Positions 1 through 64,000 of a DNA stretch of 64,000 bases are shown here, in pieces. The DNA is taken from positions 186,001-250,000 of the forward strand of contig QPMI01000452.1 in NCBI GenBank assembly GCA_004431415.1, read 5' to 3'. Positions within the stretch are counted from its first letter, which is position 1, and every line of letters starts with the position of its first letter. The notes under the pieces are model-generated. The model was not told where the DNA came from. It saw nothing but the letters and a program-made list of their open reading frames with translations, and made no database searches. Both the position numbers and the translations under genes were made by a program. The stretch is from Cyanophora paradoxa CCMP329. Its lineage: Eukaryota; Plantae; Glaucophyta.

Positions 1-1995
1 CTGCCGCATGCTGCACAGCTGGCACCTCCCGCACGCGGACGCGGCGCACCTGCGCGAGTCCGAGCTGCGGGAGCCCCCCAGCGTGGCGCACTCCGCCTTC
101 CTCCTCCTCTTCCTCCTCGCCTTCCGCGGCCGCCAGGGGCGCCCCGGCGAGGCCGACGCCGCGGCGCGCGCCGTCGCCGAAGGCATCCTCGCCCAGCAGC
201 GGTGCCGCCGCGTCTTAATATACTCTACATACTCTCTCCGATTAACACTTGACCGGCGAATTCCATCGTGAAGGGGGAACGGCTCGCTGAAGATTCACTT
301 CGACCCCGCGCTCCCCGACGACGGCTGGGAGCTCTACGCCGGAGAGGTACCGTACTGGACTTGGTTTCGCTTTCGACAGGTCGCGATATATACAATATTA
401 ATGGTTTCTCCGCAGGCGCTGCTGGCGCTGGCGTCGGCGGGCCGCGCCTGGCGCGACGCGCGGCTCCTCGAGGCCGTCGCCCGCGCCTTCGCCTTCTACC
501 GGCGCGTGCCCTCTTAATCGTGATCGAAATAAATCAAAAGAGCGCCCCGCCCTGATATCGATCACGAGAGCGATAGCGAGGGGCCTCGGCCCCCTCGCTC
601 ATACGATCGCGGCTCCGCGCAGGCTGACGCCGCCGACGGGGGGCTACCTCGCCTTCGCGTCGAACTGGACGTGCCAGGCCGCCGCCGCCCTCTACTTCGC
701 CGCCGCCGACCTGGTGCCCCCGGCCCGGCCTTGTAATTGGTTCAACCTTTTTCATTTAGCAATTGATCTAGGGTTCTTACGCGACCCCCTCGTAAGATCC
801 TTGATAACCAATTCGACCTTTGATTTTAGCACTCGAGCTCGAGTTCTTACGCGGCCCTCTTTAATTTGCGATTGCATTCCAGGACCGGCGCGACCTCGCG
901 GGCCCCGCCTGTTCCATCGTCGCCGACCTCCAGGTCCGATCCCTCTCAAATCTCCGGAGATTATATCCTCGAGCTCTGATCTGATTCGATGTGCAGAGGC
1001 GCCTGCTCGACTCGCACTTCTGGTGGCACGTCGAGCGCTCGCCCGAGCGGCAGGCCGTCGTCGAGGCGAGCGCATTTATAATACGCGATGAAATCACCGA
1101 GTCGAGGAAGCTAAGAATGCTGGGAAACTAATTAACAGCTCTCAGGTCGCGTGCGGGGCGGAGGGTCTCGCGGACGCGTTCGCCGTCGCGCGCCACCGCT
1201 CCGGTGCGCAGCCAGCGGCTGCCGCGAGCGCGGGAAATTCGAATTCGATGGAATTCGAATTCGAAGCTGACGCTAGCGCTGGCCATGGATCACGATCATG
1301 ATCAGGCGCCGGGGACGCGGGGGCCGCCCGCGCGGCCCGCTCCTACGCCCAAGCCCTCGCGATCGTGAATTGAATTCTGTCATTATGACCACGTTGCGGG
1401 TCGGAAACGTTAATAAGCTGACAGAAGTATAATTTCCGCAGGCGTCCCGCTTCCTGCTGGACGCGCAGCGGCCTTCGGGCCGCGGGGCGGGCGGCTTCCC
1501 GCACTCTCGCACGAATCCGCTGCAGGTCGGTGGCCATGCGATGCGGGTCAATCCGCGGCCGGCTCGCTTTCGATCGATCAAGCGCGAGCAGTTCCTGATT
1601 CGGCGCGCCGGCAGCGGCTGGACGTGACGGGGCACGCGGCGAGCGCGCTGCTGAAGATCGCGGCCCTGCAGCTCGGGGAGAGATCGCCGGCCGGCGCCGC
1701 CCTGATCATGATCATGGTCACGTGATCAAGCCTGGCGGGGCTAGCTAGGGTCGGCACGCGTACGTATATACGGGCGCCCGCATCGAATATTTTTATGGTA
1801 GCGGACCTACTAGCGGTACCGGTGTGCCACGGTGTTGGTACTACTAGCTTGGTAAACCTCTTGTCAGCCACGCGAGTATTTTATTCAAGCGGGTAAAACT
1901 GTACATGTATTCGAGTTTCCGCGCAAAATTGAACAGTGACGTCTGCGGCTGCGGACGGGGCCCGGGCTTGTGCCCGTGCCCCGCACGTGCCCCGT

Positions 1996-1997
<2 letters not shown>

Positions 1998-2055
<58 letters not shown>

Positions 2056-2134
2056 ACACACACACACCCCCCGGCCCACACCCCACCCCTCCGTGCACCG
2101 ACTCCCCCCCCCCCCCCCACCACCACCACCACCA
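1998..2134. repeat. poly-C tract, (CA)n and (CAC)n microsatellites
   Basis: About 43 consecutive C, then CA dinucleotide repeats, further C runs and CAC repeats. Confidence 0.9.
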
Positions 2135-2567
2135 CGCTGGCCATGGTAGTAGGAATCATAGGGGTACGTAGTCTAGTACCGTAGTACCCAGAGAACGCTT
2201 TTCGACTCGTACGAGCCTAAGTACCGGGAGCATTTTTCTTCTCAGCTGCAGGTACTGGTCGTGGAAGCGGATTTTTTTTATTTTGACTGATTCGCGGCGC
2301 CGGCGCCCGCTCCGGCCCCCGGGGCCTGCAGACAGTGCAGGGCCACGTACTAGCTATAGTCAGTGTATTAGTCACTGAGTACTGCAGGGCAGTGCAGGGC
2401 ACTGCAGGGCCAGTGCATGCGCAGGCTGCAGTTACAGTGCAGTATAACCTACTAGCCTATATATATAGTACTAGCCTAGTAGTAGGCTACTAGTAACTAG
2501 TTGGATATCTAATACTAGACTATAATAATAATATTAGCTATAAGCTGCAGCTTAATTGAAGGTACCG

Positions 2568-2633
2568 ATTAATGCGCCCCCTAATTGATGCGTTTTCCGC
2601 TGGCAAAATGCATTGATTCGGGGGCGCATTAAT
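2568..2633. repeat. imperfect ~65-bp palindrome in an AT-rich segment (possible MITE remnant)
   Basis: ATTAATGCGCCCCC (2568) and GGGGGCGCATTAAT (2620-2633) are perfect inverted arms; imperfect pairing continues inward. Confidence 0.6.
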
Positions 2634-3279
2634 ATCGAAACGCTAAGAAAACTGCGGTATGTACCCCCGGCCCCTATATATCGCAGGCAGAAAGCTTTAA
2701 TATAAAACGCATTAATTTGGTGCCGCATAAATATGCATACGAGGGGTCCGGGTCCAAATATGCATTTAAGGTTTTTCCGGTACTAGTATCGCGGGCCGGG
2801 CCGGCCGGGCCCGGCCCGGCCGGCGCCGCCGGCGTCGGTCACCACTGGCACTGACTCACCAGTGCAGGACCAGTGGTCCTGGCAGTGGACCATGGCCACT
2901 GCAGTCTGCAGGTGATCGTGACTCTCCACTGGACCAATTGCAATTGCCGCAAAATTGCATCGATATCGGCCCAATTATCGGGCCTTCTCGGCCCGGCGCC
3001 GCGGCGCCGTGGCGCGGGCCGGCGGCGGCGGCGCGCGATTCATGATATCGATTGATTTTCGGCGCATATAAAAAGCACCTCAGCGTCTGCGCATGCGCAT
3101 TGCGCAAACGGCATTTCACTTTCGGTGCGGCCTCCCCAGAGTCCCCACTAGGGCCCCGGGCCCCCACAAGCGCGTTCGCCTTGGCTTAGAACCGCACGCC
3201 CACCGATATCCGTGAGATCGCCCCGAGCTCATCGAGGCTGCAGCATAGGCACCCATTACTCGTTCCCAGAGCAGCCAAC

Positions 3280-4413
3280 ATGGGACCAGTCCTCGGTACC
3301 ACGTCTTCTTCCACTTCCTCGAGTTCCTCGGCGACGCAGACGGTCGAGTACGATCCGAATCATCAAAGCGGCGGGAGCTGCAACACTTCCCTGGCGGCCT
3401 TCCGCACCTCCACGGGAGAGACCATCACCGGCAAAATCTTCAGGGAAACCGATGTGCGTCTCCCACGTCGTAGTCGGTCGACGTCGCTCGAGGTTGCGCG
3501 CATGCGCATCTCGCGATCGAATTCGAATTCACTGTCCATGTTATGATCATGACCATGCATATGGCGCCGGCGCATCGCAATACAATTACATATACGTATA
3601 CGACATCGCAATTGACCGTTGTGCGCCCCTTACGATGCGCAGTGCATTAACACCGATTCGAACTCCTTCTTCACCTTCACCACCACGAAGGATTTGACGT
3701 CGACATTCGGCGACGGTGTACTCCGAGGTCAAGTGCGGACAATCTGTGCCGGCCCGGGATACAGAGTCTGTGCGTTGAAGATTGAGATTCAATATGTTAT
3801 ATTATTTGGCGTTATCAATGGTGCTGATCACGCTGCGCATCGACTCCGCAGCTGTGTGCCACCCGGTATGGGATATGGAGTGCATCCGCAATATCCCAAA
3901 CTTCAGTATTCTATACACCCCGTACGAGGAGAAAATAAAATGCCTCATTCCTTGCGAACAAGGCAAGGTCGTATATGTAGACGGGAGGAATGTTTGGAAT
4001 CAGGACCTGCCTTACTGCAAAGACTTGCCGAAGACGGATTCCGGTGATTATGTGCGTTACATATTTCGAATTCCTCTGCTGCCGTCCACCGCGTTATATA
4101 ATTACGAGCGATTCTCTTCTGAATTCGGATTTGCCAACAGAAATGGGAGAACTACAAGATTACGAAGCTTCATGATCAGCTGGACTCGGAGATCCAGGTG
4201 CGTCTTTGCAACTGGAATGGCTGCCTGGCCCGGCGGCGCCGCGCGTCTAGGCCTGATTCGAGCTCTCCTGCTGCGGGGAAGGCGGTGGACGAGGAGCCGG
4301 CGACGGAGGCGGAGGCGGAGGCGGAGCAGGTCGAGGAGGAGCTCGATGCCGAGCTCTTCGACGTCGCCGCCGACGCCGGCATCCAGGCCGCCTTCCTCGC
4401 CGAAGACGCCTAG
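3280..4413 (+). CDS. multi-exon hypothetical protein (~230 aa, Cys-containing core, acidic tail)
   Basis: Exons 3280-3453, 3643-3769, 3852-4051, 4141-4197 and 4282-4413 join in frame. All four donors are GTGCGT and all acceptors are AG. No family recognised; the start is uncertain. Confidence 0.5.
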
Positions 4414-4898
4414 CATGGATCCGGAGAGCCCCTAGGCCTGCGCCTCCTTGCAATTGTGTTTGGATGTATACGTATACGTAGCTACAGGCTGTTTGAGTTT
4501 CCAGCACTTGCTCAAATTTAAGCGCTTGCTGAAACCGTGCTCTCGTATGCATTTGAAAAATAGAAACACCCAATCCAAAGCTACTGCAGCCTGGCAGCTG
4601 TGTTGCCGAGTTAAGTTCGGCCACGAAGCTTTAATTAATTTAAAAAATGGATTATGAACCCGTATATTAATCGATATCTAGGCTATAGCGCCATTGGCGG
4701 CTTCGTGTACTTGCGATTGCCGAGAGATACGCAAGGAATCTCGGTCGAACATTGGAGCGAAACTCGACTGGTGCTGATTTCGGTCGAAAGTTGGAGCGAA
4801 TCGATCGATATCTGTGCAGTGTCGGGCTGCAGCTGTATCTAAATCTCGACAAAACTGGCCTTTCGGGCTCCGGCACCTCTTCTGAGCGCAGTTCGATC

Positions 4899-6897
4899 AT
4901 GGGCGGGGCAGATACCAACTCCACCACATGCACATCGGGCGCGCGCACGCCTACACGCGACAACGAGTTTCTCTTCGACGGGGACCGTGCGCGCCTGCCC
5001 GAAATATGAAGTGCTTTGCAATTATATTGACTACATTGCGCGGCGCGCAGGACGCGCGCCAGGCTTGCTACGAATTCCAGAAAATAAGAAAGCGAAACAT
5101 TTTCTGAACATCGCGTTCCTCGGTGAGCTGAACTCGAAGCTCTGCTGCCGGGCTCCGGATCCTCATGATCATGATCAATGAATTTCGCAGGGGCTGAGGG
5201 GCTCGGTACGCGCTGCTTGATTCGACGTGCTCGCGATGTGCACGGGGCCGGGCCGGCCACGATGCGAATGCGTATGTGCGCAGGCAAGACAACTTCCATC
5301 TTTGCGCTCCTTCACATCTATGGCCTGAAGAAGGAAAAGCTGGATGAGATCGTAAAAAAGTGCGCGTCAATGTTTACACAACGCTAGTCGCTAAGCGAAC
5401 GATTGAAATGCGCTCAGACACCGCATGCACGAACCGACGAAGGAAGTTCAGGCAATTGAAATTGGCAATGATGATGAATTGCCCGGATCAAACGTCGTAC
5501 TGTCGTTCCTCGATTTCCCGGGCTACAACGTCAGCACGGGGGCTAAGTGGTACGTAAACGAGCGATTTCGATTTCGATTCCGATCTCAAATATTAATATC
5601 ATGATCAATTTCGTGGACGTCGATAATGGGTTTCAGGTTGACGACAGTCGAAGACACACTCCGCTCCCGGATCCACGCTTATTCTGACCGCAAGAGCCGT
5701 TATGTGACGGGAGGAGAGCTCAGCGACGAGGAGGTCAGGATTTGAGCATGCACTCTATATAAAGCTAAATTTTTTCGATTCTGATAATGGACGTGAATGC
5801 GTAAATTTATATTGCAGAAGAAGATGTGCTCTTGCAACGTGGACGAAAGAATTCATCTCGCCATTTTCTTTATCGGGCCGCACAGGTTTGCATGCGCAAA
5901 ACGTTTTATAATTAATTATGAACTTGACGCATGCGCGAAACTGATCGATATCGTGCGATAATCCGCAGCCGCATCTCCGACTTTGACATTCAAGTCATGA
6001 CTGAAGTCCGGAAGTGCGATAGTACCCTTTGGCTTGCAATTAATGCTCAGCTGGTGTTATTTCGAGTTGCTAACCGTTGCATTCTGCGCACTCATTTTTT
6101 GTAGGAAAGCAAATCTCACAGTTGTTATCGCGAAGTCGGACGCTATGACAACGGCAGAGGCCAAAGGTAGACGCCTTGCGAATTTGAATTTTAGAAGCCC
6201 ATCTGCCAGGCTGATGGAAGCACGAATATTTTTGCGAAGGTCAGCGAGGAGATCCGCGTGGCAGGCCTGGACTTGTACAAGCCTTTTGATGCAGACACTG
6301 ACGTGAATGTATCCGCCCATACATCAAGCTGCAACGAGGTCGATTGACTTCTCCTATTGCAAGCAACGAATTCGAACTGACCGCATGGGCCGTGCCATGG
6401 CCATGGCCCGCCATTTTTCAGGGCGCTTTCGGGCCCGTGCCGCCGTACTCCATCGTCAGCTCGCGCGAGTTCAATCACGAGGGCGAGCTTTCGCGTGTGT
6501 ACAACTGGGGCACGTGCCGCGGTGCGAGCTGACATTAGAGTCAAACTTTTCGAACAATCGATATCGCTATTCGCAGTCGAGGACGGGGCTCATTCGGATC
6601 TTTGCCTGCTTCGTGAGGCTCTATTTTCAGAGTCGTTCTACAGGACCCTCGAGGAAACCGACCGGTGAGTTCGGGATGTCGTCGGTTTTTGAATACTCTA
6701 GACGTTTGAATTTTATTCGATTCATGCGCAGGCTGATGAGAAGCTACAACGCGAGTCAGCGGGAGGAGCGGCAACGCCGGGAGGAGGAGGAGCGGCAGCG
6801 CCGGGAGGAGGAGGAGCGGCAGCGCCGGGAGGATAAGGAAGAGCGGCAGCGCCAGGAAAAAGAACGGCGCCGCGGAGATTCATGCCGCATTCAATGA
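4899..6897 (+). CDS. septin GTPase (about 12 exons) with C-terminal charged helix
   Basis: Spliced translation gives NIAFLGAEGLGKTT (G1), EPTKEV (switch I Thr), LDFPGY (G3), DERIHLAIFFIGPH, DFDIQVM, VVIAKSD (G4) and the septin unique element PPYSIVSS...RVYNWGTCRVED..HSDL.LLR. The tail is EEERQRR repeats. One junction near 6167-6230 does not close in frame. Confidence 0.85.
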
Positions 6898-7878
6898 TCA
6901 TCGCTAGTACTGCAAGTCGTTATATTTAATGATTCACAAATATTATGACTCAGTGATCATGTGCATTGTCTTTCCATTAATTATATAATGCATATAGTCG
7001 CAACGGGCAGTGCCACGGTGATCGTGAGATTTTGGCCACCGCGCCGGCCGCGCGCGGGCTTGCGCACAATTTCAACAAAGTTATGAGCGAAGCCTTGATC
7101 ATGAGGCCTTGGTACCGCCAAGCCTTGCCAAGTTGAAGCCCGATGCTGCGACCTACAACGTCGACCGATCGCGACGGATTGAGCGGCGAGGAGGCGAGAA
7201 CTGCTCAAATAATTAGCGGAGCCGCGCCTTCGAATTCAAGGCTTTAATTAACTGCATAATGGAAATAGGACAGAGGGCCGCTGGTTGACATCGCCCTCCA
7301 CTGCAAGCTTGAATCATAAAGACCCTGCAGCTGTGACCGCCGCGCGCGGGCCGCGCCGCGGCGCGGACGAGTACGAGCTCGAGGTTGGGATCCCGGAGGC
7401 CGTGAAGGGCAGCGCCGCGATCGTCGCGGCCTAGGGGCCTAGCTATAGGTCGACGGCCTAGGGGCCGGGTGTTGATATGGTTGGCGCGTTCTGTGTGGGG
7501 CAGAAAGGCTGCGCATGAAATCGAAGAGCGCCGAGTCGAATTCTACATGCATAGCTAGCTATAATTATAAATGAAAATTGAACGTAGCGGCCGCGGCGGT
7601 CGCGCCTGGTGACTTCTAGCTATAGCTATAGATCTGGGCGCCGGCGCCGCGGCAGATCGAGAGTTCAATTGCAAGCACGAAGTGACCACTCGCTCGCAAT
7701 CGGGCCCCGGGACGGGGTTCGAGGCGGCCCAAGTCGGCATGCACAAGACATGAAATTCGAGGCATTCGAGACTGTGGGGCATGTATAGATGAATTAATAT
7801 TCGAAGAGACTGGAAGGCGGCGACCTTGAGACATGCACGCTGGACCTACGTATACAGATTCGCATCCGCCCCGCGATC

Positions 7879-9480
7879 CTACTTGATGTGCGGCGGGGGC
7901 GGGCTGTACTCCAGCCGGTCTGCGCGGGGGCGGCGCGGGGCGGGGCGGCCCGGGGCCGGCGCCTCAGCGGGGGGCCCGGGCCCGGCGGCGAGCGGCGAGC
8001 GCCGGGCCGGGGTGCGCTCACCCGGCCCCTTCATCTCGTACCCTTCCGTGGCGATCTCGTCCAGCCAGCCGGCGCGGGCCGAGGGGAAGGCGTCACAGTA
8101 CGGCTGCAGGGGCGGGCGAGCTCAGCGATTGCCAGCTGCAGTGAGCGGGTGAGCCCGGCGCCCGCCGGGCCGCGCGCGCGCACCACGTAGGGCTTGATGT
8201 CCAGGACGGCTGCGCGGTGCGTGAGGCGGGGTACAGCCCCGGGGTGGGGGGTACGCACGCGTCCAGTCCAGGAGGTCGATACCCCGCACCTGCCCGTGCG
8301 CCGGTGCCCGCCCGTCAGCAAGAGCACCTCGGACACGAGGCTCGGAGCCGACTCGGGCGCTCGCCTTCAAGATGCGACCGTGTACCCCGACCAGTCGCAC
8401 CGCGGAGAGCGCTGCGAGGCGGAAGGCCCTCGGATGCCCGAAGGGGGGTACTGAAAGGGGGGGGAGGGGGGGGGGCGCACCCATCGGGTTCGGCCGGTGC
8501 GGGGCCCGCGTCGCCAGTACCCCGCGCTTGACCTTGGGGCCGCGAGGGGGGGTAACCTGCGCCGAGGCGCGCGTCGGACGCGCGCCGTATGATGCTTTGA
8601 TACTCCACCCCTCACCAGCGGATTCCTGGGGGGGGGGGGTATAAGAATCGAAACTTCGGAAAGTCTTCACAGAAGTGCGGGGCTAATGACGGCGCACCAG
8701 CCCTTGTTGAGATGCATCCAGCTTCGAAGTAGCAAAGGGAGGCGCGCCCAGATCGGCGGCGGTACGCAAACACGCGGGGGCAGGGACGGGGGTACCTGAT
8801 CACCCAGATGTACTCGAAGCCCTCGAGGCCGCGGACGGCGAGGTCCAGGTTCAGGCCGGGGTTCTGCAGGGCGCGGGGGGGGCGAGCGGAAGGGGCGGTC
8901 AGCAGTCGGTCTGCCGGGGCGCGGGGGGCCGGGGGCCGGGGGCGCCAGGTGGATCTCGGCCTCCGCCTCCTGCCCGCCCACGATCTGCTGCGTGATGGGC
9001 GCCTGCCGCGGCGTCCCGAACCGCTCCTGCGGCGCCCCGGCGCGGTCAGCGGCCGGCGCGGCGCGGCTGCCGGCCCCGCGCGCCCTCGCGGCCCGCTCGC
9101 CTTGTAGGGGCTCCGCACGTAGCCGATCGGCTTCAGCCTGCGGCCGCAGTGAGCGCTGTGCACGCCTTCCATCAGAGACAATACGAGCGCACATAACCTC
9201 AGCCGGTGGCTCGAACTTCTCGCTGCGGGCGCGCGGCGCGCGAATAATCCAAGTCAGCTATCGCGCAGCATTTGCGGCGGCCGCCCCCGCGGAGCGAGCG
9301 GCACGCGTACGTGTAGTTCTGCGGCGGCTTCTTACGCAGCGCCTCGCTGCCCGCCGCGTTCTCCTCCGCGCCCCCGGCAGAGCTGGTGATCGGTGCGCCC
9401 CAAGCCGGCGCTGGCGGCGGGCTCAGGCTCCGCGCTCGGCGAGGCCCGCCGTGGAAGGTCCGTGCCATTCTCTCAGCCAT
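7879..9480 (-). CDS. TRMO: tRNA m6t6A37 methyltransferase TrmO/TsaA family
   Basis: Spliced motifs LKPIGYVRSPYK|ERFGTPRQ, GLEGFEYIWVI, RGVLATRAPHRPNP, RGIDLLD, VLDIKPYV, PYCDAFPSARAGWL. Confidence 0.9.
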
Positions 9481-10054
9481 ATCGGCGCTTCCGCGGAGCG
9501 GCGGGGGCGCGGCCAGGAACGGGTTCCTCAGGACAAGCGGCCGCCTGCTGGATTGCGCGCAGGCTGCGGGTGCCGCTAGAACAGGTCTATGGAGCTGACT
9601 CGGACCGGGGAAGATGCAGGAGAATGCGGGGCGCATGCGCGCAGCTTCGATCGGTCTCGACTAGATGCACAACTAGCCGCAGGCCAGCAGCGCCGCTCAC
9701 TGCAGCTGAAACGCGCCGATAGCTATTACCTAAGCTGCTGCGCCGCAGTGCTCGAGCTCTTCTCTAGATCTGCCCCGCCCGTGCTCAATTTCGCGATGTA
9801 CCCGGCCGCAGCTTCGGCCCCATGGCCACAATTCGAGGTTTACGGCGCCGGCGCCGGCCGGCGCCCCACCGTACCGGCCGGCGCTTGTCAGGGCCTGGAG
9901 CCCATGGCCAGCCCTAAAACCTAAAGATGCCGTCCCCTATAGCTAGCTGAGCCCTTGGCGAACTTGCCAGTTGGCGGGTGAATGCGTGAGTGTGGACATA
10001 TGAGGATGAAGTACAGCGCGGGGCGGCGGGCCCCCCCCGCCCCTGCCCCGCGGC

Positions 10055-14717
<4,663 letters not shown>

Positions 14718-14890
14718 CTCGGCGCCGCGTCCCGGCCGCGCCCCGCGCCAAGGCGGGCCGCGGCTTCAGGCCGAATCACTACAACTGGTCGCGGTGCGGC
14801 CGGCTGCACCCTCAGAGCGCCCTTCGAACGAGCTGATCCCAGACACGTACCCCACCCGGACTGCCCCCCTCCCGCGAATTCGCTCGCCCG
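14718..14890. promoter_or_regulatory. putative bidirectional promoter between the ZnT5-like gene and NRDE2
   Basis: Inferred divergent ATGs at 14717 (-) and 14891 (+) are 173 bp apart. Confidence 0.5.
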
Positions 14891-17800
14891 ATGGTTCGCA
14901 TTCGCGCTCCCTCGCACGCGCGCGATGCCCTTCTCACGCGATCCACGCAGGCGGACGAGCCGCCGAGGGCCAGGCCGCCCGCGGCGCCGCTGTTCCCCGC
15001 GTTCGCGGGCGCGGCTCAGCAGGCGCAGCCACCGGCGCCCGCGGGAGGCCTGTTCGCCGCATATGCAACACCTACCACGTCTACGACTGCGGCCCCGACC
15101 GGTGAGCCCGATCCCGGGCGACCTGTCGCGAAGTAGTTGTGGCCGGCTCTCGCGAGCCATCGCGCCACGATCCCGCCACAAGCACTGCCTGACGCGATCC
15201 CGCGTTCATCGCGCACTCCTGCAGGCGCGGGTTGGCTGCGTGCTTCGAGCTACGTGCCGCCCCCGGAGCAGCCCAGCTCATCGGAGCGGGCCTCCCGCTA
15301 CGTCGTTGAGGATGCGGAGCTGCCGGCACCTGCGCCGCTCTCGGCACTCGCGGTGGTCGGCGGAGGCGGGAAGATTCTGGAGGGGCTGGACGAGGACGAC
15401 CCGGTCGTGCAGCTGGCCAAGATCCGCGCCCGCAAGGCGCTGGCGCTCGAGCGGCAGCAGCCGCAGCGCCGCGCGCCGGAAGAGTACGCGCTGGTCGACA
15501 GCGAGGGGGAGGAGGTGGACGACATGACGGGCCCCGCCGGCGACTCGCTGCCCGTGCTGGCCGAGGACCAGCGCGGCTGGGAGCGGGCCCTCGTGGAGGA
15601 GCGCGTCCGGCGCGACCGGGAGAAGGCGCGGCAGCGGCGGAAGGAGCGCAAGCGCGAGAAGAAGCGGCGCAAGAAGGAGAAGGAGCGGTCGGACACGGGC
15701 TCGGCCGCCGGCACCGACCGCGAGGAGGGCGCCGGCGGGACGGACCGCGAGCAGGGCGCGGCCGGCGACGAGGAGAAGAGGAAGAAGGACAAGGAGAAGA
15801 AGAAAAGGAAGAAGAAGAAGTCGCGCAAGAGCTCCTCGTCCTCCTCCTCCTCGTCCTCCGAGGGCGAGAAGGGCAAGGCCCGCCCCAAGCGCGAGCTGGC
15901 GCTCGCCATGCGCCCCGCGGAGCCCCCGCCCGCCGGTGCGCCCGCTCCGGGCCCGTCCCGGCGCCTCTGCTTGCTCCTCCGCCCTCCTGACAGGCCCCGG
16001 CGCGCAGAGGGCAAGTTCACGCTCGAGGCCAAGCCCGACCCGAACAACCTGGCGTACGAGTCGCTCTACAGACTGGACGTACCCGGCTACAAGGTCCAGC
16101 GGGGGTACCAGCTCTTCCAGAAGAAGGGCGGCCCGGAGGAGCTGGCCGGCGGCGAGGCGGCCGAGCGGCGGCGCGTGTGGAGCCGCCGCCGTGGCGGCTT
16201 CGAAGACGTCATAGAGGTCGAGCGCGGCGGCGGAGGCGGGGGTACGCGCTACTTCGAGCAATCCGTGCAGGACAAGGTGCGGGGCCGCTCCCGTGCGTAC
16301 CCCCAGCAGAGGGCGCCGCTCACATGTCTGGGCAGGCGGAGCGGGGCAAGGACCGCGTTGTGGACATGAGCAGGCAGGCCCTCATCGCCAAGGGCCTGGG
16401 CCCGGCTCTCGCGGGAACAAAGGTGCCGGCGCCCGCGGCTCCTGCCCCTTCCCGCCTCTGATGTGGCGCGCCGAGCAGACGCGCCGGAAGATCCAGGAGT
16501 TCATTCCCCTCGAGGTACGTCTTACCCCCCATCGTTTCCAGTTATGATGATCCGTACCATTTTAAGTTTTTCACAAATTTTCACTCGAAAATTTTGAGTG
16601 CACTGTTTAGATCATTCTTAGCCCATTTTATTCTTCGGGCTGCCTGGATGCTAGCAGCTGGTTGGAAACGGTGGGCAGACTAAATCCGCTATTTACCTGA
16701 TGGGGACCGCGGGCCTTTCCCCGCAGTCCCTAACATTCAGGCGGATACATTATCATTAAATGACTCGATATTTACTATCTTAATGGCTAGGAGCCCATTT
16801 TATTCTTCGGGCTGCCTGGATGCTAGCAGCTGGTTGGAAACGGTGGGCAGACTAAATCCGCTATTTACCTGATGGGGACCGCGGGCCTTTCCCCGCAGTC
16901 CCTAACATTCAGGCGGATACATAATCATCATATGACTCGATATTTACTATCTTAATAGCTAGGAGCCCATTTTATTCTTCGGGCTGCCTGGATGCTAGCA
17001 GCTGGTTGGAAACGGTGGGCAGACTAAATCCGCTATTTACCTGATGGGGGCCGCGGGCCTTTCCCTGCGGTCCTCAACATTCAGGCGGTTACATCATTAT
17101 ATCTCTAATCTGTGAAGTGTTTAGAGCCCATTTTATTCTTCGGGCTGCCTGGATGCTAGCAGCTGGTTGGAAACGGTGGGCAGACTAAATCCGCTATTTA
17201 CCTGATGGGGGTCGCGGGCCTTTCCCTGCGGTCCCCAACATTCAGGCGGATACATCCCTCGCCTTCCTTCCTTCCTTCCTTCCCTCCTTCCTTCCTTTCT
17301 TGCCTGCCGCGGCCTCGCGAACGGGGCTCACGCGCCGCGCGCTCGCTTGCTCGCAGGTGATCGCGGAGCTCGACACGGTCGGCTCGAAGTGGGACAAGAA
17401 GAAGGAGGAGGCCAAGGCCATGCGCGAGAAGGAGCAGGTGCCCGCCCCGCACCCTCCGCGCGCCCGTCCCGTCGATCTCCTTCTGAGCGGCGGTCGAATC
17501 TGGCAGGAGCGGCAGCGGGCGATGGAGGCGAAGAAGGGTGCGGCCGAGCTCCAGGAGGAGGCCGAGCGCCTCGCCGTCTTCGAGGTGCGCCGCCCTCGGC
17601 CCCGCGTTGCGGCATGGGTGGGTGGGGTTTCGAGGGCATAAAATTTCTTTTTGGGCTCCGAGTTGCGCGTTTTGGGTGTTTTTCCGATGGTGATTCTGCC
17701 ATCTTCTTCGCACATTGGATAGTGTTTCGTGTTTTTGCTCTTTCTTGCTTCTGCTTTTTACCGCTTCTCTGCCACGGATGCGGCCCGATAGCTTCGGCGT

Positions 17801-20800
17801 GATGGGGCCCAATCTGTCCAGTGAGTCGCGGAGAGTGACCTTTCGGGGTTTGTCGCTATAGGAATCGGCGGGCGATTCTTGCTTTTGGTTCGCCTCTCGA
17901 GTCGACCAGTGACGACATTTCCGCAAACCATCTATCGTATTTCGATCTTTCTTGCTTCTGCTTTTTACCGCTTCTCTGCCACGGATGCGGCCCGATAGCT
18001 TCGGCGTGATGGGGCCCAATCTGTCCAGTGAGTCGCGGAGAGTGACCTTTCGGGGTTTGTCGCTATAGGAATCGGCGGGCGATTCTTGCTTTTGGTTCGC
18101 CTCTCGAGTCGACCAGTGACGACATTTCCGCAAACCATCTATCGTATTTCGATCTTTCTTGCTTCTGCTTTTTACCGCTTCTCTGCCACGGATGCGGCCC
18201 GATAGCTTCGGCGTGATGGGGCCCAATCTGTCCAGTGAGTCGCGGAGAGTGACCTTTCGGGGTTTGTCGCTATAGGAATCGGCGGGCGATTCTTGCCTTT
18301 GGTTCGCCTCTCGAGTCGACCAGTGACGACATTTTCGCAGAACATTTATCGCATGTTACTCTTTCTTGCTTCTGCTTTTTACCGCTTCTCTGCCACGGAT
18401 GCGGCCCGATAGCTTCGGCGTGATGGGGCCCAATCTGTCCAGTGAGTCGCGGAGAGTGACCTTTCGGGGTTTGTCGCTATAGGAATCGGCGGGCGATTCT
18501 TGCCTTTGGTTCGCCTCTCGAGTCGACCAGTGACGACATTTTCGCAAACCATCTATCGTATTTCGATCTTTCTTGCTTCTGCTTTTTACCGCTTCTCTGC
18601 CACGGATGCGGCCCGATAGCTTCGGCGTGATGGGGCCCAATCTGTCCAGTGAGTCGCGGAGAGTGACCTTTCGGGGTTTGTCGCTATAGGAATCGGCGGG
18701 CGATTCTTGCCTTTGGTTCGCCTCTCGAGTCGACCAGTGACGACATTTTCGCAGAACATTTATCGCATGTTACTCTTTCTTGCTTCTGCTTTTTACCGCT
18801 TCTCTGCCACGGATGCGGCCCGATAGCTTCGGCGTGATGGGGCCCAATCTGTCCAGTGAGTCGCGGAGAGTGACCTTTCGGGGTTTGTCGCTATAGGAAT
18901 CGGCGGGCGATTCTTGCTTTTGGTTCGCCTCTCGAGTCGACCAGTGACGACATTTTTACATTGAATTTAGTAGCGTAATCTTTTGACAGAGAATCCGTTG
19001 GATCTCCTCGTTTATCACCGCTCATTTACCAGTCGTCTTCAGCACCCTCGGGCTGCTATGAGAGATGATTTAATGGCTCGAGCGGATATCTCTCGTCTGT
19101 TTTCGAATTGCCTGCTTCCCACGTAGCGGGTCGTTCAGTTCTTGGACGGAACATACCCACGTGCTCCTAAGCGCCAATAAATTTTACCCTTCATTAGCGC
19201 TCATTTACCAGTCGTCTTCAGCACCCTCGGGCTGCTATGAGAGATGATTTAATGGCTCGAGCGGATATCTCTCGTCTGTTTTCGAATTGCCTGCTTCCCA
19301 CGTAGCGGGTCGTTCAGTTCTTGGACGGAACATACCCACGTGCTCCTAAGCGCCAATAAATTTTACCCTTCATTAGCGCTCATTTACCAGTCGTCTTCAG
19401 CACCCTAGGGCTGCTATGAGAGATGATTTAATGGCTCGAGCGGATATCTCTCGTCTGTTTTCGAATTGCCTGCTTCCCACGTAGCGGGTCGTTCAGTTCT
19501 TGGACGGAACATACCCGCATTCCCTCTAAGCGCTAAGAAGTCTAGGCCGGTCTCTTCTGCTCCCTCTGCGGGCGGCGCCCTGACGGGGGCGCGGCAGGGG
19601 GAGACGACGGAGGACTACCTCATGCGGCGGACGCGCGAGATGAACCGGCACCTCCAGGCGCGCTCGCTCGCTCCCCCCGCCTCCTCCGCCTCCTCCTCGC
19701 GCCCCGCCGCTGACGGCCGCCCGCAGGCGAACCCGCGGGACGAGGATGCCTGGCTGGCCTTTGCCGAGTTCCAGGTGCGAGCGGGCGGGCAGGGCAGTGA
19801 AATGGCAGCCGGCGCGCGCCCGACGCCCGAGGCCGCCGGCAGGACGAGTTCGGGCGGCTGGACGCGGGGGCGCGGGGCCGGCGGCGGGGCCGGGCGGGGG
19901 CGCCCTCGGCGGCGCTCTCGATGGCGGTCGTGGAGAAGAAGATGGCCGTCCTGGAGCGGGCCGTCCAGGTGCCCCTGCAGCCCGTCCGTCTCGGCCGAGC
20001 CGCCTGTTCGGCTGACGCCCGGGCGGCGCGCAGCTGAACCCCGGGAGCGCGAAGCTCGTGCGTGCCTACCTCGCCTTCATGTCCCTCTACGCCGACCCCG
20101 ACAAGGCCCGCCCCGCCCGCCCGCCCGCCCTTCCGCTTCGTCTGACCCGCCGCCCCCCACCCGAGCAGGTCGGGTTCCTCTGGGAGACCGTGCGCCCCGT
20201 CCCCCCTCCCGCGACTCCCTCTACCCCCCCTCCCCTCCCCCGGGGCTCACGTACCCGCCCTCCTCCAGGCGGTGGAGGAGCACCCGGAGAGCGCTCAGAT
20301 GTGGCGCGACTTCATCGAGCACCAGGCGCGCCCTCCCTCCCCTTCCTCCCCCGCGCCTCCGCTCTCTGACGCCCGCCCGCGCCGCAGATGACCGACTTTG
20401 CGAACCTGTCGATCACGAAGCTGCGGGGCCTCCTCGCCCGCGCCGCCCAGGCCCGCCCCGCCTCCCGCCAGGCCCCTCCACCCCCTCGATTCCAGCCTGA
20501 GGCCCCGCTCGGCGAGCAGGCGCTGAGCAAGCACCGGGACGCGCTGCTGGAGGAGGGCCCCGGCAACGCCAAGGCCCGCCCCCCTCCGCTCGCACCGTCG
20601 GAGGCCGCGCGCCCGCCGCTCACTCGGCGCGGCGCAGGCGGCGCGGGAGGCGGAGGCGGGCGCGCTCGAGTTCCTCGCCCGCGCCGTCGCCCTCGAGTGC
20701 CACGCCGGCTACCTCGAGCGCGCCCTCGCCGTCCTCCAGGCACGCCGTACCCCCCCGCCAGCTCTTCCCCTCCACACACAAACTGACGCTCTGCGTGCTC

Positions 20801-23800
20801 CGCAGGCGCTCGTCGAGTTCAACTGCTTCTGCCCCGAGTGGCTCGCCAAGAAGGGCCTCGCGCCCCAGCTCGCCTACTTCGAGGTCCGCGCTCGATTCCG
20901 GCGGGGCCCGTTTCCACCTTCGACTGAAATTCCGGCGCAGGCGTTCTGGGAGTCGGGCGTACCCCGCGTGGGCGAGAAGGGCGCCGAGGGCTGGGACAAG
21001 TGGCTCGAGGCGAACCGCGACCGGCTCGACATGGAGGCCATGGTTCGAATCCCCGCGGTTCCCTTTTCGATTCCGCTGCTCTGACGCGCGGCCGCCCCTT
21101 CAGGTCAAGCGCCTCCAGGAGGCCGTGCAGGAGGCGGCCAAGGTGCGCGGCGCCGGGCTCGCCTCCTCCTTCTCGTTCTGTCGCGCCGACGTTCGTTTAC
21201 GCAGCGCGACGCCGAGATGCCGCCCCCCGCGCCCGAGCCGCCGGCCCTCCCGCCCGGCGCCTTTCCCTTCCCGCCCTTCCCGGGCGCCCCGCCCGGCGCT
21301 CCGGGCGAGCCGGGCGCCCAGCCGTTCCAGTACCCCGGCAACTTCGGGTACGGCATCCTGGGCGGTATGGTGGCCCCGCTGCCGTACGGGTACGGCCCGC
21401 CGCAGCAGCAGCAGCAGTACCCCTCGGCCCCCGCGGGCCTCTACGAGCTCTACGTACCCGGGCAGCAGCACCAGCCACAGCCGCCGCCGCAGCAGCAGCC
21501 CGAGGCGCCCTCGAAGCCGGCCTTCCCCGGCGGCCTACCCCCCATCCCGCCCCAGTTCGCCACCGGCTCCAACTCAGTCGCCGTCGCCCCGCGCCAGCGC
21601 GCCCCCGCCCCGGCCCCCGCCCCAGCTCCCCCTCCCGCCCCTTCCTTCCCCGGGGCGTCAGCATCCGCGTTTCCCGCTGCGGTTGGTTACCCATCCGCAC
21701 CCGCGTACCCCCAGCCGCCAATGGCGTACCCCCAGCCGCCAACGGCGTATCCTCAGCCGCCGACGGCGTACCCGCAGCCGCCCACGGCGTACCCTCAGCC
21801 GCCGACGGCCTATCCCCAGCCGCCAACGGCGTACCCTCAGCCGCCCACGGCGTACCCCCAGCCGCCCACGGCGTATTCCCAGCTGCCGACCGGTTATCCC
21901 CAGCCGCCAACGGCGTACCCCCAGTCAACGGCTTTCCCGCAGCCGCCAACCGCTTACCCCCAGCCGCCAACGGCGTACCCCCAGCCGCCCACGGCGTACC
22001 CCTCCGCCGCTTCCTTCGCGCAGGCGAACATGGGCCCGCCGCACGCCCCCCAACCCTCCTTCCAGGCCGCGGGCGCCCCTTCTTTCGCGGCGGCCAACAA
22101 CGGGCCGCCGCACGCCCCGCCCGCGCCCTTCATTCAGCCCCCGTTCGGGGCCCCGCCCCCTCCTCCTCCTCCTCCGCCGCCGCCGCCCCCGCCTCCCATG
22201 CAGGCGTTCGCCCCGCCGCCGCCTCCTCCGCCGCCGCCCGCGGATTCCGGGGAGGACAGCGGGCCGGAGGTGGGCCCGCCGCGGCCGCCGGCGGCCGCCG
22301 GCGCCGCGATGGACGAGGGCGAGGATGGGGAGCCCGACGTGGGCCCGCCGCGCCCGCCGGCCGGCTCCGGCCTCGACAGCGACGAGGAGCGCGAGCTGAA
22401 CCGCGCCGCAGTCTCCGCCCAGCGGGTCCGCCCGCTCCCTCCGCGAGCGCCGCCCTGCGCTGTTCCTGAGGCGGGGCGGGCGCAGGCGGAGGAGGAGCGG
22501 CGGAACGAGGCGCGGAGGGCGGCCAAGGCGAGGGCGAAGGAGGAGGCGGAGCGGCAGCGGCGCGAGGCGGAGATGGAGGAGCGGCGGGGCGGCCGCAGCG
22601 CGAGCAGCGGATCGAGCGGGGGCGAGGCGAGCGACAGCGACGGGTCGGCGGCGGTGCGGCGGCGGCGGCGCTGGCTCGAGCGCAAGCGCCGCAAGGAGCG
22701 GGACGAGCTGGAGGCGGAGATGGAGGCGCGGGCCGAGGCGAAGCGGCAGCGGCTGCGCGATCAGCGCGAGGCCGAGCGGCGCGAGGCGGCCGAGAAGGCC
22801 GCGCAGGCCGCCGACTCGGACGAGTTCGCCTCGGAGGAGGGTCCGCGCCCCCCGCGCTTCCGCCCCGGCTCCCGCTCCGGCTCCTTCGGCTCCGCCTCGT
22901 CTTAGGCGGGGTGGGCGCAGGGGACGAGCGGCCGTCGGACGAGGAGGAGGAGAGCTTCGAGTCGGATCTGGAGGCCGACCTCGCCTCGGTAGACTCGGAG
23001 GAGGACGAGAAGGAAGAGAAGGAGGGCGAGGAGGGCGAGGGCAAGGAGGGCGGCCCCCGCTGGCGCCTCACCCGCCGCGCCGAGCGCCGCAGGCGCCGCC
23101 GCCTCCGCAAGCAGGCCGAGGTGCGCCCGCCCCGCCGCCCGCCGCGCGCGCCTCGGACAACCGCCGACCAACGCTGACCAGCGTTCGCTCGCTCCTGCGC
23201 GCAGCGGCAGAAGGAGGACAAGAGCGTGTTCGAGGGGTGGCTCGCCCTCGAGGCGGAGCGCGAGCGGGAGTGGGGCTGGCGCCCCGCCCGCAAGCCGGCC
23301 CCCAAGGAGGAGCGGTCCGAGGAGACCAAGGGCGAGGAGGGCGAGGGCGAGGGCGAGGGGGCGCTGGACATGGAGGCGGTGCGAGGGGAGCTGGACCCCG
23401 AGGCCGTCGCCGCCTTCGAGGACGTCGCCCCTTTCCTCGTCCGGTCCGCGCCTTTCGCTTCGCCCCGCTTCGCCCCGCTTCGTTTCGTTTCGTTTCGTTT
23501 CGTTTCGAACCCGCCTTTACTCGGTGGCGCTGCGGAGGCGGCTCCGGCCGTCCTCGCTCGCGCGTCGCCTGTATAAGGTGGGGAGAGTGACCCGGGCACA
23601 TATTGCCGTGATAGCAGCCGCCTAGCCTGCTTCCGTGGCAGTCGTCTGTCCAGACATCCGCCTGTTTCGCCTTCCGCCCTCTCCGCTCCGCACCCGTTTC
23701 ACTGCTCTGCGTCCGGAAGCACAAACCCGCCCCCTTCGTCTCACGCCGAGCGCGGCAGGTTCACGCAGTTGGACCTGCGGGAGGAGCTCATTGCGCGCCT

Positions 23801-26800
23801 GCTCTCCTTCCTCGGCGTCGTGGGCTCGGGTCCGGCCGCCGCGCCCGTGGGCCCCCGCCGCTGCAGCAACGACCCCGAGTGCATCGATATCGCCGTGCGC
23901 CCGCCCCCGCCCGTCCTTCCTGCCGTCGAGCACGGAGAGCTCAGGCCGCACCGCAGGGCGCCCTGTTCCGCGAGGGCCTCGAGACCGAAGAGCCGCCGCG
24001 GGCCGCGCCCCAGCTCGAGGCCGGCAAGGCCGGTGCCGGCGGCGAGGGCGGGGCCGACGCCGGGGCGGCGGACAACAAGGCGGGCGAGGAGGAGGCCGAG
24101 GACCCCTTCGGCTTCAAGATCGGGGCCGAGGCGGAGCGCAGGGAGCGGGAGCAGAAGGAGCGGGAGGAGCGCGAGGTGCGCTCCCCGTCCCGTGTCCCCG
24201 CTCCCCTTTTCTCGGCCCGCTTTCGCCATTTCTGCGTCGTTCTCGCCCCCATTTTGTTGGGCGGCGCTGCGGAGGCGGCTCCGGCCGTCCTCAATCGCGC
24301 GTCGCCTGTATAAGGTGGGGAGATTGACCCGGGCATATATTGCCGTGATAGCAGCATCCTAGCCTGCTTCCGTGGCAGTCGTCTGTCCAAACATCCGCTG
24401 TCTTTAGTCATTGCTGGGACATCAGTCCTCGTTCTTTTTTTGCTAGCGGGCCCAAGTTGCGTCCTGCCCCTCGATGAGTGGGGGCCGGTCTTCTTGGGTA
24501 TGGGCCCAGAGTGTTCGGCCACGCTTTACCGCTGCGCGCTGCTACGGTGCGCGTCGCGGCACTAGTTGGTCACACACACAATCTTCTTGCCGTTTCGGCC
24601 TAGCTCCCTCTCCTGGCTCGCCGCTTCTGGGGCGAGCCGCGCGGGGCCGGGCCGAGAGTGGAAGGCTGCTAATTACCTCCGCGCGGTTGTGCCGTTCTGG
24701 CCGCTCCATGCGCGCGGCGGCAGTCGCGGACCACACATCTTTCTTTTCCATCCCCTCCTCTCTCCTTTCCGCGCGCGCGCCTCGCGGCGACCCGCGCCCG
24801 GGGCTGACCGCCGCGCCGGCAGCGACGGGAGGAGGCGCAGGGGGCCGAGGTCCCGGCTTCCCGCCTCCACACCCCCGCCCTCCTCTGGCCCCTCTACGAC
24901 CCCCTCTCCCTCGCGCCCGTACCCCCCCAGTCCCTCTTCGGGTCCGCCAACCCCTGGTCCCCCGCCGTCCTCCTCGCCGGAGAGGAGAACGCCCCCAAGG
25001 CGAGCGAGCGTACCCCCGCGTCCCCCCGCGTGCCCCCCCTGACCTCTCCGGCAGGCCGCGGAGAGCCGCGCGGGGCGGTGGGAGTCGGCGGCGCTCGCCC
25101 TCGAGTCGGCGATCCGCACGCACCCAGCCAACCCCGCCTTCCTCTCCGCGTGCGCCGTAACCCCCCCCCCCCCCCCCCGGCGCCCGTACCCCCGGCCCGT
25201 GACGCCCGCGCCTCGCGCAGGTACCTGGAGCACGTCATGGCGCGCCCGCCGGGGGCCGAGCTGCCGCCGGGGGCAAAGGAGGCGGCGGCAGCCGGGGCGG
25301 ACCCGAAGAAGGCGGCGGGGGCGGGCCCGCCGGGGGTCGAGGAGGCGAGGGCCGTCGCCAAGGGACTCCTCAAGCGCCACCGCGCCGAGATCCTCCTCTA
25401 CCACGGTACCCTCCTTCCCCCCTCTCTGTACCCCCCGGCCCCTTCGTCGCTGACTTGGGCGGCGCGCCTCTCGGCAGTGTACGCGCGGCTGGAGGCGCTG
25501 ATCGGGAGCGCGGGGGAGGCGAAGCGGGTGTACGAGGCGGCGCTGGGGCTCTGCGCGCAGCTGCCCCCGGCGCAGCGCAAGCACGCCCCGCTCCTCGCCC
25601 GCGCCCTCGTCGAGCTCGAGCTCGGCGCCTCCGCCCCGGCCCCGGCCCCGGCCCCGGCCCCGGCCGCCCCGCGCTCCTCCTCCAAGAGCCTCTCGGCGGG
25701 CCAGCGCAACGCGGCGCTGCACGCGCTCGCGGCGGCGCCCTTCGCGGCGGACGGGGAGAAGTACGCGCCGCTCCCCGCGGGGGCGCGCCAGGGCCAGCGC
25801 AACCCGGCGGCGCCCGGCGGCGAGTGGGTCCCTGCCACGCGCCTCCTGCGCGCCCGCATCGCCTACGACCAGCGCGTCTCGGACCTCCTCGCGGCCCGCA
25901 AGAAGGAGGCGGCCGCGAGGGCCCCGCGGACGTACTGGGGCGAGGCTGGAGAGCTCGCGGCCGGGGGCGGGGCGCTGGCGAGCCTCGCGGCGTGCTACGG
26001 GTACATGCTCTTCCTCACCGAGGGCCTCGACGCCGCCTGCGCCTTCTACGAGGCGACCCTCGCCGCCCTCGCCCCGCCCCCCGTGCGCCCCTCTGCTCGC
26101 CCCCGCCCTTCCTCCTCGTCCGCCGCGCTGAGGCGGCACGGGCGCAGGCGGAGGAGGCGCGGGCCGGGTCGCTGGCGCCGCCGGCGCGGGAGCTGCCGCG
26201 GGGGCCGGCCGGCCTCGAGCTGGAGTCCCTCCACGTCTGGTACCCCGCGCCCCGCCCCTCCCTCCCTCGCCGGCCTCGGCCGGGCCTGACCCGCCCGGCA
26301 GCTACGCAAAGCTGCTGGTGTGGGCGGCGGAGGCGGCGCCGCCGGTGGCCCCCGCCCGCTTGCGCCGCGCCCTTGAGGCCGCCCTCGCCCTCTTCCCCTC
26401 GTCCGCCCCGCCCCGCCCCGCCCCGCCCCGGCCCCGTCTCCGCCCGCCTCCCCCTTTCTCACCCCGCACTCGCGCCCCCGCAGGAACGCCCTCTTCCTCT
26501 CGCTGTGAGCGCCCTCCCCGCCCCCCCCTCCCTCCCCCCCTCGCTGACCCCGCCCCGCCCCGCCCCGCGCGCGCGCAGCTACTGCGAGACGGAGGCGCGC
26601 TCGCAGCTCTCGGGCCGCGTCCGGCTCCACTTCGACGTCGCCTGCTCCCGGTGCCCGCCCGCCCCCGCCCGCCCGCTTAGCATAAGATCTCAACAGAGCT
26701 TCGTTGCTGGGACGTGCTGCTAAGAAATGGTTTAGGATATCATAGCTCTCTAACATACATCCCGCTCACCTTGGCCCAGGCCCGACGCGACGGCGGCGGA

Positions 26801-28035
26801 GTGGGAGGCGGCCATCCGCGCCGAGCTCGCCGGCGTCGCCTCGGGGGCCCGCCCGGGGGCCGCCCACCGCGCCCGCGCCCTCTTCGACCGCGCCCTCTCC
26901 CTCCCGGGTGCGCCCCGCCCCCCAGCCCGGCCCCGCCCTCCCTCCCGCCCTCGAGCTAGGCGCAGGATCCGCTCGAGCGTGCCCCTCTGGCGCCTCTACG
27001 TCCGCTTCGAGGTCTCCCAGGCCGCCGCCGCCTCGGCCGCCGCCGCCGCCGCCGCCGCGGGGAAGGGGGCGGCGCCGGGCCGGGACCCGGGGGCGGCCGC
27101 TGCCGCCGCCGCGAACACCGCCGTCCGGGCCTACTACCGCGCCATCCGGGTTCGTTCGCCGCCCCGCCCGTTTCCTTCTCGTTTCGCTGGTTACTTGTTC
27201 GCGAATCTTTTTGGAGTCCCTTCCTAGCTTTCTTAAGTCGCTGTTGGGATTTCTTGTTCTTTCTAGTCTAAATAGCGGGCCAAGTTGCGTCTTGTTCTTT
27301 CTAGTCCAGGTAGCGGGCCCAAGTTGCGTCCTGCCCCTCGATGAGTGGGGGCCGGTCTTCTTGGGTATGGGCCCAGAGTGTTCGGCCACGCTTTACCGCT
27401 GCGCGCTGCTACGGTGCGCGTCGCGGCACTAGTTGGTCACACACACAATCTTCTTGCCGTTTCGGCCTAGCTCCCTCTCCTGGCTCGCCGCTTGTGGGGC
27501 GAGCCGCGCGGGGCCGGGCCGAGAGTGGAAGGCTGCTAATTACCTCCGCGCGGTTGTGCCGTTCTGGCCGCTCCATGCGCGCGGCGGCAGTCGCGGACCA
27601 CACATCTTTCTTTTCCATCCCCCCTTTCTCTTCCTATTCTTATTATTCCCGAACGCACGCGCCGGCCTGACCCACGGCGAGGGCAGGCGGCGGGGTGGAG
27701 CAAGCGGGTGTGGACGGACGTGATCCGCTCGGGCCCGCTGCGCCGCCGCGTGCGCGCCGACGAGCTGCAGGTCCGCTGCCGGCCCCTCTCCAGCCCAGCC
27801 AGCCCCCCTGAGCCCCTTGCGGCAGGGGCTGGTGGAGCTGATGCACGACAAGCACCTGCGGGTGCGGGCCGAGCTCGACGAGGTCCTCGACCTCCGCGCC
27901 CTCGCCGCCCTCCGCCCCGGCCCCGGCCCCGGCCCCGGCCCCGGCCCCGGCCCCGGCCCCGGCCCCGGCCCCGGCCCCGCGGCTGGGGAAGCGGTGGCCC
28001 CGGCGCCCGCCCCGGCGCCCGCCCAGCAGGGGTAG
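14891..28035 (+). CDS. NRDE2: NRDE2/Nrl1 (nuclear RNAi and MTR4-exosome regulator, HAT repeats), many exons; snoRNA host gene
   Basis: LFPAFAG and WLRASSY at the N-terminus; KPDPNNLAYESLYRLDVPGYK; TREMNRHLQ|ANPRDEDAWLAFAEFQ; EKKMAVLERA; AGYLERALAVLQ|ALVEFNCFCP; FWESGVPRVGEKGAEGW; PLWRLYVRFE; LMHDKHLRVR near the C-terminus. Confidence 0.9.
16621..17257 (+). ncRNA. 4 tandem intronic box H/ACA snoRNAs (~132 nt each, snR8-like); starts 16621, 16793, 16965, 17126
   Basis: Hairpin GCCCAT..GTGGGC, H box AGACTA, hairpin ATCCGC..GCGGAT, then ACA+3 nt. Differences between copies largely keep the stems, often via G-U pairs. The 5' pocket (TTATTCT/GGAAAC) fits LSU GUUUCCC-U-C-AGGAUAG. Confidence 0.8.
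17761..18955 (+). ncRNA. 6 tandem intronic box H/ACA snoRNAs (~160 nt, 207-bp period), snR34/U65 (SNORA65)-like
   Basis: 5' hairpin pocket CTGCCAC/CCAGT pairs with LSU ACUGGC-U-U-GUGGCAG. 3' hairpin pocket ATAGGAA/GTCGAC pairs with LSU GUCGGC-U-C-UUCCUAU and sits 14 nt from ACA. Starts 17761, 17968, 18175, 18382, 18589, 18796. Confidence 0.88.
19018..19514 (+). ncRNA. 3 tandem intronic H/ACA-like snoRNAs (~138 nt, 179-bp period)
   Basis: Hairpin CGCTC..GAGCG, degenerate H box ATATCT, hairpin TCGTCT..GGACGG, ACA. The 3' pocket TTTTC/AGTTCTT fits LSU AAGAACU-U-U-GAAAA at 14 nt from ACA. Confidence 0.72.
21706..21996 (+). repeat. coding 21-bp tandem repeat, 14 units of YPQPPTA within NRDE2
   Basis: Units differ mainly at synonymous third positions (TAC/TAT, CCC/CCT/CCG/CCA). 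Confidence 0.85.
23510..23659 (+). ncRNA. intronic H/ACA snoRNA species 4, copy 1
   Basis: Hairpin CCCGCCTT..AAGGTGGGG, H-like box AGAGTGA, hairpin GGGCA..TGTCC with pocket CATAT/GTCGTC, then ACAtcc. A paralogue lies in another intron. Confidence 0.7.
24246..24396 (+). ncRNA. intronic H/ACA snoRNA species 4, copy 2
   Basis: Near-identical to 23510-23659; H-like box AGATTGA; ACA at 24391. Confidence 0.7.
24448..24740 (+). ncRNA. intronic 293-nt unit: two consecutive H/ACA-like RNAs or one double-H/ACA RNA, copy 1
   Basis: GGGCCCA..TGGGCCC-AGAGTG-GGCCA..TGGTC-ACA, followed by CGGCCT..GGGCCG-AGAGTG-hairpin-ACAtct. Duplicated at 27315-27607. Confidence 0.6.
27315..27607 (+). ncRNA. intronic 293-nt H/ACA-like unit, copy 2
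   Basis: Almost identical to 24448-24740; similarity ends shortly after the last ACA. Confidence 0.6.
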
Positions 28036-28660
28036 CCGCCCCGCCCCCTGCGCGGTTGTAATTAGCTGTAGTTGTACCTACAGCACTTTCTTCTTCTTTC
28101 TCCTTTGTCGTTGTCCATGATCCCGCGTGGGCGCTGTACAGGCCCGGTGTATTCTACCATTGCACAGTTCGAAATTCAGAGACGCAGTACTAGTGCTGTC
28201 GCTTTAATACCAATGCACATTCGATGTCTGGACTCTGGATCCAGCGCTAGCCCCCCCGCACCGCGCGCCTCGCTGCTCATGGCCAGCTGATTGAGAATAA
28301 GATAGTCCACGTCGATCCTTTAAATTTGTTCTCTATATTTGAATTGCTCATTCGCGGGGCGAACTCCGGCCGGTCGGGGGGAGCGCGACAGGACAAGGCC
28401 GCAAGTTCAAGACACAAGGTTATTGAAGGATCTGATTTATTATTTATCGTGAGCGACTGTACATTCAATCAAAAGTCTCTCAATAACGAAATCTCGAAAG
28501 GTATCTGTAGTCTTTAACATAATTTAATGCGAAAGGCGAAATCGAAACGCGAAATAACAAAACTGCAATTTATACTTAGCTGCGGGCCGTCCGGCCAGTT
28601 TCCTGCTTCTACTGAAATTTATACCTGGCTGCGGGCCGTCCGGCCAGTTCAAAGAAGCCT

Positions 28661-31600
28661 TTAGAAGCGGCGGGCCGCGAAGGCAAAGGCGGCGGCCGCG
28701 GCGAAGAAGGCGACGAGGAGGCTGGGGGCGGCGGCCGAGGCGGCGCTGAGGACGGGCACGGCGCCGGCGAAGGGGGCGGCGCTCCCGGCGGTGAGGCCCG
28801 TGCTGACGGTCGCGTCGCCGAACTGGCGAACAGTCGATCAGAACGAGTTCTCGAAAGAAAGAACCCACAGGTTTCGCACCGTGACGGAGGTGACGCCCAG
28901 CGCGGCGCCGGCGGCGGCGCCGGCGGTGGTGCGCGTGTACGCAACGATGGCGGCGAGGACCGCCTCGGCGGGGGCGTCCGCGATGCCGGTGCTCGTGAAC
29001 GACGTTTGCTGCGATCGCGAATCCGTCGGACGCCTCAGAGATATTTTTATATTGCAATTGGGCCGGGCGAAGATGATGCAATTGCAAGGCGCACGTAGTT
29101 GTAGGTGGCGGTGCCGAGGAGCTTGCGGCGGCTCGTGGCACCGGCGACGAGCAGCGGGTGCTTGCCCGAGGCGAGCGCCGCCTCGCAGCTCGTCCCGTTG
29201 GTCGCCTCGGCGACCGCCGCCGCGAACTCGCCGTTGCTGCAGATGGCCTGCCGCGCGCTCAGAAATCGCTCTTGACGGAGGAGAAGAAGAAGCTGGGGGC
29301 GCTAGTGCACCTTGACGGCGTGGGCGATGGATGCCACGCGCGCGCTCTGCTGCGACGCCCCGTTGGCTGCGCTCCCCTCCGTCAGCCAACAAAGTTTTTG
29401 ATCGTGAGCGCCGCAACGAATTCGAATGCGCGGACCGCGGATGTAGAGAGGGCCGGCAGTGGTGCCCGCGCCGTAGCCCGCCGGCGCAGTGACGGAGCCG
29501 GTCTTCAGTACATGTACAGTTAGCACAGCGACACCGTGGTTGTGATGGAGGGGCGCACGGTGTAGGTCACGCCGTCGATGTCGACCTCGAAGGGCATGTT
29601 GAGGACGGAGACGCCGGTGACGGCGTAGCTGCCGATGCCGCCCTGCTCCTTGATCGCCAGCAGCAGCGCCATCACGGCCTGCAGATTGCAAAGCTTAGCG
29701 AGCGAGAAGCACGGGGTGAAGCGAAGATCTGGAGCGGAGGGGCACGGACGTCCTCGGTGGAGACGCCGGCGTCGGGGTCCTCGTCCTGCTCCACGATGAC
29801 GTCGACGGCCGACGTGGCCGCCTGCAACTGCTTCCTGCACGCGCCCGCAGGGCCGGGTCGGCGTTCGACGGGAGCGAGGCACTCGGGTCGGGTCGGGTGG
29901 GGCGTGGCGCCGGGGCCGCACCGGCCGCGCTTGCTGCCGGGCGCCTTGCAGGCGGGCGTGTTCTTGAACTTGACGAGGTCCGTCGCGGCCGCCTCCTTGA
30001 GCGCCGCCTGCCGACGTCGAGGGCGAGGGCCCCGAGCGTCAGAGCTGGCGGGAGCCGTGGCGCCCGGCGGGCCTCGAGGGCGCTGGCGCTGGCGCACGAG
30101 GATGCCCTCGGACTCGGCGTTGCAGGCGGAGACGGCGAGGCCAAAGGAGAGGCGAATCTGCGCAGGGGCGGCGATCGCGATGGGCGCTTTGAGGGGGCCG
30201 GGTGGAGCATCGAATTGCTGGCGGGGGCCCACCTCAGCTGTCTTCTTGGACTGCTTGCTCCCAGCGATGACCTTGCAGCTGGCGTCGAGGCTGGCGAGGG
30301 CGCTCGCGAACCCGCCGGAGGGGGTCTTGGTGGTCACTGCGAACGAAAACGAGAGTCGGAGGGGCGATCGCGAAAGCGTGCGGTCATCATGATCAAGGCG
30401 AAAGCTCGCACGCTGTCCGCGGATGGAGAGCTTGTCCGCGCCCTGCGGCCCGCGCGCGAGAGCGCGTCTCAGGTGAGCTCGCGGATCGTGAGCCGAGCTG
30501 GCGATCGCGATCGCGATCGCGATCGGGGACGGCGCGCACGTAAGTCCAGAAGCCCTTGTACTGGCCCGACGAGGCGTTGAAGGAGATCGCGGAGAGGCTG
30601 CGAAGCCGAAGCCGTCAGGTTCAAAACGGATCTCGCTTTTCGAAGGCGGGCGCACTTGTGGCTGGAGGATGCGGGGACGGGGGTGAGGCCGGCGCGGGCG
30701 AGGCCCCGGTCGTCGGCGAGGTCGAGGACCTTGGAGCCCGGCTCGCCGAGGGCGCCGGCGCCGAGGAAGGACGTCGCGCGCTTGTTCGTGGCAGCCGGGA
30801 GGTACGTGTAGCCCGCCACCGACGCGTTCCCGAGCTGCGGGCAGGGCTTAGGCCTAGGCGGGCTCTAGATCTGGCCGTGGGGGCCAAATCCACTGGGCCA
30901 CGCCGCGCACGGCGAAGATGCCGAGGCCAGAGGACTTGTACGTGCCGCCGGCGCCATTGAGCACCTCCGCGCTAAGCAGCGCCTCGGCGCAGTTGGCGAG
31001 GGAGTATGCGAGCTTCTCGCCGGCGCCCGCCGCCTGGACCTTGCCGCTCATGATGAGCCCCTTCTCGCTCGTCGCCGGCTCATTCTTGCTCTTGGTAGCG
31101 ACCTGCCGATCGCGACCCGTAACGTTTGACGTCAACTGCGCAAGGAGGAAAGCTCGCGATCGAAGGCCGGGCCGGGCACCATCAAGGTCTTGCCGAGAGG
31201 GGAGGAGCTGGCGGTGGTGAACGCCGCGGCTGCGCACGGCCGTCTCAGCGAAAACACACGTGCAATCACATCGCCCATGTAACGAGCGAGTCTCATCTCA
31301 CCCTTCTTCGACTTGGTCTTGGTCCACTCGGGCTTGGCGCCGTCGAAACGAAGTTCGTGGCTGGTCGAAAGGGTCCGGTTGGAGAAGAGCTGAGGGAGCA
31401 CGCGGCCGATGTTGCGTCAGCGGCCGCCTGAAACTCGGCAATGCGCGGAACGGCCGCTGCGAGGCGCGGGCCGGGGGCACCAGGGCATCGTAGCCACCGT
31501 TGGGGTTTGCGGTGAAGATGACGAGGCCTGCGCCGGCACCGTAAGCGTCTCAGTCGGAGAAGGACATATGCATGCGCGCGCGGCGGAGCGCGGCCCGCCG

Positions 31601-31968
31601 GCCGCGGCTTCGGACCTTCGACGGTCTGCTTCGCCACAGTCTTTTGTGCCCTCTGGAGGACGGCGAAGAAGTCGACTGCGGGCGGGAATCAGAGCTGGCC
31701 GGGGCGGACGGCGGGCGTAACGGCCGCGGCCTGGCGAGCAGCGGAAGGCCTAGGCGGGCGTAACGGCCGGCGTAACGGCCGCGCGTGCGCAGCTCTCGAC
31801 CCCGCGCGCGGCCGCGGCAGGCGAGCTGCAGGCTGCATGGCCATGCATATGGCTATACTCCGGGAGCTGCGGTGATAGTACAGGCGGCCGCGCATCGCGC
31901 TCACCTGCAGAAGCGACCTGGGCGACGGCGAAGAGCACCACCAGCGCGACGAGAGCCCGACGCGCCAT
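28661..31968 (-). CDS. multi-exon secreted, probably GPI-anchored surface protein of unknown function
   Basis: N-terminal signal-like MARRALVALVVLFAVAQVASA; Ala/Thr/Ser/Lys-rich exons with GT-AG borders; hydrophobic C-terminus ..SAASAAAPSLLVAFFAAAAAFAFAARRF*. The internal exon chain is not fully resolved and could be two genes. Confidence 0.5.
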
Positions 31969-32235
31969 CCCTGGATTCCCTGCCCGATGCTTCAGATCCG
32001 ACCTGCAGGCTGCTGCTGCACTGCTGCTGCAAACTTCCGCAGCGCTACCACTGCTGCAGCAGTTACCTAATTGCACATACCCCCCTATTGGACCTGAATT
32101 AAAAAAACACTTTAATGCTCAGCGGCTGCAGCTGAGCGCGAAATTCGAATTTCGATTCTATAAGTTAAACGTGCGTCACGGACTCACGCCGTTAAACCGT
32201 CGACGTCGTCAAACGGTCGGATAGTACGACGGATA

Positions 32236-32533
32236 CTGTAAAACGAGAAATGTCCGGCGTCACTTTATTTCGGCAAAACCCGAAAAATGCGCCGAAATTG
32301 TGGTTCGTCGGCATCAGATTTTCGGCAACACAGCTGCAGCCTGCAGACAGTCCGCGCCTACTCGGCGGGTACATTGATCCCTCATCTGCCATACATCTGC
32401 ACAATTCTGGCAGGTTCAAATTAAATATTCGGTGCCGCGAGGGCGGCGAGGCTCTGCCGATTCAGTGCCGAATAGCGCCAAATATTAAGCTATAGCTACC
32501 GGTAAGTTCTGCCGGACATTTCTCGTTTTACAG
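32236..32533. mobile_element. 298-bp MITE, Tc1/mariner-pogo type
   Basis: Perfect 23-bp TIR CTGTAAAACGAGAAATGTCCGGC / GCCGGACATTTCTCGTTTTACAG, flanked by TA on both sides; no coding capacity. Confidence 0.85.
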
Positions 32534-33654
32534 TATCGATGGATTATCGGGTACCGGCTGCAGTGACAATTTAAAAATTACCACCAAATTAATATTGGCG
32601 ACTGTGGCGAGCACCAAATTGCCACGTGCACCAATGCGGCAATGCCACGCGTACGGCAGTGCGACGGTCCGCGGCCGATGTCGAGTCATTGACTTATTGT
32701 CCGAGTGTCGAGTCACTGCAGCTGTCGATCGCGATTCGCGACTCATTGTCGAGTCATTGACTCATTGTGACTCGACCTCATTGTCGACGACTCGACGTAC
32801 GTCAACGTCGTCAACGTACCGGACCATTATTAATAATTAACTATTACCGTTATCATCATAGTACGACGAATATGTCACGGCAATTCACGGAATGTGATCG
32901 ATGATCATGATCGTGATCTAGATCTGGAAAAGTCATCGAAGAGCCGTTTTGGCTGTACCCCTCGGGGTCCATGTTGGGCCGCCTGGGCGCCGGTGGGAGG
33001 CCGAGGCCCGGCCCTCGGAGGCCGGCCGGCGGCCCGGCGGCGGGCCGGGCCGGCCGCCCGGCGGCCGCGGCTGGCCGCAAGCGGGACCGGCGCCCGGCGC
33101 CGGGCCGCCGCCGGCCCGCCGGCCGCGGATCGGAGGCGCCGGCGGTGCGCATGCGGGCCGATCGCGATGATGCGGCCGGGCTTGCATCATGGCATCAAGT
33201 TGCATGCCATGATATCGATATATCGATGCGGAATTAATATTGCCGGAGCGCGCGCGGCGCCGGCCGCGGGCGGGCCGCGGGCGGGCCGCCGCGCTGCCGG
33301 CGCCGGCGCGACGGCGGTGGACGGTGGACCCGGGACTCGGGACGTCGACGTCGACGTCGACGTCGACAGGCCCGGTCCGCGGCGCGGCGGGGGCCGGGCC
33401 GGGCCCGGGGGCGGCGGCGCGTCGACGTCTCGCGGGCAGCCTGCAGCTGTAGCTGGCAGGGCGGCCCGGCGGCCGGGCGGAGCTCAAAGCCCGGCCGCCC
33501 TGCGCGCGGCGGGCCGGGCCGGGGTTCGGAATTCGTTCAATTTCGTTGGATATCGACATCGAATTCGAAACCGATATCCATATTGTGCATATATCGGTGG
33601 GCCGGGGTGGGATCGGAGAGCGCAGCGCTAGCGGACGGTGGCCCGGATCCCGGA

Positions 33655-33790
33655 CCCCCACCCCCACCGTGGCACCCCCCCCCCCCCCCACCCCCCCACC
33701 CCTCGAGCCCCCCCCCTCCCCCCCTCCCCCCCACCCCCCCCCACCCCCCCCCCCCGGCCCCCCCCCCTTCCCGCCCCCCCTCCCACCCCG
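33655..33790. repeat. C-rich low-complexity tract (G-quadruplex-capable on the minus strand)
   Basis: Successive C runs of 5-15 nt. Confidence 0.8.
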
Positions 33791-34201
33791 GGTCCCTCCT
33801 GGGGGGCGCTCCTGGGGGGCGCCCCCATGCCAGCCCTAGCCTAGCAGCCTAGCAGCCTGGCGCCGGGGCCTCCTGCGCATGCAGCTGCCCAGCAGCCTGC
33901 AGCTGGCCGCCGGGCGCCGGGATGCGCAGGAGCAGCCGCCCTCAGCTGCAGGGCCTCTGCACGGTTGTATATATACGTAACTCAGTGACTATAATTAGCT
34001 GTCGTGGTACGCCGCACGTTCTTCTGTACATGTAGTGGTACGCCGGCACTTAGCTTTTCTAATCAAAAGTTTGCATGGGCACCGGGGCTGTATACATATA
34101 CGTACAGCCCTGCAGCTGGTATGCGGTGTATTCTTCCGTTGCTATATATATACATATATCCATATCCTCCGATAAGGTTCTAGCTCGTGCTCTTGATAAG
34201 C

Positions 34202-36453
34202 TTAAGGTTCCTCTGGTTTGGATTCTTCAGGGGGACCCCCGAAGTCCAGGCGCCGCTGGAGCGCCCCCGGGGCCTCCGGCTCGACCTCCGGCGCAGGCTC
34301 CGGATCCGGAGCCCCTGCGTGAGGCGCGAGAGGGGCGCGATCTGAGCGAAAGCACGAGGCTAGATCTAGCTATAGGTATAGACACGCACCGCTAGAGCTC
34401 TGCTCAGGCGCAGTCGGGCGCCCCCCGCGCCGCTCGCGGCGCCCCAGGGCCCGGTGGCCAGCCCCTGGCGCGTCCTTCTCTCTCGTGTACCCCGGCGGCT
34501 CGCACAGCTCCTGGGGCGTGGCGGTCACGGGAAGGTCGCAATGTGGCCAGGCCAGGGGGAGAGGGCGCCTTATGCCCCGGCTGTCCGGGAGACGCCCCAG
34601 TGAAGAACCGTCTGTAGCCGCCCTCCAGCACATACATCTGCGAGGGGTACGGCGGAGTTCAAGGGGACTTCATGGTACCCCGGAGCGAGAATTCGACAGC
34701 GCGCCCGGGGGTACGAGAGCTGAGTGGACATCGCGGCCCCTTGGAGTCTTCCGTGCACCTTCCAGTCGAGATCGCGCAAGCTTTGCCACCTGGCCGAGGC
34801 CGCGGTACAGGCCGGGCCGGGTGAGACACGGGAGCGAGCAAGGAGCGAGAGGGGTACGGAATTCGAACATTCTCGGGGCGCGCTGGGAGGAGAACTCGCA
34901 GCGGAGGACCAGGACGTCGCCGGGGAAGAAGGGGCTGCCCGCGGGGGGTACGACGGCGGAGCCGGGGGGCAGCTCCCCCCCCCCCTTCCTTCCGGAGCCC
35001 GAGCAGCACTCCCAGCTGCACGGGGCGGTCTGTTAATGGGAGCGAACGTCGGGTAATTATAATCATAAGCGAGCACGAGTGCCGCTCGCCTCGCTGGCGC
35101 TGCTGCAGTTGATCGCCCCCCGGATGTGGCCCCCGGCGAACTCGTACGGGTACCTGGTTCGAACTTCAAGGTCAGAGGCTGGGGGGACGAAGAAGGAGGG
35201 GGGGGGATGCGGGACGGCCCGCGCCGGGCCGGGGGCGGGGCGGGCGGGCGGGCGGGGGGAGATGGGGGGGGGGGGGGGGGGGGTCCGGGGGCGGGAAGAG
35301 GAGGCCTAGGGAGGGGGCATTGGAAACGGAGGCGGGGGCGGGGGCTGGCGGGATGGGGCATGACTTCCGGTGTTCCGGGGGCTGGTCGGGGGCACGTGGG
35401 CCGGGCCCTGGGGCTGTGGGGAGAGGGGGGGGGGGGGGGGGGGAGGAGGAGGGGGGGGAGAGGGGGGGGCGCGGGGCTCACCGGCAGTCGACGATCTTGA
35501 GGCGGAAGCCCTCGAGGGCCCCCGCACGAGCCTGGCGAGCTGCGCAGGCGGCGCTCAGCGATCGCGACTGAGGGAGCCCCGTGAGAAGCGCGCGTCGTGC
35601 ATGACCGGAATCGAACCAGGTCCGCGTCGATGTAGGGAAAGGGCTTCGCGGGAATTCGAACGCTCCTACGCGCGCGCCTCGGATCCTCGTTCTCCTTGTC
35701 GGAGGGGGCCGGGCGCGGGCCCGCAGCCGGCGAGTCCGGGAAGACCGCGGCCGCCGGCAGGTCCGAGAGGGTGCACGCGATCGGCTGCTGCGCGCCGGCC
35801 GCGGCGGGGCCTGCTGTGGGAGCTGCATCTGGCGCCGGCCGCGGCTGGGCCGCCGGCGATGGCGGTCGCGAGGTGAGCGCAAGGCCGCGGAAGGGAATGC
35901 GGAGGTCCACGGCCGCGGACAGCGGCACGGGGCCCGCGGGCGCCGCCGCCGGCGTTGCCGCAGCCGTCGACGTCGGCGCAGACGCGTACAGGCGCGGCGG
36001 AGCAGAGACGCGCGCGCGCTGCTGGGAGCGTCCAGAGAATTCGAACATACCGTACCGGTCCGAGTGCGCGAGGCGCTGCACATACTGCTGCTGGCCATAG
36101 GGCTGCGGCGCTAGCGGCGCCGGCGGCGCGTCCTTCATGATCAATTTCAGCTGAAGCGCTCGTCCCGAACCGTTCCGATCGCTTTCAGCTGCAGCTGCGC
36201 ATGCGCACTTCCTCTTTGCTGTGCCGACGCCATCGGGCTGCGTTGGCGAGACAGGCCGCTTGCAATTGTGGTCGCCGGCGCCGCGGCCGCTCGGCGCGTA
36301 CGCGTCCTGCAGCGGAGATCTGCCAGGCTGGAGCCGCCTCCGACGGCTGCGGGGTCCTGATTGCAATGTTAGCTAAATCCTCCGTGATCCTTAGAACCCG
36401 TGAGTGAGCGAGAAGGCAGTGCAAGGCACCTCGGATTGCGCGCCGCGGAGCAT
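34202..36453 (-). CDS. CDC25: Cdc25-like (rhodanese-fold) dual-specificity phosphatase with N-terminal regulatory region
   Basis: KIVDCR|YPYEFAGGHIRGAIN, VLRCEFSSQRAPR (CX5R), YVLEGGYRRFF, LCEPPGY; last exon contains RRLDF. The start codon is uncertain. Confidence 0.8.
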
Positions 36454-38010
36454 CGCCCCGCGCTCGAGCTCTCTCTTAAGCTTCAACTGAAATTCGGCGG
36501 CGGATCGCGTGTGATCGACGCGGCGCGGGCCGCGCGGTCGCCTAGCCTACGCAGCTAGGCTAGGCCTGCGCATGCGGCGGACCGTCCGACCGTCGGACGG
36601 TCGGACGGCAATCAAGAAAGACCGTCGGACGTCGCTACTACTGACGCCTATAGCACTGCAGTCTGCAGCTGCGCCGGCGCGCGCCTCGCGCCCCGGTCGC
36701 ACGGACTCGCACCGTACGGCGTACCGTCTCCCACGGTCACCGGGTCTCACCCGGTGATCATCGGATCTGGATCCAGAGGATGCGTCACGGTCTGATCATC
36801 GGATCTGGATCCGAGGATGCGCCTGTACCCCGTTTCGATTCGTTCACGTGAACTCATGAATCAAAAATCAAAACATATTAATATATTACGCTGTTGTGGA
36901 AATTCATTATTTATTTAACCTCGCCAATTGCAAGCTCCGCAAACTTGCCATGAGCGCTCGCTAGCGCTCGCTTGATTCATTAAATATTAGCCCTGCATGA
37001 TCAATTGCAAGCTTGATCACGTGAACCAGATTCGCAATAAAATATTCGTGAATCGTGATCGATCCGGATGATGGCCATGGACGATCTCGGACCGGATCCC
37101 GATCTCACGTGCACGATCTTAAATTGAATTGTTGTTTTTTGGGGGTCGACGTCTCCCGGCCCAGAGTCCCGGGTCCGGCCTGGGCCGCTGGCCTACAAAA
37201 AAATTTGGAACTCTGACTCACATGTAAAACTGGAAAATTCCATGCCATAGATATATACTATGTGATACATTGGTAGTTAGATGAACTTAGATCTTGAATT
37301 GAGTAAAACTTAAAACTTTGAAATGTGAATTGAATAAAAACCTTGAATTCACAAATGCAAGCTTTGAGTTTCCCCTAGATTCGCCGAGCCGCGATCGCGA
37401 TCATCGGATCGCCAAGATCCGGACGCCGGCGCTCAGCGGCTGCCGCCGGCGCCGCTGCGGCGCCGGGCCCGCCGCCGGCCGGCCGGATCATAGCCATCGC
37501 CGAGTCGGCCCGGCGGATGATCATGATTCGGATCGCGGACTCGAGCTCCGAATTTCAAAGTTTAATCCCGGACTCCGGGAGAATCTCACTGAGTCAGAGT
37601 CTGCGCATGCTGCGCATCACGGCGCATATATATGCATGCGCGGCATCTCACTAACTCAGTGACTCAGTGAGTCATCAGTGATTCTCACGATCATGATCAG
37701 AGTCACGACTCACGATCAGTGCGGCATATACACTACTGTAGGACGGCTTTTGTATACGTGGCCGTAGTTTTTAAATTGCCGTAAATTGCCGAGAGGCCGA
37801 ATTCGGCAATTCTAGGCATCGGCAATGTTGCTTGGGGTAGGGGTCGTAGGACCCGTATACGTAGGGGTTTTCTTAGGCCGCCATAGAGCGAAAGCCTGAA
37901 TTCGGCAACTTATCGCCACGGCAATTTCAGTACCCCCCCGCGCTGCGGGAGCGCGTCTGTTAGCCCAGACGCGTGCACGTCTCTCACGTCAACCATCTGG
38001 ATCGTAATCT

Positions 38011-39353
38011 GTGGCTCTAGACGAGCTTGAGCGTATGCCGCGATCAGAGCAGAACCGGGCGACAGCCAACTTCGACCTTGCCCCGCTGCAGGCGGAGTGG
38101 CAGCGGCTGTTTCCGACTAGCGCTGTGCCATTGACAGTGCTCACGCTTGTTACTGTTGCGACCGTCGCCCAGCTCTATCCGCCAACCTTCAGTTATGCTA
38201 GCATCATTCCTCCGACTGCTTGGACCTTCTACACGCAGCCGGCCTTCGATGCGCTACAGCAGCTGATCACTGAGCGTGTGAGCGCTCTTACCAGCGAGCC
38301 AGCGCATTCGGTCGCGCGCTGGGGTCGCGGTTTTCTTGTGATCTTCAGTAGTACTGCGCATTGTGAGCGGTTCCTGACATCGGTCGGTGCAGCTGGCCTC
38401 CAGTTGGCCGTTCCAGCCCTTGGCATTCTTGCGGCCGCTTGGATTGTCGGCCGTGAGCCGACGCCGCCGGCGGGCGGTCTGCCTCCTGACCCTGGCCAGC
38501 CGCCGCTTCAGCGCCCGCAGGGCCAGGATCACTGGATCTGGCTTGAGAAGTTTCAGCATCGGCCCGATGAGGACCCTATCCGCCATTGGCTGGCGCAGCG
38601 CGGCCTGAAAGTCCGGCACATTCATTATCAGCAGCGGGGCATGCCAGCCGGGATTATGAAGATCTATCTCTCTGAGCTGCCCCGCTCGATGTGCAAGTTG
38701 CTCTTCCTAATACGGTTACCTTTGGCGACGGGCTTGAGCTTCGTGTGGCGGCCAGCTGGCGGGACTGCCGCCTGTATGGTTGCGGAGGCCGGCCTCACCT
38801 TCCTCATCCCCTAGCTGACCATCACCCTCTCTCTCTGAATTTCATACCTCCAAACTCTCCGCCGCGTCCACTCCGTCCTCAGCGTCCCGGCCTCAGAAGG
38901 CGGCCCGCAAGGAGACAGCCGCAGCTGGGCCCAGCGCAGCTGCAGATAAGCCTGCAGCTGATCAGTTTACTTATTCTTACCCAGCAACTGGCCCGCGTTG
39001 GACAGAGGCAACTGGTCCTATGGGCCTTGAGCTCTCCGCCCCGCCAGGGCCTGACGGACAGCTCTCCAAGCCTGCCCACCGCATTGTCTTCCCCTTCAGG
39101 CCATTCTCCAAGCCCGGGCCGGGAAGGCCTCTGCCGCACCTCCCGCCCCTCTGGCTCCGCTGGCGGCCCTTCGGACATGGCTATAGACCCGGTGAGCTCT
39201 TTCTTTTTGTTCAGATCTAATAGGGGTGTACAGTTGGTGGCCCCCCGGCTGCGCTGCAGTTGGGGTTGTGGACTGCCAAAGCTGCACTGCAGCTGCGGCA
39301 TGATGCCAAGGCTGCGCTGCAGCTGCGGCACCTTGAACTTGCAATTGTTCTGA
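38011..39353 (+). CDS. LINE ORF1-like protein (RRM-like region plus Cys/His knuckle-like CRLYGCGGRPH), frameshifted
   Basis: Overlapping ORFs 38011-38814 and 38691-39353 lie upstream of ORF2; called from position and composition only. Confidence 0.55.
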
Positions 39354-39662
39354 TCTGGGCTTTAAAACTGGATTACTGTTTAAATACGATGCATAGACAT
39401 CTCATAAATTGGCACTCTTATTACTTTTTTCAACTCGCCCTCACCTTGTTTCTGAGCGCAGCCCGCTGGCCTGCCCACGGAGATGACGAACATGCAGATC
39501 GCTGCCGCCGGCCGTACAATTCCAACACGCGTTCGGGGTGCCGGTTCTGGCACTGGTGCCGGTTCTGGCACTGGCAAGTAGGGTCGTCTCGTATTTTGCC
39601 CTTCTTCAATTTAAGCTTGTACATAGTTTTCTCTGGATTCTTTAAACCACCGTGATCATACT

Positions 39663-42600
39663 ATGGCCATCAATATTGTCTCCCTGAACGTTGCAGGGAA
39701 ATTAGTAGGAGACACAAGCTTCTGTGCTTCACTTGGTATGCACCACGTTGATTATCTCCTTAAGTGTGCTCGTGAACAGTCTCGCAAATCCATAGTTTGT
39801 TTACAGGAAACTCACGTATCGAGTAAAGTAGACGCTGCTTTTCTGAAAGGCAAGTGGGGGCTACCCCTTCGTACTGGGCTTTCAATCCAGAAGTTGCCAG
39901 TCAAGGTGTAGCTACTCTCTTCCCTAATAAGCGATTTAGCATTACCTCGCTAGCTCCTGCACAGAGTTCCCGGCTGCAGCTGTTCCTGTTGCGCTCTGGA
40001 ACTGTAAATATTTACCTGTGCAACATTTACGCACCTGTTCAGGATGCTGAACGGTTAGGCTTCTACGAGACATTGTGTCATACTCTGGAGTCGGTCGTTC
40101 CTGTGGGGTCCCATTTAATCTTATGTGGTGATTTTAACTTTCACCTTTTGCCTTCTGACGCGAACAGTACTTCGGGGCGGGTGTCGCCCCCTGCATCCTT
40201 TGAAGCGGTTTGCTCGCAATATCAACTCCAGGATGTTGCATCGCTTTGTACGGATGAGCGCCGGTCTAATCGATTTAAAACGTTTTATCGGACTAATGCC
40301 CAGGCAGCCTCGGGGGCCGTCGAATCTCGTCTAGATTATTTCTTTGTCTCTCAATCCCTACTCGCATGGAACCCAGTGCTCGTCCCATGGATGAAATACA
40401 CTTCCAGACATCTTGATAGGCCTCTTTCTGATCACATTGGAATTCAACTCACGCTGTCCCTCCAGTTCATCAGCGTGGGCCGGGTCGCTGGAAGATGCGA
40501 TGGACCTTTATGGGAAGAACCCAGCGTATCTCGCTGAAATTCGGAAGGTTTTTCAGATGTGGCGTGCTGAGTGGCCTTCGCCTGCATCCGATTCTATTCT
40601 TCGCTTCGAAGCTCTTAAACGGTATCTACAGACTGCTCTCTCTGCGTGGGAGTCGACTGAGCGGCGCAAGAATAAGTCGGCTTACTGGTCTGCCATGAAA
40701 CGTCTCGAACGTCTCATCACCGCCTATTCGCAGGGCGAGATCTTACGGGACAGTTTCTTGAGTGGCCGCTCTGCTCTTTATAGAGAGCTGCGGGAGCGCA
40801 TGCCTCAAGTGTGTAGGGCTGCCGTTCAAGCTGACTCGCTATTCTCAAGTCAGAACGAGGCCACATCGAGGCGGGAGTTTTTCACTCATTATTTCGGAAC
40901 TGCTGAGCAGGAGACCGGATGTGAGAATAAACTCCGGCCGGCCAACACCCGGATCCCTCTTATGCTTCTGATAATCCCTTTGTGCTTATGACGTTGTCGG
41001 CAGCTCATTTCGCTGATTTATACGATGGTCAGCAAGCTCAAAGTGTGGTGGCGGCGCATCGTGATGAACGGGCTGAATGTGCGTCACTGTATGCGCCTTA
41101 TAAACTCATTCCGCGGGAGGCCGTGGATCTCGATACCCCACTGGCCGCCTATGAATTGTTGCAATCGTTTAAGGATATATCTGGGCTTAGAAAATCCCCT
41201 GGACTTGATGGTTTAGTACCTGAATTTTATAGTACTTTCTGGGGCGACATTGGTCCAGATTTTATGGAATACCTTAAGGCTATGCATAATCGGAAGGCGG
41301 CCCCTGGCTCGCTACGAGATATCCTCATTGTCCCAATTCCGAAACCTGGTACGGATGCGACTTTGGTCACTAACCGTCGGCCTATCTCTCTATCGAATGT
41401 AGAGGAGCGAGCAGTCGAGCGGGCATTATCTAACCGCTTGACCCCTATCATGCCCCGCTTAATATCAAAATATCAGTCGGGTTTTATCACCAAACGTTCT
41501 GCGGTGCATCAATTTATGCTCGTATATTTATTGATGTATTATGAGGGGGATAATCCCGATCTCGAGGAACTTTGTTTGGGGTTCCTTGATTTCTCCAAAG
41601 CCTATGATCGGGTGAATTGGGAGTTTCTTTTCTGGACCTTGAATCAATATGGATTTGGGTCATACTTTACTGACTGGGTCCGTCTTTTGTATTCTGATCT
41701 GTCGGGGATGATCCATATTAATGGCTGGACAACGCCTCGGTTTCCCATCCGGTGCGGAGTCCGGCAGGGTGGTCCTCTATCGCCATATCTATATAATTTG
41801 TGTGCGCATCTATTAATCATGTTAATCGATACTGAACCCCGTATACGCGGGGTGCAAATTTCTGGGCGGTCCATATGCAAGGTCCTCCAGTTTGCTGATG
41901 ATACTGTTCCCCTTATTGCCTCCTTTGCGGAATTCCCCATTTGGGACGCTCTCATTAAGAAATTTCAACGGTTAACAGGGGCGAAAATTAATCTCGAAAA
42001 ATCGCATATACTACCCATGCACTCACATTTATCTCTTCCACCTGATTGTCCTTTTGAGCGTATGAAGGTTGATCCTTCTGAGATTTCCGCAGATGCCAAG
42101 ATCGCCAAATATCTCGGGTTCCCTCTGGAGCTAGTGCATGACCGGTTTTGGAATAAAAAGACTGCTGCTCTCGTTCTGCGCGCACAGTCAGTTAACCGGA
42201 ATCGGATGCCTCTACGCTCTGGTGTTTTACTTGCGTGGGCTGCTATTGTGGGATCACTACATTATCCGCTGTATATTTTAGAACCGGGAGGTGATCGTTA
42301 TAAAGCTTGGAGTAATTTAATCCGCAACTTTTCGGGTGTACGCGGCTCCGTATCTACATATGTTACGGCGCTTCCGTTTAAAGACGGTGGATTAAATTGC
42401 CCAGATATTGTTACGTTTTCGCTGGCTTTAAAATCTAAATGGCTTGCCTTCCTTAACGACCCGGCCTGTTCAGCTCCTTGGAAGGAATATATTCAATACC
42501 AAATAGACCGTCAGTTGGCTCCATTCTCTTATGCTAATGTCATTTTGGGGCTTGATGTGTCTGCCATCTTGCCAAGATTGCATTTGCCACCGCTTTGGCA

Positions 42601-44073
42601 GATGCTGTTTGAGGCGTGGCGAGATCGTCAAGCCGTTGCATCTCCTACAACCGTGCATCAAATTTTGACCCAGCCTATTTTTCTTAATCCTTTATATGTT
42701 CTTCCTAGTGACATTGCAGCACAGACACATACTGAGTTTGCGAGAGCCGGTGTACAGCGCGTCGCTGACATTTGGGATGTACAGTTGCACCGATTTCGTG
42801 CTCCCCTGCAATGCTAGTTGATTATACTGCTGCCTTTGATCAAATTTGTCGTGCCCTGCCATCCAGTTGGCTTACAACGCTTACTGCTAATGCCGTACCG
42901 GAACGTTTCTTATGGTATAAATCGAAAGATGATAAATATGTGTATCTGAGGGGTCCCTCGGGCTTTTTTGTGGCCTTCCCTCTTTTTGAAGGTGAGATTG
43001 TCCCACGGGTGTTGGATTTCGTCCCGTGGCCCCGTGGCCGCCCTCCAGATCCGCTCTTGTACCCTGGCGTACCAGCTGGCCTCTTGCCGCTTCATGTGCT
43101 CTCCTCCCAGTATTTTATTTCTTTGCGCAGAGGTTCGCGTCCAATTCTGGTTTCGCTTGGCACGGGTTCGACAGCTACGCTTTCCTACAGCAATTTTGCT
43201 TTCACATTCGATAAGATGCTCACGCTTCAGGGCTTTTCTGTTCGGCGCTTTTACCAGCTCGAGGTACAGCGACTGTGGCGGGTGCGGAGTAGGGCTAAGA
43301 TGCCTTCAGAACACTGGGGTCTGGATCTCCCTCTTAATCGCGTGTCTCAGCTCGTCGCCCTTCGTGCCTTTCCTATGCTGTGGCTCGATGTCCTCTTCCG
43401 TCTCCGATATAAGGCTTTCCCATCTTTACAACGGCCGCCGGTCGCGGCTATTTTCTGCCGCGCTTGTAATGATGGGCAGCATCGTTCAGTGCGGCACGTT
43501 TTCTTTGATTGCCCTGTGGTGCAGGGTTTTTGGCGGGCCATGCATGCTGAGCTCACATCCTTAGCAGAGGCTTTGCCCGAGGACGTGCAGCCCTCTTTAC
43601 CATTGCCTCCTATTACGTTCTCCGCTATTCTAGATCCACAAGTTCCCGGTGTTGCGGGGACATTGATCACATCTTCTGTGGATGCCGATTTCTGTGTTCG
43701 GTATCTCGGTTATATTTTGGCGGGCATTTACGCAATTTTTCAGCTGTCCCGTGCATATCTCTCACCCGATAATTTACTTGCTGAGCGGGTACCAGTGTAC
43801 TCCGTTAATGCTCTGCTAAACCTGTGGAAACGTTTTCTGGATATTCTCGAGATTACGTTGCCTCCTGCTGTCGAGCGCATTGAGCTTCTTCGTTTACGGC
43901 ATTTAGGGGAGGGCTCTGATTACGATGGTTCAAACCCTGAGTCACGTGACCGCCCTAGCCCCCTCAATCTATTTTTGATGCGAGCTTCTTTTCTGTGCGC
44001 GGAGCTATCCCTCTACAGCGCTCGGGCCCCCCAGCAGTCGCGGTCCCGGGCCCCCTGCAGTCGCTACCCCTAG
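39663..44073 (+). CDS. LINE ORF2: APE endonuclease + reverse transcriptase + CCHC finger (about 4 frameshifts)
   Basis: SLNVAG, CLQETH, NIYAP, LCGDFN, SRLDYFF, SDH; KSPGLDG..EFY, RPISLSN, LDFSKAYDRV, GVRQGGPLSP, QFADD; CRAC..HVFFDC. Confidence 0.93.
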
Positions 44074-44101
44074 GCCTGCTGCTACAGTTAATGGCGTCGG
44101 C

Positions 44102-45613
44102 GTGAATCCTCAAGTTCAGCACATTGCGAGGCCATCTGCTAGCGCTGATACAGCTTCGGTCCCGGCTCCCTCGAGTTCTCGTTTGAGCTCGTCTGCCGAT
44201 GCTAGCGCTAGCGCCGCTTCTGCCTCCACATTAATATGCCCTATTTGTGGGAAGAACTTTCAGTCTTCTGCTGATCGTGACCGTCATGTTCGGGCTGATA
44301 AACATCCTGCTAACGCCCGTGGCGTTCGCCGACCTCGAACCCCCTCTAGTTCAGAGAATCCTCCAGATCCTGTGCCTCCTGCCCAGCGCCCCCGCCTCCA
44401 GTCTCCGGATCCGGCACCCCAGTGCTTGCTCCAGCTCCTGCAGCTGCGGCTACATATGCCGAGCCCCGTCAGCCTGTTCCGACTTTGCGACGGATTCGCT
44501 CCCCTGCACCCTCACCGTCGCCACCTGCTCAGCGGCTCCGTACTTCCCTGCCCCCCCTAGTCCTTCTCTGATACCTTCCGTTTCACGAATCCGCCGCCCC
44601 CGGTCTCCGTCGAATTCAACCTTGCCTCCCGATGCCGATCCGTCCCTGTCCATGTGTCTCGGCGCCTGCGGCTTTCCTCTCCTGTACCTTCGGCTTCCCT
44701 CTGGCTGTCCCGCCAGATCCACCTCGCCCGCCGGTTCCTGCATGGCCCCTTTGATTCATGATAGTCTTGTATCAATCTTCGCTTCACCTCAACTTAGTTT
44801 ACCCTCAGTTGTTTTGCCGTCACCTCCATCAGATGCTTCATCGATGTTAGTTAGGAGCACTGGCCCCTCCACCTTCCAGTTCCTCGTGTATTCCATGCCT
44901 TCCCTGTACCTTTGATTCCGTTCCCTTTGTCGTTAGCTCTGCCTCTTCCTCCTCCATCTCTCACTGTTAGCCCTCAGGCAGTTCCGCCTCTTTATCTTCA
45001 GCGACCGTCAGACCGTATAGTTTTTGGCAGCGAGTATTTTGTGTATGGTGACGTTCCTCGTGTGTACCCTTCTCTCTCTTCTACTTCGCTATATTTGCCT
45101 CTCCCGCCTGGTTCAGCCCCATCGTCTGCCTTCCCTGTCACTACTGGCTTGCGTTTCGCCCCTCCTCTTATACTGCCGATTCCGAGTCTGCACCCGAGCT
45201 CTGCCCCTTTCCTCGTGTCGTCCCCAGTTCCTCAGATTAGTCTTCAGCCGTCCATTGTTTTACCAACTCTACAATCTCGATTCCGTTTAGACACTCCGCC
45301 AGCTTCGACTTTCCCCTCTAGTGGTGTCCTACGTTTCGCCTCTCCTACTGTTCTACCGCCTTTGCCTCCTGCGACTACGTCTTCTAGTTCTGCTGTTAGC
45401 TCTGTCTTGTCGTCTTCGTCTAGATCTTCGTCTTCGACTGTAGTTCCTCGTGCTCGTTCTCCTTATTTGCTGCGTCCCCGTGCTCCTCGTCGTTCTAGTG
45501 TGACTAGTACTTCTGCATCGACGCCCTTGAGCTCTTCTACTCCTTCTCTTCGTGCTCGTTCTCCTTATCTTTTGCGTTCTTCTGATCGTGTCCCTTCTCG
45601 TGATCCCTCTTGA
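44102..45613 (+). CDS. LINE ORF3 or ORF2 C-terminal extension: C2H2 zinc finger plus Pro/Ser-rich region
   Basis: CPICGKNFQSSADRDRHVRADKH, then Pro/Ser-rich frames with RARSPYLLR twice; stop lies about 100 nt before the poly(A). Confidence 0.55.
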
Positions 45614-47170
45614 TTCTGTATATATTTTGTGCTAGTTTACTGTATCTTTGATTTGTGATTGCTTTGTTGTCTTTAATATCACTACCTACGGGGGGTTCGC
45701 CCCACCGTAGTCTCTCAAAAAAAAAAAAATTCCGGTTTTGGGCGAATTCGGCAATTTCACTCCACGGCAATTTGAGCCGTCCTACAGTATGATATACGCG
45801 CGCGGCGCGCGCGCGAGAGATCTCAGTATATATACACAGTATGATACGCGCGCGCGCGATCATCGGATCGCGATCGCGAGCTCGATCGAGTCGCCGGCGC
45901 CGCGACTCGGGGTCCACTGTCCAGGGAGTCGGGGAGTCCAGAATCACTCCGATCACGAGTCCAATGCCGCGGCGTCGCCAAGTCGACCGTCGGACGTCGA
46001 CGTGGGCGCAGTACTGTATACGCAGTACTATGACTCAGTGATAGTATGCGTACCGCGCCGCGCGCCATCGCCGAGAGTCGTACGTATACACGAGATCGCC
46101 GCGGTGCGATCGGTGAAGCTCGAAATGCATATACATCGATCGAGCGACTTGTTGACTCTGTGAGCGGCGCATGCTATACCAGTATACGTATGCGTACGCT
46201 ATACGGTAGCTAGCTATAGCTGAGGTATAGCTAAGCATAATTCAAACCGCAGCAATAGTCGGTCGCGAGCTGTGAGTCTTACTCAGTGACTTGCGACTTC
46301 GAATACCGCATGCGCAGTGCCGGTATAGCTACCGGTATAGCTTGCCTGCAACTTTGGCAAGTTAGGCTAACTTGGCAACTGTCGTTGAGTCGGAGATCGA
46401 GAGGCGATCAGCAACATCGATATTAATTCGGAGTCCCTAGTAGATCTAGACTCTCTACAGCCCCCGATCGCGTGAGCCCACGTACAAGATCGCATACACG
46501 CGTAAGGTATACGTATACGTATACGGTGCGTTGGATTCGAAGTTCATGATTCCCGAAGCTTAAGGCGCGTGCGCGTGCACATATATATATACATGTGGAT
46601 GTACATGCATATGCATACATGCATATGCATATGCATATGTACATGTCGACGTCGATGTGGATGTACATGATATCGATAAGCTTAATTATAATCCGTAGCA
46701 GCTGCAGCTGCAGCCTGCAGGCCGTTAAATTATAACAGTACTAGTGTGATCGCGAGCCCGCGATCGCGATCGAGAACTTGCACGATATGTAGAGAGTGTT
46801 CGTGTACGGTACATGCTCCATGTTTAACTAACATCGATATGTAGGCCACGAAATGGCCAGCTCGAGTTCAAAACCTGGGACACCGAGGCTGGTCCACATT
46901 CAGTCGCATCAGCTCCACCAGCCGATCGCGATCCCAGTCGATCTCAACTCGGCCTCCAGATCTTTGATTTCAGATCCGTCGTCTGTGCATATGGCCCCAG
47001 TCAACGTTGCAGAGGACTCCCGGCCGCTGGAATTTGAAGCGGCTGCAGGCCCAGGTCCGAATTCTCTGCAGGCGTATCGATTGTGATCCAGATTGAAGTT
47101 CCAATAATGTTGCGCAGCAGAACCAGATCCAGCCCCGATCGCGATCTATGAACAGAAACGTGCGCAAGCG

Positions 47171-47243
47171 ACACATATGAATATTCATATTTTAATCCCT
47201 CGGCGTTCCGCCTCAGGATTAAAATATGAATATTCATATGTGT
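47171..47243. repeat. perfect 28-bp inverted repeat with nested 16-bp palindromes at the host/virus boundary
   Basis: ACACATATGAATATTCATATTTTAATCC (47171-47198) / GGATTAAAATATGAATATTCATATGTGT (47216-47243). Confidence 0.9.
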
Positions 47244-47246
47244 GAT

Positions 47247-47960
47247 TCGATGTTATATCAATAAAATCGATTAATTTATTTGAATTTTCACATGAATTTT
47301 CATATTTTTATATGCATTTTCAATTAATTTAATCGATGTTATATCGATAAACTCGATTAATCGATATTGTATCTTAATTGTAGTTAATCGGAATTATATG
47401 AATAACTTCGATTGATCTTAATTGAAATCCTAAATGAATCTAATCGGAATTATATCAATAAATTCGATTAAATCATGTTCTTTTCCGATTAAATTATTTA
47501 AATATTTAACTTTGTTACCATAAGTGGTCTAAGTTGACTCACTTTTCATAAACATTTTGAACTCTTAGTCTCCTTGAATTTCTTAAGATGACTCAACTTA
47601 GTCAACTTAGTCAACTTTGTTACCATAATCAATCAGGGTGGACTCACTTTTAGATCAACTTTGAAATTTCAAGCAAAATCAACTTATATTTCAAAAGTGG
47701 ATCTTCTAAGTGGACTCAATATGTTCACTTTGTGATACATGTTAGCTCAAATCCTTACTGTTTATGGTCAGGGTTGACTAAGTGGGGGGAGTTGACACAT
47801 TTTTTGAAATCCTTTTTAGAAAAGTTTAGGTCCCAAATATTTCCTGTGAAATTTGAGTCAACTCAACCCACTTAGTCAACCCTCCCATTGAATTCGTAAC
47901 AAAATCCATATACTTTTACTACTTTTACGATTAATATGAGTCAACCTTGAGTCCACTTAA
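47247..47960. repeat. AT-rich non-coding terminal region with direct repeats and GT(T/G)GACT(C/A)A motifs in both orientations
   Basis: Four related TCG..TTATAT(C/G)(A/G)ATAA..TCGATT units at 47247-47470; about 10 GTTGACT/GTGGACT motifs; ~32-bp inverted repeat 47771-47802 vs 47850-47882. Confidence 0.7.
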
Positions 47961-48234
47961 ATATAAATATAATATAATAGGGGGAATCTAGGGGAGATGC
48001 TGAGTTTTATTGTAAGGAAATCGAATAGTATTCGAAATACTTTACATTGCTTAATGTAGGGTGCATTCATATTTCGGCTACATCATACAGTAGAATTCTA
48101 TTGTAACAAAAGCTACTGTAGAAAGAAAATCATTGTAGAAAGCTATTGTAGGAAAGGATATATTATATCCTTTTTTAACGATTGCCATTGTAATAAAAAA
48201 GGTAAATCACCCTGATCATCATTATAGAAACCCA

Positions 48235-48633
48235 TCAAAACGGGAATCTATCATGTTTATGTCTCTCAGTCTTCTCAAATGTAAGGAAATTCATTGTTTT
48301 ATCGATCTCATCTGCAACTGCTTGTGTTTTATGCTGAGCTTCTTTACCACAACTGAATATATCAATTGCTAACATGCCTTCATTGGAATAACAATGAGCT
48401 GTACAATGGCTTTCATCTAATAGCAGAACCAATGCAAAACCAGGAGGTGATAGTTTTCCATCAAATATCTCACAATGTTTATGAACAATCCTAATGCCTT
48501 GTCTTAATACTGCTTGTTCTAGGGTTCTCATAATCCAATTTCCAAGAAAGCTCACATGCTCATAACCTGTTGCAATAGCTGTTTTAGCCTTGTAATCAAG
48601 CATAACATGGAAGCCCCTGTATTGAGTCTCCAT
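48235..48633 (-). CDS. speD: prokaryotic-type pyruvoyl-dependent S-adenosylmethionine decarboxylase proenzyme (SpeD/SpeH family)
   Basis: GFHVMLD, PPGFALVLLLDESHCTAHCY, AIDIFSCG; E-S-H self-cleavage motif; 132 aa. Confidence 0.88.
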   Translation of the reverse strand: METQYRGFHVMLDYKAKTAIATGYEHVSFLGNWIMRTLEQAVLRQGIRIVHKHCEIFDGKLSPPGFALVLLLDESHCTAHCYSNEGMLAIDIFSCGKEAQHKTQAVADEIDKTMNFLTFEKTERHKHDRFPF

Positions 48634-48662
48634 TAAGAATACCTTAGAAAAATTAATTAAAC

Positions 48663-48935
48663 CTAATCGAACCTAATGCAAACATCCCTATATTCCACTG
48701 TGATTGATGAAGTAGTCCTTTTTCTATAAGCCTGAGAATGCTTCTTGTTGCATTCTCTGCAACCTGATCCCTTCACATGATTAAAGGGATAGGTAAGGAT
48801 CACCTTGTTACACTGCAAACATCTAACAGATACTTTCTCTTGAGCTTTGATGTAATGTGTCTCACTGTAATCGAATTTATCTTTACCATGAACTGTCATA
48901 GCAGCATCAATAAACTTTTTTGTTTTACTATCCAT
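48663..48935 (-). CDS. single Zn-ribbon module (VHG.KFDYS...CxxC...H...GCxxC), related to the 61880 nuclease
   Basis: Same repeat unit as the N-terminal part of ORF 61880-62812, without a nuclease domain. Confidence 0.7.
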   Translation of the reverse strand: MDSKTKKFIDAAMTVHGKDKFDYSETHYIKAQEKVSVRCLQCNKVILTYPFNHVKGSGCRECNKKHSQAYRKRTTSSITVEYRDVCIRFD

Positions 48936-48957
48936 ACTCTATATATAACCAATATTC

Positions 48958-49791
48958 TTATGGAGCAGTATCCTGTCCGAAAATGGGGAAATATCTATTT
49001 GTCCCATAGTACTCAGCATAGGTATTCTGCTTTGCAATAAAATCGGTTCTCTCAGCATATAATACACACTTGTATATACCAAACTTGGTGGCTCTTACCA
49101 GAAACTGATAGTCTTCCAAACCAAAATTGACTCCATGATAAGCAATCCCGAAATTATCATATGGGGTGATCACAACTGCAAAATTAGGAGTTCCACCCTC
49201 CACTTGACATACAGCATATACATCTGGTGGAATATCCACAACAACCTTGTAGTGGTCCCCAATCTCAACAAGAGAATCTACTACTGCTGTTTGTTCATTT
49301 ACAACAATTGGGAATATTTTGATTATATAGGGCGCATTCATGCTGGGGACATAGGTTCGAATTCTGGTGTTGGGATCAATGGGATTGGGTTGATCATTCA
49401 CAAATAAAGGCGCTCCAACAGCCCCACCAACCCGAAGACCATCACCAATATAAGCTCCCCCCGATTTGCAGTTAATAGCTCCCGACCTAGATTCAAAAGA
49501 ATAAGTAGACAGAGGATCTCCATAGCTATCTGGGTCTCCATAATGAGCAGAAAAGTTTGCATTGGTAACAAGTAGCTTAGTTGTCTTAACTATTCCATTA
49601 TTTTTATCACATCTGAGTTCCTGTAATCTCAGCTTGTGGGTGGAACCAAAGGTGTTCATTGTAGGTTGGACCTCTGTGGATTGGAGACCCTCTACATCAT
49701 CAAAGGTAGCATGCTGTAGAACATGGTTTGCTGGGGCAGCTAATGATAGCTGTGGTGTAATAATTCGTTCAAGTGGGGGTTGCTCAGCCAT
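48958..49791 (-). CDS. putative virion fibre/spike protein, paralogue A
   Basis: Shares ELR.DKN.G.VKTT.LLVTNANF and SGGA.IG.G.RV.G with the adjacent ORF. The structural role is inferred from context. Confidence 0.5.
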   Translation of the reverse strand: MAEQPPLERIITPQLSLAAPANHVLQHATFDDVEGLQSTEVQPTMNTFGSTHKLRLQELRCDKNNGIVKTTKLLVTNANFSAHYGDPDSYGDPLSTYSFESRSGAINCKSGGAYIGDGLRVGGAVGAPLFVNDQPNPIDPNTRIRTYVPSMNAPYIIKIFPIVVNEQTAVVDSLVEIGDHYKVVVDIPPDVYAVCQVEGGTPNFAVVITPYDNFGIAYHGVNFGLEDYQFLVRATKFGIYKCVLYAERTDFIAKQNTYAEYYGTNRYFPIFGQDTAP

Positions 49792-49814
49792 TTTACATTA
49801 AAGGGATATATCTT

Positions 49815-50669
49815 TTATGGGGTTGGGTCATCAATTACATCTAATTCTTGGTAAAATCCTGTTGTGAATATATCAGCAACATTTACCCCACGGAGTGCTG
49901 AAACAGCTGCTATATCTGTTCTCAGTCCCATAATCATAGTATTGTAAACTCCAACCTCAGTGACATACAAATCATAAGTAAATGTCAGATTGTTATAAAC
50001 ACAATATCCCCGACCAAAATGGTTGGATGCTTGAACAAAGAATAGGTAATTGTGACCTTGTTGGTTATTATTTGCTCTACACATTGAGAGCATTGCTGTG
50101 GGAAGAGGAATATTCCTTCTCACTCGATCAGTTCCTGTAATAGAAACCAATTCTGAATTTTCAAGAGTGACAGATGATGCAACATAGAAATGCAGAAAAG
50201 GTTGCTGTGCAACTGGTGTATAGAACCGAATTCTTTGTGGGTTCTCAGCATTTTGTTCAAGAGTATCTGGGACATCATTGTAGGAAACAGAGGATGAAAG
50301 CTGACCTGAAACTCTGCAACCACCACCAATAAAAGCTCCTCCTGATCTCACAGTTACAGCAGCAGAATTCTTATCGAAATCCAGGGCTTTCAGATCAACA
50401 CTGTAAGCATCAGGACCTCCATTGGTAGGTTGGAAGAAGTTTGCATTAGTCACAAGAAGTCGAGTTGTTTTCACCACACCAGAATTCTTATCAGCTCTCA
50501 GCTCTTTAACTCGAATAATCGAATTTTTATCAAAGGAGTTACCATTGGAATTGGGTCTCTCTGTGGATTCTAAACCACGAACCTCATCATTTACTTCATG
50601 CTGGCGAAAATGCATTGCAGGGGATCCAAGGGAATATATAGGCAGTTGAACTCGATTATATTCACCCAT
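49815..50669 (-). CDS. putative virion fibre/spike protein, paralogue B
   Basis: Paralogue of 48958-49791; probable ATG at 50669 (MGEYNR), downstream of a TAGTAAAAG motif. Confidence 0.5.
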   Translation of the reverse strand: MGEYNRVQLPIYSLGSPAMHFRQHEVNDEVRGLESTERPNSNGNSFDKNSIIRVKELRADKNSGVVKTTRLLVTNANFFQPTNGGPDAYSVDLKALDFDKNSAAVTVRSGGAFIGGGCRVSGQLSSSVSYNDVPDTLEQNAENPQRIRFYTPVAQQPFLHFYVASSVTLENSELVSITGTDRVRRNIPLPTAMLSMCRANNNQQGHNYLFFVQASNHFGRGYCVYNNLTFTYDLYVTEVGVYNTMIMGLRTDIAAVSALRGVNVADIFTTGFYQELDVIDDPTP

Positions 50670-50707
50670 TGCTTCTTTTACTAAGAAGGAAAGAAAAATA
50701 AACTCCA

Positions 50708-51013
50708 TCAAGCCAAAGAGATTAAATTCGATCCAAGGGATTGGTAAACAGTTGAAAGAACTTGTAGGTTGGATGTCATTGCTTTAATGTTGTTATCACA
50801 CTCATTGTATTTGGCAACAGGGTCACCATATGCAGCTTGAGCAAGGACATTAACCAATAGAGACTTATACTCATTAACAACTGGTGAGAGCTTGTTGGTT
50901 TGCTGAATCGTTTTTTCAACTGTTTGCAGTGCGTTTACAAGCTTGATTGTATCAAAAGCAAGAGCAACAGGCTCAGTAGAATAGGAGGTTCCACCAAGTG
51001 GATAGGTCGCCAT
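50708..51013 (-). CDS. viral hypothetical protein (101 aa)
   Basis: ATG-initiated ORF packed tightly between viral genes. Confidence 0.6.
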   Translation of the reverse strand: MATYPLGGTSYSTEPVALAFDTIKLVNALQTVEKTIQQTNKLSPVVNEYKSLLVNVLAQAAYGDPVAKYNECDNNIKAMTSNLQVLSTVYQSLGSNLISLA

Positions 51014-51016
51014 TTA

Positions 51017-54000
51017 TTATACTGTGACATTTTTAATTTGGTCTATTTGATATTGTAGACTCTTGCATTTCTGAGACAACTCCTTCACAGCCTCTATGAG
51101 AACTGGAACCAATCCTGTGTATTCAAGAGATAGATAACCATCATCTGGTTTCACATTCACAATCTCTGGTATAACCTTTTGGACATCTTGTGCAATTAAA
51201 CCTAATTTCGCTCCATCTTTCTCATTTCCAATTCGTTTAAAACTCACTCCTTCTAATTTCTCAATTGCTGAAAGAGCGCCTGTTATCTTTTTGATATCAG
51301 TTTTGTATCTTATATCACTTGCTTGTGTTAGATAACCTCCTATCCACATCCAACCCCCATGATACATGTAACAAATATCAGTATCTTGTTCATTTCGGAA
51401 TACAAGGGGAATATCTCCCCTTCCTTTCAAATATGTAGAACCATTGTTACCGAAATGAATTCGATTATATCCATCACTGGAATTAAACCAACTTCCCACA
51501 GTGCCTGTTAAAAGATTTGGTTTACTATAAACATTATTCCAATGAATATAACCGGTGTGACCTCCATAACTATGTCCAACCCAAATTTTCATGTAACTTA
51601 TACCCATAATATGAACTCTTCCAATCTTTGGTCTAATCCGAATAGTCAAAAATCGATTACCGAGATGTATAGGAACATTATTTAAACCGCTGTGGTTACT
51701 GTCAGGAGATGTGGCGTATGGTTGATAACTATTCACTGATGTAATAAAAACTTCATTTCCTTGTCGATTTACTCCCCAAATTTCAAAAAGTCGTGAGTTT
51801 GTCCAAGGTAGATAAGTTAAAAACGCTGTTCCTGTGTGATATCCTTCTGGAATATCGAAGTCAATCCAAGCGGTAGAAGTTTGGTCATCATATTGCTTAT
51901 TATAAACGTAAGAACCATAATTATAATATGGATCCCATGATGAACTCCATGCCCACTCCCAATCGTTATAAGAACATCTATTAAATTCAATACCTCCTAC
52001 TGCTTTATCTACTGTGTGAAACTTTGGGACATCATTACCGTTTATTTGGAGTTTGGTGGTTGCATTAATAGTAGGTGCTGTAATAGTATTATTCACCCAA
52101 AAGTTACCATTGTTATAAGATTTTAAAATGGCTGTATCTGCTGAGTTTCTGAATTCAATTGACACACCATCACCATTTGGTCTCCCTCGTATATATGTGC
52201 AATCGCCATTACCAAACCAAATTCGTTCTACTGCATCTGTTGATTTTAACCATGTATTTGTTGCCCATGTTGCCGTTCCTGGGAGGTCTGCGGCTGAATA
52301 AAATGACGGTTTACTAAAAATATTATCCCAACTGAGAAAACCAACCTCATTATCAGTTGCTCTTTGTCTACTCCAACCAAAAACCCCTGTGAGATGAATG
52401 CGACCTTTTCGACCTTGAATATAAATATATTTGTAAAACTCACAATTAATTGAGACAAACAAGATAGTATTATTTGTTCCATCATGATTAACTGACTGTA
52501 TTCCTTGATAATCATTTACTCGTTTTAAGAAATGTTGATATCCATTAGTTGTTTGCCCATAGATATCGAAATATCTGCCATTATACCAAGGCATATGCTG
52601 AATATAAAATGATTTCATGCCTGTGGGGACAGTCCACCTCATAAAGCAACCACTACAGTCCTCATCATTTTGTGGTGTTGTATAACATCCTGTTTGTCCT
52701 GTTCTTGGTGACCAATTCAAAGTCCAATTATTTGCGCTGCGATCTGTCGAAACACTATCTAATTGATCAAATTCGAAACCTTTCGGTATTGTGGTTCCAC
52801 CAATTTGTAGAGTGGTAGCATTCACAGTTCCATTGACAGTTCCACCTGAAAGAGGTAAATAATTTGCAAGAGCTGTTGTTAACTCTGCATCTGTTGTATA
52901 GCTGCTTAAATCTGCTGTAGTAAGATACCCTTTATTGGTAAGGTAATCATCTGTGACCACACCTGAAAGGGTGGTATTGTGTAAGTTCTTTGCTGCCATC
53001 CTCTGATTGACTTCTAAGGCTCCACCTGATGTCGTTTTAATCCATGCAATCTCACATTTCCCATGATCATCTGTGGGTTGTCCTGCAACTGGAAGGTAGT
53101 TTACAACTTTCTCCTTGTAAACACAATTTTAGGTCTTGCTCCATCATATGGGTCTTGATCTGTTACATTAACTTGAATTGCTGCTGAAAAATTGGCTACT
53201 TGTCCTGTTTCTCCTGGGTGATAATTCGTTACATAGATACTGGGGAAAGTATCATTAACTCCCACATTAAAATCGCCATCATAATCTCCATTAACAATTG
53301 GATCCCTGGGTAATCTTACTGCAAGAGTTCCCTCCATTGGAGTGCCTGTTTGACCTGTAAAAGACCCATTGAGACTTACATAATGATCATTCAAAAATAG
53401 TCTTTCAGGTGTATTACTCGATTGGTAAAGTGTGACTCCATTAAAAACGTTTCCAATTGCATTCAATTGTGCGAAAACTGGCTGGTCATCAATTTCTTCC
53501 CATGGGTGCCTGTGGTTGCTATTTGTAATCTCTGAATAATCATGAGTGTGTGAATCTGGTGGAAAGGTTAATGGTGGATTCGTGATATGCTCCCATAAAT
53601 GTGTATGGGCGAAATCTGTTATTTGATCTTTTGTGTGAGTATGGGCAAAATCTGTTATTTGATCTTTTGTGTGAGTATGTGCGAAATCTGTGATTTGATC
53701 TTTTGTGTGAGTATGTGCGAAATCTGTAATATCCGCTTTTGTGTGTTTTTGGTTTGCTAACCAATCTAAGACAACATTAGAAGTAGGATGATGTGGAAGA
53801 TTTGCATTTTCGGTAACTGTGAGATTTTCAATAAATACATTGCTCGAATTAATTTTAAGATCTTCATTATTCAATACGGGCTGCGTATTCGGAAATCCAT
53901 ACAATAATTGTATATAATATCTAACCGCGTTCTTTTCTTCAATAGATAACGCACGATTGAAAACGATAATTTCGGCAAGATCTCCATTAGCAACAGAAGA

Positions 54001-56831
54001 ACCAAATGATGCAAAATTAGAAGGTGGAAGAAAATCACCCGATGATGTTCCAATATCAAATCCACCCATTCCTACGACAATTTGCTCTGAGGAAACAGTG
54101 AAATCCCAATAATTCCACGAATTATAAGTATATGATGCATCGAATAATGGAGGAGTTGCATTTTCTATATCGTTTTGAATTTGTAGTGAAACACCAAACT
54201 TTTGATTTTTACAACCATATCCAATCCAATTTTGATAAGAACTATCCCTTATACTCAACATATAAGAAGGATTTGTTGTATTGATCCTACCTATAAAGAA
54301 TAATGTAAGACCTAATGACCAATCTATTGAAACACTATTCCTATAAGCCATGTTTAATTCTTTCCCAATCGAAATTTGATTGTTCAGGGTTGCATTCAAA
54401 TAATAATAAACAGTTTCCCAATTTGAATAATTTGTAAGATATGGTATCTGTGTAGTAACTCTGTTATATATCTGACCTTGATAATATATCAACTGACCAT
54501 GTTGACCTGATGCTTTCCATGCAAATATACAATTTGGAATAATTGGGGCTGGATCAATGACAGTAGTAACAGCATAGTAAGGTCTATAAAGTATTTGTAT
54601 AGTGTTTTGTGTTCCGATTGTTATATTTCGATACACTGTAAGATTACTTGTGTAAATATCATCTGCCCATAGTTTTCTTGTCCAAATGTTACTTGCCCAT
54701 AGGTTACTTGTATAAAGGTTACTGGTGTAGATATTGGAAGTGACTGTAAGGTTTGTGTCATTTTTGATCACAAAAAGAGAAAGAATATTTGTGAGTTCAC
54801 CTTCATCAATATATCCTTGCTCTTCTAGATAATCCTCTGTGACTACTCTCGAAATGCTCTCATTGTGTATGTTTTTTGCAGCCATTCTTTGATTGGCTTC
54901 AAGAACCCCACCATAATTCGTTTTAATCCATGCAAGCTCTGCCCTTCCATAATTATCATTTGCAGTTCCCACTATGGGAATGTAGGAATACTTATCTCGA
55001 CTGAAAACTATCATTGGTCTTGAACCATCTAAACTGCTTACATCTGCTACATGAACCTGTATAGCAGAGTTGTAATTTTGGTAGGTTGCTGGATCTGTTG
55101 GGACTCTGAATGTATCTGTGGGAATGTCAGCCTCCATGTAGCTTGACACAAAGATATTTGGTATGGTTGCTCCTGGTGGTGGTGGGGTTTCAAAAGAGCC
55201 TGGTAATGTCCTAATATGAAGTGGTCCTCTCATAGCTGAATTTGCAAGTGTCCCATTCACATGAACATAGTGTTCATTCAAAAAGATCCTTTCAGGGACA
55301 TTGCAAGTCTGGTAAAGAGAAACCCCTAGGGTTGCCAAAGGCTCCACTTTTGCAAACTCTGGTTGGTCATTAATCTCATCCCAAGTGTGTTCATGTTTGA
55401 TTGGTGGAAATTCTTCTGGTATTCCATCAATTTCTCCCCAATCATGCCTGTGATCCTCTGGTGGATACTTTTGAGGTTTGCCTAAGATCTCATCCCAATC
55501 ATGATTGTGATCCTCTGGGGGATACTTTGCAGGTTTATTATTAATTTGTTCATAATCTGGAAAGAATTCCCAAATCTCTGGGCGAAATCCATCAGGTAAT
55601 AATTCTTCATGGGGTTCATATGGTTGCTCATAATCAACAGCTGGTGGATCATGACCATCTGGTAAATACTCCTCATCAGGTTCATAGTTCTGCTCATACT
55701 CAAACTCTTGTGGATCTAAGCCATCTGGTAGTATCTCCTCCTCATTGGGATCATATTGATCGTATTCATATTCTTGTGGGTCAAAACCATCTGGTAAATA
55801 TTCTTCCTCATCTGGAACGAATTGATATTCATCAAGCTCTAATATATCGACTTCAGGAGGTAAATACTGCTCATCTATTTGCTTTCTGGTTCAATTATAG
55901 GTTTATTGCGAACTTGCTCCCAACTCACAATATGCTGCCCAAAGGCTACATCTTCAGTTGCTGTGTATTCTCTTCCAGGCTGCTTCTTTGGTGTTAAATC
56001 GGGAGGTCCATTGGGAAATGGAATAGGGAATGGGACAGTAGGTCCATTGGGACCATAATGCTCAATGATTTCTCTTAGGGTTTTCTCACTAACAAGCTTC
56101 TCACCATTTGCATACACATTGCTGCCATGGATATTTCGCCATTGCCTGGTTCGAATTCCAAGGTCTTTCACATTGCTATACAAAGGCAAAAGGTGCCTAT
56201 CCATTTCGACTAGATCAGGATGTAAATGGATTGCTACTGGTTGACTGGGGCTACTGTTGATTGTAATTGATGGCTTTTTTTGATGGACATCTTTTGGAGT
56301 AAAAAACCCAAAAGGCTCATTCCTCGCAAAGTCATATGTAATATCCTTGGGGTATACATCATTTGTGTAGGAGACCTGATTTGTATTGGCAATGGGACCC
56401 ACTTGCAATACTTGGGGGACCTCAGCTTTTGCAGTGCTGCCCTCATTGTAAATTCGCAAAGCTGTGTTCTGTTTGCCCTGCTCATCTTGAACATTGAAAA
56501 TCAATCGACCACTATCAAACCTGGAAGGTATATCTGGATGGGTGCCACTGGTTTTTAGTTTCCTAGGTCTCCTTCTTGTTGCTTTGATCTCTGCCACTTG
56601 GTTTGCTTTCACATTACCCAAACTAAAAGCAACACTGACATCCTCTTTATCTGGATCGGTTTGATTCACAGATAAAGCATGCTCCCTTGATTGAGTCTTT
56701 GATGAATTATCAGAGCTGTGGTCAATTGAAACTGAACCCTTTACTTTAATATTATCAAAGTTCACATGCTTGGTGCTGCTTGCATTATCATCTTGAATGG
56801 TTTCTAGATTGGGTGGGTAATTGAAGCTCAT
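51017..56831 (-). CDS. giant fibre protein (~1,940 aa) with C-terminal peptidase S74 chaperone; 2 frameshifts
   Basis: ORFs 55875-56831, 53101-55347 (frame open upstream to ~55880) and 51017-52999 join if one base is restored near 55885 and near 53113. Contains HTHTKDQITDFA repeats, a LamG-like GDLAEIIVFNRALS motif and the S74 motif SDIRYK..GLIAQDV..LIEAVKEL. Confidence 0.8.
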
Positions 56832-56874
56832 GGCTTTTACTATATGGATTTATAAAATTCCTGATAAGTAAAAG

Positions 56875-58429
56875 ATGCCTCTCAAGGTCGCTTTAGCTTT
56901 ATCAGGGGGAGGTGCAAGGGGCATTATCATAACCAGGCTGCTAAAAGAAATCGAAAATCGAACTGGCAGGAGAATAATCGATCTTGTGGATCTTGTGAGT
57001 GGAACTTCCACTGGTGGGATCATTGCAATAGGTTTGAATATAAGGCATCCTGATAGACCAGGTGAACCTAAACTGACAGCAAACGATTTACACAATATTT
57101 ACCTAACTCAACTGCCCTTGATTTTCGCAAATCCTCGAAATATAATCGAAAATGCCCTTTTTAATACAAAGTATGATGTGGGACCCTTGGAGACTGCAAT
57201 CAATTCAGTTACTGGTGAATCACTAATACAGGATTCCCTAAAGGACATTGTGATTACATCCTTTGATACTCAGAATATGAAACCAATATTTATCACAAAT
57301 GATAACAATTACAACTTTATGCTTGTAAGATTGCTGCTAGGGCTACTTCTGCTGCTCCTACATATTTCTCTCCTGTAAGCATTGTTGATTTCAATCGGGG
57401 AGTATTTGTCTGTCTCATTGATGGTGCCATTTCGGGAAACAATAATCCCAGTGTGTGTGGTTACAGCCATGCAAAGAAGATTTACAGTGATGATGATGAT
57501 ATTATAGTAATAAGCATCTCTTGTGGAGAGGTAGACCCACATTTAGAGTCTGACTATGTGGGTTATGCTTATGAGACTGTGAACAGCTGGGGCATTCTCT
57601 CATTGATTGCCTCAACAGATGGAAGCCCATTGATTAACATGCTCATGGCTGCAAGTGAGCTTTCTGCCCTTGATAAATGGAGGAGTTGTTACCCTACAAC
57701 TATGATCAGGATTATGGGAGATACTACAGGCTATCAGTCCCTCTTCCGAATCACATAGTAAGCTCCCTGGATGACACTTCTAAAATCCCAGATATGCTTT
57801 CTTTCACAGAAACATACATAGCAGCAAACAATGATATGATTAATAAGCTTTGCAGCCTTCTAGTAGCAAACTATGAACTAAAGAACCCTACAAAGGCTTA
57901 CATCTCATCCACTCTCACTACATCACCACCTTTGGATGCTAATTGGTATCAGCTTGCAGATGATGCCTTTACTGCCTCATCCTCTGTGACAGGTAAAGAG
58001 CCTTTCATGGCTAGACCTTCAGCATTTGGCTGGGAAGCTGGAGCCTATGCTCCTGAGCAGATATGGGAAACCCCCACTGAATACCTTCAAGTTGCTTTCC
58101 CATATACTTTTGAACTCTCTTCTGTGATTGCCTATGGATCAGGGGACACCAATGCTTTTATTAAGACTTTCAATGTGGCAACATCCACTGATGGGATCAA
58201 CTGGTCTTTTATTCGATCAGATGGGCAGAACAAAATATATGTCTGTGAGAACATTAACAATGCTCACAACTCAGGTGATGTGGCTCTATTGAGTGGATTT
58301 CCTCTCAGCATCAAGGATGCTTTTTACATAGGTTATTCTCTGAGAATCAAGTATATTCGCATTTATCCCCTTGTGTATGTGAATGCTCCCACAATGAGAG
58401 TTGACTTTACAGGTGCCTTTATTCGATAA
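56875..58429 (+). CDS. patatin-like phospholipase fused to a discoidin (F5/8 type C) domain; 2 frameshifts
   Basis: LSGGGARG, GTSTGG, ATSAAPTYF, LIDGA; C-terminal FTASSS..EYLQVAF..STDGINW..YIRIYP..MRVDF. Confidence 0.8.
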
Positions 58430-59348
58430 ACTCCAACTGAAAAGAATTATCGATTCCATTCATATCAATCAGTTCACCAAAGTAATCTTTAAACTCCACA
58501 GTGAGTTCCCTTATCACCAGGTTTCTGTCATTGATTTGAATAAATTCTGCATGTTCACCACTATGGTAAACATAGCCCCCTATATCTTTACTCAATTGCA
58601 ATCTAAGGATAGCTCCCTGATTTTGTGGTTGCGATTTTGGAATTATATTGTGTCTGCTGGCAAAGGGGGACAGCTCTTTAATATGCATGTACAGATACTG
58701 CTCAGCATTCATATCAGACATCTTCCTGCTGTCAAAATAATATTGCAAGGGCTTAGAGGAGAGTCTGGGTCCTGAGAAGGTGATTCCCCATGCTGGGTGA
58801 TCAGGTGTAATAGGTTTGCCATCATACTTTAACAGGTTCTCAGGTCGATAGGGTGATCCACCAACAGGAGGAGTGCTATAATACCCATTGGTGTATTCAG
58901 TAGAGCTGACACCCAAAAGCTTCCCTATTCTCTGGTTGCTTGCAATAAAACGAACTCATGGTTACTGTAAAACTCCACTTTATAGGTTGTTGGGTTGTAG
59001 AATATCTTGAACTCAAAAAACACAGTTTTATCTGCAATTGTTTGGAAGCTTGAATAGTTCAGCCCATAATTATAAGGGTGTGTGACCCAAAATGACCCTG
59101 GTTAATGTAGCCACTGGGAAGGGATACACTTTCTGTGTGATGATTTCATTGTATGAACCATCTTGGTAATTAAACTGAACTGTTAGATGATCAGTTCCCA
59201 CACTGTTATAGATACTGTTTGGAATCTCTGCATAGAGAACCCTGCATTCCCTTGGTCTCTCTACTGGAGTTGTGAGAGTGACCCTGTAAGAGTTTTCATT
59301 TTGTCCTTGGCTTCTATCCCTGCTATCAATATTAACAAGTCGATTCAT
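58419..59348 (-). CDS. minor capsid (penton-like) protein 1; frameshifted
   Basis: N-terminal VNIDSRDR..YRVTL..AEIPNSIYN and C-terminal LTVEFKDYFGELIDMNGIDNSFQLEF, typical of single-jelly-roll pentons. Confidence 0.75.
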
Positions 59349-59377
59349 TTTAATATATAAATATAGATAAAAGAAGA

Positions 59378-60386
59378 ATGCCTGTGGATTACATCGAGGT
59401 TAGCTCATTTAATACAATCTCTGGTGATGGTCCACATCAAGCTTTGTGGCTAGACTCCCCAGTAGTTATGAGAATGTGAGGGCTGTGAGACTGGTCTCAG
59501 CCGAATTTTATAACAGCATCCCTATGGTGAGTGGTGAAACCAAAGCAGGAGATGTCACAGTTGATAACACATTTAGTATTTATTATTCGGAACAAACTCC
59601 AGGAGCTGGAAGCTCAGGAATTCCAACAACTCGCCCAGCTGCTGATTTTGAACAATGGAAACAATTCATGGTAAATCGCGAGACCCCCATCCAAAGCCAC
59701 CAACAGCTGGTGAATGTAATCAACTCAAAATTCATTGGCAGAACTCCCCAACCATCCATTCGCTGCAAATGGGATGAGTCACTGAAACGAATTATATTCC
59801 ACTCGGCAGTGCCTTTTTACCTGGCTTTCTCACTTGCTGTAAACCCAAGCCAACAAACAATCCAAAAGCTATTGAGTTCAGCTAGACTGCTTGGTCTTGA
59901 TCCTGGAAGATATGGGAATTCCCCAATCAAATCCAAGTTTATGATGCTCTCACTGATGGAATCTTTACTGATGGTCGAGTGAATGGCATTATATCTTCTT
60001 TTGAGCCTGAGAAGACCAGGGACAGTGTTTTGTTTGTGAGAGTAAAGGAGCTGGGTGATCTGGTGCAATGTGGGGATGGTCTCTTAACTGGTTACTTCCA
60101 TAAAATAGTGGTCCCTGACAAAGATTATGGTGAGCATGTAGTTTATAATTCAACAGAGGCTCATCCACTTTACAAATACTATAATAAGAAGGTTGGATTA
60201 TCCACTTTTTCGGTTGATATTGTTAATGCTGTAAATGAACCAATTGATTTTGAGGGTCAACCTGTTCATCTGACCTTTGAAATTCGCTATGGTGATGAGC
60301 CAGCTGGGGACCCAGTTTATGAATACTTTAAGATGAGAATGTCACAGCTTCACCCTTCCTATCCAGTTATTACAAGCTTCGCATAA
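59378..60386 (+). CDS. minor capsid (penton-like) protein 2; frameshifted
   Basis: LPSSYENVRAVRLVSAEFYNS and LSTFSVDIVNAVNEPIDFEGQPVHLTFEI mirror the penton motifs. Confidence 0.65.
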
Positions 60387-60439
60387 ATTAAGGATCATTG
60401 GTAGATTTTTTATGTTGCAGTATAATAAAAGAGAATATA

Positions 60440-61809
60440 ATGGATATCACTTCCACTCTTCAAAGACTTTCGCTGAAAGAAGCCCTAACAACCCCAGAGG
60501 AGGCGAAAGCCTTTTTCCTGGATAACTCCCTTATGCTTGGTCTCGAATCCAAGTCTAAGCCAGTTCTAGTTGTTGTGAATCCCAGCAATACTTTTGAGAA
60601 TAATGTAGGAAATCGCATTTCCTTCAAGCTACCTCGCTACAATTTCTGTGGAAAACTCGAACTTGCTTTCGACCTTCCAGCTATTACTTTTGCTGGTGAT
60701 ACTGACCTAGTTCGAAATGGATACACTCGCCCTGTCGGTGCTTTAGTTCAGCGACTTGAAATTACCTATGGATCTTACACCTACCACATCCCCTCTGATT
60801 TCCTTGCTCATTTCCCCCTGGTCTATTACTCGGAGGATCAACTAGCTAAAAAGAAACGCTCAATGGGCATGGTTCATGGTATCCCTGCTCATGGAACTAA
60901 CCGACTTGGTGGCTCATTCTTTGTTGAAATCCCAGTGCCTTGGCTAAATCACTATCTTCCCCTTGGTGCTTTATCTGGTGAAATGGTTGTTACTGTTTGG
61001 TTTAAGGATGCTGACAAGGGTTATGTCGAAACTTCCTATGGTGGTCGTGGTCTTACTGTTGCAGCAGCTGATGTAGATTATTCAAAAGATGATGGTCTTG
61101 GAACTGCCCCTGCTGAAACTGTTCTGGCAAATGTTGGTCAAAACATCACAGACTTTACTCTTGGTGCAACAACCCCTGTCATTTCTATTACTTCTCCTCG
61201 CCTTTACATGCATGCTATTAATGTTTCTGATGAGCTTTTCGCTACTGTAATTGAAAAGGTTAAGACTACTGGCATGGCTATTCCTGCTCTAGACATTGGG
61301 TTTGTTGATGCTAGTGCTTTCCTGCCAAGGGCAATGCCCAACCCAATCGAATTAACCTCTCTCAAATCTCAGGTCTTGTATATGCTCTGCTTGTTTCAGT
61401 TCGTGATAATGCAACTGTTGACAAAGCCACTGGCTCCCACAGTGTTCTTAAGACCTATGCCAACTCCAAAGAGATAACATTCACAACTGAAATAAATGGT
61501 CAGCGACTTTTTGCCACTGAGCCAATTTCCCTACTCAAAGGTGCTGAGCTAATTGCTGATGCCTTCAAATGCTCTAACATGGATAAGGTTGCTGATCGCT
61601 ATGTCCTTTCAGGATTGCCTTTCTGCCTTGATGGAGAAAAGGCGATTCGAAATATTGCCCAGTCTGGTTATGTTGATTTAACAAATTCCTCCTCTTCATT
61701 CCTCACCCTCTACATGCCTTCAGATAAGGTAATCGATGTTAATGTTCGCGCTCTCATGCATAGCTTTATTATTGTCGACAAAGATGGTTTACGCAGAATT
61801 AATTTATAG
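60440..61809 (+). CDS. double-jelly-roll major capsid protein, NCLDV-like (~455 aa; 1 frameshift near 61370-61390)
   Basis: ISFKLPRY..KLELAFDLP, GALVQRLEITYG, VEIPVPW..YLPLGAL.GEMVVTVWF, and C-terminal PFCL..QSGYVDL; lies next to the pentons and the ATPase. Confidence 0.8.
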
Positions 61810-61879
61810 ATTGTTACGATATATCGTAAGGCATTTAAGGAAAAAGTGATTATTTATTTTTGAAAACATTTAAAAGTCA

Positions 61880-62812
61880 ATGTCGCATACTCGTGAAACT
61901 TTCATAGCCAAGGCTATTCAGGTCCATGGTGAAAAGTATGATTATTCGAAAGTTGAATTTCATGGGGTAATGAAGAAAATTACTATAGTCTGCAGAATTT
62001 GCAACACTGAGTTTATTCAAGCTGCCCATAGTCACATAAACTCTAAATGTGGCTGTCCAGCTTGTGGGAATATCAAAAAAGGAAAATCGCATAGGTTGAC
62101 TCAAGATGAGTTTGTTGAAAGGGCCAAGCAGAAACATAAAGATCTGTACGATTATTCGGAGTCTGTTTATATAAGGACAGATGACCCTATAACAATTTTC
62201 TGCAAGAAATGTCAGGAATATTTCACTCAAAAGCCACACAAACACATGCAAGGAGATGGGCATGCAAAATGTAAAATGGATCGCATCAAAGATAAGTTGC
62301 AAATGGGGATTGAGAAGTTTACAGAGAGGGCATTAAAACTCTACGGGGATAACTATGACTTATCTAAAGCTGAGTATGTTAATGCAAGAACAAAAGTTAC
62401 CATTATCTGTAAGAAGTGTGATCTTGAATTCAAAAAGACACCAAGCGATTTTCTCAATGGGTATGGCTGTCTGTCATGTAGATCGTCTATTGGTGAGACG
62501 AAAGTTCAAGCAGCCCTAAAAGAAATTGGTTTAGACTTCTCAATATCCCACAGATTTCCTGATTGCAAGCATAAAAGAGTTCTCCCATTCGATATTTATA
62601 TTCCATCTCTCAAAATTGCAATTGAATATGATGGTATACAACATTTCAAACCTGTGGAACAGTTTGGAGGTCAGAAGGCCTTTGAAGATACCCAAATTCG
62701 TGATGGAATTAAAAATCGGTACTGTGAAGCTAATAATATCAAACTCCTAAGAATCCCATTCACCGAAACTGATATTGAGGGCTGCATTAAACGATTTCTA
62801 TCTCACCTGTAA
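61880..62812 (+). CDS. Zn-ribbon-repeat PD-(D/E)xK (Vsr/DUF559-like) endonuclease
   Basis: Three FI.KA..HG..YDYS..CxxC modules, then LPFDIYIP..IAIEYDGIQHF..RD..KN.YC..IKLLRIP. Confidence 0.8.
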   Translation: MSHTRETFIAKAIQVHGEKYDYSKVEFHGVMKKITIVCRICNTEFIQAAHSHINSKCGCPACGNIKKGKSHRLTQDEFVERAKQKHKDLYDYSESVYIRTDDPITIFCKKCQEYFTQKPHKHMQGDGHAKCKMDRIKDKLQMGIEKFTERALKLYGDNYDLSKAEYVNARTKVTIICKKCDLEFKKTPSDFLNGYGCLSCRSSIGETKVQAALKEIGLDFSISHRFPDCKHKRVLPFDIYIPSLKIAIEYDGIQHFKPVEQFGGQKAFEDTQIRDGIKNRYCEANNIKLLRIPFTETDIEGCIKRFLSHL

Positions 62813-62865
62813 ACCATTTTCAGTCTCCCTGCATTATTTTTATCTGTCTCTTTATAGAGAGAACC

Positions 62866-63648
62866 ATGAACGATTTGGATGAATTTGTGGCTGGTGAAAT
62901 GATTAATCCCCCTTTTCGAGTCCTAGCAATTGGTAAATCAGCAACTGGTAAATCAGAAGCTGTAAAGTATTGGTTGAAGCAACTGCATGATGCCAAAAAG
63001 ATTGATGTTGTATTAGTTGTGAGTGGGACTAGCTTCAATCATTTCTGGGATAAAGTGGCAACACTGCAACTGGGAAAGTGGGATGCCCCTTACATTGCTA
63101 AATTGCTAGATGAGAGGCAAGAGAAAATAGAAAAGGGCGAACCTGTTAACCAATTGTGTGTTGTTCTAGATGATTTAATCGATAATGAGATAGTAGATTT
63201 GACCAGGGATAAAATAATTGGATCTTTGTATTCCAGAGGTCGCCATTCGAAAATATCCATTATCTGCATCACACAAAAGCTAAGGAAAGTCTCTTCGACT
63301 ATTCGAGTTAATTCGGACTATGCTATGTTTTTAAGTGCTGCAAATCGCAAAGAACTTGAAGCCATAGAGGAAGAATACAATATAATGCGAGATAAGGATG
63401 CTTTCTATAAACTATTTGAGGAATATGTACATTCTTATCAGTTTCTGATCTGGAGTTCTGCTGATTATTCGGTTAAATACTATGTAGATAAAGCCGACCT
63501 TGTCAAAGATTTCCCATTTCCTCGCTTCCACAGGAAACCCAAAAAGAAAGAAGATGAACTGAAACCACCAGAGAAAGAGGAAGCCCCCAAAGAAGTTAAA
63601 AGCCAAGTTCATACTAATAAATTGATGCGATATAAGCGCGGTTTATAA
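62866..63648 (+). CDS. A32-like (FtsK/HerA) genome packaging ATPase
   Basis: Walker A GKSATGKS, Walker B CVVLDD, RGRHSKISIICITQ, IRVNSDY. Confidence 0.92.
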   Translation: MNDLDEFVAGEMINPPFRVLAIGKSATGKSEAVKYWLKQLHDAKKIDVVLVVSGTSFNHFWDKVATLQLGKWDAPYIAKLLDERQEKIEKGEPVNQLCVVLDDLIDNEIVDLTRDKIIGSLYSRGRHSKISIICITQKLRKVSSTIRVNSDYAMFLSAANRKELEAIEEEYNIMRDKDAFYKLFEEYVHSYQFLIWSSADYSVKYYVDKADLVKDFPFPRFHRKPKKKEDELKPPEKEEAPKEVKSQVHTNKLMRYKRGL

Positions 63649-63676
63649 AATTATCTCTCATTCTAATAAAGATACA

Positions 63677-64000
63677 ATGCCTCCAAACGAAAGATAGGGA
63701 TCCCAGCTGGGGCTGTTGCTATTCAGGTGGTGGAAACAATGGATCCATCAACACAGACCCACTGAAGTTCAATGGTATGAATGAGGTGAAGCCCTCACAA
63801 CAACAAGAAGACCCCCTCAATGCTGCCTATGAAGAATCATTCGATGACAAAGCCCCACAGGCTTCAACCAGTGACCAACTCAATATCTCACCAGAAGCTT
63901 CGAAAATGAAGGCTGTTGCAGAGGGTGCCAGGCGAATTATTGGTGCTGCTGATGATAAAGGTTTAGGCTTACAAGATCTTTCACTTACCCGCAAAGGTGA
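63677..64000 (+). CDS. partial viral ORF (truncated by the window, likely frameshifted)
   Basis: ATG at 63677 after TAATAAAG; an open frame runs to the window edge. Confidence 0.4.

Follow-up and report, generated by a model that had tools for sequence, protein, structure and literature searches.

The introns of an NRDE2 homologue carry 19, perhaps 20, short repeat units which are very probably ordinary box H/ACA guide snoRNAs, housed in a broadly expressed RNA-processing gene and multiplied by local duplication. The 64-kb window, the whole stretch of DNA analysed, contained six repeat species of 132-164 nt (A x4, B x6, C x3, D x2, E x2 and F x2), all on the sense strand, with a seventh if candidate G is counted. 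The first-pass annotation had described five families, or six species, in about 19 sense-strand copies within NRDE2 introns, and this description held: no minus-strand copies or copies outside the listed sites were found in the window.

The host gene model is a single open frame throughout, with GC3 of 0.86-1.0 in a GC-rich genome. Pfam was searched one exon at a time. Exon 20941-21042 scored 35.6 bits against the NRDE-2 family (PF08424; cut-off 34), and two further exons gave weaker NRDE-2 matches; the three were collinear, covering profile positions 150-179, 207-233 and 250-299. The top PDB match of exon 16010-16291 was 6IEH_A, the MTR4-binding fragment of human NRDE2 (E 0.029, first 28 residues only), and the predicted protein thus seems to keep the beginning of the MTR4-interacting domain. 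Homologue searches with single host exons returned nothing. By its predicted NRDE-2 domain the gene is a member of the NRDE2 family, as had been proposed.

The 35 host introns had a median length of 68 nt, and only six exceeded 100 nt. snoRNA-like units occupied five of these six and the weaker 20th candidate occupied the sixth; none was found in the 29 short introns. Contigs from RNA-type runs showed splice joints across 23118-26965, with three of the six long introns spliced out. The intronic, sense-strand position was observed in these contigs for D1, D2-E1-F1 and G, and was given by the gene model for the other units. Two low-depth contigs, 24146-24473 and 27167-27715, retained intron sequence, with a depth roughly one tenth that of the exons. 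Mature units were not seen among the assembled RNA-type contigs. The gene and its long introns are as follows.

15227-28035, plus strand: NRDE2 homologue, at least 36 coding exons, open frame of ~2,136 aa, start upstream of 15227
16515-17356, plus strand: intron of 842 nt with family A x4, from the gene model
17585-19597, plus strand: intron of 2,013 nt with B x6 and C x3, from the gene model
23444-23758, plus strand: intron with D1, GT..AG removal in RNA-type contigs
24176-24822, plus strand: intron with D2, E1 and F1, GT..AG removal in RNA-type contigs
26651-26779, plus strand: intron with candidate G, GT..AG removal in RNA-type contigs
27150-27686, plus strand: intron with E2 and F2, from the gene model

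Two mixed polycistronic introns (6+3 and 1+2 copies) had been recognised earlier; both were recovered, with bounds corrected to 17585-19597 and 24176-24822, and those of the family A intron were corrected to 16515-17356. The units were placed as follows.

16621-17257, plus strand: family A array, 4 copies, period 172/172/161
16621-16752, plus strand: snoRNA A1, H box AGACUA at 16677, ACA at 16747, predicted LSU Psi960/Psi986 guide
16793-16924, plus strand: snoRNA A2, same as A1 except the tail
16965-17096, plus strand: snoRNA A3, 7 differences, mostly in the hairpin 2 upper stem, predicted pockets and boxes untouched
17126-17257, plus strand: snoRNA A4, family A copy
17757-18955, plus strand: snoRNA B x6, 164 nt, period 207, starts 17757, 17964, 18171, 18378, 18585 and 18792, hinge AGAGUGA
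19019-19514, plus strand: snoRNA C x3, 138 nt, period 179, starts 19019, 19198 and 19377
23510-23659, plus strand: snoRNA D1, in intron 23444-23758
24247-24396, plus strand: snoRNA D2, 14 differences from D1, in intron 24176-24822
24445-24581, plus strand: snoRNA E1, predicted SSU guide, in tandem pair E-F 24445-24740
24594-24740, plus strand: snoRNA F1, LSU fit by the 3' pocket, in the same tandem pair
26675-26762, plus strand: candidate G, AU-rich long hairpin, hinge, short hairpin and ACA+3, filling intron 26651-26779
27312-27448, plus strand: snoRNA E2, identical to E1, in tandem pair E-F 27312-27607
27461-27607, plus strand: snoRNA F2, one difference from F1, in the same tandem pair

Units were better conserved than their surroundings in B (pairwise difference 0.4% in the unit vs 12.6% in the spacer), D (9% vs 60-70% in flanks) and the E-F block (0.3% vs 63-70% in flanks). 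The claim of conserved units and divergent spacers therefore stood for these families but not for C, where the contrast was absent. Differences among the A copies avoided pockets and boxes, with pairs mostly kept through G-U exchange, and all predicted pairs were unbroken between D1 and D2; two-sided compensatory changes were not found among the copies of A or D. The DNA depth of the E-F contig was about twice that of its flanks. This depth fits two E-F copies, and E-F is thus not a dispersed repeat of the kind that a transposon scattered through the genome would give.

All six unrelated sequences, A-F, showed two hairpins with a hinge between them, followed by ACA. The ACA was present after hairpin 2 in 19 of 19 copies, and in A and D conservation ended about 3 nt beyond it; the 3' end of E was ambiguous, lying inside an AC run. 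A strict ANANNA hinge was seen in A only (AGACUA). The other hinges were ANANNGA in B and D, AGAGUG(U/G) in E and F, and AUAUCU in C; ANANNGA is an H-box variant already known (PMC1636440). Whole units of A (z -4.6), D (-3.3) and C (-2.2) folded clearly better than shuffled sequences; those of B, E and F did not (z -0.9 to -1.4). The earlier statement that all units fold as hairpin-H-hairpin-ACA+3 was upheld for the order of hairpins, hinge and ACA in every species; the strict H box was limited to A and the folding scores of B, E and F were weak. The Infernal/Rfam scan that had been suggested gave no match at the gathering threshold for any unit. Sub-threshold matches, each with a common pocket, were ceN42 (RF01632) as the top match for A (E 0.04), snoR2/U65 as the top match for B (E 3.5, 3' pocket, 13 vs 44 bits gathering) and S. 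pombe snR5 as the best snoRNA match over C (E 1.1); an E-value search on D2-E1-F1 returned nothing relevant for D, E or F.

Targets were predicted on proxy rRNAs, metagenomic eukaryotic rDNA retrieved with the C site itself. An unconstrained scan was noisy, with antisense controls often equal to sense, and pockets were therefore fixed from the folds. On conserved rRNA sites, 9 of 14 pockets performed better than shuffled ones at p<=0.02, with a summed z of 10.8, values that are optimistic because registers were hand-picked after matches were seen. Pocket-target distances from the H or ACA box were 14-15 nt (expected 13-16). Predicted bipartite pairing around a target uridine was found for both pockets of A, B, C and E and for the 3' pocket of F, and was weak for D.

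Several of the predicted target sets correspond to those of known guides. Family A is predicted to guide LSU Psi960 and Psi986 (yeast numbering; 986 or 987 by register), 26-28 nt apart and in the correct hairpin order. Yeast snR8 guides the same pair in the same order (PMC8307265), although Rfam detected no sequence similarity between the two; the 5' pocket of A matches that of C. elegans ceN42. Family B is predicted to guide LSU Psi2826 and Psi2880, whose spacing was 54 nt in every one of 24 rDNA loci, again in the correct hairpin order. Its two pockets place B in the snR34 (yeast)/U65 = SNORA65 (human)/snoR2 (plant) family (Rfam clan CL00042; yeast snR34 guides Psi2826/2880, PMC8307265), with which it shares the spacing and a long hinge; B differs in its six tandem copies in one intron, its ANANNGA hinge and its sub-threshold sequence score. 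The 5' pocket of C (UUUACCA / AAUGGCU) is identical to that of S. pombe/yeast snR5 (RF01435, clan CL00038), predicting LSU Psi1124, whereas its 3' pocket differs from the second snR5 pocket and fits GAACU[UU]GAA(A/G)A, with two candidate LSU sites. The 3' pocket of F fits LSU CGACUG[UU]UAAUUA, which lies two bases 3' of yeast Psi2133 (human SNORA19 site). The 3' pocket of D fits weakly (p ~0.1) to an LSU 3'-end site, AGACGACU[U]; the 5' hairpins of D and F found no target among the proxy rRNAs. Family E is predicted to guide 18S (SSU) Psi466 (p 0.02-0.08) and Psi1290 (p 0.01-0.03), sites served in yeast by separate snoRNAs, snR189 and snR83 (PMC8307265), whereas the single RNA E would hold both. 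The earlier classification of the units as H/ACA snoRNAs is supported by this pairing, which is that of pseudouridylation guides with recognisable conserved rRNA targets.

An origin of the repeats as non-autonomous mobile elements or satellites, with only a chance resemblance to H/ACA RNAs, is extremely improbable. The near-identity of tandem copies, the weak folding of B, E and F and the lack of an above-threshold Rfam match would fit such an origin; however, the units are confined to introns and to the sense strand, one box layout is common to six unrelated sequences, and the predicted paired targets match known yeast guide pairs at exact spacing. For D and E-F, DNA depth also indicates no more than one or two copies, and the unit ends showed neither terminal inverted repeats nor target-site duplications. 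We also think it unlikely that the snoRNAs are real but the A, B and C tandem counts are assembly artefacts, or that most copies stay unreleased from the polycistronic intron. For A, B and C, the copy counts come from the assembly and from copy-specific variants. Identity among copies is 99-100% in B and C, and the spacers share no common structure marking an endonuclease site. Yet the A copies differ by at most 7 bases and have different spacers, and B unit and spacer variants are interleaved, patterns hard to obtain from mis-assembly; if the genome is, as is probable, that of C. paradoxa, it is a PacBio assembly (PMC6704402).

The first-pass annotation had further proposed that dosage-amplified arrays could form a feedback link with the exosome, for which we found no evidence. 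A selected location in NRDE2, with snoRNP assembly or exosome trimming on the introns setting NRDE2 mRNA output and NRDE2 restraining MTR4/exosome or aiding long-intron splicing, appears very unlikely. NOP56/SNORD86 autoregulation is an analogue, and the high load (six or seven species across six introns), the intron-retaining contigs and the apparently conserved start of the MTR4-interacting domain would be compatible with it. Human NRDE2 inhibits MTR4 recruitment (PMC6499326) and is reported to promote splicing at weak 5' splice sites (PMC10351895). However, the depth of the retained-intron contigs is that expected from pre-mRNA or DNA, and no sequence feature linking the units to NRDE2 splicing was seen. 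snoRNAs drift among broadly expressed hosts, and the choice of host tracks expression breadth (PMC3511168). The main site of action of human NRDE2 is on mRNA in nuclear speckles, away from rRNA processing, which belongs to other MTR4 complexes (PMC6499326). Two partial animal-like NRDE2 loci contained satellites but no snoRNA-like units, a weak point from an uninformative comparison. We give equally little credence to NRDE2 as a sensor that couples snoRNA release to its own mRNA output and ties nuclear RNA decay to the supply of H/ACA snoRNPs, a reading in which the nine-unit intron would need an unnamed endonucleolytic step and the lineage may favour an AGAGUG hinge.

For ordinary intronic guides, splicing of NRDE2 pre-mRNA would release the introns, which would be cut in AU-rich spacers and trimmed back to units shielded by H/ACA core proteins. 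A hairpin pocket would then pair around a conserved rRNA uridine, leading to pseudouridine. Within an intron, copies may have been gained through tandem duplication on a local scale and unequal crossing-over; single units or pairs may also have been copied into further introns of the NRDE2 homologue. One transcript would yield several guides, and this may lift dosage from a modestly expressed host.

NRDE2 is a new host gene for an arrangement, the intronic snoRNA cluster, that is already known. As the earlier annotation had supposed, a limited literature search found no account of NRDE2 as a snoRNA host; the literature that could be searched gave no description of glaucophyte snoRNAs. Intronic snoRNA clusters are reportedly the subject of Chen et al. 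2008 and Huang et al. 2004. As in Chlamydomonas, plants and Drosophila, introns of a protein-coding gene house several snoRNAs here, frequently in duplicate isoforms (PMC7671301); what differs is that the host is NRDE2 and that 19-20 units, all H/ACA, lie in a single gene. The units would be the first H/ACA guides with assignable, predicted targets from a probable glaucophyte, and would add that branch to the known range of guides of the snR34/U65, snR8 and snR5 types. The arrays alone reveal no new mechanism; nine units in one intron with copy-specific variants offer a compact test case for polycistronic intron cutting and for snoRNA array homogenisation.

Candidate G is a single copy that folded no better than chance and has only a short second hairpin. 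A C/D-box reading, for G and for an ATGATGA motif near 16544, was ruled out by the absence of a matching D box. With its target assignment uncertain, G may be a weaker 20th unit, overlooked in the earlier annotation.

The introns of the Cyanophora paradoxa NRDE2 homologue hold a well-supported, real set of H/ACA guide RNAs; the host gene is new and the arrangement already known. The C. paradoxa genome (99.94 Mb, 67.6% GC) has a mean intron of 86 bp (PMC6704402). In our coordinate-based gene model, NRDE2 has at least 36 exons (15227-28035), a single open frame of about 2,136 codons and 35 introns with a median of 68 nt. All introns but six are 100 nt or shorter, and each of the six longer ones holds H/ACA-like units.

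NRDE2 introns holding H/ACA-like units (A-F, repeat species; G, weaker candidate)
16515-17356, plus strand, four A units; gene model
17585-19597, plus strand, six B and three C units; gene model
23444-23758, plus strand, D1; skipped in RNA-type contigs
24176-24822, plus strand, D2, E1 and F1; skipped in RNA-type contigs
26651-26779 (129 nt), plus strand, G, single copy; skipped in RNA-type contigs
27150-27686, plus strand, E2 and F2; gene model

The first-pass annotation had described about 19 sense-strand units confined to NRDE2 introns, two of these mixed polycistrons, with units better conserved than spacers. All 19 were confirmed (A x4, B x6, C x3, D x2, E x2, F x2), as were both mixed introns and the conservation difference, and neither the opposite strand nor the rest of the 64-kb window gave a further A-F copy; a twentieth candidate, G, had been overlooked. 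Dispersal as genome-wide repeats was checked by depth in a DNA run: the E-F contig showed a depth of 115 against 37-59 in the adjoining contigs, consistent with two copies; D1 and D2 lay on separate contigs, each at single depth. For A, B and C, interleaved copy variants argue that the copies are real, as assembled.

Each of A-F showed the hairpin-hinge-hairpin-ACA layout claimed earlier, but the hinge was relaxed in C (AUAUCU), E (AGAGUGU) and F (AGAGUGG). The A hinge is AGACUA. A minority of H boxes are ANANNGA (10% of a training set; PMC1636440), so the hinges of B and D1 (both AGAGUGA) and D2 (AGAUUGA) are within the known range. Four unrelated families share AGAGUG (17832, 23584, 24508, 24655), perhaps a lineage-preferred H box. 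Across A-F, whole-unit folding z lay between -4.6 (A) and -0.9 (B); G gave +0.6. Among A copies, five stem pairs were altered on one side yet still paired and two were broken, with no differences in pockets or boxes; no predicted pair was broken between D1 and D2. No two-sided compensatory changes were seen among A and D copies. G is AU-rich, folds weakly and nearly fills its intron. An ATGATGA at 16544, early in the A intron, could be read as a C box; the matching D box is absent and the motif is probably chance.

The Rfam scan proposed in the first-pass annotation gave no match at gathering score. The sub-threshold H/ACA matches were weak and telling as to guide identity: A to ceN42 (at the 5' pocket), B to snoR2/U65, and C to S. 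pombe snR5, the two having the same 5' pocket. Pockets were paired to conserved uridines of 120 eukaryotic rDNA loci collected with the C site, one a confirmed 18S-5.8S-28S.

Predicted pocket targets by proxy rRNA pairing ([U], uridine to be pseudouridylated)
A 5' pocket: GUUUCCC[U]CAGGAUAG
A 3' pocket: GUU[U]UAUCAGGUAAA
B pockets: ACUGGC[U]UGUGGCAG and GUCGGC[U]CUUCCUAU
C 5' pocket: GGCCAUU[U]UUGGUAAG
C 3' pocket: GAACU[U]UGAA, two alternative LSU sites
D 3' pocket: LSU 3'-end AGACGACU[U], weak fit
E pockets: 18S UACCCAA[U]CC and UUAGU[U]GGUGGAGYG
F 3' pocket: CGACUG[U]UUAAUUA

The D 5' and F 5' pockets had no target among these uridines, and a doubtful G match near the LSU GUGCAGAUCUUGG motif needs three unpaired bases. 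Target uridines lay 14-15 nt from the box. Compared with 100 shuffles, nine of the 14 pockets scored better at p<=0.02, and the summed z was 10.8; these values are optimistic given hand-picked registers, proxy rRNAs and loci collected with the C site. Site pairing and spacing is the stronger argument for guide identity. Across rDNA loci, the B sites were 54 nt apart (24/24), the A sites 26-28 nt, the A 3' and C 5' sites 134-137 nt, and the E sites about 820-840 nt. From sequence contexts and spacing, we take these to be yeast 2826/2880 (B), 960/986 (A), 1124 (C 5', by the 986/1124 spacing) and 466/1290 (E). The B and A pairs are spaced like those of single yeast RNAs, snR34 and snR8; E would serve with one RNA two sites that yeast divides between snR189 and snR83. 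The yeast pseudouridine table lists 2826/2880 (snR34), 960/986 (snR8), 986/1124 and 466/1290 (snR189, snR83) (PMC8307265).

NRDE2 domain searches were done exon by exon. Exon 20941-21042 scored 35.6 bits (E 7e-9) against Pfam NRDE-2, whose cut-off is 34, exons 20638-20739 and 23205-23441 gave weak matches collinear with the profile, and the top PDB match of exon 16010-16291 was 6IEH_A, a piece of human NRDE2 in complex with MTR4 (E 0.029). Eleven modelled junctions, 23118 to 26965, were present among the joints listed for RNA-type contigs of three runs. Third-position GC was 0.86-1.0 in every exon. Between Pfam positions 233 and 250, about 600 low-complexity residues are inserted (21104-23120), with a proline-rich part carrying about 14 heptad copies (AYPQPPT type, 21703-22010) and then a Glu/Arg-rich part. 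GC-AG ends occurred in 8/35 introns, within 19658-25054; the exon preceding such an intron mostly has a terminal AG. The surrounding DNA is 70-75% GC with AU-richer islands; GC falls sharply to 37-42% over 46000-64000.

Drosophila H/ACA RNAs reportedly form intronic polycistronic clusters, by a paper's title. Chlamydomonas and plants have intronic polycistronic snoRNA clusters with duplicated isoforms (PMC7671301), and the NRDE2 arrays resemble all of these. In mostly non-subscription papers, no report was found of Cyanophora snoRNAs or of NRDE2 as a snoRNA host, in agreement with the first-pass annotation, which knew of no description of this host. As for the suggestion that arrays within an exosome-regulator gene could close a feedback loop, its premise is correct: human NRDE2 binds MTR4 and inhibits MTR4 recruitment, chiefly in nuclear speckles (PMC6499326). 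However, no feature was found tying the arrays to NRDE2 regulation. Comparative work describes snoRNAs drifting among hosts of broad expression (PMC3511168). Introns of NRDE2 elsewhere, also raised earlier, gave a weak negative: two partial loci on animal-like metagenome contigs (L121, L122) held no such snoRNAs. Both carry a conserved FW.SG.PR.GE.GA.GW motif tandemly repeated two or three times (L121 502-793, L122 6978-7172).

Intronic snoRNAs mature from spliced introns, which are debranched and then trimmed by exonucleases as far as the ends that proteins protect (PMC4696412); since several units share an intron here, an additional cut between them would be required. Inter-unit spacers were 12-63 nt and mainly AU-rich, with no common structure found among them. 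In the five introns with A-F units, 79-99 nt separate the end of the final unit from the 3' splice site; for G the distance is 17 nt. That units within arrays are nearly identical, and that B variants are mixed, suggests recent duplication in tandem and unequal exchange; copying from one intron to another accounts for the second D and the second E-F pair. A trace of the duplication process lies directly before E2, where the 5' end of unit E shows a partial tandem duplication of 38 nt (27252-27330).

Follow-up and report, generated by a model that had tools for sequence, protein, structure and literature searches.

Positions 47171..64000 of the window, as we call the whole 64,000-nucleotide stretch of Cyanophora paradoxa DNA analysed here, represent one arm, 16.8 kb long, of a small DNA virus integrated in many copies in this unicellular alga. 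The GC content is 0.385 in the arm versus 0.636 in positions 1-47170, the fall being located at 47.0-47.2 kb, and genes occupy 98% of positions 48235-64000 (Table 1). The gene matches and the GC drop bear out the original prediction of a capsid, an A32 ATPase, a lipase and a metabolic enzyme in 17 kb of AT-rich DNA adjoining host sequence. On the host side lie a unique flank and a LINE retrotransposon with Exo_endo_phos and RVT_1 domains and a weak zf-RVT match. No replicase or integrase motif was found in the part of the virus within the window, and searches for tRNA and Rfam RNA gave no match. A TATA-like motif, a pattern chosen post hoc, is present upstream of 6 of the 14 starts versus 2% of random 40-mers.

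Table 1. Features of the viral arm and of the adjoining host DNA (positions in the window)
Feature	Position	Strand	Evidence and remarks
Host LINE retrotransposon	38008..45729	+	Endonuclease, reverse transcriptase, poly-A tail; three frameshifts; outside the virus
Unique host flank	45744..47170	.	GC 0.53; CpG o/e 1.48
Element end hairpin	47171..47243	.	35-bp inverted repeat, 3-nt loop (73 nt)
Non-coding sub-terminal region	47244..48200	.	Two blocks of short repeated motifs
AdoMet decarboxylase homologue, prokaryote-type pyruvoyl, 132 aa	48235..48633	-	PF02675 AdoMet_dc, E 1.3e-11
Zinc-binding protein, 90 aa	48663..48935	-	One repeat like the endonuclease repeats; PHROG matches
277-aa protein	48958..49791	-	Paralogue of the 297-aa gene, 34% identity over 254 aa
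297-aa protein	49815..50708	-	Paralogue of the 277-aa gene
Small protein, 101 aa	50708..51013	-	Upstream 11-mer in common with the capsid gene
Giant modular fibre, 1938 codons	51017..56831	-	Duplicated module, tail-fibre repeats, C-terminal S74 chaperone; two breaks
Patatin phospholipase-discoidin (F5/8 C) fusion, 518 codons	56875..58429	+	Pfam; two breaks
Putative penton 1, about 310 codons	58419..59348	-	Frame analysis, motif by eye; three breaks
Putative penton 2, 336 codons	59378..60386	+	Frame opened by X at 59431 and 59933; two breaks
Major capsid protein, 456 codons	60440..61809	+	Double jelly-roll, giant-virus type (predicted); one break
Homing endonuclease, free-standing, optional, 310 aa	61880..62812	+	phrog_559, E 4.8e-73; unbroken
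A32-type genome-packaging ATPase, 260 aa	62866..63648	+	Pox_A32 PF04665, E 2.5e-10, above cut-off; unbroken
Start of a further gene	63677..64000	+	Reaches the window edge; X at 63682 and 63717 opens all 108 codons; two breaks

Cargo, fibre, capsid and packaging genes

The AdoMet decarboxylase homologue carries an ESH self-cleavage motif that aligns with solved proenzymes; viral homologues are known to have switched substrate, ornithine and arginine being alternatives to AdoMet. The repeat of the 90-aa protein is 30-32% identical to those of the homing endonuclease. The 277-aa protein, which had no match in Pfam, NCBIfam or PHROG, is possibly a short spike; an Atlas search with its 297-aa paralogue gave no usable match. 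Several fibres had been predicted. What is present is a single long fibre frame of 1938 codons, accompanied by two short paralogues; the long frame contains an internal duplication (48% over 75 aa), a Peptidase_S74 domain (PF13884, E 1.7e-15) and matches to phage fibre PHROGs, and in the contigs its modules differ among copies, with joints at 51631-52085 and 53808-54701. The lipase combines Patatin (E 1.9e-13; motifs GGGxRG, GxSxG and DGA present) with F5_F8_type_C (E 5.4e-7). The packaging ATPase has intact Walker A, Walker B and RGRH motifs, and a search with it found one relative, P0002 (83%). The endonuclease is skipped in contigs of the three DNA-type sequencing runs X1, X2 and X11, which join about 61763-61821 to 62813-62819. 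No family match was found for the gene starting at 63677.

The capsid was missed by Pfam and PDB sequence searches. Its nearest relative is P0001, a protein labelled Cyanophora paradoxa and 57% identical, of the same length (456 aa) as the read-through capsid, which is 54% and 64% identical to its two halves. The family is isolated, in that a search of 1.84 billion representatives found, besides P0001, just four true relatives (27-38%); a profile search gained no further one, and of the six search matches the bacterial repeat protein P0004 was excluded as spurious. A score of 0.98 goes to those Atlas clusters of which 12-18% of the members carry Capsid_N, with Atlas recognition low (1773). The fold was assessed on a model of the P0001 family (pLDDT 66.6 from an alignment of 8 rows; pLDDT 34 for P0001 as a single sequence). 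Giant-virus capsids came far ahead of virophage ones, with VIA Z 27.5 for PBCV-1 (rmsd 3.4, 331 residues aligned) and 26.9 for faustovirus versus 14.5 for Sputnik, 13.8 for mavirus and 7.8 for adenovirus. Sputnik and mavirus rank under eight giant-virus or poxvirus chains and three prokaryotic-virus capsids, and Foldseek is in agreement with a giant-virus-type fold. An adintovirus model, the one representative of polinton-like viruses (PLVs) in a comparison whose PDB rows hold no PLV or polinton capsid, ranks 45th, and HHpred matches to giant-virus capsids are common among many unrelated protist elements. The capsid family is predicted to fold like giant-virus capsids rather than virophage ones, and the proposal of a small integrated virus whose capsid resembles those of giant viruses is supported by the family model.

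The two pentons that had been named alongside the capsid were not confirmed. The best match is DUF5901 at an E value of only 0.087 (putative penton 1), neither protein was matched in PDB, putative penton 2 was without any family match, and the two barely align with each other (E 0.03). Their identity is putative, resting on position, size and a motif seen by eye.

Junction, copies and frame breaks

X1, X2 and X11 each have a single contig that covers the unique flank without any difference (depth 39, 88 and 19, respectively). In all three runs junction contigs match the flank of this copy at every base and extend 26-27 nt into the element, which is short of the 31-letter bridging criterion; a unique contig would be expected to end where a repeat begins, hence this reach. 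The element ends at 47171, and the same viral end is joined, at 47167-47171, to at least eight distinct other flanks among the best 15 of 16 rows. The concern that the junction might be chimeric, raised with the original prediction, was thereby answered. About half of the listed flanks have CG just before the viral end, in a listing that favours flanks like the window's own. The depth of single contigs in the element relative to the unique flank is 66 (X1), 67-71 (X2) and 94-103 (X11), about 65-100x overall, a ratio that is not equal to copy number, as AT-rich DNA may be over-covered. The same end at the other flanks, together with this depth, indicates a many-copy family, and a precise end at many sites would imply an integrase. 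In contigs of runs guessed to be RNA the end and some genes are covered, as are the flank and non-coding DNA.

It could be argued that the arm is the margin of an inserted large giant virus, or else a chimera produced by assembly, given that its right end lies outside the window, that giant-virus insertions have been reported in C. paradoxa and that the junction contigs stop so soon within the element. We regard this as highly improbable in view of the compact PLV-type gene set, of one and the same end at many flanks and of a junction that is identical in three runs from different years.

Twelve breaks were found in the element, every one of them one base short: within 53101-53130 and at 55887 (fibre, open over 1938 aa with X at these places), at 57321 and 57676 (patatin-discoidin fusion, likewise open with X), 58952, 59085, one within 59086-59147, 59431, 59933, 61320 (capsid gene), 63682 and 63717. 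The first was placed by frame and internal homology, those at 55887, 59431 and 63682 by contigs. The four breaks originally noticed near 53113, 55885, 59443 and 63687 are all real, and eight more had been missed; of the 10 contig-supported breaks, 6 occur where the same base stands two or three times in a row. No nonsense codon is left after X placement. For ten of the 12 breaks the missing base is supplied by contigs of X1, X2 and X11, the other two having no row among the best 12 of 51, and 31 of 38 scored copy variants (the best-supported of 702, some of them linked) in the fibre, lipase, penton, capsid and ATPase genes are synonymous, versus an expected fraction of 0.28. The adjoining LINE is frameshifted as well, and comparable frame artefacts in other protists have been described by Bellas et al. 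2023 (PMC10120064). The suspicion that the breaks are assembly errors thus gains in weight, and most visible breaks are likely to be of this kind. Since the one-base breaks are mostly filled in contigs and the variants mostly synonymous, the virus family is likely functional and the window copy probably intact, even though the filling contigs were drawn from many copies, with rare variants dropped, and do not by themselves show that this copy is intact.

It can also be the case that the family is alive and the window copy a real, pseudogenised fossil, an unlikely reading: 12 breaks occur in 16 kb, the filling contigs may stem from other copies, and the window copy differs from these at hundreds of sites. 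Real decay is at odds, however, with 12 of 12 breaks being alike and nonsense codons and larger deletions being absent, with the unbroken state of the ATPase, the endonuclease and four small genes, and with the extra base at 61320 in all of the X2 depth (5046.2 of 5046.2).

The terminus, CpG loss and a possible life cycle

Each arm of the terminal inverted repeat carries an identical 16-bp palindrome, and the hairpin has a DNA folding energy of -30.7 kcal/mol (z -8.8), reached by 0 of 200 shuffles. Hairpin ends occur in poxviruses and phycodnaviruses. In the sub-terminal region, which gave no Rfam match, AGTCMAC is repeated 10 times in 47501-47970 (21 per kb versus 0.25 per kb elsewhere in the element); TCGATT is found 7 times in 47171-47500. 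These blocks probably serve as an origin or as protein-binding sites. The hairpin has the orientation of the window in three longer contigs, short contigs being unable to show flip-flop, and the terminus is covered about as deeply as the interior, which speaks weakly against the two ends sharing a long identical repeat.

The CpG o/e ratio is 0.37 across the element and 0.18-0.27 in its core blocks, versus 1.13 in the host and 0.92 in the LINE, and viral genes have been reported to be methylated in C. paradoxa. Such CpG depletion is a sign that the lineage has long been resident under methylation by the host. The recent integration first supposed is not supported as put: the locus is no lone newcomer but belongs to a resident family with many copies. 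Scans of IMG/VR (with the capsid, P0003, P0009, the ATPase and the terminal motif), of JGI metagenomes and of INPHARED, all able to detect close relatives only, found no relative, and no glaucophyte virus isolate appeared among the matches listed in a literature search. The idea of a poorly described lineage agrees with the IMG/VR and JGI results; its existence and cargo, on the other hand, had already been tabulated. High copy number, the long nuclear residence shown by CpG loss and the lack of a free relative in the viral and metagenome scans would also suit a capsid-bearing transposon now spreading only within the genome. We consider this very unlikely, since most of the copy variants scored above in the viral genes are synonymous and fibre modules vary between copies, as expected if receptors matter.

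Our preferred reading, which we hold to be probable, is that the locus is an arm of an integrated many-copy algal virus with a capsid family of giant-virus fold, that this virus is likely still making particles and that its breaks are mostly assembly errors. It is founded on the gene set, the sharp end at many sites, selection on coding changes among copies and CpG loss. In such a virus the giant fibre and the discoidin domain would bind surface sugars and the patatin lipase would breach the membrane, after which viral DNA would enter the nucleus and integrate at sites with nothing in common, an rve integrase from the missing arm being the most likely agent. The host would silence the element through CpG methylation. 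When active, the element could start its replication at the hairpin end and the repeats, with the help of a protein-primed polymerase or a helicase of the missing arm, while the A32 ATPase would pack the genome and the decarboxylase would supply polyamine. Whether a helper giant virus is needed is about evenly balanced.

A further-reaching proposal, which we put forward as tentative and rather unlikely, is that of a glaucophyte-own deep lineage of small integrating viruses basal to giant viruses, active and hairpin-ended, that would evade CpG silencing by shedding CpG and by an AdoMet decarboxylase draining the methyl donor and making a methyltransferase inhibitor. If true, PLVs and giant viruses would be connected by a system that can be grown in culture, and glaucophytes would have a virus of their own. 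Whether giant viruses descend from small PLV-like ancestors is a standing question, and the groups proposed to link the two come mostly from metagenomes alone, without hosts; a giant-virus-type capsid and many copies under selection, in a likely host that is in pure culture and has a known methylome, make the question testable.

Comparison with known viruses

The Mriyaviricetes (yaravirus and Pleurochrysis endemic viruses; PMC11253617) resemble the window element in a giant-virus-type capsid, closer in fold to Nucleocytoviricota than to virophages, and in the A32 ATPase; they also have a minor capsid, for which the window element offers two candidates. They have HUH, VLTF2/3 and RuvC, genomes of 35-45 kb and no integrase; no match to HUH, VLTF2, VLTF3, RuvC, helicase or Mriya_1/48/50/51 was found in the 16.8-kb arm (Pfam, NCBIfam, PHROG), and the window element, unlike them, is integrated at many sites. 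A true mriyavirus (NCLDV-dwarf), in which HUH would nick the terminal hairpin for rolling replication and the VLTF2/3 and RuvC genes would lie in the missing arm, is quite unlikely. The predicted capsid fold, the strong hairpin and the label 'Mriyaviricetes-related' given to glaucophyte regions in a 2026 preprint speak for it; besides the missing genes, mriyaviruses lack integration genes and DNA polymerase, in contrast to the precise end at many sites and to the rve and pPolB genes frequent in the glaucophyte elements of the published table.

Double jelly-roll capsid (here through the P0001 family model) and A32 ATPase are both hallmarks of PLVs in the broad sense. PLVs further have a penton, an integrase (rve or YR), a replicase (pPolB or helicase) and a length of 15-40 kb between terminal inverted repeats, with a target-site duplication; of these the arm shows two penton candidates and one sharp end. 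Gezel-14T/Aquintoviricetes PLVs, Maverick-Polintons and virophages are like the window element in size class, S74-chaperone fibres, lipase and integration in protist genomes. For the virophages (Maveriviricetes), however, the capsid scores are about half those of giant viruses, and of the Maverick-Polinton set (Polintoviricetes: pPolB, rve, cysteine protease) no protease match was found in the arm. None of the polB, D5, RNA polymerase and VLTF3 of Nucleocytoviricota proper was found there, nor were Mriya48 and HUH, features of the NCLDV-related PLV comparison set. Zoravirus VC102, VC134, VC218 and Zephyr (bioRxiv 10.64898/2026.06.19.733378), whose text makes no mention of Cyanophora or glaucophytes, share a PLV-sized class, a giant-virus-like capsid and an ATPase with the window element, and have rve or YR integrases and, in some, a lipase.

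The closest known systems are the endogenous viruses of C. paradoxa itself, surveyed by Bellas et al. 2023 (PMC10120064) and Bulzu et al. 2025 (PMC12220804), which give 366 capsid hits in two unnamed clusters and 156 elements. They belong to the same capsid family, P0001 being in Table S2; the start of gene_64235 is nearly identical to that of the window capsid, and a listed C. paradoxa capsid matches it, by eye, at 43 of the first 48 residues. In the published table the 156 glaucophyte elements, which pool several families and on which the integrase and replicase proposed for the window element are modelled, include AdoMetDC in 66, lipase in 89, rve in 85, tyrosine recombinase in 0, pPolB in 49, D5-type helicase in 40, PIF1 in 34 and protease in 0, and 2 of them match polinton/PLV capsid models. 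A32, lipase, the discoidin-patatin fusion, S74 fibre and AdoMetDC are shared cargo; for this host the cargo is not unusual, at variance with the original view. Such viruses and their cargo genes have thus already been counted in Cyanophora; in the parts of the surveys available, the elements are counted only, with no genome description, end structure, selection or fold test. To these counts the present analysis adds a test of the capsid fold, a hairpin of 73 nt at the terminus together with origin-like repeats, a marked depletion of CpG and the swapping of fibre modules.

Composition, boundary and copies of the element

The original prediction of an AT-rich block abutting host DNA was borne out, with a GC content of 0.385 from 47171 to the window edge vs 0.636 upstream of that position. 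Several products matched Pfam families above their own cut-offs (AdoMet_dc, Peptidase_S74, Patatin, F5_F8_type_C and Pox_A32), and tail-fibre and homing-endonuclease families were matched in PHROGs. From the virion and cargo set originally claimed, the A32 ATPase, fibre, lipase and metabolic enzyme (an AdoMet decarboxylase) are upheld by profile, but the two pentons, recognized by eye, were confirmed by no family or PDB search; the capsid had no sequence match in Pfam or PDB. A glycine-rich motif in both members of the paralogous pair (see table) presumably resembles fibre repeats. An 11-mer is common to the positions just upstream of the 101-aa and capsid genes, and a second one lies upstream of both the lipase gene and the last gene; these shared words are possible late promoters.

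Features of the element and its host surroundings (window coordinates)
Feature	Position	Strand	Description
Tandem arrays	16620-19547		three; units of 172, 207 and 179 nt; neighbours 96-99% identical
Duplication	24429-24728 and 27296-27595		at least 300 nt, 97% identity, inside host gene region
LINE	38008-45729		near full-length; endonuclease, reverse transcriptase and C2H2 finger ORF; very high read depth at 3' tail
Unique host flank	45744-47170		many short self-complementary words; CpG o/e 1.48
Element	47171-64000		one arm
Gene-dense part	48235-64000		98% genes; intergenic gaps of at most 70 nt
Paralogous pair	48958-50708		no family match
101-aa gene	51013	-	shares upstream 11-mer with capsid gene
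Fibre segments	51631-52085 and 53808-54701		some copies skip or replace them
Capsid gene	60440	+	shares upstream 11-mer with 101-aa gene

The window's own flank was recovered with 0 differences in assembled contigs of three DNA-type sequencing runs (X1, X2 and X11), each of which enters the element by 26-27 nt, less than the 31-letter bridging rule; such a stop would be expected where unique DNA meets a repeat. At least eight other distinct flanks are joined to the same element end in the 15 of 16 matches listed, or 10 if a mixed match and one made through the second hairpin arm are included. The depth of single element contigs relative to the flank (ca. 66x in X1, 67-71x in X2 and 94-103x in X11) is not a copy number and is therefore read as tens of copies. 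The element end is a 35-bp inverted repeat (fold z -8.8, matched by 0 of 200 shuffles) and adjoins a gene-free 1 kb, where one 7-mer occurs 10 times in 470 nt and which is a likely origin. One contig (X1, X2) matches the end over its first 36 nt, then departs at 47206 into sequence absent from the window; it may represent the other element end, a variant or a sister family.

Deep contigs from X1, X2 and X11 alike bypass the endonuclease that lies between the capsid and ATPase genes, marking it as an optional homing gene. In the fibre gene, the skipping or replacement of segments, together with a higher CpG o/e in the variable blocks (0.52-0.81 vs 0.18-0.27 in the core), suggests recent swapping of modules.

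Reading frames, selection and age

Twelve breaks were found in the element, each one base short, as the claim of single-base losses had anticipated; for 10 of them the extra base is present in contigs of all three runs (in the 12 of 51 matches listed), and the remaining two were placed by reading frame. With an X at each break, the frames of the fibre (1938 aa), the patatin-discoidin fusion (518 aa), the capsid (456 aa) and the penton candidates (310 and 336 aa) contain no nonsense codon. Frameshifts occur in the adjacent LINE too, where two of the three are likewise one base short, and artefacts of this kind have been documented in other protists (Bellas 2023, PMC10120064). The public C. paradoxa long-read assembly was built from PacBio RSII reads with Canu, Quiver and majority-rule correction. 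Since the contigs represent the family rather than the window copy, the latter could still be a real fossil, which we consider unlikely. Among the 38 variants scored from the best-supported 40 of 702 (an intergenic variant and another at the end of the endonuclease gene being left out), 31 are synonymous, vs an expected fraction of 0.28; the printed p-value is overstated because some variants are linked, but the excess is large despite this linkage.

The element has a CpG o/e of 0.37, compared with 1.13 for host DNA and 0.92 for the LINE, and a TpG o/e of 1.35. At codon junctions, core genes hold 0-6 CpG vs 13-22 expected, and the LINE 29 vs 31. In C. paradoxa CpG is methylated, and viral genes are enriched among the methylated genes, so that the virus lineage has likely resided in the nucleus for long; individual insertions may be young. 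The LINE itself lacks CpG loss, though repeats of this host are reported to be methylated.

The capsid and its relatives

A word-based search rendered a single capsid relative, P0001 (456 aa, 57% identical), labelled Cyanophora paradoxa in EukProt. Its structure, predicted from an 8-row alignment (pLDDT 66.6, pTM 0.72), was compared with 48,161 representative chains, PBCV-1 giving Z 27.5 (rmsd 3.4, 331 aligned), followed by faustovirus (26.9), ASFV (23.3), PRD1 (18.3), Sputnik (14.5), mavirus (13.8) and adenovirus hexon (7.8). The Foldseek ranking agrees in PDB and BFVD; the top BFVD match has no name, and an adintovirus entry ranks 45th. In the Atlas, where recognition is low, P0001 lies near clusters whose members carry Capsid_N in 12-18%. 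The by-eye judgement that the capsid is nearer to giant viruses thus stands with respect to virophages, but the comparison with ordinary PLVs is thin, because no PLV capsid is among the PDB rows and HHpred matches to giant viruses turn up for many protist elements.

The capsid family is isolated, the full scan having given six matches: P0001, P0003 (38%), three metagenome proteins (27-30%) and a repeat protein, set aside as spurious. No relatives other than four ENA metagenome proteins (P0005, P0006, P0007 and P0009) were found beyond the family of the likely host. They are unnamed capsids sharing 24-30% identity with P0001, lie on contigs of at most 11.9 kb and provide a lead toward free members or members in other hosts.

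Proposed mode of life and placement

A virion module, entry cargo, integration at many sites and selection are established by these results. The fibre and discoidin would bind sugars and the lipase would help entry, as also proposed in PMC12220804, whose text describes a patatin-discoidin fusion. Among its 156 glaucophyte elements, AdoMetDC is found in 66, lipase in 89 and S74 in 37, and our tally of the columns of its Table S6, with several families pooled, gives rve in 85, tyrosine recombinase in 0, pPolB in 49, D5-type helicase in 40 and PIF1 in 34. Insertion into nuclear DNA would accordingly be carried out by an rve integrase, given the rve and tyrosine recombinase counts, and replication by pPolB or a helicase. 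According to Starrett 2021, C. paradoxa contigs also contain relatives of a virus with PolB and integrase. The decarboxylase keeps its self-cleavage motif and would most simply supply spermidine synthesis, which two giant-virus homologues have been shown to feed, some phage homologues having switched substrate; cryptophyte PLVs likewise carry AdoMetDC (PMC12220804). An anti-silencing role is conceivable, decarboxylated AdoMet having been described as a competitive methylation inhibitor (PMC2933235).

The family had previously been counted, not described: Bellas 2023 reported 366 C. paradoxa capsid matches in two unnamed clusters (272 and 94), and its Table S2 lists P0001 plus a nearer relative. 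No genome description of the family was found among the papers listed in literature searches; figures, bioRxiv supplements and subscription papers may contain maps. Regions related to Mriyaviricetes have been reported from a glaucophyte assembly in a 2026 preprint, and the 2026 PLV framework (10.64898/2026.06.19.733378) defines PLV groups related to giant viruses, glaucophytes not being mentioned in its text. The original observation is thus confirmed and its interpretation supported in part, as regards an integrating PLV-like virus with a giant-virus-type capsid; membership of the Mriyaviricetes is unproven, a Zora- or VC218-like integrating group being the more likely placement. The element works like integrating PLVs, and its capsid, as modelled from its relative, would be of the type of giant viruses.
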